The notes below the pieces were generated by a model. The model was not told the origin of the DNA. It did no database searches and was given only the letters and a program-made list of their open reading frames with translations. Positions 1 through 64,000 of a DNA stretch of 64,000 nt are shown one piece after another. The stretch covers positions 670 to 64,669 of the forward strand of contig QHTK01000050.1 of assembly GCA_003220795.1 (NCBI GenBank), in the 5' to 3' direction. Origin of the DNA: Gemmatimonadota bacterium (GTDB lineage Bacteria > Gemmatimonadota > Gemmatimonadetes > Gemmatimonadales > GWC2-71-9). Both the position numbers and the translations under genes were made by a program. Positions within the stretch are counted from its first letter, which is position 1; each line of letters begins with the position of its first letter.

Positions 1-1127
1 ACCAGAATCGGACTCACGACGTCCAGCACGTCGGGGCCGGTGCCCGCCGCGCGCGCCCGGTCCAGCGCCGCCCGCTGCTCGAAGACGCGGACGGCTTTGA
101 GCGCCAGGTTCGCGAAGTTGACCATGCTCCGCTCCATCGCCCGTGTGGGGTCGTCCCGGTACGTGAACTGGTCCTGGCTGTAGTAGCCGCCGTACTCGCG
201 CACGAACGTGGTGAACAGGTACTCCACCGATTCGGGAATCGACAGCGTCCCGAACATGCAATCCTGGTCGTTGCGACCCTGGCGCGCGTCGTTGATGTCG
301 AACTTGTGAACCGGGACGCCCGCGTACGCCGCCAGGTCGCACGCCGTGGAGGCGGTCGTGCCCTCCATCTTCTGGTGGCCGTAGTCGATCGTGAGGCCGC
401 AGTTCGTGCCGCCGCAGAGCTGATTCACCCGCTGGGCTACGAGGATCGCCGACGCGGCCGTGGGAATGATCATGTACAGCTCCCGCGGCTCGTAGGGCTT
501 GGGCTCGATGGCGAGCTTGATCCCCGCCTTGAGGCATTCCCGGTTGGCCGTCACGAGCGCCTCGGTGAACCATTCGAGCCCCTGCTGGTAGTCGATCTGA
601 AAGTGGTAGTCGGCGCCGTCGGAGCCCGGCCACACGCTGACGATGGGGAGCTTCAAGGCCTGCGCGATCTCGACCGCCTTCAGGATCTCGTCGGTGGCGG
701 CGCGGCGCAACGCGGGGTTCGGGTTGCACGGTCCTCCCAGCCGAAAGCGCGGATTCGTCCAGGTGTTGACGTTGCACGCCGTAATCCGCATGCCCAGGTC
801 GCGCAGGTAGCCGTCGCGCGCGCGCTCCAGCGCCGGCCAATCGATGTCGCCGTTCAGCGTCTTCTCGAACACGCTCTGGTGGATCTCGATCGCGTCGATG
901 CCGGCGGCGTGTGTGCGCTTGCACTGCGCTTCGAAGTCGCCCTTGAAGCTCGTATCGTCGGAGTGGTAGCCGGGCGGCGCAAAGCGGTCGCAAAAGTCGC
1001 CCGCCGACCAGTGCCCCACGCTCATCTTGATGTCCATCCGCTTCAGGAATGCGATGGCCTCGGCCCGGCCGAGGTAGCGACTCTGTGAACGGGCGAACGC
1101 GAGCTGCTCGGCGTTGAAGCGTGTCAT
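1..1127 (-). CDS. xylose isomerase-like TIM-barrel protein (sugar isomerase/epimerase superfamily); 3' end cut by window edge
   Basis: This gene is absent from the ORF track because its stop lies outside the window. My hand translation of the minus strand from ATG 1127 gave an uninterrupted frame: MTRFNAEQLAFARSQ...AGIDAIEIHQ...KLAIEPKPYEPRE...TIDYGHQKMEG...FDINDARQGRNDQD. The IEPKPxEP block is typical of the xylose-isomerase fold. Confidence 0.6.
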   Translation of the reverse strand, partial: MTRFNAEQLAFARSQSRYLGRAEAIAFLKRMDIKMSVGHWSAGDFCDRFAPPGYHSDDTSFKGDFEAQCKRTHAAGIDAIEIHQSVFEKTLNGDIDWPALERARDGYLRDLGMRITACNVNTWTNPRFRLGGPCNPNPALRRAATDEILKAVEIAQALKLPIVSVWPGSDGADYHFQIDYQQGLEWFTEALVTANRECLKAGIKLAIEPKPYEPRELYMIIPTAASAILVAQRVNQLCGGTNCGLTIDYGHQKMEGTTASTACDLAAYAGVPVHKFDINDARQGRNDQDCMFGTLSIPESVEYLFTTFVREYGGYYSQDQFTYRDDPTRAMERSMVNFANLALKAVRVFEQRAALDRARAAGTGPDVLDVVSPIL

Positions 1128-1176
1128 GAGGAGTACCTGATGTTTGCCGGGAGATTGGACCGCGCTGCGGCCGGTG

Positions 1177-3180
1177 TCAAGCAAGATCCGCCAGGCCGCG
1201 GTACAGCTCGAGCGCCTGCGGATTGGCGAGCGCCTCGCGATTCTCGACCGGCAGCCCGTGGACGACCGCGCGCACGGCGAGCTCGCTGATCTTCCCGCTG
1301 ATGGTGCGCGGGATGTCGGCGACCTGCACGATCCGGCGCGGCACGTGGTGCGGGCTGGCGTTCTCGCGGATGCAGCGCCGGATGCGCTCCCGCAACGCCT
1401 CGTCCAGGGCGAGACCGTCGCGCAGGCGGACGAACAGGACGATCCGCTCGTCCGCGCCCGCGGGGGAGCCGATGCGCTGCCCGATCGCCAGGCTCTCGAG
1501 CACCTCCGGCAGCTCGTCCACCTGGCGGTAAATCTCGGCCGTACCGATACGGACGCCGCCGGGGTTGAGCGTCGCGTCGCTGCGCCCGTGAATGATCAGC
1601 CCGCCGTGCTCGGTGACTTGGGCCCAGTCGCCGTGCCGCCACGCTCCGGGGTAGCGCTCGAAATACGCGGCGCGGTATTTCGCCCCGTCGGCATCGTTCC
1701 AGAACGCCATCGGCATGCTGGGAAACGGCTTCGTGCAGACCAGCTCGCCGGCCGTGCCCACGAGGGGCGCACCGCGCGGGTCGAACACCTGCACGGCCAT
1801 GCCGAGGCCGGGCGCCTGCAGCTCGTCGCGCCACACCGGCTCAGTCGGGTTGCCGATCGCGAAGCAGGAGATGATCTCCGTGCCGCCACTGATGTTGCAC
1901 AGGTGCACATCCCGCTTGATCCTACCGTACACGTAGTCGTAGCTGTGGCCGGCAAGCGGGCTGCCGGTGGACAGGATGGTCCGGAGCGCGGACAGGTCGT
2001 GGGTCTCTGCCGGCACCAGCCCTTCCTTCTCGGCAAGCGCCAGGTACTTCGCGCTCGTGCCGAAGACGCTGACGTGCTCCTCTCCCAGCAGACTCCACAG
2101 GGCATCCGGGCGCGGGGCGAAGGGCGCACCGTCGTACAGCACCACCGTAGCATGCACGGCCAGGGCGCTCACGAGCCAGTTCCACATCATCCACCCGCAC
2201 GTGGTGATGTAGCAGAGCCGGTCCTCCTGCTTCAGATCGACGTGCAACACGTGCTCCTTTTGGTGCTGCAGCAGCGTGCCCCCGGCGCCGTGCACCATGC
2301 ACTTCGGGAGTCCCGTCGTGCCCGACGAATAGAGGATGTAGACCGGATGGTTGAACGGGAACCGCTCGAATTCGAGCGTAGCCTCCCGCGCCGGCGGCCC
2401 CAGCCACTCGTCCCACAGCACAGCGCCCCGGATCTTGTGGATCGGGGGCCGCTCCGCGAGGTACGGAATGACCACCACCTGCTCGATCGCCGGGATCCGC
2501 CCGGCGATGTCGGCGACGCGCCCGAGGCAGTCGATCTCCTTTCCGCCGTAGCGACACCCGTCGGCACAGAACAGGATGCGTGGCGCGATCTGGCCGAAGC
2601 GGTCCACGACGCCCGCCACGCCGAAGTCGGGCGAGCAGGACGACCAGACGGCGCCGAGGCTCGTGGCCGCGAGCATCGCGATCACCGTCTCGGGGATGTT
2701 CGGCATGAACCCCGCCACGCGATCTCCCGGCCGGAGGCCTGCCGCGCGCAGCGCCGCCGCGACCCGAGCCGTCGCGGCGTGGAGCGCGCGGTAACTCAGC
2801 TCGCGCCGCGTCCCGGACTCATTCCATGCCACGAGCGCCGGGTGTGCGTCGCGCCGCCGCAGCAGGTTTTCGGCGAAGTTCAGGCGCGCGCCCGGGAACC
2901 AGCTTGGCCCCCGCACTGGGTCGGGCGGGGCCATGCGGTCCAGCCCCACTCCAACCTCGTCCCACGGCTCGGCTCCTCCGTCCCGCTCTGCCGCAATCAC
3001 GCCGCAGAAGCGCCACACGGCAGGCCAGAACCGCTCCGGCGATGTGATCGACCAGCGGTACAACGAGGGATAGTCGGCGACGTCCGCCCCATACTCCCGA
3101 CGCACTGTTGCGATGAAGGCGGTCAGGTTTGCGCGGGCCACCCGGTCGGGCGACGGCGTCCAGAGGGGGGGGTGGTCCAA
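1177..3180 (-). CDS. aacS: acetoacetyl-CoA synthetase (acetoacetate-CoA ligase)
   Basis: 667-aa ORF with the AMP-binding core [10 protein letters not shown]. The N-terminus ([17 protein letters not shown]...YRWSI) and overall length are typical of the acetoacetate-CoA ligase family. Confidence 0.85.
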
Positions 3181-3182
3181 TC

Positions 3183-4856
3183 CTACTTCGTCACGTTAGG
3201 TGACGCCGTCACGTTGCGGGTGATGACATAGTAGTTCGCGTCTGCCTTGAAATCGGCCGGCGTCCCGAGCCGTAGCGGCACGGTCTGCCACTCCCCCGTC
3301 GGGTGTACCACGCTGAAGGTATCCGGCGACAGGCTGACTTTGAGCGACATGTCGAACCCGGGGACGACGTCCGTCCAGCGATACGACAACACCCCTCCCT
3401 CGATGCGGTATTCCAGCACAGGCACCTGGGTGGTGCGCAGGTACTGATCGAAGACCTTGGTCAGATCGGTTCCCGCGTGCGCGCTGATGTAATCTTCCAC
3501 CTGTTTGCCCATCACCGTCTGGTGCCAGAACGTCCGATTGAGCCCGCGCAGGATCGCCCGCCACTTGTCGTCGTCGTCGACAATCTGCCGGATGGTGTGC
3601 AGCATGTTCCCGCCCTTGGGGTACATGTCGCCGGAGCCCTGATCGTTCACGCCGTACGCCGGGATGATCGGCCGGTCGTTACGGATGCTGCGACGGGTGC
3701 CGATCGTGTAGTCGGCGCCGGCCTGCTTTCCGAAGAGGCACTCGGTGTACAGCCCCTCGGCGTAGTTGGCGAAGCTCTCGTGCACCCACATGTCGGCGAG
3801 GTCCTTCGTGGTGATGTTGTTGCCGAACCACTCGTGAGCGCTTTCGTGCACGATGATGAAGTCCCACTTCAAGCCGAGGCCGGTGCCCGAGCCGTCGCGC
3901 CCGCGGTAGCCGTTCGCGTACCAGTTGCCGTAGGCGACGGCGCTCTGGTGCTCCATCCCGGGGTGCGGCACTTCGACCAGTTTGTACCCGTCCTCGTACC
4001 ACGGATACGGACCGAACCAGTGCTCGAAACACCGGAGCATCGTGGTGGCCTGGACGAACTGCCGCTTCGCGGCGTCGAGGTGATAGCGGAGGGGCCAGAA
4101 GTCGAGCGTGAGTGGTCCGTCCTCTCCCTGGAACAGGTCACCGTAGTGCTCGTAGCTCCCCGCGCCGACGGCGATGGCGTAGTTGTTGATCGGGTTGACC
4201 ACGAACCACTCGTAGGTCGTCGTGCCGTCCGCGTGGTGCGTGACGCGGCGCAGCCGCCCGTTGGAGACGTCGATCAACGGATCGGGCACGGTGAGCGCCA
4301 CGCGCTGGCTGTCGGGCTCGTCCGCCTGCGTGTCCTTGTTGGGCCACCACACGCTCGCACCCATGCCCTGATCGGTCGTGACGATCCACGGGCGGCCCAG
4401 GCTGTCCGTGGTCCAGGTGAAGCCGCCCTGCCAGGGAGGCCGCTCTGCCACCCGCGGCTTGCCGTGGTAATAGACCGTGATCGTGCGACGGTCGCCCGCC
4501 CGCTGGCGGGTAGGCAGGTTCGCGAAATAGGCGTTTCCTTCCCGGCGGAACATCACCGCCCGCCCGTCTTGCTCCATACTGTCGACCTCGAGCGGCGCCA
4601 TCAGGTCGACCTGCAGTTCGCGGCCCGGCGTGAGAACCCGGTAGGCGATGCCGTCGTATCCGCGGATACTGCTGTCCGCGGGATGAACGGCCACGTGGAG
4701 GTCGTAGAACACGACGTCCCACCACGCGCGTCCCGGCGTCGTGAACGAGCCCCGCAGCGTATCGGCGCGGGTGAAGAGTCGGCCGGCCTGGGCCGCGACG
4801 GTAGTGACCTGGGCGAGGGTGAGCGTAGCGCCGAGGAGCGCTCTCAGCAGCGCCAT
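3183..4856 (-). CDS. secreted M1-family zinc aminopeptidase
   Basis: [10 protein letters not shown]...x18...E (HExxH-x18-E gluzincin signature). I moved the start to ATG 4856, which exposes a signal peptide [24 protein letters not shown]. The track ORF 3183..4970 carries a spurious Arg-rich extension. Confidence 0.8.
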
Positions 4857-5470
4857 TCGGCCTTGACGCGAGCGCGGCGCCGCCAAATCCAGCTCACCAG
4901 CGCCGCGAGCGCGATCGCTCCGGCGACGACCGTGCTGGTGCGGCCGATCCAGTGCTCCGCCATCTGCCAACTGGCACCGAGGAAATAGCCGAGCAGGACG
5001 AAGGTGACGGTCCAGAGGACGGCGCCCAGCGCGTTGTAGACGAGGAAAATCCGATAGGGCATGCGGGAGGCGCCGGCCACGAAGGGCACCAGCGCACGTG
5101 CAAACCCGATGAACCGGCCCACCAGGACCGCCTTCCCGCCTTGGCCGGCAAAGAAGGCGTCCGCGCGGACGAGGTGCTCCTCCCGCAACCCGAGGCGGGA
5201 CCCGAAGCGGAGCAGCCAGGCACGCCCCAGCCGGTTGCCGAGCTGGTAACCGATGTTGTCGCCCAGCGTGGCGCCGACCGCCGCGGCGGCGATCACGGCG
5301 TCAAGATCGAGCACACCCTGATGCGCGAAGAATCCGGACGCGAGCACCAGACTTTCGCCCGGGACCAGGAGACCCGCGAATGCGGCGGACTCGAGGGCCG
5401 CCGCGACGAAAATGATGACGTAGCTCCAGTGGCCGAGCCGGGCGACCAGTTCTAGGAGATACGGCAGCAC
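4844..5470 (-). CDS. DedA/SNARE-associated family membrane protein
   Basis: 208 aa and multi-TM. The N-terminal block WSYVIIFVAAALESAAFAGLLVPGE and the GRFIGFARALVPFVAG block are typical of DedA. Confidence 0.8.
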   Translation of the reverse strand: MLPYLLELVARLGHWSYVIIFVAAALESAAFAGLLVPGESLVLASGFFAHQGVLDLDAVIAAAAVGATLGDNIGYQLGNRLGRAWLLRFGSRLGLREEHLVRADAFFAGQGGKAVLVGRFIGFARALVPFVAGASRMPYRIFLVYNALGAVLWTVTFVLLGYFLGASWQMAEHWIGRTSTVVAGAIALAALVSWIWRRRARVKAEWRC

Positions 5471-5482
5471 GCGACGCGCGCC

Positions 5483-5896
5483 TCACTCCCCCCCACGTGC
5501 GACCCGCAGCTCGATCCAGTCCACCTGTCGGGCTTGCACGGCGTCGCGGACCTGCCGCTCCCGGACGTTCAGCGTCGCTCCTCCCGTCTTGACTTCGATG
5601 AACACGACGCGACGCAGCTGGCCTTCGTCCAACCCGTCAAACACGACGAGGTCGACCGGCGTGCCGAGAAAGCGTGCGTCCTTCGGGTTGAATTGGAACT
5701 CGGGCAGGTACGGGATCAGCTGCTCGTGCACCTTGCCGACGGTCACGGCGTGGCTGCGTTGAATGGCATCCTGCCGGATGGCGTCCGTGTACCGGGCTCG
5801 CCATCGCTGGAAATAGACGAGCGCCAGTAGCAACCCGATCCCGATCCCGAGGACCAGCGCGAGCAGGGCCGCCAGCACGTTCCAGGTGACGCTCAC
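5483..5896 (-). CDS. membrane-anchored endonuclease related to archaeal Holliday-junction resolvase (Endonuc_Holl-like)
   Basis: 137 aa with an N-terminal TM helix (VLAALLALVLGIGIGLLLALVYF). This is followed by GKVHEQLIPYLPEF.FNPKDARFLGTPVDLVVFDG...VVFIEVKTGGATL..RE, which resembles that small nuclease family. Confidence 0.5.
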   Translation of the reverse strand: MSVTWNVLAALLALVLGIGIGLLLALVYFQRWRARYTDAIRQDAIQRSHAVTVGKVHEQLIPYLPEFQFNPKDARFLGTPVDLVVFDGLDEGQLRRVVFIEVKTGGATLNVRERQVRDAVQARQVDWIELRVARGGE

Positions 5897-5959
5897 GTCC
5901 CCAATCTACGCCGCTCGTGTGCTACATTGCCACGACGCCGCTCCCCAAAGGAGTGCCAC

Positions 5960-7381
5960 GTGACGGAACAGACCCTTGCCGCAAGCGCCGGGCGGCCTGG
6001 CGACTGGTGGACCGTGGTGCGCGATGCCGTCCGCGGCATCCCGCACGACTACACGTCGGGGTCGCTGGGCCGGGGAATCGTGCTGCTGGCCATCCCGATG
6101 GTGCTGGAAATGGGGATGGAGTCGATCTTCGCCGTGGTCGATGTATTCTGGGTCTCGCGTCTCGGTCCCGACGCGGTCGCTACGGTCGGCCTCACGGAAT
6201 CGATTCTGACCCTGGTGTACACCGCCGCCATGGGACTCTCGATCGGAGTCGCGGCGGTCGTGGCGCGCCGCATCGGCGAGCGGCGTCCCGACGCCGCCTC
6301 CGAAGCCGCCGTGCAGGGGATCGCCCTTGGGCTCGTGGTCGCCGCGCTCGTTGCAAGCCTGGGGATCACGCTCGCCCCGCGGTTGCTCGCCGTCATGGGG
6401 GCCTCGCCCGCCGTGACCGCCATCGGTACGGGATACACCCGGACGATGCTGGGCGGCAGCGCGACGGTGCTGCTGCTCTTCCTCATCAACGCGATCTTCC
6501 GGGGAGCAGGCGACGCCGCGATCGCCATGCGGGTCCTGTGGCTCGCCAACTCGATCAACATCCTCCTCGGTCCGTGTCTGATCTTCGGGCTCGGGCCCTT
6601 TCCCCGGCTGGGGGTCACGGGGGCGGCCGTGGCCACCACGATCGGCCGCGGCACGGGCGTGCTGTACCAGCTCTATCGCCTGACGCGGGGCGACGCGCGC
6701 GTGGCCGTCCGGCGCGCCCACCTGGCCCTCCGCCCCGCCGTGATGGCCATGTTGCTGCGGCTCTCGGGTTCGGGGACGTTCCAGGTGCTCGTGGGGACCG
6801 CGAGCTATATCGGGCTGGTGCGGATCATGTCCAGCTTCGGCAGCGCCGCCCTCGCGGGCTACACCATCGCGATCCGGATCCTGATCTTCGCGCTGCTCCC
6901 GTCGTGGGGCCTGTCGAATGCCGCCGCCACCATGGTGGGCCAGTCCCTGGGCGCCGGCAAGCCGGAGCGCGCCGAGCGGGCTGCGTGGCTCGCCGGAGGC
7001 TATAACATGGCGGTGCTCGGCACCGTGGGCGTGCTGTTCATCCTGCTCGCCGGCCCGATCGTGGGATTGTTCACCCAGGACCCGGTGGCATGGCCGGCCG
7101 GCGCCCTGGGCCTCCGCACCATGAGCTTCGGCTTCGTGTTCTACGCGCTCGGCATGGTGCTCACCCAGGCGTTCAACGGTGCGGGTGACACCTGGACGCC
7201 GACGTTCATCAACCTGGGCTGCTTCTGGCTGTGGGAGATTCCGCTCGCCTATGTCCTCGCCCGGGTGTGGGGGCTCGGGCCCCAAGGCGTGTTCCTCGCC
7301 ATCACCGTGGCCTACTCGACGCTGGCGCTCGTGAGCGTCGTGCTGTTCAAGCGCGGGCGCTGGAAGCTGCGCCGAGTCTAG
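5960..7381 (+). CDS. MATE family efflux transporter
   Basis: 12-TM pattern with LLAIPMVLEMGMESIFAVVDVFWVSRLG at the N-terminus. I set the start to GTG 5960 because AAGGAG lies 7 nt upstream. The track start at 5927 is a TTG with no SD. Confidence 0.85.
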   Translation: MTEQTLAASAGRPGDWWTVVRDAVRGIPHDYTSGSLGRGIVLLAIPMVLEMGMESIFAVVDVFWVSRLGPDAVATVGLTESILTLVYTAAMGLSIGVAAVVARRIGERRPDAASEAAVQGIALGLVVAALVASLGITLAPRLLAVMGASPAVTAIGTGYTRTMLGGSATVLLLFLINAIFRGAGDAAIAMRVLWLANSINILLGPCLIFGLGPFPRLGVTGAAVATTIGRGTGVLYQLYRLTRGDARVAVRRAHLALRPAVMAMLLRLSGSGTFQVLVGTASYIGLVRIMSSFGSAALAGYTIAIRILIFALLPSWGLSNAAATMVGQSLGAGKPERAERAAWLAGGYNMAVLGTVGVLFILLAGPIVGLFTQDPVAWPAGALGLRTMSFGFVFYALGMVLTQAFNGAGDTWTPTFINLGCFWLWEIPLAYVLARVWGLGPQGVFLAITVAYSTLALVSVVLFKRGRWKLRRV

Positions 7382-7383
7382 CG

Positions 7384-10149
7384 ATGACGACGACTCACCT
7401 GACCGCGGCCGTTCCCCTCCCACCCCCCGTGGCGCGGGCGCAGGACGGCCCGCTGCGTCAGGACGTGCGCTGGCTCGCGGCGACGCTGGGACGGGTGGTC
7501 GGCCGGCTGGCGGGGGAAGAAACATTCCGCGCGGTCGAGGAGCTGCGACGGGCCTGTCGGGCCCGCCGGCTCGGCGTCGCCGGGGCACCCGATTTGGACG
7601 CGCTGCTCGCCCGCACCCGCTCGCTCGACCCCGAGACCGCGCGGCTCACGGCCCGGGCCTTCACGGTGTTCTTCATCCTGATCAACGCGGCGGAGCAAGC
7701 CCACCGGGTGCGGCGGTCGCGGCAGGACGACCTCGCGGCGGCACAGCGCGGATCGGTGCGCTGGTCGCTGCGCCGCCTGCGCGAAGCCGGCCGCGGAGCC
7801 GAAGAGGTGGCCCGCGCCCTGGCGTCGCTCGATGTACGCCCGGTCCTCACCGCGCATCCCACGGAGTCCGCGCGCCGCACCATCCTCGATCTGCAGGCGC
7901 GCCTGGCGGAGGGGTTACTCACGCGGGACGGCGCACCGGAGCCCCAGCGTCGGGCGATCGAGCGGCACCTGGAGGGCGAGGTGGAGCTCTTGTGGCTCAC
8001 CGAGGAAATTCGGCGCGACCGCCCGTCGGTCATGGACGAGGTGTCGAACGCGCTGTGGTATCTGGAGGATCGCCTCCTGGAAGCGGCGTCGCGGGTGCGC
8101 GAGCGGCTCGTGGAAGCGTTCGAGGACGAGTTCGGCCGCGGGTTCGGCCCCGCTCCGGTGACGCCGCTCACCCTGGGGAGCTGGGTCGGGGGCGATCGCG
8201 ACGGGAACCCGTTCGTCACCGCGGAGATCACGCTGGCCGCGGCCCGGCGCGCCCGGCGGGCGGTGCTCGACCACTACGCGAAAGCGCTGGCGGACCTGGC
8301 GGCGCGGCTCTCCGTGTCCGAGCGGCTCGCGACCGTCTCGCCCGAGTTGCGGGCGTCGCTCGAGCGTGACCGCGCCGAGCTTCCCGCGGTGTGGGAGCAG
8401 AACCGCCGCCGCAACGCGGATGAGCCGCTCCGCCTGAAAGTCAGCTTCATGCGGGCGCGCGTCGGGGCCGATCCGCCCGGCTACCGCACGGCGCAGGAGC
8501 TGGAACGCGACCTCGCCCTGCTCGCCGATGCCCTCGACACCGTCGGAGCGGCGCATGCGCGGCGCACGCTGGTGGAGCCCCTCCTGGCACAGGTGCGGGC
8601 CCACGGGTTTCACGGGTATCGCCTCGATCTCCGGGAGGACGCCGCCGTCCACACGCGCGCCCTCCACGATCTCACCGCGGCCGTCGGGCTGGGCGAGCTG
8701 GACGGTGCGGCGCTGCGCCGCGAGCTCGCCGGCCGCAGGCCGTTGCACGCGCCCCACGTCCCGCTCGCGGAGCCGACCGACGCAGCGCTGCAGGTCTTTC
8801 GCGTCATGCGGGCGATCCAGGACGAGATCGGAGCGGCCGCGGCCTCGACGTACATCGTGTCGCGCACCCGGTCCGCCGATGACCTGCTGCGTGTGCTGCT
8901 GCTGGCCCGCGAGGGGGGGCTGGTGGACCTGGCGGGGGAGCCCCCGCTCTCGCGCATCGACATCGTGCCGCTGTTCGAAACCCTCGAGGACCTCGAGCAC
9001 GCCCCCGCCGTCGTGCGCTCGCTCCTGGACGATCCGATCTGGCGACGGCAGCTCGAGGCGCGCGGGCGGCATCAGGAAGTGATGCTCGGCTACTCCGATT
9101 CCGCCAAGGACGCGGGGCTGCTCCCGTCGGCATGGGCGCTGTACCGCGTACAGGAGGAGGTAGCGCGCACCTGCGCCGACGCCGGCGTGTCGTGGACCCT
9201 GTTCCACGGGCGCGGCGGCACGGTCGGACGGGGCGGCGGCTCGCCCGTGGCGCGCGCCCTCACCGCGCTGCCTCCGGGCACGGTACAGGGCGGCATCAAG
9301 ATCACTGAGCAGGGCGAGATCGTCTCGCAGAACTTCGGGCTCCCATCCATCGCGGAGCGGAGCCTCGAGCTGATGTTGAGCGGGGTGTTGCTGCACCGGT
9401 TCGAGGACTGGCGCAGCGAGCTCGAGCCGGGCGAGGAAGCGCGCTTCCGGGAGGTCATGGACCGCCTGGCGGCGAAGGCGTTACCGCCGTATCGGGCGTT
9501 GGTGTACGGCAGCGGCGATCTGTTCAAACTGTTCCTCGAGACCACTCCCGTGCGGGAGCTCGCCCATGTCCGGTTCGGATCGCGCCCGGCCTACCGGGGC
9601 CCGGGCGAGCAGACGATCGAGGAGATCCGGGCGATTCCCTGGGTGTTCGGCTGGACCCAGACGCGACTCATGCTCCCGGGATGGCTAGGGGTGGGGACGG
9701 CGCTCGAAGCCGTCGCCGCCGAGCCTGGTGGACTCGGGGTGCTGCGCCGCATGGCCACGGCCTGGCCGTTCTTCGACGACCTGCTCGGCAAGTTGGAGAT
9801 GGTGTGCGCCAAGGCCGATATGGCGATCGCGCGGATGTACGTGCGGGAGCTGGGCGGCGACCTCGCGCTGTTCGATCGGCTCGACGACGAGTTCCGGCGC
9901 ACGGTCGCCGCGCTGCTGCGCATCCGGGAGAGCGAGTACCTGATGCGAGACAATCCGATGCTGCAGACGGCGATCGGCCTGCGCAATCCGTACGTGGACC
10001 CGCTCTCGCTGCTCCAGGTCACACTGTTGCAGCGTTCCCACGCGGCCGCGCCCGAGGCCTCCGGCGGCGACCCGGCCATGACGGCCCTGAGCGCCGGTCT
10101 CGCTTCGACCCTCAACGGCATCGCTCAGGGCCTGCGCAATACGGGGTAG
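7384..10149 (+). CDS. ppc: phosphoenolpyruvate carboxylase
   Basis: VLTAHPTE active-site block, GYSDSAKDAG, and the canonical C-terminus GLRNTG. Start set to ATG 7384; the track ORF begins at 7231 inside the MATE gene. Confidence 0.95.
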   Translation: MTTTHLTAAVPLPPPVARAQDGPLRQDVRWLAATLGRVVGRLAGEETFRAVEELRRACRARRLGVAGAPDLDALLARTRSLDPETARLTARAFTVFFILINAAEQAHRVRRSRQDDLAAAQRGSVRWSLRRLREAGRGAEEVARALASLDVRPVLTAHPTESARRTILDLQARLAEGLLTRDGAPEPQRRAIERHLEGEVELLWLTEEIRRDRPSVMDEVSNALWYLEDRLLEAASRVRERLVEAFEDEFGRGFGPAPVTPLTLGSWVGGDRDGNPFVTAEITLAAARRARRAVLDHYAKALADLAARLSVSERLATVSPELRASLERDRAELPAVWEQNRRRNADEPLRLKVSFMRARVGADPPGYRTAQELERDLALLADALDTVGAAHARRTLVEPLLAQVRAHGFHGYRLDLREDAAVHTRALHDLTAAVGLGELDGAALRRELAGRRPLHAPHVPLAEPTDAALQVFRVMRAIQDEIGAAAASTYIVSRTRSADDLLRVLLLAREGGLVDLAGEPPLSRIDIVPLFETLEDLEHAPAVVRSLLDDPIWRRQLEARGRHQEVMLGYSDSAKDAGLLPSAWALYRVQEEVARTCADAGVSWTLFHGRGGTVGRGGGSPVARALTALPPGTVQGGIKITEQGEIVSQNFGLPSIAERSLELMLSGVLLHRFEDWRSELEPGEEARFREVMDRLAAKALPPYRALVYGSGDLFKLFLETTPVRELAHVRFGSRPAYRGPGEQTIEEIRAIPWVFGWTQTRLMLPGWLGVGTALEAVAAEPGGLGVLRRMATAWPFFDDLLGKLEMVCAKADMAIARMYVRELGGDLALFDRLDDEFRRTVAALLRIRESEYLMRDNPMLQTAIGLRNPYVDPLSLLQVTLLQRSHAAAPEASGGDPAMTALSAGLASTLNGIAQGLRNTG

Positions 10150-10152
10150 GTG

Positions 10153-10176
10153 CGGTCGGGCGAGACCGGTTATTTT
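10153..10176 (+). terminator. weak intrinsic-terminator-like hairpin after ppc
   Basis: cggtc-gggcga-gaccg stem-loop followed by gttatttt, 4 nt after the ppc stop. Confidence 0.35.
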
Positions 10177-10202
10177 GCGTTCTCTCCGCTCACGGAGCAC
10201 CC

Positions 10203-10901
10203 ATGACGTATAAGCCTCTGATCGCCCTCGCGCTCGCGGCCCTGGGTTGCCGCGCCGGCGAGCGCTCGCGCACCGCGACCGCCCGGCCTGACTCGGCCGC
10301 CGCTCCAGTCTCCGCCGGGACTGCGGACTTTCACAACCCCGCGAGTCCCGGCATGCGAGAGCGCGCCCCGGACACGTTCCGCGCCCGCTTCGAGACCAGC
10401 GCAGGTGACTTCGTGGTCGAGGTACACCGCGACTGGGCGCCGTTCGGCGCCGACCGGTTTTACAACCTGGTGAAGAGCGGCTACTACGATGACGCGCGGT
10501 TCTTCCGGGTGATCACCGGTTTCATGGCGCAGTTCGGAATCCACGGCGATCCGCACGTGGCGGCGGTGTGGCGGGACGCGCGCATCCCGGACGATCCGGT
10601 GCGCCAGCACAACTCGCGCGGCGCGGTGAGCTTCGCAACCGCCGGCCCGGGCACCCGCACCACGCAGCTCTTCATCAATTACGCTGACAACAGCCGGCTC
10701 GACGGAATGGGGTTCTCCCCGTTCGGCCGCGTGGTGCTTGGCATGGACGTCGTGGACCGGCTCTATCCCGGATATGGCGAAGGCGCCCCCGGCGGCCGTG
10801 GACCCAACCAGGGCCGCATCCAAGCCGAAGGGAACGCCTACCTCACGCGCGAGTTCCCCAAGCTCGACCGGATCAAACGCGCGACGATCGTCGCGCCCTG
10901 A
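10203..10901 (+). CDS. cyclophilin-type peptidyl-prolyl cis-trans isomerase, lipoprotein
   Basis: Lipobox-like LAALGC after ATG 10203. Cyclophilin core FFRVITGFMAQFG...TTQLFINY. Only the C-terminal 232 aa of track ORF 9681..10901 are real. Confidence 0.9.
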   Translation: MTYKPLIALALAALGCRAGERSRTATARPDSAAAPVSAGTADFHNPASPGMRERAPDTFRARFETSAGDFVVEVHRDWAPFGADRFYNLVKSGYYDDARFFRVITGFMAQFGIHGDPHVAAVWRDARIPDDPVRQHNSRGAVSFATAGPGTRTTQLFINYADNSRLDGMGFSPFGRVVLGMDVVDRLYPGYGEGAPGGRGPNQGRIQAEGNAYLTREFPKLDRIKRATIVAP

Positions 10902-10943
10902 GCGCGGGCTTGTCATCCCCCTGATCGCAGCGCAGTTTGAGGC

Positions 10944-11783
10944 GTGCAGCGGCGTACATTTGTCCACGCGCTCGGCGCTTCGCTGGCCACCGGCCCCTTG
11001 GCGTCGCTCCGCCCCGCCCGATCGGGTCGCCTCGCCCGTATCGGGCTCGAGCTCTATTCCGTGCGGGACGCAATGCACCGGGATCCCGAGCGGACCATCG
11101 CCGCGGTGCGCGCCATGGGCTACACCGACGTCGAGCTGCTCTGGTCCTTCGGCAACTTCGGGCGCACGACCGAGCAGGTGCGTGCGGCGCTCGATCGGGA
11201 AGGATTGCGCGCGCCCTCGGCCCACATCTCGGCGATCACCCTGTTCGTCGGGTGGCAGCGGAGCCTCGACATCGCCCACCGCCTGGGCCACGAGTACCTG
11301 ATTGTGCCGAGCTTCACGGGTGAAACCTCGCGCACGCTCGACGACTGGCGAGAGTGGGCCGATCGCTTCAATACCGCCGGGGCCGCCGCGCGCCGCGCCG
11401 GTATCTGGCTCGCCTTCCACAACGAGTCGGACCACATGACGCCGATCGACGGCACGGTGCCGTACGACGTGTTCGTGGCGCGAACCGACCCGACGGTGGT
11501 GCGTCTCCAACTGGACGTCGGCAACATGGCGATGGGGGGCGGGGATCCGCTCGCTTATCTCCAGCGCTACCGCGACCGCTACTGGAGCTTCCACCTGAAG
11601 GACGTGGTCGCCGACCGCTCGCACGACACCGAGCTCGGCACAGGAACGCTCGACTTCCGGCGGCTGCTCGCCGCCGTGCCGGACATCGACCACAAGTTCT
11701 GCTACGTCGAGCAGGAAGGCGCTTCCGATCCCCTGGCCAGCGCCAAGCAGGACTACGAGTTCCTGAAGAAGCTCGAGTTTTAG
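10944..11783 (+). CDS. Tat-signal sugar phosphate isomerase/epimerase (xylose isomerase-like TIM barrel)
   Basis: Twin-arginine N-terminus MQRRTFVHALGASLATG. The body resembles AP-endonuclease-2/xylose-isomerase TIM-barrel proteins (GYTDVELL...FHNE...LDVGN). Confidence 0.7.
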   Translation: MQRRTFVHALGASLATGPLASLRPARSGRLARIGLELYSVRDAMHRDPERTIAAVRAMGYTDVELLWSFGNFGRTTEQVRAALDREGLRAPSAHISAITLFVGWQRSLDIAHRLGHEYLIVPSFTGETSRTLDDWREWADRFNTAGAAARRAGIWLAFHNESDHMTPIDGTVPYDVFVARTDPTVVRLQLDVGNMAMGGGDPLAYLQRYRDRYWSFHLKDVVADRSHDTELGTGTLDFRRLLAAVPDIDHKFCYVEQEGASDPLASAKQDYEFLKKLEF

Positions 11784-11793
11784 ACCCCATTCC

Positions 11794-13935
11794 TCAGGTG
11801 AGGGCCACGACCTCGTAGTCGACCACCGCGGGCACCTCGAAGCGGACGGCGGTTCCGTCGTGCTCGAACGGGAGCACGCGACCGCTGCGGAGCGCCTCCA
11901 CCCGCCGGATCGTCCTGCCCGCCGCGACCTCGAACCGTACCCGCTGGGCCCCGATGGGGTGGAAGCGGTCGACCAGGCCCCACGTCAGATTGGGGGTCGT
12001 GTAGTTGAGCAGATGCAGGGCGTAGCCCGGCTCCGTCTCCCACGCGAACGCCTCGAGCAGCCCTTCTCCTGCGATCGACACCGGCGGCGTCTGGTCGCCC
12101 CGCACCCAGCGAACCGTGTTCTGGAGCAGCCGGCCCAGGTCCGGATTGCCGGAGCGCCAGAACGTGCGCTCGACGTCGCCGGGGAAATACGCCACGCGCG
12201 AGCTGCCGCGCTGCCGCAAGACGACGGCAGGCTCGTCGGTGTGCGCGGTGCGTGGGTAGACCATCTCGGGCGGGAAGGCGGGATAGGACGGCACCACGGT
12301 CAGAACCGGCCGACCGGCTTCGCGCAGGCGGACAGGAACGCGGTTCTCGGGGCCGGGCAGGAGCGACGTGCCTTCGAAGCCTGCCAGCACCGGATGGCGT
12401 TCCTCGATCCGCATGTAGCTGTTGGCGGCGGGGCCGACGAGCTCGCCCGCGACGGTGAGGCCCCACAGATCGGCGAGGGCCGGCTCGCTGCGCGCGTCGC
12501 CCCATTCGTTGCGGCGCGAGGTCTCGAAGGTAGCCAGCAGCGAGCCACCCGCCTGCACGTAGGCGCGGATCTGCCGGCAGGGCTCGTCCGCCAAGTAGGC
12601 GGCGTTGGGGACGAGCAGAGCGCGGTAGCGGCCCAGCGTCTTCTCCGACAGGTCGCTCTCGTGCACGAAGTCGAAGACAAACCGCCCCTGCAGTAGCGCC
12701 GCGTACAGCCCCTGCAGATAGTCGGTTCCCTGGCGCGAAAAGGCGATCGTGCTCTGCGGGAACAGCACCGCCAGGTCGGCCACCGAGCGCGTGTTGCGGA
12801 AATGCGGCTCCTGCGCGGCGAGCCAGGCGAAAAACTGGCGCCCCGTGTCGCGCCACCGCTCGTCCTCGGGGGAGCCACCGAGCCAGTGAAACCAGGGCAC
12901 CATGCCGCTGGCCACGGTTTGGGCCATCCATAGCGTCGTCTCGGCCGCCGGCTTGGCGACGTGCCGCCAGACGGGGCGGCTGTTGCTGTAGGCGCCGGTG
13001 ACGTTCGTGATCGTGCGCCCCTGCATCACCGAGCGGGCCACGCGGCCCTGCTGCGCGCAGTCCCACAGCGGCGTGTCGCCGGCGCGGCCCTGGTGGTCGG
13101 CGTTGAACCAGCCGGCCACCTGGCCGATGCGGGCGAGATCTTTGACCACGCGGATGCCGCCGCCCAGGTTGCCCACGTAGACCGCGTCGGGACGGCTCTC
13201 TCGCGCCACCGCGTCCCACAGCCGCCATACCTCCAACAGACGATCCATGAACGCCGCGTAGTAGCGGCGGTAGAGCGGGCTGGTGGCGTCGGTCTGCTCG
13301 GGCGGCACGCCGCCGACTTTCTCGCGGTAGATCTTCTGACAGCTCTCGCAGTAGCAGACGCCGAGCGCGCCCGTGCTGGGCCAGCCGTTGGTGAAGAACG
13401 AGTCGACCGCATAGCGCTTGCCGATCTCGCGGTAGATGGCCGGCATCTGCTCGGTGAAGTACGGCGAAAACATGCAGGTCTTGAAGAGCCAGGTGGATTC
13501 GTTGTGCCGGCGTGGCTGGCCGTCCCGGTCACGCTCGAACCATTCCGGATGCGCCTGCACGGCCTCCTCCCAGGAGTAGTTGCAGTCCATCCGCGCCACC
13601 ACGCGGATGCTGCGCGCGCGGGCCGCGGCGGCCATTTCGCCGAACAGGTCGCGCGTGCCGAGAAACGCACTGCGGTGGTGATACGGGACGTCGGTCGGGT
13701 AGAAGGCCATGATCCCGCCGCCGTTGACGAGCAGCGCGTTCACCCGCAGCGAGGCCCAGTACTCGGCCCACCCTCCCACATCGAGCGTGAGCGGATCACG
13801 CTCGTTGAAGTTCAGCTGCCCACAGCGGCGCATGGTGGCGTACCAGGGCGGCGCCGCCGCCCGCCGCAGGCGGCGGATAGGGACCGCGGCCGCTCCCGCA
13901 GCCGCGGAGCTAGCGAGGAATTCCCGTCGGTTCAT
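11794..13935 (-). CDS. Tat-signal GHL6-like glycoside-hydrolase-fold protein with beta-galactosidase-trimerisation-like C-terminal domain
   Basis: The real start is ATG 13935 (MNRREFLASSAAAGAAAV, a Tat motif). The track ORF 11794..14688 reads through into the upstream gene in another frame. The function call comes from family resemblance only. Confidence 0.55.
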   Translation of the reverse strand: MNRREFLASSAAAGAAAVPIRRLRRAAAPPWYATMRRCGQLNFNERDPLTLDVGGWAEYWASLRVNALLVNGGGIMAFYPTDVPYHHRSAFLGTRDLFGEMAAAARARSIRVVARMDCNYSWEEAVQAHPEWFERDRDGQPRRHNESTWLFKTCMFSPYFTEQMPAIYREIGKRYAVDSFFTNGWPSTGALGVCYCESCQKIYREKVGGVPPEQTDATSPLYRRYYAAFMDRLLEVWRLWDAVARESRPDAVYVGNLGGGIRVVKDLARIGQVAGWFNADHQGRAGDTPLWDCAQQGRVARSVMQGRTITNVTGAYSNSRPVWRHVAKPAAETTLWMAQTVASGMVPWFHWLGGSPEDERWRDTGRQFFAWLAAQEPHFRNTRSVADLAVLFPQSTIAFSRQGTDYLQGLYAALLQGRFVFDFVHESDLSEKTLGRYRALLVPNAAYLADEPCRQIRAYVQAGGSLLATFETSRRNEWGDARSEPALADLWGLTVAGELVGPAANSYMRIEERHPVLAGFEGTSLLPGPENRVPVRLREAGRPVLTVVPSYPAFPPEMVYPRTAHTDEPAVVLRQRGSSRVAYFPGDVERTFWRSGNPDLGRLLQNTVRWVRGDQTPPVSIAGEGLLEAFAWETEPGYALHLLNYTTPNLTWGLVDRFHPIGAQRVRFEVAAGRTIRRVEALRSGRVLPFEHDGTAVRFEVPAVVDYEVVALT

Positions 13936-13939
13936 GGAG

Positions 13940-16090
13940 TTACCGCGCCAGCGGGTCGGGGCGCAGCTGGAACTTGAGCACCTTGCTCGTGGTGCCCTTG
14001 CCGCCCTCCATGTGAAATGGCGCTCGGGTGCTGACCGTCGCCCACAGCGCCCTGCCCTTCCACCCGGCGCTGGGATCGTCGATCCGGCCATCCATCCATT
14101 TGGTGTAGAATCCCAGTGGATACGGGACGCGCAGCACGATCCATTTCCCTTCTTGGAAAACCAGCAGCCCTTCGGACCCGTTGCCGGTGTTGATCGGCAC
14201 GTTCGTGCCGAGGCCGAGCACGCCGAACTGATCGACCCAGGTGTAGTAGCTGGCCTCTGCGCTGCCCCGGTCGGTGACACCCTGGATCTGTGGGAGAGGC
14301 TCGGGATAGAAGCTCCAGCCCTCGGGACAGTGCTGGCCGGTCGCGGACGGTCCGTTGAGCGGTCCCTTGCATTTCCGGCGGTCGAAGCTCGCGAGATGGC
14401 CGCTGGTGAGCGCCGTCCAGTAGACGCCGTTCCGGTCCACGTCACCGCCACGCGGGGAGAACCCCTCGACGGGGACGCCGGATCGGTCGAGCGGCAGCTC
14501 GTACAACTCCGCGAGCGCCGTCTCCGGGGGGTTCGGACCGGGAACGAGCCGCACGATGGCGCCCGGGAAGCCCAGTGATGACCCCCAGATCGACCCGTCA
14601 GGCGCCGGGGCGACAGCGTACAGGCCAGCCGAGATCCGCTTGTCCTTGGCGGGATCGACGGGCTGGTCGGGCTCGACGTAGGCGTCACGCTTGCCGTTGC
14701 CGTTGGTGTCGAGGATCAGCGCGGTCCAGCCCTGCGATTTCTCCTCGTCCCCGGTCTCGTCGAACAGCTTGGTGTTGAGCCACCCCACCACGGGGCCGCC
14801 CCCCGAAGTCCACAGCGTGCGGTTCGCGTCTTCCGCGAACATCAGGTGGTGTGTGCTGAAGCAGGTGCTGATGTGCGTGAGTTTCTGGGTCTTGGGATCG
14901 TACATGGCGAGGTGGCGTCCCGCGCGCGTGAGCGGGAACAGCTTGGCCGAAGGATGGCTCGAGCCCGCCTTGCAGAACGCCGGATTGTCGGGGGGACGCA
15001 CCGTGGACGTGAGCCAGACGCGGCCCCGCTCATCGAACATCGGGTTGTGCACGTTGTTCTTGCTGGTCCAGATCGCCTCGCTGCCCCAGTAGGGCGAGGG
15101 TTGCGTCGGCGGCCCGGCCGCCGGCTCGGTGTTGGGATCCCGGACCGTGAGTGGGAGCCGGCTCGTGGTGTTGCGCACCGGATCCAGCACAGGCAGGTAG
15201 TCAGCGCTCAACTCGAGGGATCCGTAGATCGAGCCGTTGGCGTTGAGCGTGGGGTTGCGGCGGTCGGTCGAGACCTCGTCGTGCAGGTATGCCTTCGGAT
15301 CCGCCCAATCCCATTCGGTGATGACCACGTTGCGCTCGATGCCCTGCGGCCGGGGCGGCGTCGGTGGGATCGCACCGGCGGCGATCCGATCGGTCCAATC
15401 GGCGAACATCGCCAGCGCGCGCTTGGCGCCGAGCTGGCTCACGGTGCCGATCATCTGGCCTCCGGCTTGTCCCGACTGCAGCCGCCGCAGCCACGCCGCC
15501 GTGGAGGACTCGAACGTGCCGAGGGCCTTGGGTATTTCCCGCGTCCCCCTGCTGCCCAGCTGATGGCACGCCCAGCAGCCGCCCGACTTGAGAATCCTGA
15601 TCCACTCGGCCTGGCTCTTCACATTGGGCGCCCCGCCGTTCCCGTCCGCCCCGGTGGGCCCGAACTCGCTCTTCGCCGGCACGCGGATCAGGGAAAACCA
15701 GTATCCGGCCGGGTAATACTGCGCGGCCGCACGTGCGTCTGGTGCCACGACCGCGGTGAGATTGAGAGTTTTTCCCGGCGCGGCGCGTAGCGCCGGCGAG
15801 TCCACTAGCCCGTAGCCCCGCACCCACACGCGGTAAGTGGCCTTGGGGAGATCGGGCAGCAAGTATCGCCCCTGGTCGTCGGTGACCACGATCTTCACGA
15901 ACTTCGTGGCGAGCTCGCTGGTCTCGGCGATCACCCAGACTCCCGCTTCGGGCCCGCTCGGGCCGGTCACCACGCCGCCGATGGCGTTGCTGTCGACCCG
16001 GACGGCCGGGTCCGGGGTTCGGGGAACCGTCGAGAACGTGCCCAGAACGATCAGCATGACGGCGACGTATGGAGCTGTGTGCGCTTTCAT
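13940..16090 (-). CDS. secreted CarboxypepD_reg-domain protein with a single CxxCH haem-c motif and a beta-propeller-like C-terminal region
   Basis: Signal peptide present. Ig-like block GGVVTGPSGPEAGVWV...VTDDQGRYLLPDLPKATYRVWVRGYG, then CWACH, then repeated GSIWG/GVYW-type segments. A strong SD (AGGGAGGA) precedes ATG 16090. Confidence 0.6.
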   Translation of the reverse strand: MKAHTAPYVAVMLIVLGTFSTVPRTPDPAVRVDSNAIGGVVTGPSGPEAGVWVIAETSELATKFVKIVVTDDQGRYLLPDLPKATYRVWVRGYGLVDSPALRAAPGKTLNLTAVVAPDARAAAQYYPAGYWFSLIRVPAKSEFGPTGADGNGGAPNVKSQAEWIRILKSGGCWACHQLGSRGTREIPKALGTFESSTAAWLRRLQSGQAGGQMIGTVSQLGAKRALAMFADWTDRIAAGAIPPTPPRPQGIERNVVITEWDWADPKAYLHDEVSTDRRNPTLNANGSIYGSLELSADYLPVLDPVRNTTSRLPLTVRDPNTEPAAGPPTQPSPYWGSEAIWTSKNNVHNPMFDERGRVWLTSTVRPPDNPAFCKAGSSHPSAKLFPLTRAGRHLAMYDPKTQKLTHISTCFSTHHLMFAEDANRTLWTSGGGPVVGWLNTKLFDETGDEEKSQGWTALILDTNGNGKRDAYVEPDQPVDPAKDKRISAGLYAVAPAPDGSIWGSSLGFPGAIVRLVPGPNPPETALAELYELPLDRSGVPVEGFSPRGGDVDRNGVYWTALTSGHLASFDRRKCKGPLNGPSATGQHCPEGWSFYPEPLPQIQGVTDRGSAEASYYTWVDQFGVLGLGTNVPINTGNGSEGLLVFQEGKWIVLRVPYPLGFYTKWMDGRIDDPSAGWKGRALWATVSTRAPFHMEGGKGTTSKVLKFQLRPDPLAR

Positions 16091-16181
16091 GGTCCTCCCT
16101 TCATGTCCCCCGCATCAACGCGCATCCCGCCACGTCACGGTGCGCAGGGCGTATACTTGAGCCTCGCTGCGTCACTTGATT

Positions 16182-16308
16182 GGACGCCCTGAAGGGCGCC
16201 CTCGGCGCGGGCGCGTCCTGGAAGGACGCTCGTGTACGACCGTCCTTCAGGACGGCAAGGCCGCCGAGGCCGGGCTTTAGCCCGTGCAATCACGGGTCGC
16301 AACGACCC
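16182..16308 (-). repeat. array of seven short GC-rich stem-loops in the SDR / 716-aa-gene intergenic region
   Basis: Plus-strand hairpin coordinates: 16182-16201, 16213-16229, 16240-16255, 16259-16271, 16271-16284, 16281-16296, 16294-16308. Stems are 4-8 bp and loops 3-5 nt. The last three share arms, so they are mutually exclusive. Confidence 0.6.
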
Positions 16309-16327
16309 GGGGGGGGCAACCACCACC

Positions 16328-17131
16328 CTAGCCGCGCTGAATCTCGAGTGGCAGCCCCGGGTCCATCAGCGACGAGCCGCCGTCCACGGCGATCACCTGG
16401 CCCGTGATCCAGCCGGCTTCCTCCGAGCAGAGCAGCGACACCGCGTTCCCGATGTCGGCCGGAGTGCCGAGCCGGCCCATCGGGGTCCAGCCCCCTTGAT
16501 GCCAGGTGCGAATCATATCCTGGGCGGCGTCCGGGAGCGTGTTGAGCACGCTGTCCTCGATCCACCCCGGACTGATCGCGTTCACCGTGATGCCCCGCTT
16601 GGCGAGCGCGACGGCGAAGTAGCGGCACAGCGACTCCATGGCGACCTTCGCGGCTCCCATCCCGACCCACGGCTGCCAACTTCCGGTGCGGCCACCCGGC
16701 GCGTAGGTGATCGCGATGATCCTGCCATCGTCACCCATCAATGGACACACTTCGCGGACCGCCAGCAAGAATGCCTTCGCCTGGGAATTCATGGCCGTGT
16801 CCCACTGGCCCATCGTGATGCTCATCGGTCCTTGATAGAACTCCGGTACGTCGGGGCGGGCGTTGCTGACGAAAATGTCGAGTGTGCCGAACTCCTGCTT
16901 CGCACGGCCGACCATGCGGGCGATGTCTTCGGCCCGGCAGACATCGGCCTGAACCGTGAAGCCATCCGAGCCGGCCTGCCGCACCTTGGCGAGTGTGTCC
17001 TTCGCGGCCGCTTCGTTCTTGCGGTAGTTGATCGCGACGCGCACGCCTCGCTCCGCCAGCTTGAGCGCGATGCCGCGGCCGATGCCGCGCGAGCTTCCGG
17101 TGATCAGGGCATGCTTCCCGTTGTGCGCCAT
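16328..17131 (-). CDS. SDR-family oxidoreductase (FabL/FabG-like)
   Basis: 267 aa with Rossmann motif ITGSSRGIGRGIA, plus VSNA and ISPGWI blocks typical of classical short-chain dehydrogenases. Confidence 0.8.
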   Translation of the reverse strand: MAHNGKHALITGSSRGIGRGIALKLAERGVRVAINYRKNEAAAKDTLAKVRQAGSDGFTVQADVCRAEDIARMVGRAKQEFGTLDIFVSNARPDVPEFYQGPMSITMGQWDTAMNSQAKAFLLAVREVCPLMGDDGRIIAITYAPGGRTGSWQPWVGMGAAKVAMESLCRYFAVALAKRGITVNAISPGWIEDSVLNTLPDAAQDMIRTWHQGGWTPMGRLGTPADIGNAVSLLCSEEAGWITGQVIAVDGGSSLMDPGLPLEIQRG

Positions 17132-17182
17132 GTCTGACCTCCCCTCTCGAAGGTACGCCCCTCGTGTCGCGAGCCTCGTCGA

Positions 17183-18691
17183 TCAGCCCACCCGTGCGAC
17201 TTCATACAGGTACTCGACGTACGAGCGCACGGCGCCGTCCAAGCCCTGGACCTTGGGGGTCGCCGACTCGATGAGGTAGTACTCATCGGGGGCATGCGCG
17301 CCGCTGCCGTGGCCCAGTCCGAAGTGACCGGCCGGAAGCCGCAATGGATCCCCCGTGAACACATATCCCGGCCAGGAGCCGGCGTTGCGCGGCAGCACGA
17401 TCGGGTCGATCTGGGAGCGCCGGTACACTGTCTCCTGCACCTTGATGACCAGGGCGTCGGCGGGTGTGCTGGTGGGGTCGTAGCCGCCCGTCATGTTCAC
17501 CTCGATATCCCCGAACCCCCGCTTCGCCAGGTGTGCTGTGAGCGTCGCGAGGGACTCGGCGGCGGTCATATCGGGCACCAGCCGCAGGTCGAGCTTGGCC
17601 ACCGCCCTGTGGGGGAGAATGGTCTTTCCGCCGGGCCCCGTGTACCCGCCGACCAGACCCTCGATGTTGACCGTGGGGCGCGACACCAGTCGCTCCAGCG
17701 CGTCCGGCCAGCTGACGTCCCGCACCCAGTGCTCCACGCCGAGCTGCTTCTTCGCGGCGGTTTCGTCGAGCCGACGGGCCGCGTCCGCAACCATCGCTCT
17801 TTCCGCCGGCGAGATCGGACGTGCCTTGTCGAGATAACCGTCGATCGCAGGCTCGTTCCCGTCGGATGACACCAGCGTCGCGAGCGCCTGCACCAGGTGC
17901 CACGCGGGGCTGTCCACGCGTGCCTTGTTGCTCGAGTGAATGTCCTGGCGCGGCCCGCGGCCCCAGCGCTCGCCGCTCGAGACCAGCTCGCACTCGATCA
18001 CGCCCTTGGCGCCGAGCGTGATCGTCACCTGTCCATCGAGCCCCTGGGCGGCGGCCGGCATGAAGATGCCCACCGAGCGCCGCAGCGCCGCGAGCACCTC
18101 CGGCCGGCGCACGATCTGGGGGAAGTGCGGCGAGCCGATCTCCTCCTCGCCCTCGGCCACGAGCACGAAGTTCACCGGCGGCTTGCGGCCGGCGCCGCGG
18201 ATGGCGTGGAGCGCGGCGAGGAACGCGGCCTCCGGACCCTTCTGGTTCACCGCCCCCCGGCCCACCACCGCCCTTCCTAAACCGGGTTTGTCGACGAGCG
18301 CGGCGACCCAGGGCGGCGAGGTCCACTCGGCCGGGTCCGCCTGCTTCACGTCGTACATGAAGTAGAGGCCCAGCGTGCGCGGCGCGCCGGCGTCGAGCGT
18401 CGCAAAGATCCCGGGCTGGCCGTCGGTAGGCAGCTTGGTGACCTGCCCGAATCCCGCGTCGCGCAGCAGCCGCATGGTGAGCTCGCACCCCTCGTCCATA
18501 CCCCGGCGCTCGGCCGCGATCGACGGCTGGCGGATCCACTCCTGCAGCCGCTGCACCGCTTCGTCGTGACGCTTTTCGATCTGCGCGAACACGGGCGAGA
18601 GATCATCGGCGTGCGTGATCGGGGTGCGGCCCGGCAGGGCAAGCGCCACCGCGCCGGCGGCGGCATCCTGAAGAAACGCTCGGCGATCCAT
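17183..18691 (-). CDS. Tat-signal M20-family metallopeptidase (dipeptidase/ArgE-DapE-CPG2 family)
   Basis: MDRRAFLQDAAAGAVALALPG twin-Arg signal. Metal-ligand blocks NFVLVAEGEEEIGS and ...HAPDEY fit M20. Confidence 0.75.
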   Translation of the reverse strand: MDRRAFLQDAAAGAVALALPGRTPITHADDLSPVFAQIEKRHDEAVQRLQEWIRQPSIAAERRGMDEGCELTMRLLRDAGFGQVTKLPTDGQPGIFATLDAGAPRTLGLYFMYDVKQADPAEWTSPPWVAALVDKPGLGRAVVGRGAVNQKGPEAAFLAALHAIRGAGRKPPVNFVLVAEGEEEIGSPHFPQIVRRPEVLAALRRSVGIFMPAAAQGLDGQVTITLGAKGVIECELVSSGERWGRGPRQDIHSSNKARVDSPAWHLVQALATLVSSDGNEPAIDGYLDKARPISPAERAMVADAARRLDETAAKKQLGVEHWVRDVSWPDALERLVSRPTVNIEGLVGGYTGPGGKTILPHRAVAKLDLRLVPDMTAAESLATLTAHLAKRGFGDIEVNMTGGYDPTSTPADALVIKVQETVYRRSQIDPIVLPRNAGSWPGYVFTGDPLRLPAGHFGLGHGSGAHAPDEYYLIESATPKVQGLDGAVRSYVEYLYEVARVG

Positions 18692-18745
18692 AAAACGACC
18701 TCCGTCTCTACTGGTTCGCGGGAGACACGTCGGGGATTGTGAGCC

Positions 18746-20029
18746 ATGGCGCCTCTTGCCGCAAGGGATGGTACCTTAGACCGCATGGCTTCCTTCGCTC
18801 AACAGCTCGAGCGGCTGCTGCTCGCCGCGCAGGCGCGGGGGCTCGTGGAGTCGGGGCTGGCGGAGCAGCTGACGGCGCTCGCCGCCGAGCGGGAGCGAGA
18901 GCGGGGGTGGCTGAGCCTGGGTGGTGTGCTGGGTCGGCTCGGCGCCGCCGTCACCATGCTGGGCGTGATTCTCCTCATCGCCGCCAACTGGCAGCATATC
19001 GGCGCCGGAGTCAAGATCCTCGGCTTCTTGCTCCTGCTCGGCGGCGCCCACGGCGCCGCGCTCTGGATCCAGTGGACCGGACGGCCGTATCCACGCTTCG
19101 CCGAGGCGTTGCACTTTCTCGGCGCAGGCTTGTTCGTGGGAGGGCTCGCGCTCGTCGGTCAGATCTATCACCTCCCAGCCAACCCGCCGCGCGCGATGCT
19201 CGTCTGGCTCGTGGCCATCGCCCCTCTGGCCGTGTTGCTCCGATCCCCCGCTATCTCCGGCCTGGGAATACTGGCGGCGTGGCTGTGGCTGCACTTCGAA
19301 GCCGCGAATTCCGACTCACCCGTGCACGTCAGTGGGTTCACGTCCTATCTCATGCTGTCGCTCGGTATGGGGCTCGCGCTGCTCGGCGGGCAGAGCAAGC
19401 TGCGGCAGGAGGACCGCCGCATCCGATCGGTGATGCGGGGCGCTGCACAGCTCATGCTGTTCTACGGCGTCTACCTGCTGGGCTTCTTCCGCCGCTTCGC
19501 GGAACGGGCGGACACGGTCGCGACGGGCTCGCTCGTGCTGCCCTTGGGCGCCTTGGTGCTGGGATCGGCCGGCGTGGTCCTGGGGTGGAACCGGCTGGCG
19601 CCAGAGGTTCCCTGGCTGCGGGCACGGCTCTCGCTCCTGCTGGTCCTGCTGGTGACGACGTGCGTGGTCGCGCTGCTCATCGCCGTGGACGTGATTCCCC
19701 GCGGGCCCCCGGTCAGCGTCTTCGAGTTCGGTACCTCGGCTCGGTTCGCCGTCGGGACCGTGCTCGTATCGGCCGCGGCCTGGGTGCTGTGGTTCCTCTT
19801 CGCGCTCTGGTTGGTGGTGTACGGTGCCTTGTCGCGGCAGCGGGACTTCGTGAATACCGGCGTCCTGGCGTTCGGCCTCGGCATCGTCACGCGGTTCCTC
19901 GATCTGATCGGCGGCCTCGCGGATACCGGCACCCTGTTCGTGCTGGGCGGAATCGTGCTGCTCGGCACGGCATGGGCCATGGAGCGGTGGCGACGCGCGG
20001 TGGTGGCGCGGATCGAGGGGGACACATGA
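18746..20029 (+). CDS. polytopic membrane protein, DUF2157/DUF4401-like
   Basis: A soluble N-terminal helix (FAQQLERLLLAAQARGLV) is followed by about 10 TM helices. The start is ATG 18746 or ATG 18785. Its stop overlaps the next gene's ATG. Confidence 0.6.
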   Translation: MAPLAARDGTLDRMASFAQQLERLLLAAQARGLVESGLAEQLTALAAERERERGWLSLGGVLGRLGAAVTMLGVILLIAANWQHIGAGVKILGFLLLLGGAHGAALWIQWTGRPYPRFAEALHFLGAGLFVGGLALVGQIYHLPANPPRAMLVWLVAIAPLAVLLRSPAISGLGILAAWLWLHFEAANSDSPVHVSGFTSYLMLSLGMGLALLGGQSKLRQEDRRIRSVMRGAAQLMLFYGVYLLGFFRRFAERADTVATGSLVLPLGALVLGSAGVVLGWNRLAPEVPWLRARLSLLLVLLVTTCVVALLIAVDVIPRGPPVSVFEFGTSARFAVGTVLVSAAAWVLWFLFALWLVVYGALSRQRDFVNTGVLAFGLGIVTRFLDLIGGLADTGTLFVLGGIVLLGTAWAMERWRRAVVARIEGDT

Positions 20030-20520
20030 CCCGCCTCAAGCTGGCCGCCGGATGGGTAGGCGTGCAGCTGCTGTTCTTCGTGGGCTGGACGCTGCGCGAG
20101 CAGGTGCGGGCGGCCTCCGGCCCCTCGATCCTCGTCAAGGTCGTGCCCGTCGACCCGCGGGATCTGCTGCGCGGCCAGTATCTCAGTCTCGCGTACGAGT
20201 TCAGCCGCCCCTGGGACTCGACGGCTGCGCGCCTCCAGCTCCCCGCTGACGCGCCGGTCTGGGTCGTGTTGCGGCGTGAGGGGCCGTTCCACGTCCCCAA
20301 GCGATTGTCGCTCGAGCGGCCGGCGACACTCGATTCGGACGAAGTCGCACTCCAGGGCCGGGCTCGCGGCCGGCGCTACGTCTTCGGCGTGGAGCAGTAC
20401 TTCGTGCCCGAGGGGACGGCGACGCCGGCCGTGAGCGACCTCACCGTGCGACTGCGCGTAGGCCCGAGCGGCGCGGCGCGGATCGAGCAGGTCTACGTCA
20501 AAGGAGCCGCGTGGCCCTGA
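20026..20520 (+). CDS. GDYXXLXY-domain protein
   Basis: 165 aa from ATG 20026, with an ATGA overlap on the upstream stop. One TM helix, then PVDPRDLLRGQYLSLAY (the GDYxxLxY-type motif, here GQYLSLAY). It is hidden in the C-terminus of the artefactual 593-aa ORF 18739..20520. Confidence 0.7.
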   Translation: MTRLKLAAGWVGVQLLFFVGWTLREQVRAASGPSILVKVVPVDPRDLLRGQYLSLAYEFSRPWDSTAARLQLPADAPVWVVLRREGPFHVPKRLSLERPATLDSDEVALQGRARGRRYVFGVEQYFVPEGTATPAVSDLTVRLRVGPSGAARIEQVYVKGAAWP

Positions 20521-20543
20521 CCGGCCTGTAGCGCGACGCCCTC

Positions 20544-21032
20544 TTACGGCCCGCCCGGGTCGTCCGCGGACGGCCCGTAAATCGCGGGCACCTTGCCACC
20601 CATCGGGCGCAGATAGGTGGTGAGCTGCCCGCGGTGATGGATGGCATCGAAGAACATTCCCCACACGAAGTTCTCGATCGTGTCTTCCCAAGGAGGCGCA
20701 CCCTCCATCAGAAACCGCCCCTGCTTGGTCCATCCCGTTTCGTCCAGGCGCTCGAGTCGATCGTTCACCGCCCTCGCGTCCCGCTCGTACGATGCCACGA
20801 TGTCTGCCAAGCGCGCGCCGGGAGGCTGGTTTTTCCACTGCACGGTCCCGGTGTCGAGGAGGCTGACGAGCGCGGCCTCCTCGGCCGCGAGCAACGTGGC
20901 GAGCTCAGCGGCGCTGCGCGATTTCGGCTCGGGCCGGTACTCCTGCCGGCCCTGGGGCACGGCTTTGAGCACTTTGGTGAACGTCGGGATTTCCGTCTTG
21001 CGGCGGGCGAGGCAGAATGCGCGGGTCGACAT
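20544..21032 (-). CDS. DinB-family protein
   Basis: 162 aa with a C-terminal FFDAIHHRGQLTTYLR block typical of the DinB/YfiT four-helix metalloprotein fold. Confidence 0.7.
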   Translation of the reverse strand: MSTRAFCLARRKTEIPTFTKVLKAVPQGRQEYRPEPKSRSAAELATLLAAEEAALVSLLDTGTVQWKNQPPGARLADIVASYERDARAVNDRLERLDETGWTKQGRFLMEGAPPWEDTIENFVWGMFFDAIHHRGQLTTYLRPMGGKVPAIYGPSADDPGGP

Positions 21033-21110
21033 GGGGAGAGCTCCGAAATTGGGGACCCGAATATATCCCGAAGCGCCGCCGGCCGCCAGACCTGCGCACA
21101 GGCGGCGGGA

Positions 21111-22118
21111 TTAAGAGGTGACGATCGCGCGGCGATCGCCGTTCCGTGCGCCGCACTGCCTGAAGAGCTCGGCAAACGTGGCTGCGTACGGCTCGAGAAG
21201 CATGTTGTTGACGTTGCAGCCATCCGGTCCGAAGTACTCTTCGGCGTGCGGCACGACTGATCGCCAGCGCAGCGGCTCGTCGCGGGAACGCACCGAATCC
21301 TCGGAGGGCACGAACAAGCAGACCCGACCCGCATAATGACCAGGGGTGTAGCGACGCCCCGCCGCCAACGTGGCGCGCTCCACTTTGGCGCGCAGGACCA
21401 GAGCCGGATCCGGCGTGGCAGCACGCTCGGCGGCGCGCTGCGCCTTGCGCTGGCGCAGCTTCTCGGCCACGTACGACCGCCGCTCCTCGGACGACAGCGA
21501 TACCAGCGCACGGGTGTGTCCGACCACCCATTCCACCTGTTGTGCGAATCGCTCCCGCAGGAGCGGCAAGCGTCGGAACCTGGCCGGATACGGGGCGCCG
21601 AACAGGGCGAGCAAGCTGATCGCGGTGCCCTCTTGGAGCAATCGTCGCGCCAGCTCGAACGCGATCATGCCGCCGGCGCAGAAGCCGGCGATGATGTACG
21701 GACCATGCGGCCGGCAGGCGCGGATCTGCGGTGCGAAGTACTCGGCCAGATCCTCGACGCGCGCCAGCGGCTTGCTCTCGTCCTCGAGGCCCGGAGGTTG
21801 GAGCCCGTACAACGGCTGCTCATCGCCCAGGTGCCGGGCGATGTAGCGGTAGCAGAACACGTCGCCGTTGTGTCCTCCCACGCCAAAGATGGGCGTGCGG
21901 TTCCCGTGCGGCTGCAATGGTACGATGGCCCGCGGCCGCTGCGCGAGCGTGCCGGCCACGCGCAAGAATTCCAGGATATCGTTCTTGCGTTGCTGCAGCC
22001 GATCGCGCAGCTCGGGCGTTAGCACGTCGGGGGGACCATTGCACCGCAGCCGGTCGCCGTCCGCCCACACGTGAATGTCCCGGCCGCGTAGCTCCGCGAG
22101 AAACGCCGACACCGTCAC
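21111..22118 (-). CDS. stand-alone thioesterase with N-terminal TubC-type beta-hairpin docking domain and Cys at the nucleophile elbow
   Basis: GTG 22118 overlaps the PKS stop (GTGA). Residues VSAFLAELRGRDIHVWADGDRLRCNGPPDVLTPELRDRLQQRKNDILEFL match the TubC_N docking pattern. The alpha/beta-hydrolase TE body reads PIFGVGGHNGDVFCYRYIARHLG...YIIAGFCAGGMIAFELARRL. The elbow is G-F-C-A-G, with codon TGC at 21678-21680 checked on the DNA. Confidence 0.8.
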   Translation of the reverse strand: MTVSAFLAELRGRDIHVWADGDRLRCNGPPDVLTPELRDRLQQRKNDILEFLRVAGTLAQRPRAIVPLQPHGNRTPIFGVGGHNGDVFCYRYIARHLGDEQPLYGLQPPGLEDESKPLARVEDLAEYFAPQIRACRPHGPYIIAGFCAGGMIAFELARRLLQEGTAISLLALFGAPYPARFRRLPLLRERFAQQVEWVVGHTRALVSLSSEERRSYVAEKLRQRKAQRAAERAATPDPALVLRAKVERATLAAGRRYTPGHYAGRVCLFVPSEDSVRSRDEPLRWRSVVPHAEEYFGPDGCNVNNMLLEPYAATFAELFRQCGARNGDRRAIVTS

Positions 22119-25100
22119 AGCTCGATCTCCACCCGGTTGCCGGCTACCGCGCGCCCCGTCGGAGCGCTCGTCGCCCACGCCAGCGCATCGATATAGCGCG
22201 ACAGTTCCGCGACCGTCGGTGCATCAAACAGCGCTCTTACCGGCAAGTCGATCTCGAAGGCCCTCCGCAGTTCGGCCACAATCCTGACCGCCAAGAGAGA
22301 GTGCCCACCCAGCTCCGCAAAACTGTCATGGATGCCCACTTCCTTGATCCCCAGGGCATCCTGCAAGATGCCAGCAATCTGCTTCTCCCTTTCATCCCGC
22401 GGCGCATCATAGCTGGTCTGCAACCTGGGCCGCGGGGCAAGCGCCGATCGAGTCGCACTCGCCACCAGGGCAGGGCCCTGCGCATTCAGTGATTCCAGCT
22501 TGATCCACTGATCGATGCGTGCGCCGAGATCGCCCGTCGACACGACGAGTTGGCTGGCAGTCTTCACGGCCAGCACGGTTTCCATCATCGCCGTCGCTTC
22601 CGGGGCGCTCATGCCCAGTTCCTTGAGCGTTGTCCCGAGACCCGACTCCCTCGCCGTGTCGTCCTCCAGGCGCCAAACGTCCCAGTTCACGCTCAGCCAG
22701 GGTACGGGGGATGTCCGGTTGTGTCGGCGCGCAAACGCGTCCATGTAGATGTTGGACGCGGCGTAGGCGGCCTGCCCGATGCCGCCGAGCACGGATGTCA
22801 AGGAGGACATGAGCAGGCAGAAGTCCAACGGTTTGCCGTCGAGCACGTCTTCCAGCACATGCAAACCGTGTACCTTGGCCTGAAAGTGCCCATCACAATT
22901 GTCAGGGTCGCTCTCTTTGATCTCGCGATAGCCGTCGTCTCCCACGATGCCCGCCCCATGGATGACGCCGTGGAGAACGCCAAAGCGTCGCTCCGCTTGC
23001 TCGATGACCCCTCGCATGGCGGTGGCATCCGCCACACTCGCGTTCACATACAGGACCTCGCCGCCCAGTTTCTCGATCTTCCGAACCGCGCCGATGCTCG
23101 TGCTGACGGGATCATCGGCTGGGTGGCTGCCGATCCACGCGTCCCAGGATTCTCTGCCGGGCAGGCGCGAACGCCCGACCAGCACGAGCCTCGCCCGGTA
23201 GCGCTCGGCGAGGTCCGCCGAGATCGCGACACCGATCTTGCCGAGGCCACCGGTGATGAGATACACACCGCCCTGCCGGAAGGGCGAGCGGTGAGCGGTG
23301 TTGCCTGGTACGACACGCTCGTAGGTCTGCACCCAGCGCTGCCCGTTTCGATAGGCAACGAACAGGCTCGCATCAGAGTCCAGCAGCTCTCCAACAAGGC
23401 GATCCGCGGCGGCGTCGTGCTCACTGGCAGGTGCCGCGACATCGAAATCGACATCGATACTCTTCACGCGGACATTGGCGTACTCTTGACGAATCACCAT
23501 GCACGGCCCCAGCAGCGTCGCTTTCTCCGGGCAGACGGTTTCCGTACAAGAGACCTCGTGGACGTTGTTGGAGAACGCGAACAGCTTGATCTCGTGTCGC
23601 ACGTTGTGTGCGGCGAGCGCACGGGCCAGAAACACCAGGCTGAAAAAGCCTCGGGCCTGCGCCTGCCTGAAACGGTCGCCCGCCGGTTGAGGTGCAGGAA
23701 TGCCGGTGACACTCCAGGCATGCACGATGCGATCCGGCAGGGAGCGAGTCGCCTCCAGGGCTCGGATCAGCAAGTCATAGTGCTGCGAGTTCGCGGGTTC
23801 GATGGTGAACGTGTGAGGGTCCGCTTGTTGAAAGCGTGTGCCGATCCGCACGGTCACCACGGTGTGACCAGCGGCCTCGAGCCGTGTCACCAGGGTGGAG
23901 GCCAGCCCGGAATCATCGGCACATACCAGCCACGTTCTGGCACTCTCGTGCTGCAAGGCCGCTTCATGGATGTCGATGGCACTCGGCAACAGACGAGTCC
24001 AGGACGGCACGTACAGCCATTCGGAACGGTTCGGGTTCTTGTGAACCGTCACGTCCGTCGGCGGAGCGTCCGGTGCGACACGCAGTGGCTCCAGCCAGTG
24101 CTCCTGTCGCTCGAAAGGATACGTCGGCAACGCCACTCTGCGGCGCTGCCCACCGGACGGGACGTTGTCCCACGTGAGCTCGGCGCCTGACAGCCACAGC
24201 CTGGCGATGCCGTGCCACAGGAATTCGACGTCCGATTGGTTTTCGTAATGGTGCCGGATCGAGGACACCACCACCGGATCTCCGCCATCCCGGCGGTCCG
24301 GATGCTGCATCGCCAGCACGCCCAGCGTCCGGCCGGGCCCGGCTTCCAGGAGGATGGGATTCTTGAATTGCCAGAGTTCATGCAAGGCATCGCTGAACCT
24401 GGCGGTTCGAGTGCCATGCGTCGCCCAATAGGACGGCGTGGTCGCCTCGCGTCGCGTAATCCAGGTCCCGGTGACGTTGGAGATGTAGGGAATCGTCGGC
24501 TCGCCCAAACGAACCTTCCCCACCTCTTCCTCGAATGCCTGCACGATCGGATCAAGCATGCGCGAGTGAAAGGCGTGGGCATTCTGCACGGGCCGACAAA
24601 TGATGCTCTTGGCGTTCAACATCCGCTCGAACTCGCGGATCGCCGCAGCCGGACCTGCCACCACACACAAACGTGGCCCGTTGATCAACGAGATCGACAG
24701 CTCCTCGGTCAGTAGGGGAAGCAGTTCCTGTTCCGGCAGCGTCACGGCGAGCATGGCTCCCTGCGGCAACGCATGGACGAGCCTGGCTCGCGACGCGATC
24801 AGCCGCACGGCATCCTCCAGCGACAACACCCCAGCCAGACACGCCGCCACGTATTCACCCATGCTGTGACCGACAATGGCGTCGGGCGTGATACCCAACG
24901 ATTGCCAGAGACGGGTCATGGCATATTCGATCGTGAACAGCGCCGGCTGGGCAAACAGCGTCTGGTTGAGCGTCCGGGCGTCTGGATCCTCCGCGGCAGC
25001 CGTCGTGCGACCGAGCATCTCCTTCAGGTCGATCCCCTTGCTCTTGCCCGCCTTCTTCCAGCGCTGGCCAGGTGGGTACAGGATGTTGCGGATGTCGATC

Positions 25101-26803
25101 TCCAGGTGCGGCTCGAGCAAGCGCGCGCAGCGATCGACTTCTTGCCTGAACACGGGCCACCCTTCGTACACATCATGGGCCATGCCCGGGTAGTGATCGC
25201 CGATACCGGGCAGCAACAGGATCACCGGTCGCCGTGGCTCGCTGGTGCGGCCGGTAACGACGCGCTTCGAGTCTTCCTGTCCGAGGGCGGTAATGGCGTC
25301 CGCGCGGTCGACGCAGACGAGACCCCGCCGATGTGGAAACGCTTTGCGTCCGATGCGCAGGGTGTGAGCCACGTCGCTCAGGTTCACGCAGTCGTTCCCG
25401 ATCAGGAACTCCCGTAAGCGCTGCGTGGCCAGGTCGAGCGCCGTTCTAGTCTTCGCCGACAGCAGCAGCACGTGAGGAGGACGGGCATCCGTCGATGCAG
25501 CCGGCTCCGGCGCTTCCTCGAGCACGAGGTGGGCGTTCGTGCCGCCCATGCCGGTGGACATCACGCCGGCTCGTCTGGGTCCGTCGCTGGTCCAGTCCCG
25601 CAAGCGCGTGTTCACGTAGAATGGCGTGCGGGCAAAATCGATTTCGGGATTGGCCTCCGTGAAGTGGAGACTGGGCGGAAGCTGTCGGTGCTGGAGGGCA
25701 AGGACCGTCTTGATGATACCGGTGACGGCCGCCGCGGCGTCGAGGTGTCCCACATTGGTCTTTACCGAACCGATGGCGCAGTAGCCGGAGCGCTGGGTAA
25801 AGGTGCGGAACGCCTTGGTCAAGGCTCGGACCTCGATGGGATCCCCGACTGGCGTTCCCGAGCCGTGGGCCTCGAGGTAGGTGATGCCGTCGGCCTCGAC
25901 CCCGGCATTGGCCAGCGCCTCCACTACCGCATCGGCCTGGCTGTCGACGCTGGGCGCCGTGTAACCGGCCTTGGCCGCACCATCGTTGTTGACGGCCGAT
26001 CCCTTGATCACGGCGTGGATGGCGTCCCCGTCCGCGAGGGCGTCCGCCAACCGCTTCAGCACCAGGATGCCGCCGCCGCTACCGAACACGGTGCCGTTGG
26101 CCTTGGCGTCAAACGCCCTGACGTGCCCGTCCGGCGAGACGACTCCGCCACCATCACAGAAGTAGCCTGCGCGATGCGGGACCCGCACTGACACTGCCCC
26201 AGCCAAGGCCATGTCGATTTCTTCACTCAAGAGGCTCTGACGGGCCAGGTGGACGGCCACCATGGAGGTCGAGCACGCCGTCTGAACGGTGATGCTGGGC
26301 CCCTTCAAGTTGAGCTTGTAAGAGATCCTGGTGCTCAGAAAATCCTTGTCGTTGCCGATGAGGGTGGGGATGTACTCCTCGGCGAGGCGGCGGTTCAGCC
26401 CGACGTTCGTGAAATAGGTGTTCAGGGCGGTTCCGCTGAACACGCCGACGCGTCCCTGCCAGCGATCCGGGTCATACCCGGCGTGCTCGAGCGCCTCATA
26501 GGCCAGTTCCAACAGGAGCCGGTGCTGTGGATCCATCGTCTTGGCTTCCATCGGCGAGAAGCCGAAGAATCCTGCGTCAAAACCGCCCGGCTGCTCCAGG
26601 ATCGGCGCGGCTTTTACGTAGCTCGGGTTGCTGAGATAGGATGGCGGCACGCCCGATTCCAGGATCTCCTGATCGGAAAGCCGAGCAATCGACTCGATGC
26701 CTGCGGTCAGGTTACGCCAGAACTCGTCGATGTCGCGCGCGCCTGGGAAGCGACCGGCCATCCCGACGATGGCGATATCGGACTCGGTATGCACGGCAGT
26801 CAT
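22115..26803 (-). CDS. type I polyketide synthase, single module KS-AT-KR-ACP
   Basis: Approximate domain spans follow. KS is 25514-26782 (TACSTS Cys at 26273-26275, EAHGSGT, NVGHLD). AT is 24317-25231 (GHSMGE Ser at 24863-24865, HAFHS). KR is 22517-24019 (GGLGKIG, K..S..YAASN). ACP is 22172-22393 (LGGHSL). ATG 26803 overlaps the A-domain stop (TGATG). Confidence 0.92.
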   Translation of the reverse strand: MTAVHTESDIAIVGMAGRFPGARDIDEFWRNLTAGIESIARLSDQEILESGVPPSYLSNPSYVKAAPILEQPGGFDAGFFGFSPMEAKTMDPQHRLLLELAYEALEHAGYDPDRWQGRVGVFSGTALNTYFTNVGLNRRLAEEYIPTLIGNDKDFLSTRISYKLNLKGPSITVQTACSTSMVAVHLARQSLLSEEIDMALAGAVSVRVPHRAGYFCDGGGVVSPDGHVRAFDAKANGTVFGSGGGILVLKRLADALADGDAIHAVIKGSAVNNDGAAKAGYTAPSVDSQADAVVEALANAGVEADGITYLEAHGSGTPVGDPIEVRALTKAFRTFTQRSGYCAIGSVKTNVGHLDAAAAVTGIIKTVLALQHRQLPPSLHFTEANPEIDFARTPFYVNTRLRDWTSDGPRRAGVMSTGMGGTNAHLVLEEAPEPAASTDARPPHVLLLSAKTRTALDLATQRLREFLIGNDCVNLSDVAHTLRIGRKAFPHRRGLVCVDRADAITALGQEDSKRVVTGRTSEPRRPVILLLPGIGDHYPGMAHDVYEGWPVFRQEVDRCARLLEPHLEIDIRNILYPPGQRWKKAGKSKGIDLKEMLGRTTAAAEDPDARTLNQTLFAQPALFTIEYAMTRLWQSLGITPDAIVGHSMGEYVAACLAGVLSLEDAVRLIASRARLVHALPQGAMLAVTLPEQELLPLLTEELSISLINGPRLCVVAGPAAAIREFERMLNAKSIICRPVQNAHAFHSRMLDPIVQAFEEEVGKVRLGEPTIPYISNVTGTWITRREATTPSYWATHGTRTARFSDALHELWQFKNPILLEAGPGRTLGVLAMQHPDRRDGGDPVVVSSIRHHYENQSDVEFLWHGIARLWLSGAELTWDNVPSGGQRRRVALPTYPFERQEHWLEPLRVAPDAPPTDVTVHKNPNRSEWLYVPSWTRLLPSAIDIHEAALQHESARTWLVCADDSGLASTLVTRLEAAGHTVVTVRIGTRFQQADPHTFTIEPANSQHYDLLIRALEATRSLPDRIVHAWSVTGIPAPQPAGDRFRQAQARGFFSLVFLARALAAHNVRHEIKLFAFSNNVHEVSCTETVCPEKATLLGPCMVIRQEYANVRVKSIDVDFDVAAPASEHDAAADRLVGELLDSDASLFVAYRNGQRWVQTYERVVPGNTAHRSPFRQGGVYLITGGLGKIGVAISADLAERYRARLVLVGRSRLPGRESWDAWIGSHPADDPVSTSIGAVRKIEKLGGEVLYVNASVADATAMRGVIEQAERRFGVLHGVIHGAGIVGDDGYREIKESDPDNCDGHFQAKVHGLHVLEDVLDGKPLDFCLLMSSLTSVLGGIGQAAYAASNIYMDAFARRHNRTSPVPWLSVNWDVWRLEDDTARESGLGTTLKELGMSAPEATAMMETVLAVKTASQLVVSTGDLGARIDQWIKLESLNAQGPALVASATRSALAPRPRLQTSYDAPRDEREKQIAGILQDALGIKEVGIHDSFAELGGHSLLAVRIVAELRRAFEIDLPVRALFDAPTVAELSRYIDALAWATSAPTGRAVAGNRVEIEL

Positions 26804-28437
26804 CAACGCCCCACCCGCATGAGCGGCTCCGGCAAGGCCTTGCGATCCGCTTTCCCGCTCGGTGTCACGGGGATTGCGTCGATTCTCTCGAATCGATTGG
26901 GGATCATATAGTCGGGAAGGTGTTGCTTGAGGAAATGCTTCAGACCCGCCATCTCCAGGTCAGATTTGCAGACCACGTACGCGACGATGAGGATGATGGT
27001 GTCCGAGTACTGCTTGACCACGGCCACGCAGTCGCTGATGCCCGGGTACTCCCGGATCGTGTTTTCAATCTCGCCCAGTTCGATGCGCAATCCCCGGATC
27101 TTTACCTGGTGATCCTCCCGGCCGAGATACTCGATATTCCCGTCCGGCAGCCAGCGGGCGATGTCGCCGGTTCGATAGACGCGTTCGCCGGGGTTCGCCG
27201 GATTGTCGGTGAACTTCTCGTCGGTCAGGGCGGCGTTGTTCAGGTAGCCGCGCGCCAGACCGATCCCCGCGATGCACAACTCACCGGGCTCCCCGATCGC
27301 CATCGACCGGCCGTCTCTGATGATGGAGAGCGTGATGTTGTGGATCGGTCTCCCGATGGGAATGATGTCGAAGTCGTTGTGCGGGGGGCAATCGAAATAG
27401 CTGACGTCGACCGTCGCCTCGGTCGGCCCGTAGAGGTTGGTGAGTCGGGTCCCGGTCTTGCTGCCCCAAATATCGTTGAACTTCCTGACGTGACTGGGCG
27501 TCAGCGCTTCACCGCTCGCAAATACCCGCCGCACCGACGCCAGCCGGTTCACCACGCCCGCAGGCTTGCCGTCCAGGTACTCGAGAAACACGTTCAGCAT
27601 CGATGGAACGAAGTGCATGACGCTGACGTGATGTGTGTCGATGGTTTCGACAATGGCCAGGGGATTCCGTTCCCCGCCCGGCACCAGGAAGCAGAGCGTG
27701 GCGCCCTGCAGGGCCCACCAGAACAACTCCCACACCGAAACGTCGAAATAGTAGGGCGTCTTTTGCAGAATGACGTCCCGGTGATCGATCGGGTAGGCGT
27801 GTTGCATCCAGTGCAAGCGGTTGACGAGAGAGCGATGCTCGATCATCACCCCCTTGGGTTTGCCGGTCGACCCCGACGTATAGATCACATAGGCCAGGTC
27901 CCGCGGCGTGTTGACGATCGCGGGGTTCGCGGTTGACGCCCGGTACACGTCGGGGTCGTCGAGATTGATGATCCGCCCCCTGAAGGCGATCCGGTCGGCG
28001 GTCTTGTTCTGCACCAACAGGACGGTGACCCCCCCATCCTTCAGCAGGTAGGAAATGCGATCCGGCGGATTGTCTGGCGAGATGGGCAGATAGGCGCCGC
28101 CGGCCTTCAGGATGCCCAGGATGCCCACGATCATGGCAAAGGAGCGTTCCACCAACAACGCGACGATGTGTCCCGGCCCGACACCCGCGGCCCGCAACAC
28201 ATGCGCCAGTTGATTGACCTTGCCATTGAGCTGCGCGTACGTGAGCGATGGCACGCCGAGCACGGAGTCGTGGTCGCAGATGACGGCCGTTCTATCGAAA
28301 TGCCTGTCGAGCTGCGCCTCGATCAATGCCTGCAGCGTGACGTTATCGGGAAACGGCGTCTCCGTGCGGTTGAATTGCGCGATCCTCGCGAGATCGGCGG
28401 CGGTAGCGACGCGTGGCGGGTGAGCGGCCATGGGCAT
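26803..28437 (-). CDS. stand-alone NRPS adenylation enzyme, predicted L-serine-activating (ZmaJ-like)
   Basis: A-domain core motifs LTYAQLN, YTSGSTGKPKG, FDVSVWE, NLYGPTE, YRTGD, GRxDxQVKIRG and PSGKADRK. There is no C or PCP domain. The 10-residue code from my by-eye alignment to GrsA-PheA is DVWHFSLVDK. ATG 28437 overlaps the upstream stop (TGATG). Confidence 0.85.
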   Translation of the reverse strand: MPMAAHPPRVATAADLARIAQFNRTETPFPDNVTLQALIEAQLDRHFDRTAVICDHDSVLGVPSLTYAQLNGKVNQLAHVLRAAGVGPGHIVALLVERSFAMIVGILGILKAGGAYLPISPDNPPDRISYLLKDGGVTVLLVQNKTADRIAFRGRIINLDDPDVYRASTANPAIVNTPRDLAYVIYTSGSTGKPKGVMIEHRSLVNRLHWMQHAYPIDHRDVILQKTPYYFDVSVWELFWWALQGATLCFLVPGGERNPLAIVETIDTHHVSVMHFVPSMLNVFLEYLDGKPAGVVNRLASVRRVFASGEALTPSHVRKFNDIWGSKTGTRLTNLYGPTEATVDVSYFDCPPHNDFDIIPIGRPIHNITLSIIRDGRSMAIGEPGELCIAGIGLARGYLNNAALTDEKFTDNPANPGERVYRTGDIARWLPDGNIEYLGREDHQVKIRGLRIELGEIENTIREYPGISDCVAVVKQYSDTIILIVAYVVCKSDLEMAGLKHFLKQHLPDYMIPNRFERIDAIPVTPSGKADRKALPEPLMRVGR

Positions 28438-29603
28438 CAGTCGGATCGGGCCAACGGGCCGCATCTGCCGGCTTGATCGACGAAGATCTTCCCCAGGATG
28501 TCTTCATGGATCTGGGTGGTGCCTTCGATGATCTCCATGATCTTGGCGTCCCGGTAATACCGGGACACCGCGGAGGATCCGTGACAGCCCGCCGCCCCCT
28601 GGATCTGCACGGCATCGGACGCGGCTCGCACCACGGCTCGCGACGTGAAGTACTTGGCCATCAAGGTCTTCTCGAACGCTTCCGGACGATGGTCGTCCTC
28701 CGCGCGGCAGGCAGTGTGGCACAACGCGCTCGCGGCCTCCAAATCGGTGCCCATGCGCGCGATCAGCGATCGGACCATCCCCATGTCGCCCACGGTCTTG
28801 TCGCCGATCTTCCGCATGGCGGCGTGGGCGATGCTTTCCTCGAAGCATCCTCGCAGCAGCCCCAATGCCGAGCAGGCCGTGCTGATGCGTCCGTAGTGCA
28901 AGCCTACCGGGGCGACGTGGGACAAGGCGTAGCCGGGCTTGCCAACGAGGTTGGCGGATGGCACTTCCACATCTTGGAAGTGCAGCTGCGCCAGGCCGGC
29001 CGCGCGGAACCCCAGCAAATCGGAGATGGGTTCGATGCGCAGACCGGGAGTGTCCTTGGGCACCACACACGCCACCGAACGTCCTCCCAGGGTCCCGAAC
29101 ACCAGAAACACCGCGGCGAACTGGGCGCAGCTGATCCATTTCTTGCTTCCGTTCAGCACGAGCCCCTGTGAGTTCCCGGTGAACTCCGTCACCAGCGACT
29201 GCATGGCACTGCCGGCGCCCGGCTCCGTCAGGGCGAAGGCCCCGAGCATCTCCCCCTTGGCGAGGGGAGGAAGCCATCTGCGCTTCTGCTCCGTCGTGCC
29301 CCACTTGAGGAGCGCCATAGACACCATCGCTTGGACCGTGAGGACGCCCGTCAAAGCGGACGATGCTCTCCCGAAGGCTTCATTCAGCAAACCGAACGTG
29401 ACGATATCCCATCCCTGGCCGCCATACTCCGGCGGCAGACTGCAGCCCAGGTAGCCGGCCTGGGCCATCTGCGAGATCACGCCCGCGGGGACCTGCTGGT
29501 CCCGGTCCCACTGCTCGGCGAACGGGGCGACGTTCAGCGTGACAAAGGCCTTGAATTCCTCTCTCTTCTCAACCACTCGGCCGTCCGTTCTTGCGCAGGA
29601 CAA
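28437..29603 (-). CDS. acyl-CoA/acyl-ACP dehydrogenase (FkbI/ZmaI-like)
   Basis: ACAD fold with YYRDAKIMEIIEGTTQI (catalytic Glu block). The start is uncertain: TTG 29603 or GTG 29576. Both overlap the ACP gene's end. Confidence 0.8.
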   Translation of the reverse strand: MSCARTDGRVVEKREEFKAFVTLNVAPFAEQWDRDQQVPAGVISQMAQAGYLGCSLPPEYGGQGWDIVTFGLLNEAFGRASSALTGVLTVQAMVSMALLKWGTTEQKRRWLPPLAKGEMLGAFALTEPGAGSAMQSLVTEFTGNSQGLVLNGSKKWISCAQFAAVFLVFGTLGGRSVACVVPKDTPGLRIEPISDLLGFRAAGLAQLHFQDVEVPSANLVGKPGYALSHVAPVGLHYGRISTACSALGLLRGCFEESIAHAAMRKIGDKTVGDMGMVRSLIARMGTDLEAASALCHTACRAEDDHRPEAFEKTLMAKYFTSRAVVRAASDAVQIQGAAGCHGSSAVSRYYRDAKIMEIIEGTTQIHEDILGKIFVDQAGRCGPLARSD

Positions 29604-29847
29604 AGGCCGTCGTCGCGTTGAGCGACTTGAAATTCTCGATGTCCAGATCGTCCCGCCCCATTTCCATAGCGAACGTCTTCTCGATGAAGGTCATCAACTG
29701 CACCGCAAACAAGGAATTGACGATTCCCGATTCGAACAGGTTGGCGTCATCGTCCAAGTCCGGGACGGCGATCGAGCTCAGGATGAAGCTCCGGATCGTG
29801 TGTTTGATGCCGTTCGGGTCCGCGGTGCTCATGGACTCCTCCGTCAT
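29569..29847 (-). CDS. free-standing acyl carrier protein (FkbJ/ZmaH-like)
   Basis: 92 aa with FESGIVNSLFAVQLMTFIEKTF (Ser attachment motif, NSL variant of DSL). ATG 29847 overlaps the upstream stop (ATGA). An alternative ATG lies at 29832. Confidence 0.8.
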   Translation of the reverse strand: MTEESMSTADPNGIKHTIRSFILSSIAVPDLDDDANLFESGIVNSLFAVQLMTFIEKTFAMEMGRDDLDIENFKSLNATTAFVLRKNGRPSG

Positions 29848-30707
29848 TCCAGGCCCGGATAGGCATGAAATCCCCTTCCGGTCTTCCGCCCCAAATGGCC
29901 GGCATGCACCAGCTTTCTCAGCAACGGACAGCAGCGGTACTTCGGATCCCGAAAGCTTTCGTACAGGACATCGAGCGACCGCATCACCGTGTCCAAGCCG
30001 ATCAGGTCCGCGGTTTCCAACGGTCCCATCTTGTGCCCGAAGCATTTCTTGAAGATCGAGTCGATCTGCTCGGCCGTCGCCACGTTATCCTGCAGCACAA
30101 ACGCGGCCTCGTTCATGAACAAATGGGAAATCCGGTTGGACACAAAGCCCGGCATGTCCTGGACGATGATGGCTTCCTTGCCAAGCACGGCAAACAGCCG
30201 CAGCAACGTGTCGACGGTCCCGTCGGAGGTATGGAACCCGCGAATCACCTCGACGGTCGGTTTCAGATGAACCGGATTCATGAGGTGGATGCCCACCACG
30301 TTGGCCGGACGCCCGGTGGCGCTGGCTATCTGCGTGATCGGGATACACGACGTATTGGCCCCAAAACACACCTCGCGTGGCGCCACTCGATCCAGCTGCT
30401 CATAGACCGGCTTCTTGACATGCCAGTCCTCGGTCACGTTCTCGATGATGAAGTCACATGACGCCACGTCCTGCAGATCGGTCGTGAACACCATGCGTTG
30501 CAGGGCGTCCTCCGGCGTTACGCGTGGCAGCGTCTTCGACAGCAAGGGGACGCAGCGGACGTTGTTCAACACGGCGGCTTGCGCGCGCTTCAGGATGTCT
30601 TGCGAGATGTCCACCACGACCGCGGATATCCCATGCAGCACCAGGTCGGTTACGACGCCGCTGCCGATGTTTCCCGCGCCCAGCACGCCGATCTGTTTGA
30701 ATTGCAT
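29844..30707 (-). CDS. 3-hydroxyacyl-CoA/ACP dehydrogenase (FkbK/ZmaG-like)
   Basis: MQFKQIGVLGAGNIGSG NAD fold plus a 3HCDH C-terminal domain (GFVSNRI...GPLETADLIGLD). ATG 30707 lies 2 nt after the upstream TAA. The track ORF extension to 30842 is spurious. Confidence 0.85.
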   Translation of the reverse strand: MQFKQIGVLGAGNIGSGVVTDLVLHGISAVVVDISQDILKRAQAAVLNNVRCVPLLSKTLPRVTPEDALQRMVFTTDLQDVASCDFIIENVTEDWHVKKPVYEQLDRVAPREVCFGANTSCIPITQIASATGRPANVVGIHLMNPVHLKPTVEVIRGFHTSDGTVDTLLRLFAVLGKEAIIVQDMPGFVSNRISHLFMNEAAFVLQDNVATAEQIDSIFKKCFGHKMGPLETADLIGLDTVMRSLDVLYESFRDPKYRCCPLLRKLVHAGHLGRKTGRGFHAYPGLE

Positions 30708-30709
30708 GG

Positions 30710-33700
30710 TTACGACGCCTTCCGCCGCGTGACGTTGCGCCGCCGCTGACCCCGTAACGCGGCCGCGGCGGCGCTGCCGGCGCCGTCGCGCCCGCCGGAG
30801 GCCGCGCGTAATTTGGCGGCCAACAGGCTCACGGTGGGGCACTCGAACAGGCTGACGATCGACAGATGCTGCTTCAGCTCCCGCTTGATCGCGGCAATCA
30901 CCTGCACCGCCCGGAGGGACGTGCCGCCCACGTCGAAGAAATTGTCGTGGATCCCGATGCGCCGGCCCAACACCCTACTCCAGATGTTCAACAGCGCGGC
31001 TTGTAGCGTGCTGGACGGTGCGACGTCGACCGGAGCATCGAGCGGCTGCTTTCGGAGCCGGTATGCCTCGATGGCCTTTGCGACCCGGTCGATGTCGTAC
31101 AGGTGTTCCCCGATCACCTGCAGGGGCTCCGACCGATCACCGACGCCGAATCCCCAGACCTGTCGGGGCGGGCGGGCGTCCGGGTGGGGAGGCGCCGGCG
31201 CCTCGAGCCCGGGGTGCGCCGTTTGGTCGGGGTCGTATGCGAGGCTCGCCAGGCGGTCAGCGGCGAACGTCCAGGACGCGCCGGCCGGGTCGCCGTCGGG
31301 ACCGCCGATGTTCCGGATGAACTCCCGGACCGGCGCATTCTTTTCCGTCGGCCGATGGGAGAGTTCCACGAGGCGTTTGCCTTCCCTGGCCGCCTGCTGG
31401 CCGAGGTGAGCCAGGACCGCGTGCTCCACGCCTTTGCCCAACACCCGACAGCTCAACAGCAGGGTATCCACTTTGTAGCGGTCGGTCGCTGTCTCATACA
31501 TCACGACCCCGACCAGCCCGTAGTCCCCGAATCGGTCGACGACGTGAACCACCAGACAGGTGACATCGTTCTGCTGCAAGATGTCTCGAATCTCCTGCTC
31601 CGAGCGTCGGATGGTGGTGAAGTTGAATTGGTTCGTTCGGAACGTCAGCTGCGACACACGGGCGAGCTGGTCGTCGGTCGCTTCGGCGATCTCGACGCGC
31701 AGTTGCAGCCCGTTCACAAAGTCTTTCAAAGAGAGGGTTTGCTCCCGGAACCGTTGCCGCTCCGCGTTTTCCTGGTACATCCGGGTGCGGGCGCGATCTT
31801 CCTCGGTCGCACCCGCGTGATCGAACGCCCACACACGATTCAGGAACGCCGGGATCGACTCGCTGCGCTGCGGCAGCTGCAACGTCAACACGCCGGGGCA
31901 GTTGATGCGGACATCCGCGCAATCCACCGGGTTGTCATCGATGAAGATGAAGCTCTCCAACCCGAGATTGAGCTCGTGCGCGAGCGACATGACGTTCTCC
32001 GACTTGCTGTTCCAATTGATGCGCCGCGCAACCAGGTGCTCGCGCTTCAGCACCATGTCGGTCCGCTGGTCGAAGACGTCCAGCACATCCTGCTCGTTGT
32101 TCTTGCTGCACAGACAGAGCAGCATGCCGGCGTTCATGCGCCCGAGCATGAATTCCTGCAACCGGCGGAACGGGGCGCTCACTTCGATGCCCTGCGGACC
32201 GTCCTCGCCGCACACCCCCTTCCACAACGTGTTGTCGCAGTCCAGCACGATCACCTTGAATGGCGGTCGCTGCAGGTTGTAGATGGTGCGGACCAGCGTC
32301 GTCCCGATCGCCGCGTAGCCCTGCGAGGTGTACGGGATGTGACCCGCCTGATCACTGTGCGGGTCGTAGTACTCGTCGACCGGATACTGCTGCAACGGCG
32401 ACGCCGAGCGGATCGTGTGCACGTTCGGTATCGTGGCGGCCGCCGTCCGCAAGGTCTGCTCGGCCTCGTCCAGCGCCGCCTTGAGGTCGGCGTCGGCTTC
32501 CGCGGGCGGGGTCCTGGGGCAGACACACAACACCACGGGCGCCGTGGCCTGGCTCATGAACGACCGCAGCGCGGTGCAGAAGTCCCGGACGGTTCGCTGT
32601 AGGCCGCCTGCCGTCTGACGTGACTGATCCAACCCGGATGCGACGGGCGCGTCACCCCGGGTTCCATAGAGATTGAACAACCCGGCATGCTCGAGCAGCC
32701 GTTCGTGTTCGACGGCGCAGCGGAACCCCTTCTGGACGAGCAGTGCTTCGATCTGTTTGACCGCCTGCTCGGTGCGGTCGTGGATCTCGATCACAATCTG
32801 GGCGATCTTCGGCCAGTCGCGATCGTCAATGCCCCGGATGATGTCCAGCTCGCTCTTTTCCGCATCGATCTTGAGGAGGTCGATCTTGTCGATCCGGTAC
32901 TCTCGAATCATCTCCGACACGGATGTCAGACGGCACTCGTGGGTCGTGCGACTGAGCCGGTTTGCGGTGAGCTCGGTGACATATTCCTCCACCGCGTCCC
33001 CTGCCACCGACGTCTCGCTGCTCAGGGTGTTCCGCACTACCGCTTGAATGGCCTCGCGGTCCTCGGTTTCATCTGCATGAAACCCCGAGAACACGGAGGA
33101 CTTCTCATAGAAGGTCAAGGTCGCGGTCTTGGGCCGGTCCGACACACCGACGTTCAGGGCTCGGACCTGCGATCCGTAGGCCTCGCAGTTGGCCTTCAAG
33201 AGCTCATACACGGCGGGCGCCGGTTCACAGGCGTAGATCGTCGGGTTGCGACAGCGGCTCATCACAAACAACGAGAACAGCCCGATGTTGGCCCCGATAT
33301 CCACCACCGTGGCTCCGTCCGGCAAGCGGATGCCATGCTTCAGATAGCAGCGATCTTCGAAGATCTCCTTGTAGACATAGTCCGTTTCATACCGGTTCAG
33401 ATGAACGATCTCCAGGCCATTGGGCAGGACGCATCTGGTCCGGTCGCCGAAGCACTGGTCCGCCCGTTCCCTGGTGAGCGTCATGACCCCGCGCGGATCC
33501 CCCGTGGCCCACGCCTCCAACCCCAAGAGGATGACTTTGACTGCGTCGCGGCGCGTGCGGAACGCGCTGCCCGCGTCCAGCAGCTGCTGAAAGATCTGAT
33601 TGTAGGGCGCAAATTCGACGTGGATCGGCGTGCCGAAATGGTCACCCCAGAAGCGCAGGGAATCCTCTACCGGCTCAGCGGTGAAATTCGAGGCGATGAC

Positions 33701-34543
33701 GAGGTTGGCGGCCGTCGCTTCACCGGCCGCGTCGGCGCGGTCCAGCACGCTGAACGTGACGCCGGAGAGATCGAAGTACGGCGTGCCGGACTGGTCGAAC
33801 ACCCGAACGTTGCCGACGAGACTCTTGCCATCGCGTTCACTCTCCGGAAGCAGCACGGCGTGCCCCCAGAGCGTATCGGGGAAGCGGACGTCCGTTACTG
33901 CGATCTTCTCGATCGACCGCAGGATGAACGTCTTCCCCTGCTCGAGCATGCAGGACGCCAGTAACTGGGTGGCGGAGTCGAGCAGGCTCGGGTGCAGGTC
34001 AGGTTCGTCGACTGCTCCGTCTCGGTGCGCTACGGCAAGCCGCCCCAAGGACTGGTCCCCTGCCCGCCAGATCGACGCAACGTGTTGAAACCCGGGCCCG
34101 TATTGGTTGCCATTTTCACGGAGCGTCTTGTAGAACCGGTCCGAGTCGATCAGGTCATGAGACTGCGCTTGGAACGCTTCGATGGAAAACGCTTCCGTGC
34201 TCGCTCTCGGAGACGGTGCCGGGTTCCGGTCGATGTCGAGCTTGGCAGCAGGCTCCGCAACCCCTGCTTCGTAGAACGTGTATTCAACGCGGCCGTTGCC
34301 GTGATCCCCGACGTCGACCCTTACGATCGTGTCTTCTGCCGAAACAATGATGGGATTGTGAAACGTCACGTTCCGGACGAGACCCGCAACGCCCTTGGAG
34401 CGTTCACGCTCCAGGCGCAGGGCCATGTCGACGTAGCACGACCCGGGCAGCACGACCATGTCGTGGAACCCGTGATCTGCCAGGTACGGCATGGAACGAA
34501 TGCCGATCCTGAATTCGGCGGAGGCTACTTCAGTTGTGCTCAC
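30710..34543 (-). CDS. multidomain loading-type protein: PKS dehydratase - FkbH-like domain with embedded FkbM methyltransferase - ACP
   Basis: Approximate domain spans follow. DH is 33719-34522 (LADHGFHDMVVLPGS and LLDSATQ). The FkbH N-subdomain is 33494-33712 (NLVIASNFTAEPVEDSLRFW). The FkbM MTase is 32654-33421 (VVDIGANIGLFSLF...IDLLKIDAEKSELDII). The FkbH HAD core plus C-terminal domain is 31229-32551 (VLDCDNTLW, LLSCRVLGKGVE). ACP is 30809-31021 (FFDVGGTSL). I prefer GTG 34543 (GGGGA SD) over TTG 34573. Confidence 0.85.
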   Translation of the reverse strand: MSTTEVASAEFRIGIRSMPYLADHGFHDMVVLPGSCYVDMALRLERERSKGVAGLVRNVTFHNPIIVSAEDTIVRVDVGDHGNGRVEYTFYEAGVAEPAAKLDIDRNPAPSPRASTEAFSIEAFQAQSHDLIDSDRFYKTLRENGNQYGPGFQHVASIWRAGDQSLGRLAVAHRDGAVDEPDLHPSLLDSATQLLASCMLEQGKTFILRSIEKIAVTDVRFPDTLWGHAVLLPESERDGKSLVGNVRVFDQSGTPYFDLSGVTFSVLDRADAAGEATAANLVIASNFTAEPVEDSLRFWGDHFGTPIHVEFAPYNQIFQQLLDAGSAFRTRRDAVKVILLGLEAWATGDPRGVMTLTRERADQCFGDRTRCVLPNGLEIVHLNRYETDYVYKEIFEDRCYLKHGIRLPDGATVVDIGANIGLFSLFVMSRCRNPTIYACEPAPAVYELLKANCEAYGSQVRALNVGVSDRPKTATLTFYEKSSVFSGFHADETEDREAIQAVVRNTLSSETSVAGDAVEEYVTELTANRLSRTTHECRLTSVSEMIREYRIDKIDLLKIDAEKSELDIIRGIDDRDWPKIAQIVIEIHDRTEQAVKQIEALLVQKGFRCAVEHERLLEHAGLFNLYGTRGDAPVASGLDQSRQTAGGLQRTVRDFCTALRSFMSQATAPVVLCVCPRTPPAEADADLKAALDEAEQTLRTAAATIPNVHTIRSASPLQQYPVDEYYDPHSDQAGHIPYTSQGYAAIGTTLVRTIYNLQRPPFKVIVLDCDNTLWKGVCGEDGPQGIEVSAPFRRLQEFMLGRMNAGMLLCLCSKNNEQDVLDVFDQRTDMVLKREHLVARRINWNSKSENVMSLAHELNLGLESFIFIDDNPVDCADVRINCPGVLTLQLPQRSESIPAFLNRVWAFDHAGATEEDRARTRMYQENAERQRFREQTLSLKDFVNGLQLRVEIAEATDDQLARVSQLTFRTNQFNFTTIRRSEQEIRDILQQNDVTCLVVHVVDRFGDYGLVGVVMYETATDRYKVDTLLLSCRVLGKGVEHAVLAHLGQQAAREGKRLVELSHRPTEKNAPVREFIRNIGGPDGDPAGASWTFAADRLASLAYDPDQTAHPGLEAPAPPHPDARPPRQVWGFGVGDRSEPLQVIGEHLYDIDRVAKAIEAYRLRKQPLDAPVDVAPSSTLQAALLNIWSRVLGRRIGIHDNFFDVGGTSLRAVQVIAAIKRELKQHLSIVSLFECPTVSLLAAKLRAASGGRDGAGSAAAAALRGQRRRNVTRRKAS

Positions 34544-35237
34544 GTATCGTCCCCGGGATTGCCTTCTGTGCAACGATGGCGCCGATCAGTCCGGGTCCGG
34601 GCACAAAGCTGTAAAGCGTCCACCCACAACGGTCCCCGGGCGTCGAGTCCACGCGGAGAATTCGGGCCGGCTCACCCGGCTCAAACGAAACATCGAAGCG
34701 ATCGAGCGGGTGGGAGAGCCCGTCACCGAGCGCCTTGATGAAGGCTTCCTTACGGGTCCAGCAAGAGAAGAACGCGAGGGGCTTGTCGCTCGGGTCGAGG
34801 GCGCGGTAGGCCTCGCTCTCACGCCGGGAAAACATGCGGGCTGCGATGTCGTCGGCGTCGGGAATCACCCGCACGGCTTCGACGTCGATTCCGACCTCGC
34901 GCCCGAAGGCAAACGCATAGACGGCCACGTCGTCGCAGTGCGATACGCTGAATCGCAGGTTCGAAGCCGCGACACGTCGCGCGAGCGCCGGCTTGCCGCG
35001 TTCCCCGTACACCAGCTCGACCGAGTCGGCCCCGATGTCCAACCGCGCCGCGAGCAACTGGCGCAGACGCGCCCGCGCGACGGTAAACCGGCGGCGATCG
35101 CATTCGAAAGCAAAGCGACCGGCTCTGTGTCGCTCCTCCTGCGAGAGCAGCGCAGCCGATGCGCGGAGCGCACCCGGCCCCACGTCCAGTCGCGTCACCA
35201 CAACGTCGACGGCAGCTGCGCCTCCGCAAGCGGGCAT
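34530..35237 (-). CDS. Sfp-type 4'-phosphopantetheinyl transferase
   Basis: Motifs GKP...FSVSHC, VGIDVE and FSCWTRKEAFIKALG. Start set to ATG 35237 (GGAG 9 nt upstream). The track ORF extension to 35381 is Arg-rich noise. Confidence 0.85.
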   Translation of the reverse strand: MPACGGAAAVDVVVTRLDVGPGALRASAALLSQEERHRAGRFAFECDRRRFTVARARLRQLLAARLDIGADSVELVYGERGKPALARRVAASNLRFSVSHCDDVAVYAFAFGREVGIDVEAVRVIPDADDIAARMFSRRESEAYRALDPSDKPLAFFSCWTRKEAFIKALGDGLSHPLDRFDVSFEPGEPARILRVDSTPGDRCGWTLYSFVPGPGLIGAIVAQKAIPGTIREHN

Positions 35238-35405
35238 GGTTTCTCCGGGATCCAATGCTGCGGCGTCCCTCACGGTAGATCGTGCGGCGGCTGGGTGGTG
35301 CAAATTTCGGACTGGGAGGGGACGCGGGCACCCGTGTCCGTTCCTGTTGCGTCGACGCCACACACCGTGTGCGTTCACCACGTTGCGGCGGCGGCCACAT
35401 GAAGA

Positions 35406-36995
35406 CTAGGGCCGCAGCGATCCGCAATCGTAATGGCTTATGCTCCGCAGCGTCGGCTCGAGCCGCAAGCGCATGAGGCTCCTCAACACCGCCGCCAGGG
35501 ACCGCTGCGCAATCACGAGCTCGACCTCGCCGGGCGCCTTCGCGTAGCGACAGGGGTACAGAGCGAGCCTGCGGTAGATCCGCGCTTCGGGATAGGACGG
35601 CACCTTCATCTCTTCCATGGACCACACCCCGTAATCCAGCACATTCCGGCCAGACTCGTCCTGCGTCACGTACACGCGGATGGCGGAAGGAAGGTCACGT
35701 CGTACGCCGTCGCTGACGTAGATCTGAGCCCTCTTCGTGTCGCCAGAGAACAGCGTGAAGGAGAGATATGAGTCCCACAATTGGACGAAGCTCAACGCCG
35801 GAAGGATGGCGAACAGCACGAGGACGGCCACGTGATACCAGCCGTTCGCGGGCGAGAGGATTTGCCGAGCCGGCAGGAGCGCCGTGTTGCGAAACAGGAG
35901 GAAGTTGAAAGCGATCATCGCGAGGTTCCATGGCCACACGCCTCGATCGATGTTGTGTCCCAGCGGTCCGAGACAGACGAGGATGAAGAGGTGCATCGGG
36001 ATGGCGGCGATTATCGCGGTGAACCGCCATCGTGTGGTGATCAGGCCGATGCCGATGCCCACTTCGAGGAGCGCCACGCCGGCGCCCAACCACGCGAGGT
36101 ATTCCACCATGCCGGCGGGAATGGTGAAGAGGCCTTGCAGAAACCACGGGAAGACACCGTTGACAAAGCTCCGGTTGAGCTTATGGAGGCCACTCCAGAG
36201 GTAGACGCTCGCCACGATGACACGACAGGTGTTGAGCGCCACCGCCGCCGGGGCGGCGGGTTCCCGCTTCCAGTAGTGCAGGGCGAGGGCGCCGAGCATG
36301 AAGACGTACTGATAGAACCAGGGCTGCCACCGGGACTGGTCCAACACGCTCAGACCGCCCGCGATGATCAGGATCGCGGCGAGCGGTCGCAGCGGTCTCC
36401 GCGCCGCCGCCGCCGCGCCGAGGAGCAGGAGGAGCACGACGAACACGACGTAGTCGAGTGGAAAGGGGATCGTGGGTGAGTGGGCCCACACCGGCATGAG
36501 AGGATAGGTGCGAGAGGAGACCCAGAGTTTCTGCGACAGGAGCAGTCCAGCGGCGAGGGCCAGGCACAGTGCCAGCTTGAGTCGCTCCAGCCGGACGTCG
36601 TCCCCGACCTGATTTTCTAGACGTTCCGGGCGGAAGAGGAACCGCGAGAACCACTGACGCCTACCTGCTACGACCCGATACGCCGCCTCCACGAGCCAGA
36701 TCAGGGGACGGGTCGAGAAGACGGCCGAGAACCGTCGCCATCCGACCGCGTCCATGAGGTAGAGGCTCGCCCGACCAGCACTCAGCACCACGCCCTCGGG
36801 CGTCAGGACGTGGATGGCGTGCGCGCAGCGGCGGGCGAGCGCCTCGGTCATCGGTGGGCGTGGCGCCACCTGGTACGGGACGGGAAAGAGTCGATCGTGC
36901 CGATCCTGTCGCTTGATCCAATCCACGGCTCGACGACAGAAGCCGCAGGTCCCGTCCCAGAACACCCATGCTTGATCCGCGCGGCGCTCGCTCAT
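35406..36995 (-). CDS. DCC1-like thiol-disulfide oxidoreductase (CxxC) domain fused to a large polytopic membrane domain of unknown function
   Basis: The N-terminal 120 aa read WVFWDGTCGFCRRAVDWIKRQD...F.PYQ (DUF393/DCC pattern). About 9 TM helices follow, then a ~120-aa soluble tail. ATG 36995 is 12 nt after the upstream gene's stop. Confidence 0.6.
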   Translation of the reverse strand: MSERRADQAWVFWDGTCGFCRRAVDWIKRQDRHDRLFPVPYQVAPRPPMTEALARRCAHAIHVLTPEGVVLSAGRASLYLMDAVGWRRFSAVFSTRPLIWLVEAAYRVVAGRRQWFSRFLFRPERLENQVGDDVRLERLKLALCLALAAGLLLSQKLWVSSRTYPLMPVWAHSPTIPFPLDYVVFVVLLLLLGAAAAARRPLRPLAAILIIAGGLSVLDQSRWQPWFYQYVFMLGALALHYWKREPAAPAAVALNTCRVIVASVYLWSGLHKLNRSFVNGVFPWFLQGLFTIPAGMVEYLAWLGAGVALLEVGIGIGLITTRWRFTAIIAAIPMHLFILVCLGPLGHNIDRGVWPWNLAMIAFNFLLFRNTALLPARQILSPANGWYHVAVLVLFAILPALSFVQLWDSYLSFTLFSGDTKRAQIYVSDGVRRDLPSAIRVYVTQDESGRNVLDYGVWSMEEMKVPSYPEARIYRRLALYPCRYAKAPGEVELVIAQRSLAAVLRSLMRLRLEPTLRSISHYDCGSLRP

Positions 36996-37007
36996 CGCGC
37001 GGGCTTC

Positions 37008-37226
37008 TTAGCCCGTCTTGGAGCGCCGGGCGCGCGCGACCTTGGCCAGGTACTCTCGCGCGGCCCGCAGTGCGCGCCGCTTCCCCCCGTGGGTCACGTC
37101 GCCGAAGAACTTGCGGTACCGGGGAACGTAGCTGCCGTCGCGCCGTCGGTAGAAGTCCGCGCGCACGAACCAGCCGTACGTGCGCGTGGAGGGTTGGTCG
37201 ATACGGCTGATGCCGCGTCTCTTCAT
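37008..37226 (-). CDS. small AP2-like DNA-binding protein (putative regulator)
   Basis: 72 aa: GISRIDQPSTRTYGWFVRADF...YRKFFGDVTHGGKRRALRAAREYL. This resembles bacterial AP2-domain proteins (GISR...HGW.VR...FFSD...GG...AL..A..). Confidence 0.45.
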   Translation of the reverse strand: MKRRGISRIDQPSTRTYGWFVRADFYRRRDGSYVPRYRKFFGDVTHGGKRRALRAAREYLAKVARARRSKTG

Positions 37227-37291
37227 GATTCGCCTGGAGCGTTAGGGGTGATTATTGACAATCCAAGATAGCCTCCCCAAATACCGAGCGC

Positions 37292-38419
37292 ATGGCAGCG
37301 GACCTGGAAGGCGTTGTCGCCACGTCGACCCGACTCAGCCATGTCGATGGAGAGGCGGGTCGACTGACGATCGCCGGGTACGCGGTGGAAGACCTAGCGC
37401 CGTACGCCCGGTTCGAGGAAGTGGCTTTCCTGCTGCTGTATGCCCGCCTGCCGGACCCGTCCGAGCTCGCTCGCTTCACGCAGGATCTGGCCGGGCGGCG
37501 CGCGCTGCCCCGCGCGGGATTTGACGTCCTGCGTGCCGCCGCCGCCGCCCAGGCGCCCCCCATGGACGTCCTGCGGATGGCGGCGGCCCTGCTCAGCCTC
37601 GGCCGCCAGGAGAACCCCCTGGACGACGCGCTGACCGCCATCGCGTGCTTCCCGACGATCGTGGGGGCCTACTGGCGGGTGCGGAATGGGGAAGCGCCCG
37701 TTCCGGTGCGCCCCGATCTGCCGCACGCGGCTCATTACCTGCAGCAGGTGTTCGGCGCCGAACCATCGGCCGAACGGGCCCGCGCGCTGGAAACGTATCT
37801 CAACACCGTCTGCGATCACGGCCTCAACGCTTCCACGTTTGCGGCACGGGTGATCGTCTCCACGCGATCTGACGTCATTTCGGCGATCACCGGCGCGGTC
37901 GGCGCGCTCAAGGGTCCGTTGCACGGCGGGGCGCCGGGTCCCGCGCTGGACATGGTCTTCGAAATCGGCACTCCCGAGCGCGCGGAACCGGTCATCCGCG
38001 CCAAGCTCGATCGGGGCGAGCGTCTCATGGGATTCGGACATCGCATCTACCGCGTGCGTGACCCGCGTGCCGATGTCCTGGCGCAAGCCGCGCAGCGCTT
38101 CTATTCGAGCGGCGGCGACCAGAGCCTCTATGAGCTAGCGCAGCAGGTCGAAGCCACTGCGCTGCGTCTGCTGCGTGAGCGCAAGCCGGAGCGTCGCCTC
38201 GACACCAATGTCGAGTTCTACACGGCGCTCTTGCTGCATGGTCTGGGATTCCCATCCGCGCTGTTCACGCCGACATTCGCCGTGGGCCGCGTGGTGGGCT
38301 GGTCGGCACACTGCCTGGAGCAACTGCGCGAGGGTCGGTTGATCCGACCGCAATCGGCCTATGTCGGGCCGACGGACCTTCACTACGATCGCGGAACCCG
38401 TCACACGCGGTCCCAATAA
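37292..38419 (+). CDS. citrate synthase family protein
   Basis: 375 aa with the GFGHRIYRVRDPRA signature and a LNASTFAARV block. Confidence 0.85.
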   Translation: MAADLEGVVATSTRLSHVDGEAGRLTIAGYAVEDLAPYARFEEVAFLLLYARLPDPSELARFTQDLAGRRALPRAGFDVLRAAAAAQAPPMDVLRMAAALLSLGRQENPLDDALTAIACFPTIVGAYWRVRNGEAPVPVRPDLPHAAHYLQQVFGAEPSAERARALETYLNTVCDHGLNASTFAARVIVSTRSDVISAITGAVGALKGPLHGGAPGPALDMVFEIGTPERAEPVIRAKLDRGERLMGFGHRIYRVRDPRADVLAQAAQRFYSSGGDQSLYELAQQVEATALRLLRERKPERRLDTNVEFYTALLLHGLGFPSALFTPTFAVGRVVGWSAHCLEQLREGRLIRPQSAYVGPTDLHYDRGTRHTRSQ

Positions 38420-38442
38420 GCCACCCGCCCTTGGTTCAGACC

Positions 38443-38781
38443 CTACGGCTGGGGGTCCGCTCGACGCCTTTCCGGGCCCTGGGCCAGCAGCCGTTCGGCG
38501 AAGTCGAGGCGCTCCTGCATCTCGCTCACCTCCTGCCGCAGCCTGTTCACATCGGCCTCAAGGGCCGCGAGCGCTTCCGGCGCGTCGAGCGGCGTCGCGA
38601 GGTCGCGCCGGCCGAGGCGCTGCCGCAGGCGCTGGGCCCATAACCCGAACAGCAGTGCGAGCCCTGCGTGAATCGCGGCATGCGCCCCTTCGGCTGACGC
38701 AGCGGCGAAGCCGACTCCAACCAGGTTGGCGACGCTGAGCACGACGGCGATGGGGAACCACAGCGCGGGCTTGAAGGTCAT
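38443..38781 (-). CDS. hypothetical small membrane protein with C-terminal coiled-coil
   Basis: 112 aa with two TM helices, then LEADVNRLRQEVSEMQERLDFAERLL. I recognise no family. Confidence 0.45.
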   Translation of the reverse strand: MTFKPALWFPIAVVLSVANLVGVGFAAASAEGAHAAIHAGLALLFGLWAQRLRQRLGRRDLATPLDAPEALAALEADVNRLRQEVSEMQERLDFAERLLAQGPERRRADPQP

Positions 38782-38828
38782 GAAGAAATCGACGTGAGGC
38801 GGTGGTACAAGGTTTCAGGCGGCTACTG

Positions 38829-39260
38829 TCACGCCCCCGTACTCCCGAACCCTCCCCCGCCCCGCTCGCTCGCCGGCAGCGCTTCCACCTCGACGAGCTC
38901 GACCCGCTCCACCCGCTGAAACACGAGCTGCGCGATCCGCATCCCGCGCGTCACCGCCACCGGCTCGGTCCCTAAGTTGATCAGGGGGATCATCAGCTCG
39001 CCCCGGTAATCGGAGTCGATCGTCGCGGGCGCGTTGGGGAGGGTGAGGCCGTGCTTCAGCGCGAGCCCCGAGCGCGGCCGCACCTGGGCTTCGTAGCCGG
39101 CCGGAATGGCCAGCGCGAGTCCCGTGCGAATGAGCCGCCGCTCGAGCGGCTGCAGCACCAGGTCCGGTTCGGCGCTGCACACGTCGTACCCGGCCGCCCC
39201 CGCGCTCCGCCGCGTCGGAAGCGGCAGTCCCGCGTGATGCGCCAGTCGGTGCACCTGCAC
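38829..39260 (-). CDS. dut: dUTP diphosphatase
   Basis: AGYDV, RSGLA and IDSDYRGEL motifs, with C-terminal GGFGSTG. Confidence 0.92.
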   Translation of the reverse strand: MQVHRLAHHAGLPLPTRRSAGAAGYDVCSAEPDLVLQPLERRLIRTGLALAIPAGYEAQVRPRSGLALKHGLTLPNAPATIDSDYRGELMIPLINLGTEPVAVTRGMRIAQLVFQRVERVELVEVEALPASERGGGGFGSTGA

Positions 39261-39274
39261 GACCGGCGGCCGCG

Positions 39275-40582
39275 TCAGGCGAGCGCTCCGGGGTCGCGCT
39301 CGACGACCGAGTCGAACACCAGGGGCGGCGGCTCTTCCTCTATCAGATACGCGAATTGCCGGCGGAACTCCTCCACCGACACGTGGGCGGTCGCGGCGAA
39401 GCGCGCCAGCTCGTGCGGATCCTCGAAGTCGTCGCGCCGCAGCCGGATCATGTAGCGGCGCGCGATGGCATAGCGCGTCGACGTGATGTCTACCCGCCGC
39501 GTGCGCGCCCGGCCCGTCACGGGATCGATCATCGCGGCGAACGGGATGGGCACGAAGCGCCCCGCCTGCAGGGAAATGACGGCCGCGTTGCCGCCCCCCA
39601 ACACGTACTTGGCGGCGCAGTAGCCCAAGTCGCGCGTGTACTCCATGTCCATGGGGATCGGATCGGCGCAGCGCAGCTCGTAGCCGATATTCTTCGCGGC
39701 GATCGTCGCCTTCAGCTCGAACTGCTTGAGGCGCTTCTGCACCGCCGCCTTGAGGATCTCGCCGATGTTCACCTCGGCGATGCGGACGTTCCCGTGCGTG
39801 TCCCGCTCGACCTCCTCGACGCCCGCGAGATCCGCGGGGTCGATGCCCAGCGCCAGCCCCTCGGCGAGCACGGCGACGCCATCCAGCCGGCCGTAGGACA
39901 GGCGCTTGATGATGGCGCCCACCAGCGTGTCCACGACCGATTTGAGCCGGATGCGCGGACCCGGAAACTCCTCCGGGATGAGCGTGAGCGTGGCGCCGGC
40001 GGCCTTGCCGATGCCCATCGCGAGGTGCCCCGCGCCGCGGCCCATCGTGATGACCAGGTACCAGCGCGACGTGGTCTTGGCGTCCACCATCAGGTTCTTC
40101 ACGATCTCCACGCCGTAGTGGCGCGCCGTCTGGAAGCCGAACGTGTCCACGTGCGGCGGCAGGTCGAGATCGTTGTCGATCGTCTTCGGCACGTGCACGA
40201 CCTGGAGCCGCCCCGCGGCCTTCTCCTCGAGCTTCATGGCCGAATACGCGGTGTCATCCCCGCCGATGGTGATGAGCTGCGAGACGTTGAGGCGTAACAG
40301 GGCCAGGACCGCGTTGTCGAGATGCGCCGGGTTCTGCGTGGGGTTGGCGCGCGAGATGCCGATGTAGGAGCCGCCGCGGAAATGGATCCGGCTCACCTCG
40401 CCGATGTCGAGCGGCACGACGTGGTCGATGTCGCCTTGCATGATCCACTCGAACCCGTCGCGCACGCCGAGCACGTCGACGGCCTCGAGCCGTGCCCGGA
40501 TAGTGGCCGCCCCGATGACGCTGTTGATGCCCGGCGCCGGCCCGCCACCGACCAGGATCGCCAGTGTTCTACGCTCGGTCAT
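39275..40582 (-). CDS. 6-phosphofructokinase, probably PPi-dependent
   Basis: Motifs LVGGGPAPGINS, IGGDDTAYSA and PKTIDNDL. GGDD (Asp where ATP-PFKs have Gly) suggests PPi dependence. Start set to ATG 40582. Confidence 0.85.
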   Translation of the reverse strand: MTERRTLAILVGGGPAPGINSVIGAATIRARLEAVDVLGVRDGFEWIMQGDIDHVVPLDIGEVSRIHFRGGSYIGISRANPTQNPAHLDNAVLALLRLNVSQLITIGGDDTAYSAMKLEEKAAGRLQVVHVPKTIDNDLDLPPHVDTFGFQTARHYGVEIVKNLMVDAKTTSRWYLVITMGRGAGHLAMGIGKAAGATLTLIPEEFPGPRIRLKSVVDTLVGAIIKRLSYGRLDGVAVLAEGLALGIDPADLAGVEEVERDTHGNVRIAEVNIGEILKAAVQKRLKQFELKATIAAKNIGYELRCADPIPMDMEYTRDLGYCAAKYVLGGGNAAVISLQAGRFVPIPFAAMIDPVTGRARTRRVDITSTRYAIARRYMIRLRRDDFEDPHELARFAATAHVSVEEFRRQFAYLIEEEPPPLVFDSVVERDPGALA

Positions 40583-40602
40583 CGCCGCGTTCCATGACGG
40601 CC

Positions 40603-41715
40603 CTACACCAGGGTTGTCGCGTCCGTCAGCGGCAGCCCGAACGCCTCGGCCACGGCGGCGTACACGACTTTTCCCTCGATCGCGTTCAACCCGAGGAGCA
40701 GCGCGGCGTCGTCCCGGCACGCCCGCTTCCAGCCGCTCTTGGCCAGACGCTTGGCGTACGGGAACGTGGCGTTGGTGAGCGCGAGCGTGGAGGTGCGGGG
40801 CAGGCCCCCCGGCATGTTGGCAACGGCGTAGTGGATGATCCCGTCCACTACATAGGTCGGGTTGTCGTGCGTGGTGGGCCTGCTGGTTTCGATGCAGCCC
40901 CCCTGGTCCACCGCGACGTCCACGATCACGGAGCCGGCCTTCATGAGCTTCAGGTCGTCGCGCCGCACCAGCTTCGGGGCCTTCGCGCCCGGGAGCAGCA
41001 CGGCGCCGATCACGACGTCGGCCTTGCGGAGCTGGTCGAGCAGATTGTGACGGTTGGAGTACAGCAGATCGACGTTGGGGGGCAGCACGTCGGAGAGGTA
41101 GCGCAGCCGATCGAGCGAGAGGTCGAGCAGCGTCACGTGCGCGCCCAGGCCCGCCGCCATCTTGGCCGCGTTGGCGCCGACCACCCCCCCGCCCAGGATG
41201 AGCACCTCGGCGGGGAGCACCCCGGGCACGCCTCCCAGCAGGATGCCCGACCCGCCGTACACCTTTTCCAGGTACTTGGCACCCTCCTGCACCGCCATGC
41301 GTCCCGCCACCTCACTCATCGGCGTGAGCAACGGCAGCTCTCCCGAGGTGAGCTGCACGGTCTCATAGGCGATCGCGGTGATCCCCGACTTGAGCACCGC
41401 CTGCGTGAGGGCCTCGGACGCCGCGAAATGAAAATACGTGAAGACCACCTGCCCCTTGCGCATACAGGGCCACTCGGGCTCGATCGGCTCCTTCACCTTG
41501 ACGACCATCTCGGACTTGGACCACACGTCTCCGGCTCGCGTGACGAGCGTCGCGCCGGCCGCCCGGTAGGCGTCGTCCGAGAATCCCGACCCGAGCCCGG
41601 CGCCTTGCTCCACGAGGACCGTGTGCCCGTCGCCGACCAGCGACTCGACTCCCGCCGGCACCAGCGCTACGCGGTTCTCGGCAGTTTTGATCTCTCTCGG
41701 GACTCCAACGATCAT
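40603..41715 (-). CDS. ald: alanine dehydrogenase
   Basis: [21 protein letters not shown]-terminus with the [16 protein letters not shown] fold; 370 aa. Confidence 0.92.
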
Positions 41716-41749
41716 GCACGCTCCGTCTTACGTTCTTGCGCCACGCCTC

Positions 41750-43018
41750 TTAGTCTTTGCCTTTGCCGAGCCAGACCACCGTCTGCCGCGCAGGATCGAA
41801 GAATTCCGCCGCGACGGCGGCGACCTCGTCTTCCGTCAGCCCGGCTACCGTCGCCAGCACCTGGTCGAGGCTCTGATACGGCTCGCCGTACACCGAAAAG
41901 CCCGCCAAACGATACATCCGTGCTGCAGGACTCTCCAGAGAGAGCATCAGCTGTCCCTGCGTCTGTTGCTTCGCCTCGGCGAGCGCGTCTCCGCGCAGCC
42001 CCTCGCGCGCCAGCTTGGCGTACTCCTCGCGAATCGCCGCGGCGGCCTGCGCCGCCGTTTGCGGCTGGGTGCCGACGTACACGCCCGCCACCCCCATCTG
42101 GCGATAGAAGCTCGTGAACGCGTAAATCGCGTAGGCGAGCCCCAGCTCCTCGCGGATCCGCTGGAACAGGCGGCTCGACATCCCGCCGCCGAACACGTTC
42201 GCCAGGACGAGCAGGGCGTACTTGCGCGGGTCGGCGTATGGGACCGTGTCGGTGGCGAACACGATGTGGGTTTGGGCGGTGTCCTTGTGGTGGCGGGCTT
42301 CGGTGCCGCGGATGGCGGGCGCGACGGGCGATACGGAAGGCGTTACACGTTGCCCGTTGTCCGTTGCCCGATCGAACCACCCCAGCTTCGCGAGCGCTTC
42401 GAGCAGCTGGTCGTGCGTCAGGTTCCCCGCCCCGGCGATGACGCAGTTCGCGGGGAAGTACGCCCGTCCGTGCAGCTGCTTCAGGTCGGCCGCCGAGAGC
42501 GCGCTGACGGTGTCGCGCGTGCCGAGGATGGTGTACCCGTAGGGATGCTCGGGCCACAACGTCTGGTAGGAGAGATCGAACACCTGGTCGTCGGGAGTGT
42601 CTTCGACGGTGTTGATCTCCTCGAGCACCACCTTGCGCTCGAGCTCCAGGTCGCTGGTGCGCAGCACGGGGTTCGAGACGAGGTCGGTGAGCACGTCGAG
42701 CGCGCGCGGCAGGTCGGCGTCGAGCACGCGGGCGTGAAACGCGGTGGTGTCGCGCGACGTGTAGGCGTCGAGCGAGCCGCCCCGAGCTTCGAGGGCGAGC
42801 GCGATCTCCTGGGCGCTGCGGCGCTCGGTCCCCTTGAACACCATGTGCTCGAGCAGGTGGGACACGCCCATCTTGGGGCGCGGCTCGTGCGCGCTGGCGC
42901 TGCGCACCCAGATGCCGACCGCCGCCGAGCGCACGCTCGGCACCCGTTCTGACAGCACCAGGACGCCGCCTGGCGCGGTGGTTTGGTGGATCTCCCGGTC
43001 GAGCCGGACCGTCTCCAT
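41750..43018 (-). CDS. M16-family (pitrilysin/insulinase-like) zinc peptidase
   Basis: HLLEHMVFKGT (HxxEH). ATG 43018 overlaps the pnp stop (TAATG). The track ORF 41750..43801 is an artefactual extension. Confidence 0.85.
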   Translation of the reverse strand: METVRLDREIHQTTAPGGVLVLSERVPSVRSAAVGIWVRSASAHEPRPKMGVSHLLEHMVFKGTERRSAQEIALALEARGGSLDAYTSRDTTAFHARVLDADLPRALDVLTDLVSNPVLRTSDLELERKVVLEEINTVEDTPDDQVFDLSYQTLWPEHPYGYTILGTRDTVSALSAADLKQLHGRAYFPANCVIAGAGNLTHDQLLEALAKLGWFDRATDNGQRVTPSVSPVAPAIRGTEARHHKDTAQTHIVFATDTVPYADPRKYALLVLANVFGGGMSSRLFQRIREELGLAYAIYAFTSFYRQMGVAGVYVGTQPQTAAQAAAAIREEYAKLAREGLRGDALAEAKQQTQGQLMLSLESPAARMYRLAGFSVYGEPYQSLDQVLATVAGLTEDEVAAVAAEFFDPARQTVVWLGKGKD

Positions 43019-45123
43019 TACCGCGAGCGCGCGGGGGCCGTCTCCGGTTTCTCGAGCAGCGCCTTGCGGGAGAGCCGCATGCGACCGCGCTCGTCGACCT
43101 CCAGCAGCTTGACCCGGACCTGGTCGCCCTTTTTCACGACGTCTTCGGTACGCTCCGTGCGGCCGTGCTGCAGCTCCGAGATGTGCAGCAGGCCCTCCAC
43201 GCCCGGGAGGATCTCGATGAACGCGCCGAACGCCGTCGTGCTCTTCACCACGCCCTCGTACACCTTGCCGACCTCCGGCACCTGGACCATGCCGGCGATG
43301 ATGTCGCGGGCCCGCTCCCCGCCCTCGCCCACGGCCGAGATGGTCACGAGCCCATTGTCGTCGACGTTGATCTCGGCGCCGGTCTGCTCCTGGATCGACC
43401 GGATGGTCTTTCCCTTGGGGCCGATGATGTCGCCGATCTTGTCCGTCGGGATCTGGATCGTGATGATGCGCGGGGCGTACTTGGACAGCTGCGAGCGGGG
43501 CTGCGGCATGGCGCGGTCCATGATGTCGAGGATGTGGACCCGGGCCTGCTTGGCGCGGTCGAGCGCTTCGGCGATGATCTTGAAATCGAGCCCCTCGATC
43601 TTGATGTCCATCTGGATCGAGGTCACGCCCTCGCGCGTCCCCGCCACCTTGAAGTCCATGTCCCCCAGGTGATCCTCGGTGCCGAGAATGTCGGTCAGCA
43701 CCGCCACACGCGCGCCTTCCTTGATCAACCCCATCGCGACCCCGGCGCACGACGCCTTCACGGGGACGCCCGCGTCGAACAGCGCCAGCGAGCCGCCGCA
43801 CACCGTCGCCATGGACGACGAGCCGTTGGACTCGAGGATGTCGGACACGATGCGGATGGTGTAGGGGAACTGGTCGTACGGGGGGAGCAGCGCCTGCAAC
43901 GCCCGCTCGGCCAAGGCCCCGTGCCCCACTTCGCGGCGCGACGTGCCGCGGATCGGCCGGACTTCGCCCGTCGAAAACGGCGGGAAGTTGTAATGCAGCA
44001 TGAACGACTTGGACGTCTCTTCGGCCACGTCGATCGAGTCGATGCGCTGCTCGTCCGACACCGTGCCGAGCGTGACGGACACGAGCGCCTGCGTCTGGCC
44101 GCGCGTGAACAGCGACGAGCCATGGGTGCGCGGCAGGACGCCCACTTCGCAGGTGACCGGCCGCACCGTCGCCAGGTCGCGGCCGTCGACCCGCTCGCCG
44201 CGCGACAGCACCTGGTCGCGCATCGTGCGGTACTCGATCTCCTCGATGACCGCCGCGACGTCTTTCAGGTTGTCAGGGAACTCGGCCGCGAGCTGCTCCT
44301 GGATCGTCGACTTGAGGGCGGCGAGCGCCTGCGTCCGCTCCGCCTTCTCCGGCAGGTTCAGCGCCTCGGCGATGCGCGGCTCGGCCAGCGCCTTCACCCG
44401 GGCGACCAGCTCCGCGGGGGCCTCGACCTTGGTCCACTCCATCTTCGGCTGCCGCACGTCGGCCACCAGCTCGCCGGCCGCGTCGAGCAGCTCCCGGATG
44501 CCCTTGTGCGCCAGCTCCAGCCCTTTCACGATTTCGGGCTCCGTCAGCTCGAGCGCGCCCCCCTCGACCATGACAATCGAATCGGCGGAGCCGGAGACGA
44601 CCATGTCCACGTCCGAGAACTCGAGCTGCTGGAATGTCGGGTTCAGGATCCAGGCGCCCTCTACCCGCCCCACGCGCACGGCGGCGATGGGGCCGTTCCA
44701 GGGCACCTTGGACATGTGGAGCGCCGCCGAGGCCGCCGTCACGCCGAGCACGTCGGCATCGTTCTCCTGGTCCGCCGAGAGGACGTAGATGAAGACCTGC
44801 ACCTCGTTCTTGAACCCCTCGGGGAACAACGGCCGAATCGAGCGGTCCGTCACCCGCGCCGACAGGATCTCCTCGTCCGAAGGGCGGCCTTCGCGTTTCA
44901 AGAAGCCGCCGGGAATCTTGCCGGCCGCATAGGCCTTCTCGCGGTATTCGACGGTGAGGGGGAAGAACGGGAGGGTCGAAATGTTGTCCGACACGGTCGC
45001 GGTCGCGAGGACCACGGTCTCTCCGAACTGCAGGAGGCAGGCCCCCGCCGCCTGCTTGGCGAGTCGCCCGGACTCGAGCTTCAGCGGGCGACCCGCGAAC
45101 GTGCGATCGACGTGCTTCACCAT
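43018..45123 (-). CDS. pnp: polyribonucleotide nucleotidyltransferase (PNPase)
   Basis: 701 aa with two RNase PH domains, then KH (GPKGKTIRSIQE) and S1 (GKVYEGVVKSTTAFGAFIEI) domains. Confidence 0.97.
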   Translation of the reverse strand: MVKHVDRTFAGRPLKLESGRLAKQAAGACLLQFGETVVLATATVSDNISTLPFFPLTVEYREKAYAAGKIPGGFLKREGRPSDEEILSARVTDRSIRPLFPEGFKNEVQVFIYVLSADQENDADVLGVTAASAALHMSKVPWNGPIAAVRVGRVEGAWILNPTFQQLEFSDVDMVVSGSADSIVMVEGGALELTEPEIVKGLELAHKGIRELLDAAGELVADVRQPKMEWTKVEAPAELVARVKALAEPRIAEALNLPEKAERTQALAALKSTIQEQLAAEFPDNLKDVAAVIEEIEYRTMRDQVLSRGERVDGRDLATVRPVTCEVGVLPRTHGSSLFTRGQTQALVSVTLGTVSDEQRIDSIDVAEETSKSFMLHYNFPPFSTGEVRPIRGTSRREVGHGALAERALQALLPPYDQFPYTIRIVSDILESNGSSSMATVCGGSLALFDAGVPVKASCAGVAMGLIKEGARVAVLTDILGTEDHLGDMDFKVAGTREGVTSIQMDIKIEGLDFKIIAEALDRAKQARVHILDIMDRAMPQPRSQLSKYAPRIITIQIPTDKIGDIIGPKGKTIRSIQEQTGAEINVDDNGLVTISAVGEGGERARDIIAGMVQVPEVGKVYEGVVKSTTAFGAFIEILPGVEGLLHISELQHGRTERTEDVVKKGDQVRVKLLEVDERGRMRLSRKALLEKPETAPARSR

Positions 45124-45139
45124 GTTGCCTGTCTAGAGC

Positions 45140-45183
45140 ACGAAGAAATACGCGAGGCGTCCCGGTGCTCTTGCCGGGACGCC
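45140..45183 (-). terminator. rpsO terminator / pnp leader hairpin
   Basis: Perfect 10-bp stem ggcgtcccgg-N8-ccgggacgcc (45156-45183), followed on the minus strand by UAUUUCUUCGU. It lies between rpsO and pnp, where the pnp leader hairpin sits in other bacteria. Confidence 0.55.
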
Positions 45184-45202
45184 CAGCGCGACGCCCGTTG
45201 CA

Positions 45203-45460
45203 TTAGTGGCGGAGACCCAGCTCGTCGATGAGCTGCCGATAGCGCTCCAGGTCGGTGCGCTTCAGGTATTCCAGCAGGCGCCGGCGCTGGCTGACCATCC
45301 TGAGGAGGCCGCGCTGCCCGTGGAAATCCTTGGCGTGGACCCGGAAGTGATCGGTGAGGCTGTTGATCCGCTCGGTGAGCAGCGCGACCTGGACCGGGGC
45401 TGACCCCGTGTCCCCCTCGTGCAGCCCGTACTTCCTGACCGGCGTCGTCTTGTCGTACAT
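45203..45460 (-). CDS. rpsO: 30S ribosomal protein S15
   Basis: 85 aa with [20 protein letters not shown]...H.KD.H..RGLL..V..RR.LL.YL. Confidence 0.95.
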
Positions 45461-45528
45461 CTGGTCCTGTTCCCTAATTCTTGTGAGCGCAGTAACTTAG
45501 ACCGTCGATACCGGTTTGTAAAGCCCTA

Positions 45529-46416
45529 GTGACCGACGCGCCCCCCCGCCCCCCCGCCTCGACCGACCTGGTCGGCCGCACGGTCGGTCCCTACGACCTC
45601 GAGCGTCTGTTGGGACAGGGCGGGTTCGCCTGGGTGTTCGCGGGTCGGGAGCTGGACGGGGCCCCCGTCGCGGTCAAAGTCCTGATGCCCCGCTACGCCG
45701 GCGACCCGCAGTTCGAGAGCCGCTTTCGGAACGAAGCCGAAACCGCCGCGAAACTCCAGCACCCGAACATCATCCGCATCCGCTTCGTGGCGCGCTCCGG
45801 GGGTTACGTCTACTTCGCGATGGATCTGTGCGCCGACAGCCTCGGGGCGCGCATCGCCCGCGAAGGCGCCCTGCCCGAGGCGGACATCGTCCGCGTGGCG
45901 GCGGACGTGGCCAGGGGCCTGGGGTTCGCGCACGGGCAGGGCGTGATTCACCGCGACCTGAAGCCCGACAACATCCTGCTCCGCTCCGACGGCAGCGCGG
46001 TCATCACCGACTTCGGCATCGCGCGCGCGGTGTCGGGCTACGTGGCGTCCACGGGCGTGAACATGACGATCGGAACCCCGCAGTACCTCTCCCCCGAGCA
46101 GGCGCAGGGACGCGCCCTCGACCAGCGGGTGGACTTTTACGCGCTCGGCGTCACGCTCTTCAAGGCCGCCACGGGAGAGGTGCCCTTTGCCGCGAGCGAC
46201 TGGTTCGAGCTCGCCCGCATGCACGTGGAGCAGCCGCCCCCGGGGTTGCGCAAGAAGCGCCCGGAGCTGTCCAAACGATTCGAGCGGATCGTGCTGAAGT
46301 GCCTCGCCAAGCACCCCGACGACCGCTACCGCGACGCGGCCCAGTTGCTCGCCGACCTGGCCGCGGTCGACGCCAAGCCGCGCCCCCGTCCCTGGTGGCG
46401 CTGGTGGTCAGGCTGA
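45529..46416 (+). CDS. Hanks-type serine/threonine protein kinase (kinase domain only)
   Basis: GQGGFAWVF...VAVKVL, HRDLKPDNILL, DFGIARA and SPEQ. It has a GTG start and no sensor domain. Confidence 0.85.
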   Translation: MTDAPPRPPASTDLVGRTVGPYDLERLLGQGGFAWVFAGRELDGAPVAVKVLMPRYAGDPQFESRFRNEAETAAKLQHPNIIRIRFVARSGGYVYFAMDLCADSLGARIAREGALPEADIVRVAADVARGLGFAHGQGVIHRDLKPDNILLRSDGSAVITDFGIARAVSGYVASTGVNMTIGTPQYLSPEQAQGRALDQRVDFYALGVTLFKAATGEVPFAASDWFELARMHVEQPPPGLRKKRPELSKRFERIVLKCLAKHPDDRYRDAAQLLADLAAVDAKPRPRPWWRWWSG

Positions 46417-46749
46417 GGCGCGGAACAGGCGCCGGAACAGGCCGGCGAGGCGGGCGATGACACCCTCGCCCAGATAAGTCTCGATCGCCCGACGCAGGTC
46501 GGGCTCACATTGCTTGGGAAACGGGCGCTCCGCCGGGCGCACGGCGAATCCCGCGCCCTCAGGTCTTCCCGCCAGCTCCACGACGCCGGGCGAGGCGCGC
46601 TCGATCACGTCGAGCACCGGCCGCAACGCCTCGCGCCTCCTCCCTCCCCCGTTGCGATAGTATGCCGCGGTCACCACGGTGACCACGTGGTCTGCCTTGA
46701 CCCGCCCCGCCACGTACGCCGTGAGCGTTTCCCTAACGGCGGAAGACAT
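46408..46749 (-). CDS. hypothetical protein
   Basis: 113-aa ORF whose start overlaps the rseP stop by 17 nt. Its amino-acid composition looks coding. I recognise no motif. Confidence 0.4.
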   Translation of the reverse strand: MSSAVRETLTAYVAGRVKADHVVTVVTAAYYRNGGGRRREALRPVLDVIERASPGVVELAGRPEGAGFAVRPAERPFPKQCEPDLRRAIETYLGEGVIARLAGLFRRLFRASA

Positions 46750-48109
46750 GTCCCAGCAGGCGCCGAATATCGTTGGACGTGGCGAGGATCATGATGGCGA
46801 CGAGCACCACGAAGCCGATCTGGGTGAGCCGCAGGCGCAGCCCGAGCGGCAACGGCCTGCGTCGCACCGCCTCCGCCAGGAGAAACACCAGCTGGCCGCC
46901 GTCCAGAATCGGGATCGGCAGGACGTTGAGGATGGCCAGGTTGATGGATAGGAAGGCCATGAAGCCGAGAAAGGTCGCCGGGCCGATGCGCGCCGCCTGG
47001 CTCGAGATCTGCCCGATCAGGATCGGTCCGCCGAGCTCCCCGAGCGACGCCCTGCCCGTGACGAGCTTCGCCAGGAAATCGAGGATCAGTCCGCCGCGGC
47101 TCCGTGTCTCCGCCCACCCAACCCGGATCGCTCCCGGAATGCCGGGACGGGGGAGCGTAGGGTACACCGCCCCGATGCCCACGAAGCCGATGACCTGCTT
47201 CCGCTTGGTCACGGGATCCGTGTCCTCGCGGCGATCCGGCGTCACCGTCAGGGACAGGCGGGCGCCGCCCCGCCGCACCTCGATCGTGATCGGGTGCGCG
47301 GGGTTGCGACGCGCCACGCGCGCGAAGTCCTGCCACGATACCACCGTGTCACCGTTGACCTTGAGGATGCGGTCACCCGGCACGAGGCCCGCCTTGGCGC
47401 CCGCACCGCCGGACGTCACGCTGGAGATGGCCGGCTCGAGGTACGGGCTGAGCGCGAGCACCATGGTGACCCGCGCGGCCGTGTCTGTCTGGGCGATATG
47501 GAGCACCAGGGAGTCGGGCCGTCCCGCCACACGCAGCGTCACGGGCGGCGGGGCATTGGCGAGCTTCAGCTGCAGGTCGCCCCAGGTCCGTACCGAATCG
47601 CCGTTCACCATGGTGATGCGATCGCCGCGTCGCAGCGCCCCGAGCGCCTGCGCCGCCGGAGGCAGGTCACTCACGCTGACCGAGTCCACCCGTGTCGTGG
47701 CGATATTGTTCGGCTCGAGGGTTCCGCTGTAGGCCAGTCCCGTGTAGACGAGGACGGCGAACACGGCGTTCATCGTCACACCGGCCAGGATCACGATGAG
47801 CCGGGCCCAGAGCGGCTTGCGGTCGAACGCCCGAGCGGGATCGATCGGCTGAGCGCTCTTGCCGCCTTCCAGGTCCCCGGCGACGCCTTCGTCCTCGAAC
47901 CCGGCCATCTTCACATAGCCGCCGAACGGAATCCACGAGATCCAATACTCCGTCTCGCCGCGGCGCCACGCGAGGATCGGTCGGCCGAAGCCGAGCGAGA
48001 ACCGCAACACCTGGATGCCGACCGCCTTCGCCGCGGCGAAGTGGCCGGCCTCGTGCACGAAGATCAGCACGCCGACGACGACGATGAGCGAGATCGGCGT
48101 CAGGAGCAC
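46733..48109 (-). CDS. rseP: RIP metalloprotease RseP (M50 site-2 protease)
   Basis: HEAGHFAAAK (HExxH), two PDZ-like regions, and NVLPIPILDGG. GTG 48109 overlaps the dxr end. The track ORF extension to 48787 is spurious. Confidence 0.9.
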   Translation of the reverse strand: MLLTPISLIVVVGVLIFVHEAGHFAAAKAVGIQVLRFSLGFGRPILAWRRGETEYWISWIPFGGYVKMAGFEDEGVAGDLEGGKSAQPIDPARAFDRKPLWARLIVILAGVTMNAVFAVLVYTGLAYSGTLEPNNIATTRVDSVSVSDLPPAAQALGALRRGDRITMVNGDSVRTWGDLQLKLANAPPPVTLRVAGRPDSLVLHIAQTDTAARVTMVLALSPYLEPAISSVTSGGAGAKAGLVPGDRILKVNGDTVVSWQDFARVARRNPAHPITIEVRRGGARLSLTVTPDRREDTDPVTKRKQVIGFVGIGAVYPTLPRPGIPGAIRVGWAETRSRGGLILDFLAKLVTGRASLGELGGPILIGQISSQAARIGPATFLGFMAFLSINLAILNVLPIPILDGGQLVFLLAEAVRRRPLPLGLRLRLTQIGFVVLVAIMILATSNDIRRLLGHVFRR

Positions 48110-49236
48110 GCAGCCTCCCGGGCCAGGCGCCGAGCTGCGGCGTCGGCCGCGAGCACAGCGTCGAGCGTGTCCGCGCCGGTCGGCCCGGTCGCGTCCAGCA
48201 CCCGGGCGATTGTTGAGGCGATCCGGCCGAAGGGAATCGCGCCCTCGAGGAACAGCGCGACGGCGATCTCGTTGGCGGCGTTGAAGACGGTGGGGGCCGT
48301 GCCGCCGGCGGTGGCCGCGGTGCGGCCGAGGCGGTAGGCCGGATAGAGCTCCGCGTCGACGGCTTCGAAAGTGAGGCTGCCGGCGGCGACCGGATCGAAG
48401 CGTCGCGTACCCGCGTCCGGCACCCGATCCGGATGCGTCAGCGCGTACAGAATCGGCAGCTCCATCGTGGGGAACCCCACCTGCGCGAGTACCGAGCCGT
48501 CCACGAATTCCACGAACGCGTGGACCACCGATTGGGGATGCACCACGACCTCGACCGCCTCGTAGCCGAGCCCGAAGAGGAAGTGCGCCTCGATCACCTC
48601 GAGGGCCTTGTTGACGAGCGTGGCCGAGTCCACCGTGATCTTCTTTCCCATCTTCCAGGTGGGGTGACGCAGCGCCTCCGCCACGGTAGCGGCCGCGATA
48701 CGCTCGCGCGGCCACGTGCGAAACGGGCCGCCCGAGGCTGTGAGGATGAGGCGCGCCAGCTCGGCCGGCCCGCGGCCCGCGACGCACTGCAGCACCGCGC
48801 TGTGCTCGGAGTCCACCGGGACGATCTCCCCGCCCCCCTCGCGCGCCGCGCGGGTGACGAGCTCGCCGGCCATCACGAGCGTCTCTTTGTTCGCGAGGGC
48901 GACCCGCTTACCGGCTCGCAGCGCCGCGAGCGTGGCCTCGAGGCCCGCGGCGCCCACGATGCCGTTCACGACGACGCGCACGTCGGGATGGGTGGCGGCC
49001 TCGATGAGGCAGCCGGCCCCCGAACCCCGCGCCCCGGGCCCCGAGCCCCGCTTGCCGCCGTTCACGAGTCCGACATACGCCGGCCGCCACTCGGCGGCTT
49101 GCCGCTCCAGCAGGTCCGCGTTGGAGTACGCCGTGAGCGCGACCACGCGGAACCGCTCCCGCTGGCGGGCCAGGACCTGCAGGGTGGAGCAGCCGATCGA
49201 GCCGGTGGACCCGAGGATCGCGACGCCGACGCTCAT
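48100..49236 (-). CDS. dxr: 1-deoxy-D-xylulose-5-phosphate reductoisomerase
   Basis: VAILGSTGSIGCSTLQV, LANKETLV, DSEHSA and HPTWKMG. ATG 49236 overlaps the cdsA stop (ATGA). Confidence 0.95.
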   Translation of the reverse strand: MSVGVAILGSTGSIGCSTLQVLARQRERFRVVALTAYSNADLLERQAAEWRPAYVGLVNGGKRGSGPGARGSGAGCLIEAATHPDVRVVVNGIVGAAGLEATLAALRAGKRVALANKETLVMAGELVTRAAREGGGEIVPVDSEHSAVLQCVAGRGPAELARLILTASGGPFRTWPRERIAAATVAEALRHPTWKMGKKITVDSATLVNKALEVIEAHFLFGLGYEAVEVVVHPQSVVHAFVEFVDGSVLAQVGFPTMELPILYALTHPDRVPDAGTRRFDPVAAGSLTFEAVDAELYPAYRLGRTAATAGGTAPTVFNAANEIAVALFLEGAIPFGRIASTIARVLDATGPTGADTLDAVLAADAAARRLAREAACS

Positions 49237-50084
49237 GCGACCCCGAACAGACGCAGCAGTCCCGCGGTCGCGGGCAAGACGAAGTAGAGCGAATCGAGCC
49301 GGTCGAGCACGCCCCCATGGCCGGGGATGAGCGACGACGAGTCCTTGACGCCCGCCTCGCGCTTGAACAGCGACTCGGCGACGTCTCCCACCTGGGCAGC
49401 CACCGCCACCACCACCCCCACCGTAGCCAGTTGCACGACGCCCAGTCGCAAGGCGACGCGGTCGAGCACCAGTGGGCCGTATACCAGCGCGGCCACGAGC
49501 CCGCCCACGATGCCGCCGACGGCGCCCGCCCACGTCTTCCGCGGCGACAGCACCGGCGCGAGCTTGGGGCCGCCGACCAGGGTGCCGGCGGCCATGGCGC
49601 ACGTGTCGCACACCCACGTCACGACGAGGGGGAACAGCACCAGCGCGACGGAGCCGCGGGGGTGCGCGTCGCTGTGCGGCCCGTGGCGGATCGCGACGGT
49701 GAACGCGAGCAGGGCGGACGCGTACAGGATGCCGAACACGGTCACCGACACGGTGGTGAGCGGGCGCCGCGCCGGTCCGCGCGCCATCGCCATGACCAGC
49801 ACGGCGAGCAGCCACAGCGCGGCGACGTAGAGCACCGGCTCCCAGTCGGCGTATCCTTTGACCCAGAAGGTCGCTAGCGGCACGGCCGCCGCCGCCACGA
49901 GCCCCAGGCGGTCGAACGGCTCGATGCCGTCACGGCGCGCCAGGTCGTACACCTCGCGCGTGCCCAGCACGCCGAGGACGGCGAGCGCGGTGGCGAGGAC
50001 CCAGCCCCCCAGCCACACCACCGCCACCGAGACGGCAATGGCGGGAACCGCGACGGCGATGCGGACCAGCAGGTTGCGGGACAT
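49233..50084 (-). CDS. cdsA: phosphatidate cytidylyltransferase
   Basis: SLFKREAGVKDSSSLIPGHGGVLDRLDS signature on a multi-TM protein. ATG 50084 overlaps the uppS stop. Confidence 0.92.
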   Translation of the reverse strand: MSRNLLVRIAVAVPAIAVSVAVVWLGGWVLATALAVLGVLGTREVYDLARRDGIEPFDRLGLVAAAAVPLATFWVKGYADWEPVLYVAALWLLAVLVMAMARGPARRPLTTVSVTVFGILYASALLAFTVAIRHGPHSDAHPRGSVALVLFPLVVTWVCDTCAMAAGTLVGGPKLAPVLSPRKTWAGAVGGIVGGLVAALVYGPLVLDRVALRLGVVQLATVGVVVAVAAQVGDVAESLFKREAGVKDSSSLIPGHGGVLDRLDSLYFVLPATAGLLRLFGVA

Positions 50085-50848
50085 CAGGGGGGAGCCGTGG
50101 GGGCCGTGGGGGCCGTGACCTTGCCAAACCGCCGCTCGCGCCGCTGGTAGTCGAGGATCGCTTGAAACAGATCGCGTCGCGTGACGTCGGGCCAGAGCAC
50201 CGGCGTCATGTACAACTCGGTGTAGGCGAGCTGCCACAGCAGGAAGTTCGAGATGCGCAGCTCGCCCGACGTGCGAATCAGCAGATCGGGGTCGCTCCAG
50301 GGAGCGGTGTAGAGCTTGTCGCGCACCGCCTCCTCGTCGATGTCCTCGAGCCGCTTCGTGCCCTTCAGGACTTCCTCGGCGAGCAGGCGCGCCGCGCGCG
50401 CCAGCTCGGCGCGGGACGAATAGGAGATGCACAGATTGAGCGCCAGCCGCCTGCCGCCGCGCGTGTCTCGCTCCACGCGGTCGACGGCGGCGCGGGCGCC
50501 GGGCGCGAGCCGCGCCCGCTCGCCCAGCACGTGCACCGTGACGCCCTGCGCGCGCAGCTCCTTGGCTTCCTTGGCGATGTACTCCTCGAGCAGGCTCATC
50601 AGCGCGGAGATCTCGGTGGGAGGGCGCTGCCAGTTCTCCTCGGAGAACGCGAACAGCGTGACCACTTCGACCCCGGCTTCGATCGCGCCTTCGACGATCT
50701 CGCGCACCGCCTTCATCCCGGCGCGGTGCCCGAACGGGCGCGGCAGGTTGCGCTCCCGCGCCCACCGGCCGTTGCCGTCCATGATGATGGCCACGTGGCG
50801 GGGCACGGCCCCGTTCAGGCGGATCTGCCCGAGCAGGTCGTCGGTCAC
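50084..50848 (-). CDS. uppS: isoprenyl transferase (undecaprenyl diphosphate synthase)
   Basis: HVAIIMDGNGRWA...FAFSEENWQRP...RTSGELRISNFLLWQLAYTE. Confidence 0.95.
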   Translation of the reverse strand: MTDDLLGQIRLNGAVPRHVAIIMDGNGRWARERNLPRPFGHRAGMKAVREIVEGAIEAGVEVVTLFAFSEENWQRPPTEISALMSLLEEYIAKEAKELRAQGVTVHVLGERARLAPGARAAVDRVERDTRGGRRLALNLCISYSSRAELARAARLLAEEVLKGTKRLEDIDEEAVRDKLYTAPWSDPDLLIRTSGELRISNFLLWQLAYTELYMTPVLWPDVTRRDLFQAILDYQRRERRFGKVTAPTAPTAPP

Positions 50849-51412
50849 CTAGACCTCCATGATCTCCGCTTCCTTGGCCTTGACCGCGGCGTCCACCAGC
50901 TTCAGGTGGTCGTCGTGCAGCTTCTGCACCTCCTTCTCGGCGTGTTTCTTTTCGTCGTCGGAGACGTGCTCGGTCTTCTTGATGCGACTGATCGCGTCGG
51001 TCCGGGCGTGGCGCACCGCCACGCGACTCTCCTCGGCGAACTTGTGCACCACCTTCACCAGCTCTCGGCGGCGCTCCTCGGTGAGCGCCGGGATGGGGAT
51101 GCGGATGACCGCGCCGTCGTTGGCCGGCGTGAGGCCCAGGTCCGACGTGAGGATCGCCTTCTCGATCGCTTTGAGGAGGGTTTTGTCCCAGGGCTGGATC
51201 GTGAGCAGCTTCGGTTCGGGCGCCGCGACGCTCGCCACCTGGTTGAGCGGCATCTCGCTGCCGTAGGCATCCACCCGCACGAGATCGAGCAGCGCCGTGG
51301 TCGCCTTCCCGGTGCGCACCGTGGCGAACTCGCGCTTCACCGCTTCCACCGCCTTGTCCATCGCCTGCCGGGCGTGCTTGACGTGGTCTGTCAGACTCGT
51401 GACGGTGGTCAT
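50849..51412 (-). CDS. frr: ribosome recycling factor
   Basis: [21 protein letters not shown]...TIQPWD...[16 protein letters not shown] 51412 overlaps the pyrH stop (ATGA). Confidence 0.95.
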
Positions 51413-52152
51413 GTGACGATGGTGCCGACGCGCTCCCCGGCCAGCACCCTGGCCGTCGCGCCGGGCTGGTTGATGTTGAACACTACGATGGGAAGCTTGT
51501 TCTCCTTGCACAAGCCGAACGCGTTCGCGTCCATCACGGCGTAGCCGTTGACGAGCGCGTCGCGAAACGACAGCTCGGCGAGAAATTTCGCCTTGGGGTC
51601 CTCCTTCGGGTCGGCGGTGTACACGCCGTCGACGTTGGTCGCCTTGAGCAGCACCTTGGCCTCGACCTCGAGCGCCCGCAGCACCGCCGCGGTGTCGGTC
51701 GAAAAGTACGGGTTGCCCGTCCCGCCCGCGAAAATCACCATGCGCCCCTTTTCGAGGTGGCGCACTGCCCGGCGCCGGATGTAGGGCTCCGCCAGCTCCT
51801 CCATGCGGATCGCCGTCATCACGCGCGTGTCGACGCCCTTCTTTTCGAGGATGTCTTGCAGCGCGAGGGCGTTGATGACCGTGGCGAGCATCCCCATGTA
51901 GTCGGCGGACACGCGATCCATGCCCTGCGCGCTGGCGGCCGTGCCGCGCAGGATGTTGCCGCCCCCGACCACCAGGCCCAGCTGCACGCCCAGGGCCGCC
52001 ACCGTCTTCAGCTCGTTCGCGAGGCGGTCGATGATCTCGAAATCGAGCCCCCCGCCCGCCCCGCGGTCGCCCGCGAACGCCTCGCCCGAGAGCTTGAGCA
52101 AGGCGCGCGAGTAGGCGAGGCGGGGCCGCGCGACGGGCGCGGGGGTCGCCAA
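51409..52152 (-). CDS. pyrH: UMP kinase
   Basis: LLKLSGEAF...[10 protein letters not shown]...[13 protein letters not shown]...ATNVDGVY. Confidence 0.95.
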
Positions 52153-52153
52153 C

Positions 52154-52762
52154 TCAGCCCTCCCCGACCTTCAGGCGCGCGAACCGCCGCACGTCGATCT
52201 TCTCCCCCGTCTTGGCCGACAGTTCCTTCACGAGGTCGCCCACCGTGCGCTTGTCATCCCTCACGAACTTCTGCTCGAGCAGGACGTTGTCCTCGTAGAA
52301 CTTCTTGATCATGCCCTCCACGATCTTGCCACGGATGTGCTCGGGTTTCTTCTGCTCGGCGACCTGGGCCTCGTAGACCTTGCGCTCCCGTTGCAGCAGC
52401 TCCGCGGGCAGATCCTCGATCCGCACCGCGAGTGGGTTGGTCGCGGCGATGTGCACGGCCAGGTCGCGGGCGAGCGCCTTGAAGTCTTCGGTACGAGCCA
52501 CGAAGTCCGTTTCGCAGTTGAGCTCGACCAGCACACCCAGCCCGCCGTCGTGGTGGACGTAGGAGCCGATTACGCCCTCCGACGCCTCGCGGCGGGCCCG
52601 CTTGTCGGCCTTAGCCGCGCCTTTCTGGCGCAGCAGGTCGACTGCCTTTTCCAGGTCACCGGCGGTCTCCTCGAGCGCCCGCTTGCAGTCCATCATGCCT
52701 GCGCCGGTGCGGGCGCGGAGCTCGGCCACGAGCTTCGCCGGAATGTCTTTCACGGTCGCCAT
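52154..52762 (-). CDS. tsf: translation elongation factor Ts (short form)
   Basis: [18 protein letters not shown]...[12 protein letters not shown] 52762 has GGAG upstream. Confidence 0.93.
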
Positions 52763-52777
52763 CTCCTGACTCCTCAC

Positions 52778-52820
52778 AAAAAACGCCGCCCTCGCGCCGT
52801 GCGGCTAGGAGAGGGCGGCG
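52778..52820 (-). terminator. intrinsic terminator/attenuator between rpsB and tsf
   Basis: On the minus strand: cgccgccctc-N17-gagggcggcg (10-bp GC stem), immediately followed by UUUUUUG. It lies 34 nt after the rpsB stop. Confidence 0.7.
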
Positions 52821-52853
52821 ATGGGTTGTCCAAGGTCGGGCGGTCCGGGCCTG

Positions 52854-53735
52854 CTAGCCTTCGCCCCCGCCGCTCGATTCGGCCGGCGCGGGCGCCTCCT
52901 CGGTCTTGAGCCGGGCCGCAATCGCCTCGGGCTTGGGCCGCCGCTTGCGGCGCGCCGGCTTCTTCTTCTTGTCGCCCTCGGCCTCCGCCTCGACGCCGGT
53001 CTCCGTGGAGTACGTCACGCCTTCGCCCTCCTCGGCCGGCTCGCGCAGCGGCGACTGCCGGCGCGCCTCCCCGATCAGGTCCGAGATCGCGGCCGTGATG
53101 AGCGAGACCGCGCGGATCGCGTCGTCATTGCCGGGGATCGGCACGCTGATCAAGTCCGGGTCCGCGTTCGTGTCCACGATCGCGACCACCGGGATCCCGA
53201 GCTTGTTCGCCTCCGCCACCGCGATACGCTCCTTCTTCGAGTCCACCACGAACAATGCGCCCGGGAGCCGGCCCATGTTTTTGATGCCGGAGAGGTACTT
53301 CTCGAGCTTCAAACGCTCGCGGTTGAACAGCAGCTGCTCTTTCTTGGTGTGGTGCTCGAACTCACCTTCGCTGATCCCCTGCTCCAGATCCTTCAGCCGC
53401 TTGATCTGCTTCTTGATCGTCTGGAAGTTCGTGAGCGTACCACCCAGCCAGCGCTCGGTCACGTAGAACGCGCCGCAGCGCTCCGCCTCCGCCTGGAGGA
53501 TGTTCTTGAGCTGCTTCTTGGTGCAGACGAACAGGACGCCCTCACCCTTCAGCACCACGCCGCGCAGCAGCTCCTGCGCGGCCTCGATCTGACGAAGGGT
53601 CTTCTGCAGGTCGATGATGTAGATGCCGGAGCGTTCGGCGAAGATGAACCGCCGCATCTTCGGATTCCAGCGACGCGTCTGGTGGCCGAAGTGCACGCCC
53701 GCTTCCAGCAGATCCTGCAACTGAGGCTGCGCCAT
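52854..53735 (-). CDS. rpsB: 30S ribosomal protein S2 (with acidic/basic C-terminal extension)
   Basis: LLEAGVHFGHQTRRWNPKM..FIF..R.GI.IIDL.KT. Start set to ATG 53735. Confidence 0.95.
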   Translation of the reverse strand: MAQPQLQDLLEAGVHFGHQTRRWNPKMRRFIFAERSGIYIIDLQKTLRQIEAAQELLRGVVLKGEGVLFVCTKKQLKNILQAEAERCGAFYVTERWLGGTLTNFQTIKKQIKRLKDLEQGISEGEFEHHTKKEQLLFNRERLKLEKYLSGIKNMGRLPGALFVVDSKKERIAVAEANKLGIPVVAIVDTNADPDLISVPIPGNDDAIRAVSLITAAISDLIGEARRQSPLREPAEEGEGVTYSTETGVEAEAEGDKKKKPARRKRRPKPEAIAARLKTEEAPAPAESSGGGEG

Positions 53736-53841
53736 GCCCTTCCTTTCTTGGGTTCGATCCGCCGCTGCCGTCATCTCCGGTGCCACCCCGTAGGGACCCA
53801 GCATCGGATCGGGCAACGTGTGTGATAGACTGCGCTTTCCT

Positions 53842-54249
53842 TTATCTCTTCGAGAACTGGAACCGCTTGCGCGCGCCCGCCCGCCCCGGCTTCTTGCGCT
53901 CGACCGCGCGTGGATCCCGCGTCAACAGGCCTTGCTCCCGCAGCTTCTTGCGGTGCCGCTCGTCCGCGAGGCACAGCGCCCGCGCGATCGCGAGTCGCAA
54001 TGCCCCGGCTTGACCGGTTTGACCGCCTCCCGACGCGATGGCGCGGACGTCGAACGCGCCCAGCGTGTCGGTCGCCGTGAACGGCTGCTGGATATGGGAC
54101 ACGAGCGAGGCGCGCGGGAAGTAGTCACCGAGCGTCCGACCGTTGATGTTCCACTTCCCCGACCCGGGCGTGAGATACACCCGCGCCACGCCCAGTTTGC
54201 GGCGACCGACCGCGTGCCAGCGGAGCTCCGGCGTGATCGCCGAGCTCAT
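53842..54249 (-). CDS. rpsI: 30S ribosomal protein S9
   Basis: GRRK...ARV.L.PG.GK..ING, with the canonical C-terminal RKRFQFSKR. ATG 54249 overlaps the rplM stop (ATGA). Confidence 0.95.
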   Translation of the reverse strand: MSSAITPELRWHAVGRRKLGVARVYLTPGSGKWNINGRTLGDYFPRASLVSHIQQPFTATDTLGAFDVRAIASGGGQTGQAGALRLAIARALCLADERHRKKLREQGLLTRDPRAVERKKPGRAGARKRFQFSKR

Positions 54250-54689
54250 GACGCCACGCCCAGGCTGAGCTGCTCGGGCTGCTGGGCGGCGTGCGGATGC
54301 GTTGGGCCGGCGTACACCTTCAGCATCTGCTTCACGTGCTGCCGGGACAACGTCGTCTTCGGGAGCATCCCCCACACCGCCCGCTCGATCACCCGGTCGG
54401 GGTGCTTCGCGAGCAGCGTCTTGAGCGGCGTGAACCGCTCGTGCCCCATGTAGCCGGTGTGCCGGAAGTAGCGCTTCTGCTCGAGCTTGCGACCGGTGAG
54501 CTTCACCTTTTCGGCGTTGACGATCACGACGAAATCGCCGGCGTTCAGGTGCGGAGTGAACGTGGGCTTGTGCTTGCCCCGCAGGACCTGCGCGACGCGA
54601 CTCGCCAGCCGGCCGAGCGGCTGCCCGGCGGCGTCCACGACGAACCAGCGACGCGTGATGTCCTCCTTGCGCAGCGAAAACGTCTGCAT
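54246..54689 (-). CDS. rplM: 50S ribosomal protein L13
   Basis: RWFVVDA.GQ.LGRLAS.VA..LRGKHKP.FTPH...GD.VVIVNAEK. Confidence 0.95.
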   Translation of the reverse strand: MQTFSLRKEDITRRWFVVDAAGQPLGRLASRVAQVLRGKHKPTFTPHLNAGDFVVIVNAEKVKLTGRKLEQKRYFRHTGYMGHERFTPLKTLLAKHPDRVIERAVWGMLPKTTLSRQHVKQMLKVYAGPTHPHAAQQPEQLSLGVAS

Positions 54690-54758
54690 CGTCCCAAGAC
54701 CCGGAAAAAGACGTGCCGTTGTTATAGCCGCGAAGAATACCCGGGGCCTAAGGCCCTG

Positions 54759-55277
54759 TCAACCCGAAGCTTCCGGGCTCGCGAGGGTCACGAGCGGCGC
54801 GCCGCGCTCGACCGCCTGACCGACCGCCACGTGCACCGTCGCGACCACACCCGAGTGGGGCGCGCGCAGCTCGTTCTCCATTTTCATCGCTTCCACCACG
54901 ACGAGACCCGCGCCCGCTAGGACGGGCTGCCCGGCGGCGACCTCGATCCGAACGACGAGACCGGGCATGGGGGCCTTGACGGTGCGACTCTCCGCCGGCC
55001 CGGCGCGCGGCGCGGCGTGCGTCTGGCGCTGCCAGCTGCGCTCGTCCAGCGCCTCGACCTCCACCCGCTCGCCCACGACGCCCAACGCCCAGCGCCCCGG
55101 CCCCTCTCCTGGCTGCACGGCCACGGTCCAGGACGCGCCGCCGACCAGGAGGTGACGCAACGGTGTGCCGGGGAGCGCGGCGAGCTGCACGTCGAGCGTT
55201 TCCCCGCCCATGGTCACCCGAGTCCCGTCGACCTCCACATCCACCGTGCGGTCGCCGAGGCGGACGGAGTACTTCAC
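54759..55277 (-). CDS. biotin carboxyl carrier (biotinyl/lipoyl domain) protein
   Basis: C-terminal MPGLVVRI...VVVEAMKMENELRAP biotinylation motif. GTG 55277 overlaps the rlmD stop (GTGA). Confidence 0.8.
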   Translation of the reverse strand: MKYSVRLGDRTVDVEVDGTRVTMGGETLDVQLAALPGTPLRHLLVGGASWTVAVQPGEGPGRWALGVVGERVEVEALDERSWQRQTHAAPRAGPAESRTVKAPMPGLVVRIEVAAGQPVLAGAGLVVVEAMKMENELRAPHSGVVATVHVAVGQAVERGAPLVTLASPEASG

Positions 55278-56512
55278 GCCCCCTCCAGCACCACCACCGT
55301 CTCCACGTGCGCCGTCTGCGGGAACAGGTCGAACGCCCGTACGGCGGTCACGCGGTAGTTCACGCGCAACCGGTGGAGGTCGCGCGCCAGCGTCGCGGGG
55401 TCGCACGAGCGGTAGATGACACGCGCCACCGGCTGGCTCGTGAGCCGCAGCGTCACGTTCCAGTGCAGGCCGGCGCGCGGCGGGTTCACCACGACGACGT
55501 TCGGGTCGGGGAGCGTGGAGAGGACGTCCTCCGCCCGCCCCGCGATGAAGCGGATGGGGCGCTCCGCGGCGCGCCCCCGCGCCCATGCCACGGCCTGCTC
55601 ATCCGCGTCGACGCTCACGACCTGCGCCCCGCGGCCCGCGAGCTGGACGGCGGTGTCGCCGATGCCGCCGTACAGGTCCCAGGCGACGGCGCCACGCAGA
55701 TCCCCCAGCTGATCGACCGCCCAGCGACGTGCCACCAGCCCCATCTCCGGGTGCACCTGCTCGAACGCGGTAGCAGGGAAGCCGGTCGCCGGCCCGGCGA
55801 CGACGCGGGCGGCGCCGTCCGCCGGGTGCCACCAGCAGACCACCGTGTCGCCCTGCGGCAGCGCCGCCCGTAACCGCTCGGCGTCGAGCCACGGCTCCCC
55901 GCTTGATTCCGCGAGGATGTGGCGGCGCCCGTCGCGGTCGAGCCGCAACGTCAGCCGCGTGAGCCGCGCCGGCAGCAGGTCGAGCCGCGGCTTGAGCTCG
56001 CGCCACAGCGCCATGAGCCGGAAGTCCGTGATGTGGCAGTCGACGAGCGAGAAGACACGACCCGGCTGATAGTACGGGTGGAACCCGACCGTCCTGGACC
56101 GCCCTCGACCGCCTTCGACCGCCAGACTTACTTTCGCCCGATACCGCCACTCCTCGACCGCTTCGACGATCTCCGGGTCGGGGACGTCGAGCTTGCCGAT
56201 GCGTCGCAAGGCGTCGCCCACGATGGCCTGCTTGGCGGCGAGCTGGGCGTCGTAGCTCAGGTGCTGCAGCTGGCAGCCGCTGCAGCGGTCGCTCACGTAA
56301 TGGGGGCACGACGCCGCGACCCGGGACGGACCGGTCCCGACGATCTCGGCCAGCTCGCCGCGCGCGAAATGTTTGTGGAGCTGCACGCCGTCGCGCAGCC
56401 GGATGCGCTCGCCCGGTGCGGCGCGGGGAACGAAGACGGCGCGGCCGTCGGCGAGGCGTCCCACGCCGTCGCCGCCGGTGGCGATGGCGGTGATCGTGAC
56501 CACCTCGCTCAC
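55274..56512 (-). CDS. rlmD: 23S rRNA (uracil-C5)-methyltransferase RlmD/RumA family
   Basis: TRAM domain (GDGVGRL.DGR.VFV), Fe-S Cys cluster CPHYVSDRCSGCQLQH, and a SAM MTase core (DLYGGIGD, NPPRAG). GTG 56512 overlaps the upstream stop (GTGA). Confidence 0.8.
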   Translation of the reverse strand: MSEVVTITAIATGGDGVGRLADGRAVFVPRAAPGERIRLRDGVQLHKHFARGELAEIVGTGPSRVAASCPHYVSDRCSGCQLQHLSYDAQLAAKQAIVGDALRRIGKLDVPDPEIVEAVEEWRYRAKVSLAVEGGRGRSRTVGFHPYYQPGRVFSLVDCHITDFRLMALWRELKPRLDLLPARLTRLTLRLDRDGRRHILAESSGEPWLDAERLRAALPQGDTVVCWWHPADGAARVVAGPATGFPATAFEQVHPEMGLVARRWAVDQLGDLRGAVAWDLYGGIGDTAVQLAGRGAQVVSVDADEQAVAWARGRAAERPIRFIAGRAEDVLSTLPDPNVVVVNPPRAGLHWNVTLRLTSQPVARVIYRSCDPATLARDLHRLRVNYRVTAVRAFDLFPQTAHVETVVVLEGA

Positions 56513-58023
56513 CCGCCGATGCTCTCCCGGCGGGCGGCGAGGAGCCAGGGAGACGGGCCATCGGGCGCTGGGGCGGCCGGCGGTGGGGTCGCCTCCGCGC
56601 GCTGTTGTTCCGCGAGCAGCGCCGCGGCGATCGCGAGCGGCTGGGCCAGCTCGGGGGCCAGGTCCGCCGCGAGCAGGCGCTGGCCGACGCGCTCGAAATA
56701 GGTGACGTCGACGTCGCCGCGCTGGAACTCGGGGTCCGCCATCACGCGCAGGTGGAACGACTGCGACGACGGGAGGCCCACGATGACGAGCTCACGCAGC
56801 GCCCGGCGCATGCGCTGCAGCGCGGTGGCCCGGGTGTCCCCCCACACGATGAGCTTGGCGAGGAGCGGGTCGTAAAACAGCGTCACCTCGTTGCCCGCTT
56901 CCACCCCGGCGTCCCACCGGACGCCGGGGCCGGAGGGGGGCTGCAGGTGGCGGATGACGCCGGTGGCCGGCAGGAAGTCGTTGAACGGATCTTCCGCGGT
57001 GATGCGACACTCGATGGCGTGGCCGCGCGGTTGCAGCGCGCCGGAGTGCACCCGCAGGGGCTGGCCCTGGGCGACGCGCAGCTGCTCGCGTACGATGTCC
57101 ACGCCGTACACCAGCTCGGTGACGGGGTGCTCGACCTGGAGTCGCGTGTTCATCTCGAGGAAGTAGAACTCTCCGGTCGGGGCGAGCAGGAACTCGATGG
57201 TGCCGGCGCCGAGGTAGCCCACCGAGCCGGCGGCGGCGGTCGCCGCCTCGCTCAGGCGCCGCCGCAGCGCCGGAGTGACCGCCACGGACGGCGCCTCCTC
57301 GATCAGCTTCTGATGACGGCGCTGGATGCTGCACTCGCGCTCGCCCAGCGCGACGACCCGGCCGTAGGTGTCGGCGAGCACCTGCACCTCGATGTGGCGG
57401 GGGCGCTCGAGGTATTTCTCGACGTACAGCTCCCCCGCCCCGAACGCCTTCAGCGCCTCGCTCTGCGCCGTCTCGAAGGCGGACTCGAGCTCCCCCTCCT
57501 CGCGGATCAGCCGCATCCCTTTGCCGCCGCCGCCGGCGATGGCCTTGAGGAGCACCGGAAGCCCTAGCCGCGCTGCTTCGCTCTTCGCCTGAACATGGTC
57601 GGCCACCGGCCGCGTCGTGCCCGGCACGATCGGCACGCCGGCGGCCTGCATGCGGCGGCGCGCTTCGGTCTTGTCGCCCATCGCGCGGATGGCGGTAGCG
57701 GGCGGACCGATGAAGGTCAGTCCCGCCAGCGCGACGGCTTCGGCGAACGGAGCGCGCTCGGAGAGGAAGCCGTACCCCGGGTGGACGGCCTGGCAGTCTG
57801 TGGCGCGCGCCGCCTCTAGGAGCTTGGCGACGTCGAGATACGATTCGGCGGCCGGCGGGGCACCGATCGGGACGGCGCGGTGGGCGGCCCGCACGTGGGG
57901 CGAGAGCCGGTCGGCGTCCGAGTACACGGCCACCGACTCGAGCCCTTCCTCATGGCAGGCCCGGATGATGCGCAGCGCGATTTCACCGCGGTTCGCGACC
58001 AGGACGCGCGTGAATGAAGCCAT
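56509..58023 (-). CDS. biotin carboxylase subunit of an acyl-CoA carboxylase
   Basis: VLVANRGEIALRIIRAC, GGGGKGMR, and the EMNTRLQVEHPVTE ATP-grasp/biotin carboxylase signature. Confidence 0.9.
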   Translation of the reverse strand: MASFTRVLVANRGEIALRIIRACHEEGLESVAVYSDADRLSPHVRAAHRAVPIGAPPAAESYLDVAKLLEAARATDCQAVHPGYGFLSERAPFAEAVALAGLTFIGPPATAIRAMGDKTEARRRMQAAGVPIVPGTTRPVADHVQAKSEAARLGLPVLLKAIAGGGGKGMRLIREEGELESAFETAQSEALKAFGAGELYVEKYLERPRHIEVQVLADTYGRVVALGERECSIQRRHQKLIEEAPSVAVTPALRRRLSEAATAAAGSVGYLGAGTIEFLLAPTGEFYFLEMNTRLQVEHPVTELVYGVDIVREQLRVAQGQPLRVHSGALQPRGHAIECRITAEDPFNDFLPATGVIRHLQPPSGPGVRWDAGVEAGNEVTLFYDPLLAKLIVWGDTRATALQRMRRALRELVIVGLPSSQSFHLRVMADPEFQRGDVDVTYFERVGQRLLAADLAPELAQPLAIAAALLAEQQRAEATPPPAAPAPDGPSPWLLAARRESIGG

Positions 58024-58045
58024 CAGACGTCAGACATCGGACGTC

Positions 58046-59017
58046 TCAACGTCGGCAGCTCGGGATCTCATTCGTCAACCGGAACGTCTTCAGCGCCTCG
58101 CACAGCGCCGGTGTGGCGCGGGCGGCGCGGGCGTACAGCGCCAGGGCGGGTTGGGCCCACGCGTCGTTGTCGTCGAGCGCGAGGCGCAGCGCGGCGAACA
58201 CGAAGTCGCGCGGCGGCACGCGGTCGTCCTTCAAGTGCGGGCCCGCCACCCAGAGCAGCGGCCGCGTGGACCAGCCGATGCGCGGCCCGGGCGGCCGGTC
58301 GAACGCCACGGTCACGCAGACCGGGCGCCGCTTCGCCAGCTCGGCGAGCGTCGCGTCCGGGTCGCGATGGCGGCCGAGCTTCAGGTCGGCGGCGATGCGC
58401 CCCCGCAGCACGGAGTCCGACCGCCACGCCGCGAGCGGCACGGTCAGCAAGTCGGGGCGCAGCCCGCGCGCGAAGCGCATGTACCATGCGGCGTAGGAAT
58501 CGGCCTCGTTCGCAGTGAGCAGCACTCCCCACATCGGGCAGGCGCGCAGCAGGTTCTCGCCCAGCTCGTCGAGCACCGGCGGCATCTTCAGGTCCAGGGG
58601 GACCGGGCCCCACTCCTGCGGGCCGACGTTGATGCCCCGCTGCTCCCACGCGAGGTGAGAGCGCGCGCTCCACGCGGCCACGCGCAGCACGCGGGCGCTG
58701 TCCCCGTCGGGGGTCGAGCCGGACGGCGCAAGCAGCCGGCCGGCGCGGTCGAGCGCGTCGTCGGCGCTATCGAGCAGGGCGCGAACTGCGGCGCTGTCCC
58801 CGAGGGCGCGGTGCGGCGGGTCGTGCGCGTCGGCGACCCGCTCCAGGTACAGCCGGCCCAGCAGCAGCCATGCGCGGCCGTCGGTCGAGTCGCGGGCCAG
58901 ATGCTCGCGCAGGGCCGGGAGCGAATCCGCCGCCGTGCCGTTCACCGGCGCCTGCGCCGCCGCCGGCGCCTGGAGCAGCGCCGCGAGCGCCAGCGTGTTA
59001 GAGAGGAAGGTTGCCAT
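58046..59017 (-). CDS. hypothetical secreted protein
   Basis: Signal peptide [23 protein letters not shown]. 323 aa with no motif I recognise. Its start overlaps the carboxyltransferase stop by 20 nt. Confidence 0.45.
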
Positions 59018-60524
59018 GCTTCTTGGGCGGATTCTTGTCGCGCTTGGTCTCGAGGGTCGCGAGCGCGTCGATCAGTCGCGGCCGCGTGTCGCGCGGGTCG
59101 ATGATGTCGTCCAGGTAGCCCCGCGCCGCCGCCAGGTAGGGATGCGCGAACTTCTCCCGATACTCGGTCTCGCGCTCGTCGGTGGCCTCTTCCCCCTTGT
59201 ACAGGATCTCGACGGCGCCCTTCGGCCCCATCACCGCGATCTCCGCGCTCGGCCAGGCGACGTTGTAGTCGCCGCGGATGTGTTTGGAATTCATCACGTC
59301 GTAGGCACCGCCGTACGCCTTGCGCGTGATCACCGTCAGCTTGGGCACGGTCGCCTCGCAGTAGGCGTACAGCAGCTTGGCACCGTGCTTGATGATGCCG
59401 CCGTGCTCCTGCGCCACGCCGGGGAGGAACCCGGGGACGTCCTCGAACGTGACCAGCGGGATGTTGAACGCGTCGCAAAAGCGGATGAAGCGCGCCCCCT
59501 TGAGCGACGCCGCGATGTCGAGCACGCCTGCCAGTACGGCGGGCTGGTTGGCGACGATGCCGACCGGGCCGCCGCCCAGCCGGGCGAACCCGACGAGCAG
59601 ATTGCCGCCGTAGTCGCGGTGCACCTCGAAGAAGTCGCCGTCGTCCACGACCCGACGGATCACGTCGTGCATGTCGTACGGCTTGGTGGCGTTGTCCGGG
59701 ACCACCTCCAGCAGCTCCTCGTCGCGGCGATCGGGCGGATCGGCGGCGCGCCGGCGCGGGGGGCCGTCGAGATTGTTGGAGGGGAGAAACGAGAGCAGGG
59801 TGCGGATCGCCGCCAGGCTGTCGCGCTCGGAATCGTGCACGAAGTGCGCGACCCCGGAGGTCGCGCCGTGCACGTCGGCCCCGCCGAGGCTCTCGAAGTC
59901 GACTTCCTCGTGCGTCACCGTCTTCACCACATTGGGACCGGTGACGAACATGTACGAGACGCCCCGCACCATGAACACGAAGTCGGTGATCGCGGGGCTG
60001 TAGACCGCCCCGCCCGCGCACGGGCCCAGGATCGCGCTGATCTGGGGCACCACGCCCGACGCGAGCGTATTGCGCAGGAAGATGTCGGCGTAGCCGCCGA
60101 GCGACACCACGCCCTCCTGGATGCGCGCGCCACCCGAGTCGCTGAGCCCGATGATAGGCGCGCCGTTCTGCAGGGCGGAGTCCATCACCTTGCAGATCTT
60201 CTCGGCGTGCGCTTCCGACAGCGAGCCGCCGAACACCGTGAAGTCCTGCGCGAACACGTACACCAGCCGTCCCTCGATCCGCCCGTATCCCGTCACCACG
60301 CCGTCGCCCAGGTACTTCTCGTCGGCGAGCCCGAAGTCCACCGAGCGGTGCGTGACGAAGCGATCGAGCTCGACGAACGTGCCCGGGTCGAGCAGCGCGT
60401 CGAGCCGCTCGCGCGCCGTCAGCTTTCCCTTCTCGTGCTGGACCTTGATGCGCTCTTCGCCGCCGCCGAGCAACGCCTCGGCGCGCTTCTGCTGGAGCAG
60501 ATCGAGCTTCTCACGCGTGGTCAT
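58998..60524 (-). CDS. acyl-CoA carboxylase carboxyltransferase subunit (propionyl-CoA carboxylase beta / methylmalonyl-CoA carboxyltransferase family)
   Basis: [29 protein letters not shown] and GGAYDVM blocks; 508 aa. Confidence 0.9.
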
Positions 60525-60562
60525 GAGGAAAATCTAGGTAGCTGGGAACAGGACGGCTACAA

Positions 60563-60590
60563 CTAGACGCGCAGACGCGCGTCTACGCGT

Positions 60591-60594
<4 letters not shown>
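60563..60594. repeat. nested perfect palindrome overlapping the rpsA stop codon
   Basis: ctagacgcg-c-agacgcgcgtct-a-cgcgtctag. The outer arms are 9 bp and the inner 12-nt core is self-complementary. No U-tract follows on the minus strand. Confidence 0.6.
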
Positions 60595-62306
<1,712 letters not shown>

Positions 62307-62371
62307 CGGTTCGGTTCTCGGGTTTGGACCAGCCCCTGGGCGCGAACCCCGGGGAGCGGAAACCGCGAAAG

Positions 62372-63103
62372 CTAGTGAGGGAGGCGCTGGCGCGCCAGCG
62401 CCACGACCCGGGCGACCTGCTCGTCCATCGAGAGCTGGGTGGTGTCGAGCAAGACCGCGTCGGCCGCGGACCTGAGCGGGGCGACCCGGCGCGTCGAATC
62501 GGCGCGGTCGCGCGCCCCGAGCGCGTCGCTCTCGCGCTTGAGCTCGGCGGGATCGATGCGGTCGCCGCGCTGGGCCAGGCGGCGGCGGGCCCGCTCGTCC
62601 GGCGTCGCCGTGAGAAACACCTTGAGGGGGGCGTCAGGGAACACCACCGTCCCGATGTCCCGCCCGTCCACCACGACGCCCTGGGGATGCGTCCCCACGG
62701 CCTCGCGCTGCTGCACGTTCACCCAGTGGCGCACTTCGGGGATGGCGGCGATCTCCGACACGCGCGCGGTCACCCGCGGCGAGCGGATGGCGTCTTCCAC
62801 GCCCACCCCCGCCACCTCGGGCCGGAACACCTGGCCCACGAGCACCAGTCGCACCGGGAGGTCCTCCGCGAGCGCCACGAGTTGCTGCGCACCCCACGCC
62901 GGGCGGTGGCTGCCGCTCCCTTCCCCGGCCGTTTCCCCTTCCCCGGCCGTCTCCCCGAGATTGTCGAGCGCCGCCAGCGTGATCGCCCGATACAACGCGC
63001 CCGAGTCGAGATGCGCCCACCCGAGGCGCCGCGCCACCGCCGCCGCGGTGGAAGACTTTCCCGACGCAGCCGGACCATCGATGGCGATGACGCGAATGCT
63101 CAC
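62372..63103 (-). CDS. cmk: cytidylate kinase
   Basis: IAIDGPAASGKSS P-loop, YRA.T and VVDGRDIGTVVFP. It carries an internal GEGETAGEGETAGEG-like insertion. Confidence 0.9.
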   Translation of the reverse strand: MSIRVIAIDGPAASGKSSTAAAVARRLGWAHLDSGALYRAITLAALDNLGETAGEGETAGEGSGSHRPAWGAQQLVALAEDLPVRLVLVGQVFRPEVAGVGVEDAIRSPRVTARVSEIAAIPEVRHWVNVQQREAVGTHPQGVVVDGRDIGTVVFPDAPLKVFLTATPDERARRRLAQRGDRIDPAELKRESDALGARDRADSTRRVAPLRSAADAVLLDTTQLSMDEQVARVVALARQRLPH

Positions 63104-64000
63104 GTTTCGCGAATGCTCCGCAGGTCCGCGAAGAACCGCGGATAGCTGATGGAGACGGAGGCTCGTTCAGAGAGCCGGATATCGGCCCCCGGGACCGTGC
63201 CGAGCACGGCGAACGCCATCGCGAGGCGGTGGTCGCGCGCCGTCTCGACCCGCCCGCGTGGTGGCCGGGTCGTCCCCTGCACGTGCAAGTCATTGCCGAG
63301 TGCTGTGGCGTCGACACCCAGCGCGCGCAGGTTGGCGGCGATCAATTCGAGCCGGTTGCTCTCCTTCACGCGCAGCTCGCCCACTTCGCGGAACACCGTC
63401 TCCCCGGCGGCACGGCTCGCCAGGGCGGCGAGAATCGGCACTTCATCGACCAGGGTGGGCACTTCGGCCGCCGCGACCTCGGTGCCACGCAGCGCGGCGG
63501 CGGGGGGGCGCACGATCAGGTCGGCGACGGGCTCGCCCCCCTCGTCCCGCAGATTGACGCGCTCCACGTGTGCGCCCATCCGCTCGAGCACGACCAGGAA
63601 CCCCGTCCGCGTCGGATTCACGCCGACGTTTTCCACCAGGAGCTCACCGCCTTCGGCCAGCACGGCGGCCGCGACGAGAAACGCGGCCGACGACGCGTCC
63701 CCGGGGACCGACAGGTGAAACGACGGAACGCTTTTGGCCGACGGGTGAAGGCTGATAGCGCCGTGGTCGTAGCGCAGGTCCAGCCCCAGATGCAGCAGCA
63801 GCCGCTCCGTATGATCGCGCGACAGGTACGGCTCGCGCACGTTCACCGTCACCTTGCCGGTGAGCCCGGCCAGGAGCAGGGCGCTCTTCACCTGCGCGCT
63901 GGCGACGGGCGTCGTGTAGCTGAGCGCGTGCAACCGCCCCCCGTGGATCGTGAGCGGCAGCGCGTCGCCGTGCGCGTCATCGATGCGGGCACCCATGGCG
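63100..64000 (-). CDS. aroA: 3-phosphoshikimate 1-carboxyvinyltransferase (EPSP synthase); 5' end beyond window
   Basis: SAQVKSALLLAGL, LRVKESNRL and DHRLAMAFAVLG blocks. The frame stays open to the window edge, and its stop overlaps the cmk start (ATGA). Confidence 0.9.
   Translation of the reverse strand, partial: AMGARIDDAHGDALPLTIHGGRLHALSYTTPVASAQVKSALLLAGLTGKVTVNVREPYLSRDHTERLLLHLGLDLRYDHGAISLHPSAKSVPSFHLSVPGDASSAAFLVAAAVLAEGGELLVENVGVNPTRTGFLVVLERMGAHVERVNLRDEGGEPVADLIVRPPAAALRGTEVAAAEVPTLVDEVPILAALASRAAGETVFREVGELRVKESNRLELIAANLRALGVDATALGNDLHVQGTTRPPRGRVETARDHRLAMAFAVLGTVPGADIRLSERASVSISYPRFFADLRSIRET

Follow-up and report, generated by a model that had tools for sequence, protein, structure and literature searches.

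Organization of the operon

Eight minus-strand genes, all overlapping or abutting, occupy positions 21111–35237 of the window (the whole 64,000-nucleotide stretch of DNA that was analyzed). We re-read the sequence across each junction, and found every ORF in place and the gene order and junctions as given in a preliminary description of this DNA. The stop codon of the PPTase gene (TGA, 34532–34530) and the GTG start of the FkbH-protein gene at 34543 form a 14-nt overlap. In L002, the metagenome gene caller placed the latter start at ATG 34492; a start upstream of this position is supported because alignments with homologues begin at residue 7 of the GTG-start version, with E10 and S17 conserved. 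The remaining junctions are TAA-cc-ATG between the genes for the FkbH protein and a 3-hydroxyacyl-CoA dehydrogenase family enzyme (HCDH) (30712/30707), an ATGA overlap between HCDH and a free-standing ACP (29847/29844), an 8-nt overlap between the ACP stop codon (29571–29569) and the GTG start of an acyl-CoA dehydrogenase family enzyme (ACAD) at 29576, TGATG from ACAD to the A-domain gene (28439/28437) and from there to the PKS gene (26805/26803), and GTGA from the PKS to the TE gene (22118/22115).

In total, the operon encodes one KS, one AT and three carrier domains, in agreement with the single KS and three carrier domains counted previously. All domain calls, including the FkbH, A, KS-AT-KR-ACP and TE domains proposed earlier, exceed their Pfam and NCBIfam HMM thresholds, and with kilobase-long ORFs and E-values from 1e-18 to 1e-88, chance is ruled out as their source.

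The first gene (34530–35237) encodes an Sfp/HetI-type 4'-phosphopantetheinyl transferase (PPTase) of 235 aa when read from ATG 35237, the ORF remaining open up to GTG 35381. It matches Pfam ACPS (4e-18) and AASDHPPT_N (5e-12), and scores 148 bits against the NCBIfam HetI-like model, which is under the equivalog cutoff. A PPTase gene lies directly upstream of the FkbH gene in ten further loci (L003, L005, L006, L011, L014, L016, L037, L053, L082 and L086).

The probable loading protein and the aminomalonyl cassette

The second gene (30710–34543) encodes a 1277-residue protein in which Pfam and NCBIfam models identify PKS_DH_N/PS-DH, FkbM methyltransferase (MT; TIGR01444, 85 bits, cutoff 38), FkbH (TIGR01686, 315 bits, cutoff 147) and PP-binding domains. 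The approximate spans are DH 33734–34513, MT 32717–33301, FkbH 31295–32260 and ACP 30815–30997. The HAD motif DCDNTLW and the glycine-rich motif of the MT are present, and the DH catalytic His24, D189xxxQ193 and YGP motif are invariant across 15 homologues at 61–79% identity. More than 644 homologues share the four-domain architecture. In relatives from Symploca, Acaryochloris, Chloroflexota and Thermodesulfovibrionia, which lack the cassette described below, the DH-MT-FkbH-ACP protein directly precedes KS-AT-KR-ACP, and we therefore assign it as a loader. In Nostoc loci, an MT-FkbH-ACP protein without the DH stands at the head of NRPSs, which fits the proposal that the suomilide and dysinosin lines start from a module that loads and O-methylates glycerate (PMC8609519).

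The next four genes encode the HCDH (29844–30707; 3HCDH_N 2e-45, 3HCDH 1e-30), the 92-residue ACP (29569–29847; PP-binding 7e-5), the ACAD with its three Pfam domains Acyl-CoA_dh N/M/1 (28437–29576), and a stand-alone adenylation enzyme (26803–28437) with AMP-binding and AMP-binding_C domains (TIGR01733, 434 bits, cutoff 317). The block is syntenic with zmaG-H-I-J of zwittermicin A, for which roles have been described (PMC6395733, PMC4207774). HCDH is 54.8% identical to ZmaG over 281 aa, the ACP is closer to ZmaH than to ZmaD (43% versus 38%), the ACAD is closer to ZmaI of the aminomalonyl route than to ZmaE of the hydroxymalonyl route (47.4% versus 35.1%), and the A domain is 50.8% identical to ZmaJ, which is among the best of 3342 matching plasmid records. 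The synteny and these identities (55, 43, 47 and 51%) identify the block as an aminomalonyl-ACP cassette. The specificity code of the A domain, read against the PheA motifs, is DVWHFSLVDK, predicting L-serine activation and upholding the earlier serine assignment. The code is identical, or differs by one conservative V-to-I change, in all cassette-bearing loci with a readable code, which represent at least five phyla. The four genes are adjacent in every cassette-bearing locus of sufficient sequence except L016, and are absent as one block from cassette-free relatives. In L016 the ACAD is missing, which counts against the aminomalonyl reading. In some relatives, which end in C-T-TE and lack a cis A domain, the Ser-A enzyme may have a different or an additional client.

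As first suggested, the operon thus has two routes, one through FkbH and one of the ZmaGHIJ serine/aminomalonyl type. We favor reading the FkbH protein as a starter-loading module, not as a second extender pathway of the zwittermicin kind. An alternative is that FkbH, MT, HCDH and ACAD build methoxymalonyl-ACP on the ACP of the FkbH protein, as a fused version of the FkbG/H/I/J/K type, with seryl-ACP as the starter. All five activities (FkbH, ACP, HCDH, ACAD and O-MT) are formally present, and fused multidomain extender factories are known, for example PelG of pellasoren (PMC6395733). We consider this improbable: sequence identity places the only ACAD and the free ACP nearer to their aminomalonyl counterparts (ZmaI, ZmaH) than to ZmaE and ZmaD, the same PKS module is directly preceded by orthologous DH-MT-FkbH-ACP proteins in loci that have neither HCDH nor ACAD and so leave loading as their only possible function, the signature of ATs using ACP-linked extenders is missing from the AT, and the conserved DH would be left without a role.

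The PKS module, the TE-like enzyme and a proposed pathway

The single PKS module (22115–26803, 1562 aa; Pfam) comprises, approximately, KS 25661–26782, AT 24326–25210, KR 22670–23269, ACP 22190–22381 and a C-terminal docking tail at 22118–22189. The KS Cys/His/His motifs (TACSTS, EAHGSGT and KTNVGHL) are intact, and the KR Tyr and Asn are present. The tail, DALAWA...NRVEIEL, matches that of the NRPS preceding the same TE in L083. The final gene (21111–22118) encodes a stand-alone TE-like enzyme of 335 aa with an N-terminal TubC-type docking domain (21960–22112; TubC_N 5e-18; PDB matches include the TubC docking domain 2jug) and a thioesterase fold (21246–21890; Thioesterase 4e-22). Its nucleophile motif is GFCAGG, and Cys147 (codon 21678–21680) is invariant in 70 family members. 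The Cys-type thioesterase proposed at the outset is therefore borne out, with the refinement that, in a sequence alignment, the canonical Asp and His positions of the family hold Gly174 and Val303, which counts against the release step proposed below.

The sequence of the AT shows the canonical malonyl-CoA signature GHSMG...HAFH (GHSMGE and HAFH) and contains neither GYSxG nor GxxH, the motifs of the two ATs known to take aminomalonyl- or hydroxymalonyl-ACP (PMC4207774). Neither the 64-kb window nor any related locus contains a discrete AT. Since the only AT has malonyl-CoA-type motifs, we can only infer that the module uses aminomalonate. ATs of cassette-bearing PKSs differ systematically from cassette-free ATs at four sites adjoining known specificity motifs (GHSM versus GHSI, QNA-HAFH versus HTS-HAFH, AQPAL versus TQPAL, and a hydrophobic versus an acidic or polar first residue in the “RXR” carrier-recognition motif), although these differences are confounded with phylogeny. 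ZmaF has I at this first position, and the AT of ZmaA, which takes an ACP-linked extender, has M (PMC4207774); ZmaA-AT is the third-best PDB match to the operon AT, and the second distinct protein.

If instead the AT uses malonyl-CoA, the product would be a glycerate-plus-acetate 3-hydroxyacyl chain, and the serine unit carried by the free ACP (as seryl-, 2-amino-3-oxopropanoyl- or aminomalonyl-ACP) would be used otherwise. Acting as an amine or hydroxyl nucleophile, it could free the chain from the His-less Cys “TE” or, in longer relatives, from the C domain, yielding an N- or O-acylated amino acid. The AT motifs GHSMG, HAFH and QPAL are shared with ZmaK-AT, CurL and other malonyl-CoA ATs (PMC4207774), the KS-AT-KR-ACP-C-T-TE relatives P0183/L084 lack a cis A domain and so depend on the stand-alone Ser-A enzyme for their acceptor, and a Cys TE without canonical His and Asp is better suited to handing the chain to a good nucleophile than to hydrolysis. 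However, ZmaGHIJ-type products are documented solely as KS extenders, the ACAD step would serve no purpose if just an amine were required, the operon version has no C domain, and specificity-linked AT positions differ between cassette-bearing and cassette-free loci. We regard use of malonyl-CoA as a possible but rather unlikely alternative.

In our best explanation, to which we give an even chance, the operon encodes a self-contained hybrid PKS line with a single extension step, combining a glyceryl-derived starter with an aminomalonyl extender and a Cys-TE release step, and was gained horizontally by a soil Gemmatimonadota bacterium. The PPTase would convert the three carrier domains into their holo forms. 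The FkbH domain would take phosphoglycerate from glycolysis, dephosphorylate it and place glyceryl on the ACP of the loading protein, for O-methylation by the FkbM-type MT, probably at the 2-OH. The DH would most likely remove the 3-OH to give a 2-methoxyacrylyl (enol-ether) starter; this is the least certain step, and the DH could alternatively act on the KR product. In parallel, the A domain would load L-serine onto the free ACP, where HCDH and ACAD would oxidize seryl-ACP to aminomalonyl-ACP, as for ZmaJ/H/G/I. The module's AT would transfer this unit onto the module ACP, the KS would join it to the starter, and the KR would then reduce the 3-keto group. Finally, the PKS tail would dock with the TubC-type domain of the TE, whose invariant Cys would accept and then release the chain. 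A glycerate-derived unit and a serine-derived aminomalonate unit thus probably form a small amino-acid-like metabolite, which would be a C5-backbone β-hydroxy-α-amino acid such as 2-amino-3-hydroxy-4-methoxypent-4-enoic acid or its lactone.

Distribution of the family and comparison with known systems

Collinear copies of a six-gene core occur in MAGs of Acidobacteriota, Burkholderiales, Gemmatimonadota, Verrucomicrobiota and Ignavibacteriota, and about 20 loci of the family carry an additional NRPS module. The operon is a reduced member of this very widespread, uncharacterized family of uncultured soil bacteria, in which the extra module is usual. The TE-only layout recurs independently in L082, L016 and L024, in different lineages and at 56–84% identity, and PKS-TE fusions occur in L011 and L086, with unrelated flanks in both groups. 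The TE-only form looks like a module-deletion derivative, and in the closely related L082 a methyltransferase gene, intact in L083 and L003, is reduced to a remnant of 42 aa; on these grounds, the operon might be a decaying, productless remnant of a longer PKS-NRPS cluster. We consider this very improbable given the eight intact ORFs with coupled junctions and intact catalytic motifs, the docking tail kept on the PKS, the recurrence of the TE-only layout and the PKS-TE fusions, and the 74 members of the PKS 90%-identity cluster, which come from many metagenome contigs.

No characterized cluster of the same architecture was found in the literature or the annotated plasmid collection (MIBiG was outside the scope of the search), so that the suggestion of an undescribed architecture stands within these sources. 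Our verdict is that the operon is real and uncharacterized, and built on already known PKS logic.

The closest parallel is zwittermicin A, encoded on Bacillus cereus/thuringiensis plasmids, where zmaG-zmaH-zmaI-zmaJ has the same HCDH, ACP, ACAD, Ser-A order and is likewise directly followed by a PKS-containing gene. Zwittermicin biosynthesis differs in using a dedicated trans-AT, ZmaF (GYSLG/GPFH), for aminomalonyl-ACP (PMC4207774). A hydroxymalonyl extender is made there by a separate set of FkbH, ACP and ACAD proteins (ZmaN/D/E), the assembly line has several NRPS and PKS modules, and a prodrug mechanism operates. The operon, by contrast, has a single ACAD and a single module, lacks a discrete AT, and carries FkbH as a fused part of the loading protein. 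Colibactin clbD-clbE-clbF and ClbH-A1 reportedly comprise the same enzymes in the same order, with a product that feeds PKS modules, but are said to rely on the trans-AT ClbG and on an A domain within a larger NRPS. A PDB match, 8xjz_C (“Peptide synthetase”, 613 bits), may be ClbH, as we presume.

The fusion of an FkbM-type MT, FkbH and ACP at the head of the line recalls the NRPS loaders of the aeruginosin family (suomilide SuoB, dysinosin), which are proposed to load and O-methylate glycerate (PMC8609519). Nostoc and Anabaena loci share 42–47% identity with residues ~280–1245 of the loading protein. Unlike the operon, the SuoB/dysinosin modules have no N-terminal DH, feed a C domain instead of a KS, and lead to a product that is also sulfated. 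Bryostatin BryA and similar trans-AT PKSs reportedly have DH-KR-FkbH-ACP loaders whose DH is proposed to dehydrate glyceryl-ACP ahead of subsequent processing, a precedent for an N-terminal DH acting on the starter, but are said to carry a KR in place of the MT and to yield lactate and not a methyl enol ether.

The TE resembles the β-lactone- and β-lactam-forming Cys TEs ObiF1 and SulM in having Cys for Ser (PMC11298585), no Asp at the usual post-β6 position, and small products, and the predicted substrate would present a β-hydroxy-α-amino terminus as in obafluorin (PMC11298585). ObiF and SulM retain a His after β8 and an Asp after β7, whereas, according to the sequence alignment, the operon TE family conserves neither; unlike them, this family carries a TubC-type docking domain, and in relatives it also follows NRPS modules.

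Gene order, junctions and genomic setting

Eight ORFs, all on the minus strand, occupy positions 21111–35237 and encode, in order, a PPTase, the FkbH protein (DH-MT(FkbM)-FkbH-ACP, 1277 aa), HCDH, ACP, ACAD, A, PKS and TE. Each junction was re-read in the sequence, and both the gene order and the junctions are as the preliminary description had given them: the PPTase stop codon (34532–34530) and the GTG start of the FkbH gene (34543) produce a 14-nt overlap; TAA-cc-ATG joins the FkbH and HCDH genes (30712/30707); HCDH and ACP share ATGA (29847/29844); the ACP stop (29571–29569) and the ACAD GTG (29576) overlap by 8 nt; TGATG junctions lie at 28439/28437 and 26805/26803; and PKS and TE share GTGA (22118/22115). 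In L002, a near-identical contig, the metagenome gene caller placed the FkbH gene start at ATG 34492. Alignments with homologues begin at residue 7 of the GTG-start form, with conserved E10 and S17, and GTG 34543 is therefore the better start. Scanning for promoters and terminators gave nothing above shuffled expectation, which leaves gene spacing and GC as the sole basis of the operon boundaries.

All domain calls lie well above the curated Pfam and NCBIfam cutoffs, including the FkbH, A, KS-AT-KR-ACP and TE calls of the preliminary description, and the same models confirm its count of a single KS and three carrier domains, to which one AT is added. The translated PKS carries the KS Cys-His-His triad, the AT GHSxG motif and catalytic His, the KR Tyr/Asn pair and the ACP Ser; as judged by this motif reading and by Pfam, it has every feature of a modular cis-AT type I PKS module.

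The host assignment is consistent with PNPase and citrate synthase, which have identical counterparts in soil MAGs labelled Gemmatimonadetes/Gemmatimonadota bacterium (e.g. 13_2_20CM_69_27). The flanking genes are of housekeeping type: M20 peptidase, DinB, citrate synthase, PFK, alanine dehydrogenase and PNPase. GC content is 58–66% in the cluster (about 22000–36500) versus 68–71% in the flanks, a contrast suggestive of an island gained by horizontal transfer into a Gemmatimonadota genome. At 67% GC, the TE gene is nearer to host composition than the rest of the cluster. No RNA genes were detected in the window by Rfam and tRNA scans. Directly upstream of the PPTase gene, inside the low-GC stretch, lies a gene (35406–36995, minus strand) whose 529-aa product joins a DCC1-like thiol-disulfide oxidoreductase domain to a MauE-like membrane domain; it was ruled out as a ninth core gene, its only occurrence among related loci being in near-identical L002. 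On the other side, a 593-aa plus-strand ORF with a C-terminal GDYXXLXY domain (18739–20520) overlaps a 455-aa minus-strand ORF without a family match.

Serine and glycerate branches

To our knowledge, aminomalonyl-ACP is among the rarest PKS extender units, characterised in few pathways, e.g. those of zwittermicin and colibactin. The ten-residue code of the stand-alone A domain, read against the PheA motifs, is DVWHFSLVDK, which established Stachelhaus assignments give as the Ser code, the one found in EntF. Wherever it is readable in cassette-bearing loci, this code is unchanged or altered by a single conservative substitution, and the A domain is predicted to be specific for L-serine. ZmaJ is among its best matches (50.8% identity; 3342 plasmid records with a hit). 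The order HCDH-ACP-ACAD-A is that of the annotated zma region (NZ_CP137769.1), and pairwise identities to the counterparts are 55% (ZmaG), 43% (ZmaH), 47% (ZmaI) and 51% (ZmaJ). Window ACAD and ACP are clearly nearer to the aminomalonyl pair than to the hydroxymalonyl pair (ACAD 47% to ZmaI versus 35% to ZmaE; ACP 43% to ZmaH versus 38% to ZmaD). Based on the shared order, these identities and the described roles of ZmaG/H/I/J (PMC6395733, PMC4207774), we assign the four-gene block as an aminomalonyl-ACP cassette, with its chemistry predicted by homology and synteny.

In one Burkholderiales MAG (L016, 13743–16478) the order is PPT-FkbH-HCDH-ACP-A-PKS-TE, with ACAD missing between ACP and A; either the ACAD is encoded elsewhere or the serine unit halts at the aldehyde stage.

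The FkbH domain scores 315 bits against TIGR01686 (cutoff 147), contains DCDNTLW, and is followed by a PP-binding domain in cis (5e-14). Among homologues at 61–79% identity, DH His24, D189xxxQ193, YGP, the glycine-rich MT motif and HAD DCDNTLW are invariant. The preliminary description had counted two precursor routes; the serine route is borne out by homology and synteny with zma, and the FkbH protein, taken there as a glycerate-derived entry point, reads as a predicted loading module and not as an extender pathway. Three observations carry this reading. First, in cassette-free relatives an orthologous four-domain protein directly precedes KS-AT-KR-ACP, and in cassette-bearing loci nothing but the four cassette genes separates the two. 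Second, Nostoc and Anabaena loci have MT-FkbH-ACP, lacking DH, at the head of NRPSs, in agreement with the glycerate-loading, O-methylating module proposed for suomilide/dysinosin (PMC8609519). Third, the operon has a single ACAD, and this is of the ZmaI type.

The enzyme set would formally also allow an FkbG/H/I/J/K-type methoxymalonyl-ACP pathway, in which FkbH, ACP, HCDH, ACAD and O-MT act on one glyceryl-ACP, and every enzyme type is indeed present by Pfam; however, ACAD and ACP fall with the aminomalonyl pair, the AT lacks the signature for an ACP-linked extender, and orthologous FkbH proteins occur elsewhere without HCDH or ACAD. For the FkbH protein as a loader, the DH would most plausibly dehydrate (methyl)glyceryl-ACP, and DH-KR-FkbH-ACP loaders of trans-AT PKSs are a precedent for a DH acting on the starter. 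Action of the DH on a 2-amino-3-hydroxy product, by contrast, would yield merely an unstable enamine.

Within the FkbH protein (30710–34543), highly conserved segments (residues 284–345 and 648–760) lie on either side of the FkbM MT; the match to FkbH-like proteins starts at residue about 616–648 for Ralstonia and at about 280 for Nostoc and Streptomyces. These flanking segments and differing match starts suggest that the MT is inserted into an N-terminal FkbH subdomain.

Extender selection and chain release

In colibactin assembly the aminomalonyl unit is delivered by a dedicated trans-AT, ClbG. The zwittermicin pathway uses the dedicated trans-AT ZmaF for this step (PMC4207774). No discrete AT was found in the 64-kb window or in any related locus, so the cis-AT must deliver aminomalonate, if aminomalonate is the extender. 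The motifs of the cis-AT, GHSMG and HAFH, are those of malonyl-CoA ATs (ZmaK-AT, CurL) and differ from those of ZmaF (GYSLG/GPFH) and ZmaA-AT (GYSFG/GAAH) (PMC4207774); its RXR motif is ICR, hydrophobic at the first residue only. ATs from cassette-bearing and cassette-free loci differ at four positions beside the specificity motifs: GHSM versus GHSI, (Q/R)N(A/T/G/S)-HAFH versus xTS-HAFH, and AQPAL versus TQPAL, respectively. At the fourth position, the one that opens the RXR motif, 31 of 35 cassette-bearing ATs have I, L or V, whereas most cassette-free ones have D, E or Q; ZmaF has I there and ZmaA has M. ZmaA-AT is the third-best PDB match to the window AT and the second distinct protein. 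PDB entries 8xjy and 8xjz, which we suspect to be ClbI and ClbH, are the best AT match and a top A-domain match, respectively. The AT differences are suggestive of aminomalonyl use, yet confounded with phylogeny. We give aminomalonyl about an even chance of being the extender of the PKS module, and regard malonyl-CoA as an unlikely substrate of its AT.

The TE carries an N-terminal TubC_N domain (PF18563, 65 bits versus a cutoff of 26; PDB match 2jug), and a tail of the form DAL(A/S)W...NRVEI(E/D)L sits on whichever protein precedes it; the two are predicted to form a TubC-type docking pair. In the related locus L083, the PKS is followed by C-A-T (A code DLFNNALTYK) and then by the same TubC_N-docked Cys-TE. 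The window PKS ends in ...DALAWATSAPTGRAVAGNRVEIEL, which matches the tail of the L083 NRPS (...DALSWLASSGQPRPAADNRVEIDL) and not that of the L083 PKS. Since the docking-partner tail thus marks the protein that precedes the TE, this supports a direct hand-over from PKS to TE in the window.

The Cys of GxCxG occurs in every TE variant, in the stand-alone and PKS-fused forms as well as in those that follow C-T. The window TE has the motif as GFCAGG, and its Cys is invariant in all 70 stand-alone family members (sampled from 355 representative clusters with E below 1e-30). Aligned with a canonical Ser-Asp-His TE at the same position in another related locus (L019), the window TE has Gly174 at the usual Asp position and Val303 at the usual His position. 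The His column of the family holds G, H, A or V, with His in 8 of 70, and no Asp after the next strand ('LFxP'; β7 loop) is conserved across the 70 members. His83 (91%) and Asp86 (87%) are conserved in the oxyanion-loop motif GGHNGD and are, speculatively, candidate substitutes for the canonical His and Asp.

A widespread family and its relation to known systems

More than 644 metagenome homologues of the FkbH protein have the same architecture, and a scan of species-representative genomes gave 466 relatives. FkbH-HCDH-ACP-ACAD-A-PKS form a collinear six-gene set, apart from a few rearranged forms, in MAGs of Acidobacteriota, Burkholderiales and other Betaproteobacteria, Gemmatimonadota, Verrucomicrobiota, Ignavibacteriota, Vicinamibacterales and Pseudomonadales; all carriers of this collinear set are uncultured. 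Hence the operon belongs to a widespread family. The suggestion of the preliminary description that the architecture is undescribed stands for the sources covered: the literature searched held no paper on it, no plasmid-collection record covers 80% or more of the FkbH protein, and neither source, with MIBiG outside the comparison, yielded a characterised counterpart.

The part downstream of the PKS varies: a C-domain NRPS (C-A-T, C-A-T-TE or C-T-TE) in about 20 loci, a second KS in one, a docked stand-alone TE in the window and in L082, L016 and L024, and a TE fused to the PKS in L011 and L086. The seven-gene cluster of L086 lies between unrelated flanks, and on this ground the minimal form is a self-sufficient, recurrent unit. 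L082 has the same eight genes as the window, with 83% identity in the PKS. Between HCDH and ACP, an intact class I methyltransferase gene (Methyltransf_24) is present in L083 (4374–5123) and in L003, another related locus (about 6463–7149); L082 retains only a 42-aa remnant (6761–6970, 90% identity), and the window has no methyltransferase at its ATGA junction. The window form has the appearance of a longer assembly line that was cleanly reduced.

Several loci show features of their own. Some relatives, L084 among them (10001–17410, P0183), encode a KS-AT-KR-ACP-C-T-TE fusion with no A domain in cis; the stand-alone Ser-A enzyme, the sole adenylating enzyme of such a cluster, may load two carriers. 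L083 has a gene for a 544-aa Pel9A-like β-helix protein (8348–9982) between the A and PKS genes. Beta-lactamase-fold genes near three related loci recall the prodrug peptidases ClbP and ZmaM; with 26% mutual identity and none in the window, they were dismissed as chance neighbours.

Taken together, the operon joins known sub-pathways into a modular PKS of new, minimal make-up and shows two enzymological oddities. The fullest reading, which we hold to be doubtful as a whole, sees in it the smallest version of an entirely uncharacterised pathway that uncultured soil bacteria share across phyla and that makes a new small reactive amino-acid-type metabolite by means of two unprecedented enzymes. 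The metabolite would be an enol-ether or β-lactone β-hydroxy-α-amino acid, and the enzymes would be: (i) a malonyl-motif cis-AT accepting aminomalonyl-ACP and (ii) a TE-like release enzyme that has the Cys but neither His nor Asp and is brought in by a TubC-type dock. The cassette, a single cis-AT module and the glycerate loader are contained in 7–8 genes and about 14 kb, a scale suited to synthesis and expression. The family is also very frequent in Gemmatimonadota, Acidobacteriota and Verrucomicrobiota, phyla from which hardly any natural products are known. A product would therefore open the way to a widespread soil metabolite, and would permit a clean test of a 'malonyl'-motif AT on an ACP-linked amino extender and of chain release by a Cys-only TE.

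The zwittermicin cluster as a whole is a multi-module NRPS/PKS with the ZmaN/D/E route, ZmaF and a prodrug peptidase, none of which is present in the window. With the ZmaGHIJ/ClbDEF-type cassette the window shares the four genes, their order, a Ser-type A domain and aminomalonyl-type ACAD and ACP, but it lacks the dedicated AT (ZmaF/ClbG; GYSxG, GxxH, hydrophobic RXR). The β-lactone/β-lactam Cys-TEs ObiF and SulM are without the post-β6 Asp and have an Asp after β7 and a His (PMC11298585); the window TE shares their Cys nucleophile and, like them, has no Asp at the usual post-β6 position, whereas the relocated Asp after β7 and the His after β8 appear to be unmatched in its family. For the FkbH-type glycerate loading module, the HAD motif, the cis ACP and the head-of-line position all have their match in the window protein.

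What the first reader, a model, noticed from the sequence alone, without database searches (positions are those of the whole stretch)
26803..30707. zmaG-H-I-J-like cassette with a serine-code A domain: predicted aminomalonyl-ACP (or related) unit
The gene order is 3-hydroxyacyl-CoA DH homologue, free ACP, acyl-CoA DH homologue, then a stand-alone A domain. That order mirrors zmaG-zmaH-zmaI-zmaJ, whose products convert L-Ser through seryl-ACP to (2S)-aminomalonyl-ACP. I aligned the A domain by eye to GrsA-PheA anchors (FDVSVWE, VMHFVPS, VFASGE, NLYGPTEATVD, SGKADRK). The resulting specificity code is D-V-W-H-F-S-L-V-D-K, the textbook L-Ser code. The A protein ends about 15 residues after the A10 Lys, so it must load the free ACP in trans. 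Aminomalonyl-ACP is a rare extender unit.
Basis: partly seen in the sequence, partly recalled or inferred. Interest (0 to 1): 0.78.

Follow-up and report, generated by a model that had tools for sequence, protein, structure and literature searches.

The report
Serine-to-aminomalonyl carrier cassette in soil PKS operon

Summary
On the minus strand, 26803-30707 encodes HADH, a free 87-aa ACP, ACAD and a carrier-less A protein, with overlapping stop and start codons. Aligned to GrsA-PheA, the A domain reads DVWHFSLVDK. ZmaJ and ClbH-A1, taken here as the serine-loading enzymes of the two aminomalonyl pathways, read DVWHFSLIDK. All four proteins match ZmaG/H/I/J best among the references (55, 43, 47 and 51% identity). 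The ACAD groups with ZmaI rather than ZmaE or FkbI.

The cassette lies inside an eight-gene operon: PPTase, DH-FkbM_MT-FkbH-ACP, the cassette, KS-AT-KR-ACP, and a docking-domain TE. This raises a hydroxy/methoxymalonyl rival. Three results argue against it:
- Only the free ACP is of the extender-unit type.
- The FkbH domain is of the carrier-fused type.
- Two related loci keep HADH-ACP-ACAD-A without any FkbH.

One point is unresolved. The only AT has malonyl-CoA-type motifs (GHSMG, HAFH), and there is no ZmaF/ClbG-like AT, so how aminomalonyl reaches the KS is not explained.

Verdict: a new member of the aminomalonyl-ACP cassette family, in a seemingly uncharacterised operon found in soil MAGs labelled as several phyla. 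Interest is moderate.

The parts
29844..30707 (-). 3-hydroxyacyl-CoA dehydrogenase family protein (287 aa), ZmaG/ClbD homologue. Predicted seryl-ACP 3-dehydrogenase.
   Evidence: Pfam 3HCDH_N and 3HCDH. BLASTP: ZmaG 54.8%/355 bits, S. canus cassette HADH 54%/298 bits, ClbD 47%/273 bits, S. viridifaciens 40%/208 bits. The best solved beta-oxidation-type enzyme scores 229 bits.
29569..29832 (-). Free acyl carrier protein (87 aa) of the extender-unit type, ZmaH/ClbE homologue. Predicted carrier of seryl, then aminomalonyl.
   Evidence: PP-binding. ZmaH 43%/70.5 bits is the best match. The VNSLF phosphopantetheine site aligns with ZmaH and ClbE. It scores 87.3 bits against a profile of five extender-unit ACPs, versus 4.0 bits for the FkbH-fused ACP and 9.3 bits for the PKS ACP.
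28437..29576 (-). Acyl-CoA dehydrogenase family protein (379 aa), ZmaI homologue. Predicted second oxidation, giving aminomalonyl-ACP.
   Evidence: Three ACAD Pfam domains. BLASTP: ZmaI 47.4%/368 bits, S. canus 43%/275, ClbF 40%/259, ZmaE 35%/256, FkbI 32%/168, generic ACAD 4u83 32%/166. In the NJ tree the window family groups with ZmaI (printed support 97).
26803..28437 (-). Stand-alone adenylation protein (544 aa, no carrier domain), ZmaJ homologue with an L-Ser specificity code.
   Evidence: AMP-binding and AMP-binding_C. TIGR01733 434 bits. Code DVWHFSLVDK. ZmaJ 50.8%/529 bits and ClbH-A1 46%, both with code DVWHFSLIDK. Best NCBIfam hit is the SolG model; SolG is predicted to insert serine.
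30710..34573 (-). DH - FkbM-family methyltransferase - FkbH - ACP protein (1260-1287 aa, start codon uncertain). Predicted glycerate-derived loading module.
   Evidence: Pfam PKS_DH_N/PS-DH, Methyltransf_21 and PP-binding. TIGR01686 FkbH 6.9e-94 and fkbM_fam 4.9e-24. The DH His, YGP and DxxxQ motifs, the FkbH DxDxT motif and the SCRV Cys are conserved in 7 orthologues. The FkbH domain is 44-56% identical to FkbH domains inside larger proteins that carry their own carrier domain where checked, but only 29-34% to ZmaN-type FkbH.
22115..26803 (-). Single type I PKS module, KS-AT-KR-ACP (1562 aa).
   Evidence: Pfam domains. KS Cys and both His motifs are visible in the translation. The AT has GHSMGE and HAFH, with ICR at the RXR position. 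Its start overlaps the A stop codon.
21111..22118 (-). TubC-type N-terminal docking domain plus thioesterase (335 aa). Predicted chain release.
   Evidence: Pfam TubC_N 4.8e-18 and Thioesterase 3.8e-22. Orthologues are present in L007 and L009. In L089 a C-A-PCP-TE module replaces it, and the downstream gene in L090/L091 begins C-A-PCP.
34530..35237 (-). Sfp/HetI-type 4'-phosphopantetheinyl transferase (235 aa), first gene of the operon.
   Evidence: Pfam ACPS and AASDHPPT_N. NCBIfam HetI 5e-43. Conserved next to the cluster in L002, L003, L007, L009 and L090.

Best explanation
The four genes are a zmaG-H-I-J-type cassette that makes aminomalonyl-ACP from L-serine.

Proposed steps:
1. The stand-alone A protein adenylates L-Ser and loads it in trans on the free 87-aa ACP (inferred from the specificity code and from homology to ZmaJ).
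2. The HADH-family enzyme oxidises the seryl side-chain hydroxyl to the aldehyde.
3. The ACAD-family flavoenzyme oxidises that to the carboxylate, giving aminomalonyl-ACP. Steps 2 and 3 are inferred by homology to ZmaG/ZmaI and ClbD/ClbF, whose chemistry is taken from my knowledge of the literature.

The cassette is embedded in, and translationally coupled to, a one-module assembly line.
- The upstream DH-MT-FkbH-ACP protein most likely loads glycerate from 1,3-bisphosphoglycerate on its own fused ACP. It probably then dehydrates and O-methylates it to a C3 starter such as 2-methoxyacrylyl.
- KS-AT-KR-ACP performs a single condensation and ketoreduction.
- The docking-domain TE releases the product.

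The simplest way to use every conserved part is glycerate-derived starter plus aminomalonyl extender. That would give a small alpha-amino-beta-hydroxy acid. This last step is inference only and conflicts with the AT motifs.
For: Domains and order:
- The domain content and gene order match the zwittermicin cassette.

A-domain specificity:
- The code is DVWHFSLVDK in the window and in 118 of 120 close homologues; the other two read DVWHFSLIDK.
- ZmaJ and ClbH-A1 both read DVWHFSLIDK.
- The best NCBIfam hit is the SolG model, and SolG is predicted to insert serine.

Homology to the Zma enzymes:
- All four proteins match ZmaG/H/I/J best among the references.
- The ACAD family groups with ZmaI and apart from ZmaE and the FkbI pair (printed support 97).

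Which carrier the dehydrogenases use:
- Only the free ACP belongs to the extender-unit ACP type: 87 bits, versus 4 and 9 bits for the two fused carriers.

Independence from FkbH:
- L006 and L064 retain HADH-ACP-ACAD-A at 58-69% identity, with the same code.
- They have no FkbH, DH, FkbM-MT, KS or KR hit at E<=1e-3.
- The dehydrogenases therefore work with the Ser-loading A protein and do not depend on FkbH.

The FkbH module:
- The FkbH domain is of the type fused into larger carrier-bearing proteins, 44-56% identical to such proteins and 29-34% to ZmaN-type FkbH.
- Its DH and FkbH catalytic motifs are conserved.

Operon structure and conservation:
- Gene overlaps indicate one operon.
- The gene set is largely conserved in about ten soil MAGs labelled Verrucomicrobia, Betaproteobacteria/Burkholderiales and Acidobacteria/Terriglobia (one is labelled Enterobacteriaceae). 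L008 has a permuted order; some copies look frameshifted or fall partly outside the fetched DNA.
Against: - There is no biochemical evidence.
- No ZmaF/ClbG-type trans-AT is present. The only AT has GHSMG and HAFH, the motifs listed for the malonyl-CoA AT of ZmaK. The ACP-dependent ATs instead read GYSFG/GAAH (ZmaA) and GYSLG/GPFH (ZmaF).
- Aminomalonyl and hydroxymalonyl ACADs are not cleanly separated in the tree. ClbF groups with the FkbH-linked S. canus ACAD, so tree position is suggestive rather than diagnostic.
- The reference set is small: two aminomalonyl and four hydroxy/methoxymalonyl ACADs.
- A functional-looking FkbH lies next door, and ZmaG is, to my knowledge, shared by both pathways in zwittermicin.
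Confidence: 0.7

Rival explanations
1. Hydroxymalonyl or methoxymalonyl route. FkbH loads glycerate. HADH and ACAD oxidise glyceryl-ACP to hydroxymalonyl-ACP. The fused FkbM-type MT O-methylates it to methoxymalonyl-ACP, which is the extender. The A protein and free ACP merely supply a seryl starter.
For: - FkbH lies directly upstream and its catalytic motifs are intact.
- HADH-ACP-ACAD is also the order in FkbH-type cassettes of S. canus and S. viridifaciens.
- The S. canus HADH and ACAD are the second-best reference matches.
- This route would give the fused MT a textbook role.
Against: - The ACAD is much closer to ZmaI than to ZmaE or FkbI: 368 versus 256 and 168 bits.
- The FkbH-fused ACP is not of the extender-unit type, scoring 4 bits against 87 for the free ACP.
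- The FkbH domain is only 29-34% identical to cassette-type FkbH.
- HADH and ACAD persist together with A, and without FkbH, in L006 and L064.
- The MT is FkbM-family (Methyltransf_21), not the FkbG type.
- The AT motif HAFH fits methoxymalonyl no better than it fits aminomalonyl.
Confidence: 0.12
2. Dual use, as I recall for ZmaG in zwittermicin. The single HADH, and possibly the single ACAD, serve both seryl-ACP and glyceryl-ACP, so both aminomalonyl and hydroxy/methoxymalonyl units are made.
For: - The zwittermicin cluster fetched here has a single HADH gene (zmaG) alongside two ACAD genes, an FkbH gene and an A gene.
- The window cluster likewise combines one HADH with both an FkbH domain and a Ser-specific A protein.
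Against: - There is only one KS, so only one extender position is available.
- Zwittermicin needs two distinct ACADs and two free ACPs. Here there is one of each.
- The fused carrier type argues against dehydrogenase recognition.
Confidence: 0.08
3. Aminomalonyl-ACP, or an earlier Ser-derived intermediate, is made but is not a conventional AT-delivered extender. The cis-AT loads malonyl-CoA. The Ser-derived unit enters some other way: directly from the free ACP at the KS, by an iterative second round, or as an acyl donor for another acceptor.
For: - The AT motifs GHSMG/HAFH equal those of the malonyl-CoA AT of ZmaK.
- No ZmaF/ClbG-like AT is present.
- In L006 and L064 the same cassette sits beside KS-less AT-ACP proteins with a hydrophobic, apparently membrane-spanning C-terminal region. 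This shows the cassette feeds non-Claisen chemistry in some contexts.
Against: - There is no precedent I know of for a cis-AT module taking an extender directly from a foreign ACP.
- The same AT type (57-63% identity) travels with the cassette even where no KS exists. That is easier to explain if this AT handles the cassette product.
- The first residue of the RXR position is hydrophobic (I), as in ZmaF and ZmaA-AT, rather than K/R as in the CoA-using ATs of Table 3 in PMC4207774. This is a weak hint only.
Confidence: 0.25
4. These are ordinary fatty-acid beta-oxidation genes that happen to lie next to an NRPS-like gene.
For: Generic NCBIfam and Pfam names: 3-hydroxybutyryl-CoA dehydrogenase, acyl-CoA dehydrogenase.
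Against: - All NCBIfam beta-oxidation models score below their cut-offs.
- ZmaG and ZmaI score higher than any solved beta-oxidation enzyme.
- There is no thiolase or hydratase.
- A carrier protein lies between the two dehydrogenase genes, and the genes overlap with A and PKS.
- The unit is conserved with A in all related loci.
Confidence: 0.01

Closest known systems
Zwittermicin A aminomalonyl-ACP genes zmaG-zmaH-zmaI-zmaJ (Bacillus cereus/thuringiensis)
   Same: - Same four protein types in the same order.
- Identities: HADH 55%, ACP 43%, ACAD 47%, A 51%.
- The A code differs by one conservative residue (V/I).
- An FkbH gene is also present in the same cluster.
   Different: - Zwittermicin has a dedicated aminomalonyl-specific trans-AT (ZmaF), and a second ACP and ACAD (ZmaD, ZmaE) for hydroxymalonyl. 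None of these are present here.
- Here FkbH is fused to DH, an FkbM-type MT and its own ACP.
- The assembly line is a single PKS module rather than a large NRPS/PKS.
Colibactin aminomalonyl genes clbD-clbE-clbF with the first A domain of ClbH, and the trans-AT ClbG (E. coli pks island)
   Same: - HADH-ACP-ACAD order.
- ClbD 47%, ClbE 36%, ClbF 40%, ClbH-A1 46% identity.
- ClbH-A1 code DVWHFSLIDK.
- PGAP annotates ClbE as the aminomalonyl-acyl carrier protein.
   Different: - The serine-type A domain (the first A domain, by its code) is part of a multidomain NRPS (ClbH) rather than stand-alone.
- ClbG delivers the unit to AT-less modules (from my knowledge of the literature). ClbG is only 24% identical to the window AT, and its motif is VPYH rather than HAFH.
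Methoxymalonyl/hydroxymalonyl-ACP cassettes (FkbH-FkbI-FkbJ-FkbK-FkbG; ZmaN-D-E-G; asm13-17 type)
   Same: The same HADH, extender-unit ACP and ACAD families, often in the same order, with an FkbH partner nearby.
   Different: - The substrate is glycerate loaded by a stand-alone FkbH, and there is no A protein.
- The window ACAD is only 32% identical to FkbI and 35% to ZmaE.
- The window FkbH is of the carrier-fused type.
- No FkbG-type O-methyltransferase is present.
FkbH-containing PKS loading modules such as BryA DH-KR-FkbH-ACP of bryostatin, and the FkbH/O-MT start of phormidolide (recalled from memory; only the presence of FkbH-like and O-MT domains in phm was checked)
   Same: FkbH is fused to its own ACP and to tailoring domains that act on the glyceryl thioester to make a C3 starter.
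   Different: - Here the partner domains are DH plus an FkbM-family MT.
- The module feeds a single cis-AT module.
- I have no record of this exact architecture having been characterised.
- This comparison is a lead, not a test.

Membership tests
Aminomalonyl-ACP biosynthetic cassette (ZmaG/H/I/J, ClbD/E/F plus ClbH-A1) | Serine-specific adenylation enzyme that loads a separate carrier | tested here: met
   The code is DVWHFSLVDK, versus DVWHFSLIDK in ZmaJ and ClbH-A1. The protein has no carrier domain and ends 15 residues after the A10 Lys. Substrate and loading were not assayed.
Aminomalonyl-ACP biosynthetic cassette (ZmaG/H/I/J, ClbD/E/F plus ClbH-A1) | Discrete ACP of the extender-unit carrier type, encoded between the two dehydrogenase genes | tested here: met
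   87.3 bits against a profile of ZmaD, ZmaH, ClbE and two Streptomyces cassette ACPs. ZmaH is the best match (43%). The Ser site is conserved.
Aminomalonyl-ACP biosynthetic cassette (ZmaG/H/I/J, ClbD/E/F plus ClbH-A1) | HADH-family and ACAD-family oxidoreductases related to ZmaG/ClbD and ZmaI/ClbF | tested here: met
   ZmaG 55%/355 bits and ZmaI 47%/368 bits are the best reference hits. The ACAD groups with ZmaI (printed support 97).
Aminomalonyl-ACP biosynthetic cassette (ZmaG/H/I/J, ClbD/E/F plus ClbH-A1) | Conversion of seryl-ACP to aminomalonyl-ACP | not testable with these tools
   Requires in vitro reconstitution with intact-protein MS.
Aminomalonyl-ACP biosynthetic cassette (ZmaG/H/I/J, ClbD/E/F plus ClbH-A1) | Dedicated acyltransferase that moves aminomalonyl from the free ACP to the PKS (ZmaF or ClbG type) | tested here: not met
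   No free-standing AT is present in the operon. The cis-AT is 24-26% identical to ClbG and ZmaF and has GHSMG/HAFH, as in the malonyl-CoA AT of ZmaK. This concerns how the unit is used, not how it is made.
Hydroxymalonyl/methoxymalonyl-ACP cassette (FkbH/I/J/K/G; ZmaN/D/E/G) | FkbH-type glyceryl loader | tested here: met
   TIGR01686 6.9e-94, with DxDxT and SCRV Cys conserved. However, it is fused to its own ACP and is only 29-34% identical to cassette-type FkbH.
Hydroxymalonyl/methoxymalonyl-ACP cassette (FkbH/I/J/K/G; ZmaN/D/E/G) | ACAD of the FkbI/ZmaE lineage acting on glyceryl-derived ACP | tested here: not met
   FkbI 32%/168 bits and ZmaE 35%/256 bits, versus ZmaI 47%/368 bits. The tree places it with ZmaI. 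The FkbH-linked S. canus ACAD is nevertheless the second-best match (43%).
Hydroxymalonyl/methoxymalonyl-ACP cassette (FkbH/I/J/K/G; ZmaN/D/E/G) | Cassette depends on FkbH (no A protein) | tested here: not met
   An A protein is part of the unit in all related loci. L006 and L064 keep HADH-ACP-ACAD-A with no FkbH hit at E<=1e-3.
Hydroxymalonyl/methoxymalonyl-ACP cassette (FkbH/I/J/K/G; ZmaN/D/E/G) | FkbG-type O-methyltransferase (for the methoxy variant) | tested here: not met
   The only MT found among the operon's eight proteins is a fused FkbM-family domain (Methyltransf_21, TIGR01444).
Fatty-acid beta-oxidation HADH/ACAD | Reach the curated family cut-offs, and lie with thiolase/hydratase genes | tested here: not met
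   All NCBIfam beta-oxidation models score below their cut-offs. No thiolase or hydratase domain was found in the operon's eight proteins.

The most novel reading that the evidence does not exclude
The operon may belong to a widespread, horizontally mobile family of compact assembly lines in uncultured soil bacteria labelled as several phyla. Three novel features would follow.

1. It would join a glycerate-derived enol-ether starter to an aminomalonyl extender, giving a small, highly functionalised alpha-amino-beta-hydroxy acid. In relatives this would carry a further amino acid such as Thr, Val or a Gly-like residue.
2. It would use a new kind of cis-AT that has malonyl-CoA signature motifs yet takes aminomalonyl from a free ACP.
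3. Sister loci (L006, L064) couple the same cassette and AT type to ACP plus a hydrophobic, apparently membrane-spanning region, without any KS. This would be a Dlt-like route for putting a serine-derived acyl group on an envelope or extracellular acceptor.
Probability: 0.2. Interest if true: 0.75.

Novelty: new member of a known kind. Interest (0 to 1): 0.5.

Why it matters
To my knowledge, aminomalonyl-ACP is one of the rarest PKS building blocks, established for zwittermicin and colibactin and reported for guadinomine. It puts a free amine directly on a polyketide backbone.

A fourth lineage would broaden where this chemistry is known to occur. This one is compact (about 14 kb) and recurs at 60-83% protein identity in uncultured soil MAGs labelled Verrucomicrobia, Acidobacteria/Terriglobia, Betaproteobacteria/Burkholderiales and Steroidobacteraceae. 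Its small size makes it a tractable target for heterologous expression.

It would also give a test case for how an acyltransferase with malonyl-type motifs copes with an ACP-linked amino-substituted extender. That question bears on PKS engineering.

Tried and rejected
- **Literature searches.** I searched for a described cluster of this type (FkbH + aminomalonyl-ACP; FkbH + Acidobacteria + Verrucomicrobia; FkbH/FkbM/loading module/glyceryl; aminomalonyl since 2016). None described this operon. The primary zwittermicin papers (Chan 2006, Chan and Thomas 2010) are not held. The ZmaG/I/J and ClbD/F/H chemistry is therefore cited from my own knowledge plus PMC4207774 and PMC6164871.
- **Methyltransferase domain against PDB**. 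No hit at E<=0.01, so O- versus C-methylation could not be supported by a solved relative.
- **AT specificity from overall similarity.** The AT is equally similar to ZmaA-AT (hydroxymalonyl-ACP, 198 bits) and ZmaK-AT (malonyl-CoA, 219 bits), which is uninformative.
- **Three Streptomyces plasmid FkbH loci**. They were not methoxymalonyl cassettes and were not used as references.
- **Ralstonia megaplasmid FkbH locus**. It is a different architecture (C-FkbH-ACP) and served only as context.
- **Taxonomic placement from flanking genes.** No synteny with any related locus, no tRNA and no Rfam hit. The host taxon remains unknown.
- **Beta-oxidation reading.** Considered and rejected.
- **Bootstrap values**. 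They were read after re-rooting the tree, so only the window-plus-ZmaI grouping is relied on.

Full report
**1. Observation**

The interval 26803-30707 holds four tightly packed minus-strand genes.
- HADH, 29844-30707, 287 aa: 3HCDH_N 1.4e-45 and 3HCDH 8.3e-31.
- Free ACP, 29569-29832, 87 aa: PP-binding.
- ACAD, 28437-29576, 379 aa: three ACAD domains.
- A protein, 26803-28437, 544 aa: AMP-binding 6.7e-88 plus AMP-binding_C.

Independent gene calls on two ENA metagenome contigs that carry the same sequence give the same gene lengths. The ACAD stop overlaps the A start, and the A stop overlaps the PKS start, each by ATGA.

**2. Specificity code**

I checked my recalled GrsA fragment against PDB 1AMU. 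Every aligned residue but one is identical and the numbering agrees. I then aligned it with the window protein and 120 homologues.
- Positions 235, 236, 239, 278, 299, 301, 322, 330, 331 and 517 read DVWHFSLVDK in the window and in 118 homologues. The other two read DVWHFSLIDK.
- ZmaJ and the first A domain of ClbH both read DVWHFSLIDK. I take these to be the serine loaders of the two aminomalonyl pathways.
- The best NCBIfam hit is the model for SolG, a module predicted to insert serine (PMC10204066).
- The protein ends 15 residues after the A10 Lys and has no carrier domain.

**3.

The cassette is the middle of an eight-gene minus-strand operon:
- a Sfp/HetI-type PPTase (34530-35237);
- a 1260-1287-aa DH - FkbM-family MT - FkbH - ACP protein (30710-34573; TIGR01686 FkbH 6.9e-94);
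- the four cassette genes;
- a single KS-AT-KR-ACP module (22115-26803);
- a TubC-docking-domain thioesterase (21111-22118).

The island has 62-65% G+C, against 68-72% in the flanks. The flanks carry housekeeping genes: citrate synthase, dUTPase, phosphofructokinase and an M20 peptidase.

An FkbH domain next door matters for two reasons. HADH-ACP-ACAD is also the order in FkbH-dependent hydroxy/methoxymalonyl cassettes. I also recall that ZmaG is shared between both pathways in zwittermicin.

**4. Reference sequences**

- clbD, E, F, G and H from E. coli CFT073.
- zmaD, E, F, G, H, I, J, K and N from a B. thuringiensis plasmid. There zmaJ is annotated by name and the gene order is G-H-I-J.
- Two Streptomyces HADH-ACP-ACAD-FkbH cassettes. 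One of them has an ACAD 66% identical to FkbI (PDB 1R2J).

**5. Aminomalonyl versus hydroxymalonyl**

BLASTP results:
- ACAD: ZmaI 47.4%/368 bits, S. canus 43%/275, ClbF 40%/259, ZmaE 35%/256, FkbI 32%/168, generic ACAD 32%/166.
- HADH: ZmaG 54.8%/355, S. canus 54%/298, ClbD 47%/273.
- ACP: ZmaH 43%.
- A protein: ZmaJ 50.8%/529, ClbH-A1 46%.

An NJ tree places the window family with ZmaI (printed support 97), and apart from ZmaE and the FkbI pair. The support values were read after re-rooting, so I rely only on that grouping.

A profile built from five extender-unit ACPs scores the free ACP at 87.3 bits. The FkbH-fused ACP scores 4.0 bits and the PKS ACP 9.3 bits. The dehydrogenases' usual partner type is therefore the free ACP.

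The FkbH domain is 44-56% identical to FkbH domains embedded in larger proteins, for example Aquisphaera and Ralstonia (the latter is C-FkbH-ACP). It is only 29-34% identical to ZmaN-type and Streptomyces cassette-type FkbH.

Most telling are loci L006 (labelled Steroidobacteraceae) and L064 (labelled uncultured proteobacterium). They keep HADH-ACP-ACAD-A at 58-69% identity with the same Ser code. They have no FkbH, DH, FkbM-MT, KS or KR hit at E<=1e-3. The four genes are thus an independent unit whose loader is the Ser-specific A protein.

One caveat applies. ClbF groups with the FkbH-linked S. canus ACAD, so aminomalonyl and hydroxymalonyl enzymes are not cleanly separated. The reference set is also small.

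**6. The rest of the pathway (inference)**

- The catalytic His, the YGP motif and the DxxxQ Asp of the DH are conserved across seven orthologues. So are the DxDxT motif and the SCRV Cys of FkbH.
- A fused DH-MT-FkbH-ACP looks like a loading module that makes a dehydrated, methylated C3 starter from glycerate. By analogy, recalled and not tested, BryA has DH-KR-FkbH-ACP. Phormidolide synthase has FkbH-like and O-MT domains.
- The TE docking domain suggests it partners with the PKS, whose C-terminus ends in VEIEL.
- In relatives the TE is replaced by a C-A-PCP-TE module (complete in L089; the gene in L090/L091 begins C-A-PCP). The A-domain codes there are Thr-like, Val-like or Gly-like by my recollection of the standard codes.
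- The PKS is therefore the extension module that follows the FkbH loader. With one KS, the FkbH-ACP cargo can only be the starter. The free-ACP cargo can then only be the extender, or be unused.

**7. Unresolved conflict**

The only AT reads GHSMGE ... NAHAFHSR. Table 2 of PMC4207774 gives the following:
- ZmaK-AT (malonyl-CoA): GHSIG and HAFH.
- ZmaA-AT (hydroxymalonyl-ACP): GYSFG and GAAH.
- ZmaF (aminomalonyl-ACP): GYSLG and GPFH.

ClbG has GHSLG and VPYH. Overall similarity does not discriminate between substrates. No ZmaF/ClbG-like AT is encoded.

Two observations point the other way.
- This AT type (57-63% identity, with a shared insertion of about 30 residues that ClbG and ZmaF lack) accompanies the cassette in L006 and L064, where no KS exists.
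- The first residue at its RXR position is hydrophobic, as in ZmaF and ZmaA-AT. This is a weak hint.

How the Ser-derived unit reaches the KS is therefore not settled.

**8. Distribution**

- The 120 best database hits to the A protein are all stand-alone proteins of about 540 aa at 79-99% identity, mostly from metagenomes.
- Among species-representative genomes, the gene set is largely conserved (60-83% A-protein identity). It occurs in MAGs labelled Verrucomicrobia, Betaproteobacteria/Burkholderiales and Acidobacteria/Terriglobia, plus one labelled Enterobacteriaceae. One copy has a permuted order. Some copies look frameshifted or lie partly outside the fetched DNA.
- The flanks are not syntenic and G+C drops over the island. 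Both fit horizontal transfer.
- I found no paper describing this operon.

**9. Verdict**

The aminomalonyl-ACP interpretation is the best-supported reading, at about 0.7. The operon context (FkbH loader, single PKS module, malonyl-type AT) adds a serious rival, which I judge unlikely, and one real open question.

The cassette is a new member of a known, rare kind. Interest is moderate (0.5). It would be higher if the AT or the KS-less sister loci prove to use aminomalonyl in a new way.

Noticed in passing
L064:7694-19386 and L006:4544-14296: Sister loci carry the same HADH-ACP-ACAD-A(Ser) cassette but no KS or FkbH. Next to it lie two or three proteins made of a KS-AT-linker remnant, an AT (57-63% identical to the window AT), an ACP and a roughly 320-aa hydrophobic, apparently multi-pass membrane region with no Pfam hit. 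In L064 there is also a final AT-ACP-TE protein, a PLP-dependent decarboxylase and two methyltransferases. This could be a Dlt-like system that transfers a serine-derived acyl group across the membrane.
   Followed up: partly
window 24250-25230 (AT domain of the PKS, about aa 525-850): The AT has a conserved insertion of about 30 residues (YPPGQRWKKAGKSKGIDLKEMLGR...) upstream of the active-site GHSMG. The insertion is shared with the L006 and L064 ATs and is absent from ClbG and ZmaF. The AT combines malonyl-type HAFH with a hydrophobic first residue at the RXR position. Its function is unknown.
   Followed up: partly
L089:16280-20488; L090/L091 from about 20840; L001:17721-19286; L003; L013: In several relatives a downstream NRPS module (C-A-PCP-TE in L089) follows the PKS in place of the lone docking-TE. 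Its A-domain code varies: DFWNIGMVHK (Thr-like by recall), DALWLGGTFK (Val-like by recall) and DILA..M.WK types. The family therefore probably makes a series of related products, and the window variant is the shortest. In L090/L091 a glycosyltransferase, a VTT-domain protein and a transposase fragment are inserted between A and PKS.
   Followed up: partly
window 21111-36000 versus flanks: G+C drops to 62-65% across the operon, against 68-72% on both sides. The flanking genes (citrate synthase, dUTPase, PFK, M20 peptidase, DinB, DUF2157/GDYXXLXY) have no counterpart next to the cluster in any related locus. This is consistent with a horizontally acquired island.
   Followed up: yes
window 35406-36995 (-): An ORF directly upstream of the PPTase gene encodes a 529-aa protein with a DCC1-like thiol-disulfide oxidoreductase domain (6.9e-13) and a weak MauE-like membrane domain. 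No homologue was found beside the cluster in the other loci, so it is probably not part of the operon.
   Followed up: partly
L008:10001-21207: In a distant MAG labelled Verrucomicrobiota the same genes occur in a permuted order (A, PKS, DH-MT-FkbH-ACP, HADH, ACP). The genes therefore stay together even when the order changes. Here the DH has the canonical HxxxGxxxxP motif.
   Followed up: partly
L079:6319-21691 (Ralstonia solanacearum megaplasmid): The second-closest FkbH domain in plasmid records (51% identity) lies in a different, apparently uncharacterised line: FAAL, long ACAD, ACP, KS-ACP, C-FkbH-ACP, KS-AT-ACP-C, TE. There glycerate seems to be used as an in-line building block behind a condensation domain.
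   Followed up: partly
window 34492-34573: The start of the DH-MT-FkbH-ACP gene is uncertain. The metagenome gene call starts at MPYLADH (1260 aa), which would cut into the DH N-terminal fold. The longest ORF (TTG, 1287 aa) overlaps the PPTase gene end by about 40 nt.
   Followed up: no

Follow-up and report, generated by a model that had tools for sequence, protein, structure and literature searches.

The loading module of the bryostatin synthase BryA is a DH-KR-FkbH-ACP starter module for a unit derived from 1,3-bisphosphoglycerate (1,3-BPG), with lactyl as the proposed product. This FkbH loading architecture occurs 'with variations' in such polyketide synthases (PMC6174933). Module 1 of OocJ was named DH-MT-FkbH-ACP, with DH and MT domains judged to be without conserved motifs (PMC4552970). 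The equivalent phormidolide module was assigned a 2-methoxyacrylyl starter from 1,3-BPG, the methoxyvinyl group is retained in haterumalide B and biselide B, and OocJ1 was later reinterpreted as functional, methoxyvinyl congeners having been found (PMC6174933). As far as we found in the literature, the assignment for phormidolide and oocydin was drawn from structure to architecture and not from an enzyme assay. BslA of the suomilide/banyaside pathways (OMT, FkbH, PCP, ST; no DH) was proposed to yield 2-O-methylglycerate 3-sulfate (PMC13122637). The function of the aminomalonyl-ACP cassette has been described, and ZmaG of zwittermicin acts in both the hydroxymalonyl and the aminomalonyl pathways (PMC6395733).

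Within a 64,000-nucleotide stretch of a Gemmatimonadota contig (the window) we found a protein, here called the loader, that combines a DH, an FkbH with a nested MT and a carrier domain (Table 1). Counted from the TTG at 34573, its open reading frame comprises 1287 aa. The start codon is probably the GTG at 34543 (about 1277 aa), because homologue alignments begin at residues 9-17 and a GGGGA lies upstream; this GTG overlaps the stop codon of the phosphopantetheinyl transferase (PPTase) gene. HMM searches matched PKS_DH_N (52 bits, residues 21-102), PS-DH (85.5 bits, residues 135-280), FkbM methyltransferase (residues 422-619; PF05050, 61 bits, and TIGR01444, 85 bits), FkbH (TIGR01686, residues 772-1093, 314.6 bits at a cut-off of 146.65) and PP-binding (52.8 bits, residues 1193-1253). 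These matches bore out the domain calls of an earlier note on this DNA, and every motif and codon cited there was found in its place. The DH carries His34 in LADHGFHDMVVLP, YGPGF, and Asp199/Gln203 in LLDSATQ, and the Gly of its HxxxGxxxxP motif is replaced by Asp. Among 40 homologues with 64-81% identity each of the four parts, the DH included, had catalytic residues that were invariant or nearly so. Distant megasynthase versions also keep the His and Pro of the DH, its YGPxF and DxxxQ, and VxDIGANIG of the MT. The nearest solved relatives of the carrier domain were PCPs of nonribosomal peptide synthetases (NRPSs).

The four-part fusion is real, including the MT insertion. Six short-form FkbH-carrier proteins lacked the approximately 290 residues that hold the MT and were otherwise continuous with loader residues ~290-357 and ~650-1250 (alignment A1). 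Residues 281-1110 were modelled with AlphaFold (mean pLDDT 78.6), and the model showed the topology beta-alpha-beta-alpha-beta, then the MT, then alpha-beta-alpha-beta-alpha, with linkers of low confidence on either side of the MT. Its best solved-structure match in Foldseek was 3slr (E 6e-16, 393 columns), which comprises the N-terminal domain and HAD phosphatase of BF1531; GNAT folds and HAD phosphatases ranked next. Alignment, model and structure match agree on an FkbM-type MT nested within the FkbH N-terminal domain. The segment 32654-33421, read as an FkbM enzyme in the earlier note, indeed matched both FkbM models, and its flanks form one FkbH N-terminal domain.

Table 1. Features of the loader and its neighbouring genes in the window
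Feature	Position	Strand	Basis
Loading protein, whole ORF (DH, FkbH with nested FkbM-type MT, carrier domain)	30710..34573	(-)	
PKS dehydratase (double hot-dog), residues 21-280	33734..34513	(-)	Pfam PF21089 + PF14765
LADH motif of DH	34472-34483	(-)	
YGPGF motif of DH	34088-34102	(-)	
LLDSATQ motif of DH	33965-33985	(-)	
FkbH N-terminal alpha/beta domain, first half, residues 288-360 (NLVIASNFTAEP...VILLGLEAW)	33494..33712	(-)	Aligns with N-termini of short-form FkbH-carrier proteins; model strands 9-15, 37-41, 65-70
NLVIASNFTAEPVEDSLRFW in loader	33647-33706	(-)	
Nested FkbM-family SAM methyltransferase and two linkers, residues 361-650, HMM core 422-619	32624..33493	(-)	PF05050, TIGR01444; missing from short forms; low-pLDDT linkers both sides
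VVDIGANIG, SAM motif of MT	33281-33307	(-)	
FkbH N-terminal domain, second half, residues 651-770	32264..32623	(-)	Short-form alignment and model; Foldseek 3slr match covers both halves and HAD domain
FkbH core, residues 772-1093: HAD-IIIC phosphatase (DCDNT, Asp778/Asp780), then GNAT-like transfer subdomain with Cys1042 (SCRVLG)	31295..32260	(-)	TIGR01686 314.6 bits, TIGR01681; GNAT and HAD fold matches
D778 of DCDNT, HAD core	32240-32242	(-)	
Cys1042 codon of SCRVLG	31448-31450	(-)	
C-terminal carrier domain, PCP type (FFDVGGTSL)	30815..30997	(-)	PF00550
Ser1219 codon of GGTSL, carrier	30917-30919	(-)	
Sfp/HetI-type phosphopantetheinyl transferase, operon's first gene	34530..35381	(-)	PF01648, PF22624; HetI model match below cut-off
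ZmaG/FkbK-type 3-hydroxyacyl dehydrogenase (HCDH)	29844..30707	(-)	PF02737, PF00725; 55% identical to ZmaG
Discrete ACP, ZmaH-like	29569..29847	(-)	PF00550; 43% identity to ZmaH vs 37% to ZmaD
ZmaI-type acyl-ACP dehydrogenase, ACAD fold	28437..29603	(-)	Pfam; ZmaI 47%, 368 bits vs ZmaE 35%, 255 bits
Free-standing serine-activating adenylation (A) enzyme, ZmaJ-like	26803..28464	(-)	TIGR01733 434 bits; 50% identical to ZmaJ
Single PKS module KS-AT-KR-ACP	22115..26806	(-)	KS Cys/His/His; AT GHSMGE + HAFH
AT of PKS module: PGIGDHY	25190-25210	(-)	
AT basic insertion, 25-30 aa	25007-25060	(-)	
Thioesterase with N-terminal TubC-type docking domain	21111..22178	(-)	PF00975, PF18563; GFCAGG
Thioesterase Cys codon at nucleophile position (GFCAGG)	21678-21680	(-)	Aligned to catalytic Ser of 7crn

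We searched for the loader architecture in 1.84 billion proteins, each match representing one 50%-identity cluster. The nested MT-in-FkbH arrangement was present in 97 of the 150 best matches, 12 of these 97 being without a DH-sized N-terminal extension. One of the 97 was a protein of Musicola (Dickeya) paradisiaca Ech703 (P0230; DH, FkbM MT, ACP, KS, two ECH stretches, ACP, KS) that matches the domain architecture published for OocJ and contains the published GVDS ACP motif. The N-domain/MT/N-domain segment of the loader aligned with P0230 in a single contiguous stretch (37% identity). Common to both proteins are the His and Asp of the DH, the MT motif, DCDNT and the Cys; OocJ-type proteins have a degenerate YGP motif. 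The earlier note had taken a DH with an embedded FkbM-type MT for an unusual combination, which does not hold given these counts and the published OocJ module 1 (PMC4552970). The architecture is neither new nor rare, and the loader is a free-standing copy of the known oocydin/phormidolide loading module. Where the note had asked whether the domain order is common and already characterised, the order proved to be common and described, yet not biochemically characterised.

The HCDH gene starts with an ATG at 30707, immediately after the loader stop codon, and the gene order HCDH-ACP-ACAD-A(Ser) equals that of zmaG-H-I-J. The nine pocket residues of the A domain (DVWHFSLVD) were identical to those of E. 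coli EntF, and the best ACAD matches among 72,556 plasmids included ZmaI, encoded on the zwittermicin plasmid that we examined. The dehydrogenases beside the loader thus probably belong with the serine-specific A domain and the discrete ACP as an aminomalonyl-ACP cassette. The PKS module that follows is without a DH of its own. In its AT, as in the aminomalonyl-specific ZmaF and the AT of locus L074, G-[VIL]-G-x-H-Y replaces GQGxQ, and the basic insertion is common to the window and L074 ATs and absent from ATs of loci without the cassette. The thioesterase has its probable start at the GTG at 22118.

Eight island genes are conserved: PPTase, loader, the four-gene cassette, KS-AT-KR-ACP and thioesterase. 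This island recurs in metagenome-assembled genomes of Acidobacteriota, Betaproteobacteria, Verrucomicrobiota and Ignavibacteriota, and we found the gene set again in loci L001-L007, L010, L011 and L027. All eight genes are present in L005 in a different order, and in L001-L003 and L011 the PPTase is a neighbour of the fusion. The conserved set contains neither a C domain nor a second KS. In L008 a 42% identical loader relative lies directly upstream of KS-AT-KR-ACP and a dock-C-A-PCP NRPS, and in L012 a relative immediately precedes a KS; no HCDH or ACAD was found in the available DNA of either locus. The closest free-standing relative of the loader MT (43%) is encoded in an HCDH-ACP-ACAD-FkbH operon in L074.

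We give a probability of roughly 0.65 to the reading, drawn from sequence comparison, that the loader is a free-standing module building a 2-methoxyacrylyl starter on its own carrier, with aminomalonyl from the cassette as the PKS extender. By homology, the HAD part of FkbH would accept 1,3-BPG and strip the 3-phosphate, and Cys1042 of the GNAT-like part would pass the glyceryl unit to the Ser1219 phosphopantetheine. The nested MT would methylate the 2-hydroxyl and the N-terminal DH would eliminate H-2 and the 3-hydroxyl, in this or possibly the reverse order, to give CH2=C(OMe)-CO-S-carrier. The DH would have a normal substrate, since glyceryl thioesters belong to the beta-hydroxyacyl thioesters. 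Judged by orthology, the ZmaJ/H/G/I-like enzymes would load serine onto the discrete ACP and there convert it by oxidation into aminomalonyl-ACP. The AT could transfer this unit to the PKS ACP, the KS would join it to the starter by condensation and the KR would reduce the ketone, and the docked thioesterase might release 2-amino-3-hydroxy-4-methoxypent-4-enoic acid or possibly its beta-lactone, although ring formation is pure conjecture. The pathway, compact and uncharacterised with its eight genes, probably leads to an unusual small amino acid, and the recurrence across loci argues for the eight genes as a functional unit. Intact domains and motifs and the homology to the OocJ/phormidolide module speak for the loader product, the L008 and L012 relatives directly before KS for its role as starter, and the BslA proposal (PMC13122637) together with the free-standing MT relative in L074 for the site of methylation. 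The earlier note's suggestion of a dehydrated, O-methylated C3 starter of the enol-ether type is therefore supported, by analogy, by the 2-methoxyacrylyl assigned to the homologous module (PMC6174933).

It is unlikely that FkbH, MT and the fused carrier instead make a methoxymalonyl extender together with HCDH and ACAD, serine on the discrete ACP being the starter and the DH dehydrating the KR product in trans to 4-amino-5-hydroxy-2-methoxypent-2-enoic acid. FkbH is adjoined by HCDH, ACP and ACAD as in fkbH-K-type operons, the L074 operon of this kind has the MT homologue, ZmaG serves both malonyl routes (PMC6395733), and the PKS module has no DH. That the loader DH could act on this module in trans also counts against the preferred reading. 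However, the ACAD is clearly closer to ZmaI than to the hydroxymalonyl enzyme ZmaE, the discrete ACP is closer to ZmaH than to ZmaD, and the OocJ/phormidolide homologue is a starter-unit module (PMC6174933). The earlier note also considered that the loader and the dehydrogenases beside it might supply hydroxy- or methoxymalonyl-ACP. This finds no support, since these genes match zmaG-H-I-J and fusion relatives precede KS modules where such dehydrogenases were not found, most clearly in L008.

Somewhat less probable again is a loader that is only partly active, its DH and/or MT being a structural relic as once assumed for OocJ (PMC4552970), which would leave glyceryl, 2-O-methylglyceryl or pyruvoyl as starter. 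The Asp in HxxxGxxxxP, which also counts against the preferred reading, and the degenerate YGP of OocJ-type proteins would fit such a loss, but the motif conservation down to 64% identity and in distant megasynthases, and the reinterpretation of OocJ1 (PMC6174933), argue for function. Least probable, in our view, is an AT that uses malonyl-CoA and gives a 3-hydroxy-4-methoxypent-4-enoyl chain, the serine-derived unit being joined otherwise, e.g. as nucleophile for the unusual Cys-thioesterase. The GHSMG and HAFH motifs are associated with malonyl-CoA by published criteria (PMC4207774), whereas ZmaF has GYSLG and GPFH, and this counts against the aminomalonyl extender, which with malonyl-CoA as AT substrate would have no explained way into the chain. 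Against malonyl-CoA stand the AT features in common with ZmaF and L074 and a conserved gene set that has no C domain or second KS. The EntF-identical pocket, the ZmaG-J identities and the gene order speak for the aminomalonyl cassette.

BryA likewise has a DH ahead of FkbH and carrier, with a KR in place of the MT and lactyl in place of the enol ether. BslA, compared by description only, is similar in that FkbH loads a glycerate unit and another domain of that module O-methylates it. BslA belongs to an NRPS and is without a DH, and therefore the 3-hydroxyl is retained and sulfated. The FkbG/H/I/J/K pathway to methoxymalonyl-ACP also encodes FkbH, FkbK-like and FkbI-like dehydrogenases, ACP and an O-methyltransferase side by side. 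The loader MT, however, is of the FkbM family and nested in FkbH rather than FkbG-type, and the window adds a serine A domain and an ACAD and ACP closer to the aminomalonyl set. As in obafluorin (ObiF) and sulfazecin (SulM), the thioesterase has Cys at the nucleophile position and an expected small beta-substituted alpha-amino acyl substrate, but it is free-standing with a docking domain, and no sequence match to ObiF with E <0.01 was found. Zwittermicin A shares the four protein types ZmaG-ZmaH-ZmaI-ZmaJ, their order and the serine-specific A domain (43-55% identity); its AT, ZmaF, is separate, whereas the sole AT of the island is the cis-AT of the PKS. OocJ module 1 and the first phormidolide module match the loader in which domains they have and how these are ordered (DH, FkbM-type MT, FkbH, ACP), with the same catalytic residues and, in the OocJ-architecture Ech703 protein, the MT nested at one and the same site. 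Those modules form the N-terminus of megasynthases of >3500 aa in trans-AT lines with beta-branching, with GVDS as the OocJ-type carrier motif, whereas the loader is free-standing, serves a cis-AT single module, has a PCP-like GGTS and, unlike the OocJ type, retains the canonical YGPxF in its DH.

On the minus strand of the window we found a single long open reading frame for which Pfam and NCBIfam HMM matches confirmed the fusion proposed from the sequence in the earlier note: a dehydratase (DH), an FkbH domain with a nested FkbM-type methyltransferase (MT), and a carrier domain. All motifs and codon positions named there were also correct when the coordinates were checked. The TIGR01686 match covered positions 3-321 of the 323 in the FkbH profile, and the MT scored well above the cut-offs of both PF05050 (61.1 bits, cut-off 22.7) and TIGR01444 (85.4 bits, cut-off 37.7). 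Among 40 homologues the SAM-binding motif I of the nested MT (VVDIGANIG) was invariant, as were DCDNT (D778), which represents the HAD DxDxT motif, and SCRVLG with the catalytic Cys (C1042) of the FkbH core. In the HxxxGxxxxP motif of the DH, H34 and P43 were kept and Gly was replaced by Asp; YGPGF and D199xxxQ203 were present and nearly invariant within the family. That catalytic residues of all parts were invariant or nearly so in these 40 homologues argues against relic domains. Homologues began to align at residues 9-17 of the fusion, and the GTG at 34543 is the likely start codon, as it overlaps with the PPTase stop codon upstream.

Coordinates of the features discussed, in nucleotides of the window or in residues of the fusion protein
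Feature	Position	Strand	Remark
PEP carboxylase	7231-10149		flank
Low-GC island	about 21100-37000
Thioesterase	21111-22178	-
Thioesterase Cys codon	21678-21680
Basic insertion, 25-30 residues, PKS AT domain	25007-25060	-
PGIGDHY, PKS AT domain	25190-25210	-
AMP-binding protein	26803-28464
Fusion ORF	30710-34573	-
PKS_DH_N + PS-DH	residues 21-280 of fusion		HMM match
FkbM methyltransferase family	residues 422-619 of fusion		HMM match
FkbH, TIGR01686	residues 772-1093 of fusion		314.6 bits, cut-off 146.65
PP-binding	residues 1193-1253 of fusion		HMM match
529-aa ORF	35406-36995	-
Citrate synthase	37292-38419		flank
PFK (phosphofructokinase)	39275-40720		flank
PNPase	43018-45123		flank

The placement of the MT inside the FkbH N-terminal domain was borne out by a short-form alignment, an AlphaFold model and a structural match. 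Six short FkbH-carrier proteins from other genomes aligned without a break to fusion residues ~290-357 and ~650-1250, and the ~290 residues holding the MT were missing from them. In the AlphaFold model of residues 281-1110, based on 40 homologues (mean pLDDT 78.6, pTM 0.43), strand 3 of an alpha/beta domain led through a low-confidence linker into the MT fold, from which another low-confidence linker returned to the remainder of the alpha/beta domain; after this N-terminal domain came the HAD domain, and an alpha/beta subdomain stood at the C-terminal end. The top Foldseek match of the model in the PDB was 3slr (E 6e-16, 393 aligned columns), the Bacteroides protein BF1531 composed of an N-terminal domain and a phosphatase, followed by GNAT acetyltransferases over the Cys1042 subdomain and then by HAD phosphatases. 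Judged from the alignment, the modelled order of secondary structure and the 3slr match, the MT is a true insertion.

Related loci in other genomes encoded further FkbH proteins. Free-standing short forms of ~640-690 aa (L018, L021, L028, L039, L041, L049, L060 and others) consisted of the N-terminal domain, the FkbH core and usually a carrier, were widespread in MAGs of Bryobacterales, Planctomycetes and Gammaproteobacteria, and in L018, L039 and L060 were directly followed by a thioesterase. Long matches in L044 (Paenibacillus solani), L052 (Ignavibacteriaceae MAG) and L056 (Bacillus inaquosorum) were rejected as MT-containing modules, as Pfam gave C-FkbH-PCP with neither MT nor DH; L058 (B. 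pumilus) was grouped with them by its blast pattern. These four look like glycerate-incorporating modules, which have been described for vioprolide and cystomanamide.

If all four activities cooperate, FkbH would tether a glyceryl unit, predicted to come from 1,3-bisphosphoglycerate, on Ser1219, the nested MT would methylate its O-2, and the DH would remove H-2 and the 3-hydroxyl to give a 2-methoxyacrylyl-carrier. The DH could act on the glyceryl thioester because this is a beta-hydroxyacyl thioester. The suggestion of an enol-ether starter in the earlier note finds support in the literature on OocJ and phormidolide. A role of the fusion as loader is also supported by the gene context of two other loci: in L008 (Thermodesulfovibrionia MAG) a 42% identical relative was encoded directly before KS-AT-KR-ACP and then a docking-C-A-PCP NRPS, and in L012 a relative directly preceded a KS. 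Neither HCDH nor ACAD genes (see below) were found in L008 or in the only 8.5 kb of L012, and within the window there was no loading device for the single KS other than the fusion. In L008 (3002-16290) the pair of loader and KS-AT-KR-ACP supplies an NRPS composed of docking-C-A-PCP and a further C, whose A domain has a serine-type pocket, DVWHISLVD; L008 is a second, larger pathway on the same starter. Another locus, L014 (Caldilineaceae), was discarded as a test of DH retention before a KR-less module as its reading frames were broken, and a literature search for Gynuella sunshinyii linked to FkbH returned no paper.

The fusion was part of an operon in the order PPTase, fusion, 3-hydroxyacyl dehydrogenase (HCDH), small ACP, acyl-CoA-dehydrogenase-like protein (ACAD), AMP-binding protein, KS-AT-KR-ACP, and a thioesterase that carries a docking domain of the TubC type. 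The AMP-binding protein was an NRPS-type adenylation enzyme (TIGR01733, 434 bits) whose nine pocket residues, DVWHFSLVD, were those of the serine-activating EntF of E. coli; this identity held in all syntenic loci. Both results excluded a fatty acyl-AMP ligase and with it a 2-methoxy-3-hydroxy fatty acid product. When a plasmid collection was searched with the ACAD, Bacillus thuringiensis/cereus megaplasmids were among the best matches, and on pBMB431 the matching gene lay immediately upstream of the annotated zmaJ in the same order as in the window, HCDH-ACP-ACAD-zmaJ. The A domain was 50% identical to ZmaJ and the HCDH 55% identical to ZmaG. In the zwittermicin pathway serine is loaded on ZmaH by ZmaJ and then oxidised by ZmaG and ZmaI, which gives aminomalonyl-ACP, whereas ZmaD and ZmaE serve hydroxymalonyl-ACP (PMC6395733). 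From these established functions of ZmaG/H/I/J and the likeness of the window genes to them, the four genes are best read as an aminomalonyl-ACP cassette.

The earlier note had also considered that the dehydrogenases beside the fusion might supply hydroxy- or methoxymalonyl-ACP, a reading that closer comparison did not support. In the FkbG/H/I/J/K pathway to methoxymalonyl-ACP, dehydrogenases act on glyceryl-ACP without an amino-acid-activating enzyme, whereas the window encodes a serine A domain that is translationally coupled to the ACAD. As a PDB sequence query the ACAD did not single out FkbI, which only ranked 16; its class was settled by comparison with the Bacillus plasmid proteins, being nearer to ZmaI (47% identity, 368 bits) than to ZmaE (35%, 255 bits), and the ACP was likewise nearer to ZmaH (43%) than to ZmaD (37%). 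HCDH-ACP-ACAD genes beside FkbH should therefore not on their own be annotated as a methoxymalonyl-ACP pathway. One locus, L074 of Rhizonema sp. PD38 (10337-14391), encoded a free-standing FkbM-type MT 43% identical to the nested one, followed by HCDH, ACP, ACAD and a core-only FkbH, with GYSIG in the nearby AT; this looks like a methoxymalonyl-type cassette whose O-methyltransferase is FkbM-type instead of FkbG-type.

The AT is the weak link of the pathway with an aminomalonyl extender. Its motifs GHSMG and HAFH are associated with malonyl-CoA (PMC4207774); the corresponding motifs are GYSLG and GPFH in ZmaF, and GYSFG and GAAH in ZmaA-AT. As a PDB query, the AT retrieved ZmaA-AT third with CurL (malonyl) close behind, and a comparison of RXR-equivalent positions between cassette and non-cassette loci gave no separation. 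At another site the ATs of the window family carried P-G-I-G-D-H-Y where those of cassette-less loci had G-Q-G-[AS]-Q, and the GQGxQ stretch was also changed in ZmaF (P-G-V-G-S-H-Y) and in the L074 AT (P-G-L-G-T-H-Y). A basic insertion of 25-30 residues occurred only in the window family and L074; ATs of loci without the HCDH-ACP-ACAD cassette showed neither feature. Motif and insertion may represent a signature of ATs taking carrier-bound extender units, but the eight cassette-linked ATs of the window family are orthologues and the observations therefore number at most three independent ones, so that as a sign of such use they are suggestive only. From expression of the whole cluster one could learn if aminomalonyl-ACP is accepted by a cis-AT whose motifs are of the malonyl type.

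In the remaining domains, Cys/His/His of the KS and the NADPH motif of the KR were present. The thioesterase (TE) had a Cys at the nucleophile position (GFCAGG), which aligned with the catalytic Ser of 7crn, and its counterpart in L005, a locus with the same genes, had a Cys as well. The predicted product is 2-amino-3-hydroxy-4-methoxypent-4-enoic acid. The Cys nucleophile is shared with the TEs of ObiF and SulM, which on small products form a beta-lactone or beta-lactam ring (PMC11298585). The window TE gave no sequence match to ObiF or SulM at E <= 0.01, and for want of such likeness to ObiF a beta-lactone is only a possibility. Cys TEs were also encoded beside many short-form FkbH-carrier genes (L016, L018, L035, L039, L049, L057, L060); others keep Ser.

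The gene set recurred in MAGs of Acidobacteriota, Betaproteobacteria, Verrucomicrobiota, Terriglobia and Ignavibacteriota (L001-L007, L010, L011, L027). L005 retained all eight genes in a different order, which argues that they form one functional unit. G+C content was 63.8% in the island and ~69% in both flanks; this difference and the housekeeping genes on both sides fit horizontal acquisition and suggest that the cluster is a horizontally acquired island. Within the low-GC region, 24 bp upstream of the PPTase gene, a 529-aa ORF paired a thiol-disulfide oxidoreductase domain of the DCC1-like kind with a MauE-like stretch that matched weakly and below the cut-off; NCBIfam returned nothing for this ORF, and it was not found beside the cluster in any related locus.

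We tentatively propose, at a probability of roughly 0.35, that the eight-gene island is a complete minimal line joining a 2-methoxyacrylyl starter and an aminomalonyl extender to an enol-ether beta-hydroxy-alpha-amino acid not described before (C6H11NO4, [M+H]+ 162.076), or via the Cys TE to an alpha-amino-beta-lactone ([M+H]+ 144.066), and that it has spread horizontally among uncultured soil and groundwater Acidobacteriota, Betaproteobacteria, Verrucomicrobiota and Ignavibacteriota. The cluster is small enough to be expressed whole and could reveal a small reactive amino acid of abundant uncultured soil bacteria.

The fusion itself is less unusual than the earlier note had claimed, as the same domain order is common and has been described for OocJ module 1. 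A protein search found >120 clusters (90% identity) whose proteins shared all four Pfam domains with the fusion and were 60-99% identical to it; the named members were called 'FkbH-like protein/FkbM family methyltransferase'. Searching 1.84 billion cluster representatives with residues 281-770 (N-domain, MT and N-domain remainder) gave 1853 matches below 1e-30; the full nested arrangement was present in a single stretch in 97 of the 150 best matches. More than half of these nested representatives (57) were free-standing, 1150-1400 aa long and extended at the N-terminus by a stretch the size of a DH; 14 had such an extension and further modules after, and 12 lacked it. Among the 14 longer proteins was P0230, an 'FkbH like protein' from Musicola (formerly Dickeya) paradisiaca Ech703, a strain which we take to carry the ooc cluster. 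The Pfam architecture of P0230 (DH, FkbM MT, ACP, KS, two ECH stretches, ACP, KS) agreed with the published description of OocJ, and the first two modules of P0233 from a Pseudanabaenales cyanobacterium MAG were the same. Window residues 284-770 aligned in one stretch to P0230 residues 304-796, and both proteins had the DH His and Asp, the MT motif, DCDNT and the Cys; the carrier motif of P0230 was GVDS. Entries of ~1300 aa named 'FkbM family methyltransferase' or 'FkbH-like protein/FkbM family methyltransferase' would thus be starter-unit modules.

OocJ module 1 was described as DH-MT-FkbH-ACP and then thought inactive, and mutating its ACP abolished production (PMC4552970). It was later reinterpreted; OocJ modules 1-2 have the domain set of the phormidolide PKS, and the methoxyvinyl group is kept in haterumalide B and biselide B (PMC6174933). 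That phormidolide and the oocydins begin with 2-methoxyacrylyl has so far been deduced from the structures of the products and from how domains are ordered in trans-AT synthases of very large size. With all four activities intact, a soluble free-standing ~1280-aa protein would be a convenient model of how FkbH, nested O-methyltransferase and DH cooperate on one carrier. A DH-less relative of such a loader is the BslA loading module (OMT, FkbH, PCP, sulfotransferase) with the proposed product 2-O-methylglycerate 3-sulfate (PMC13122637). We regard the fusion as a new representative, free-standing in this case, of a module type already known; a one-module cis-AT line in which such a loader is combined with an aminomalonyl cassette appears to be undescribed in the literature searched. 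With modules of the OocJ module 1 and phormidolide type the fusion shares the domain order and the place of the MT in the FkbH N-terminal domain; those modules are fused to the first trans-AT extension modules, whereas the window protein is free-standing and accompanied by a cis-AT module.
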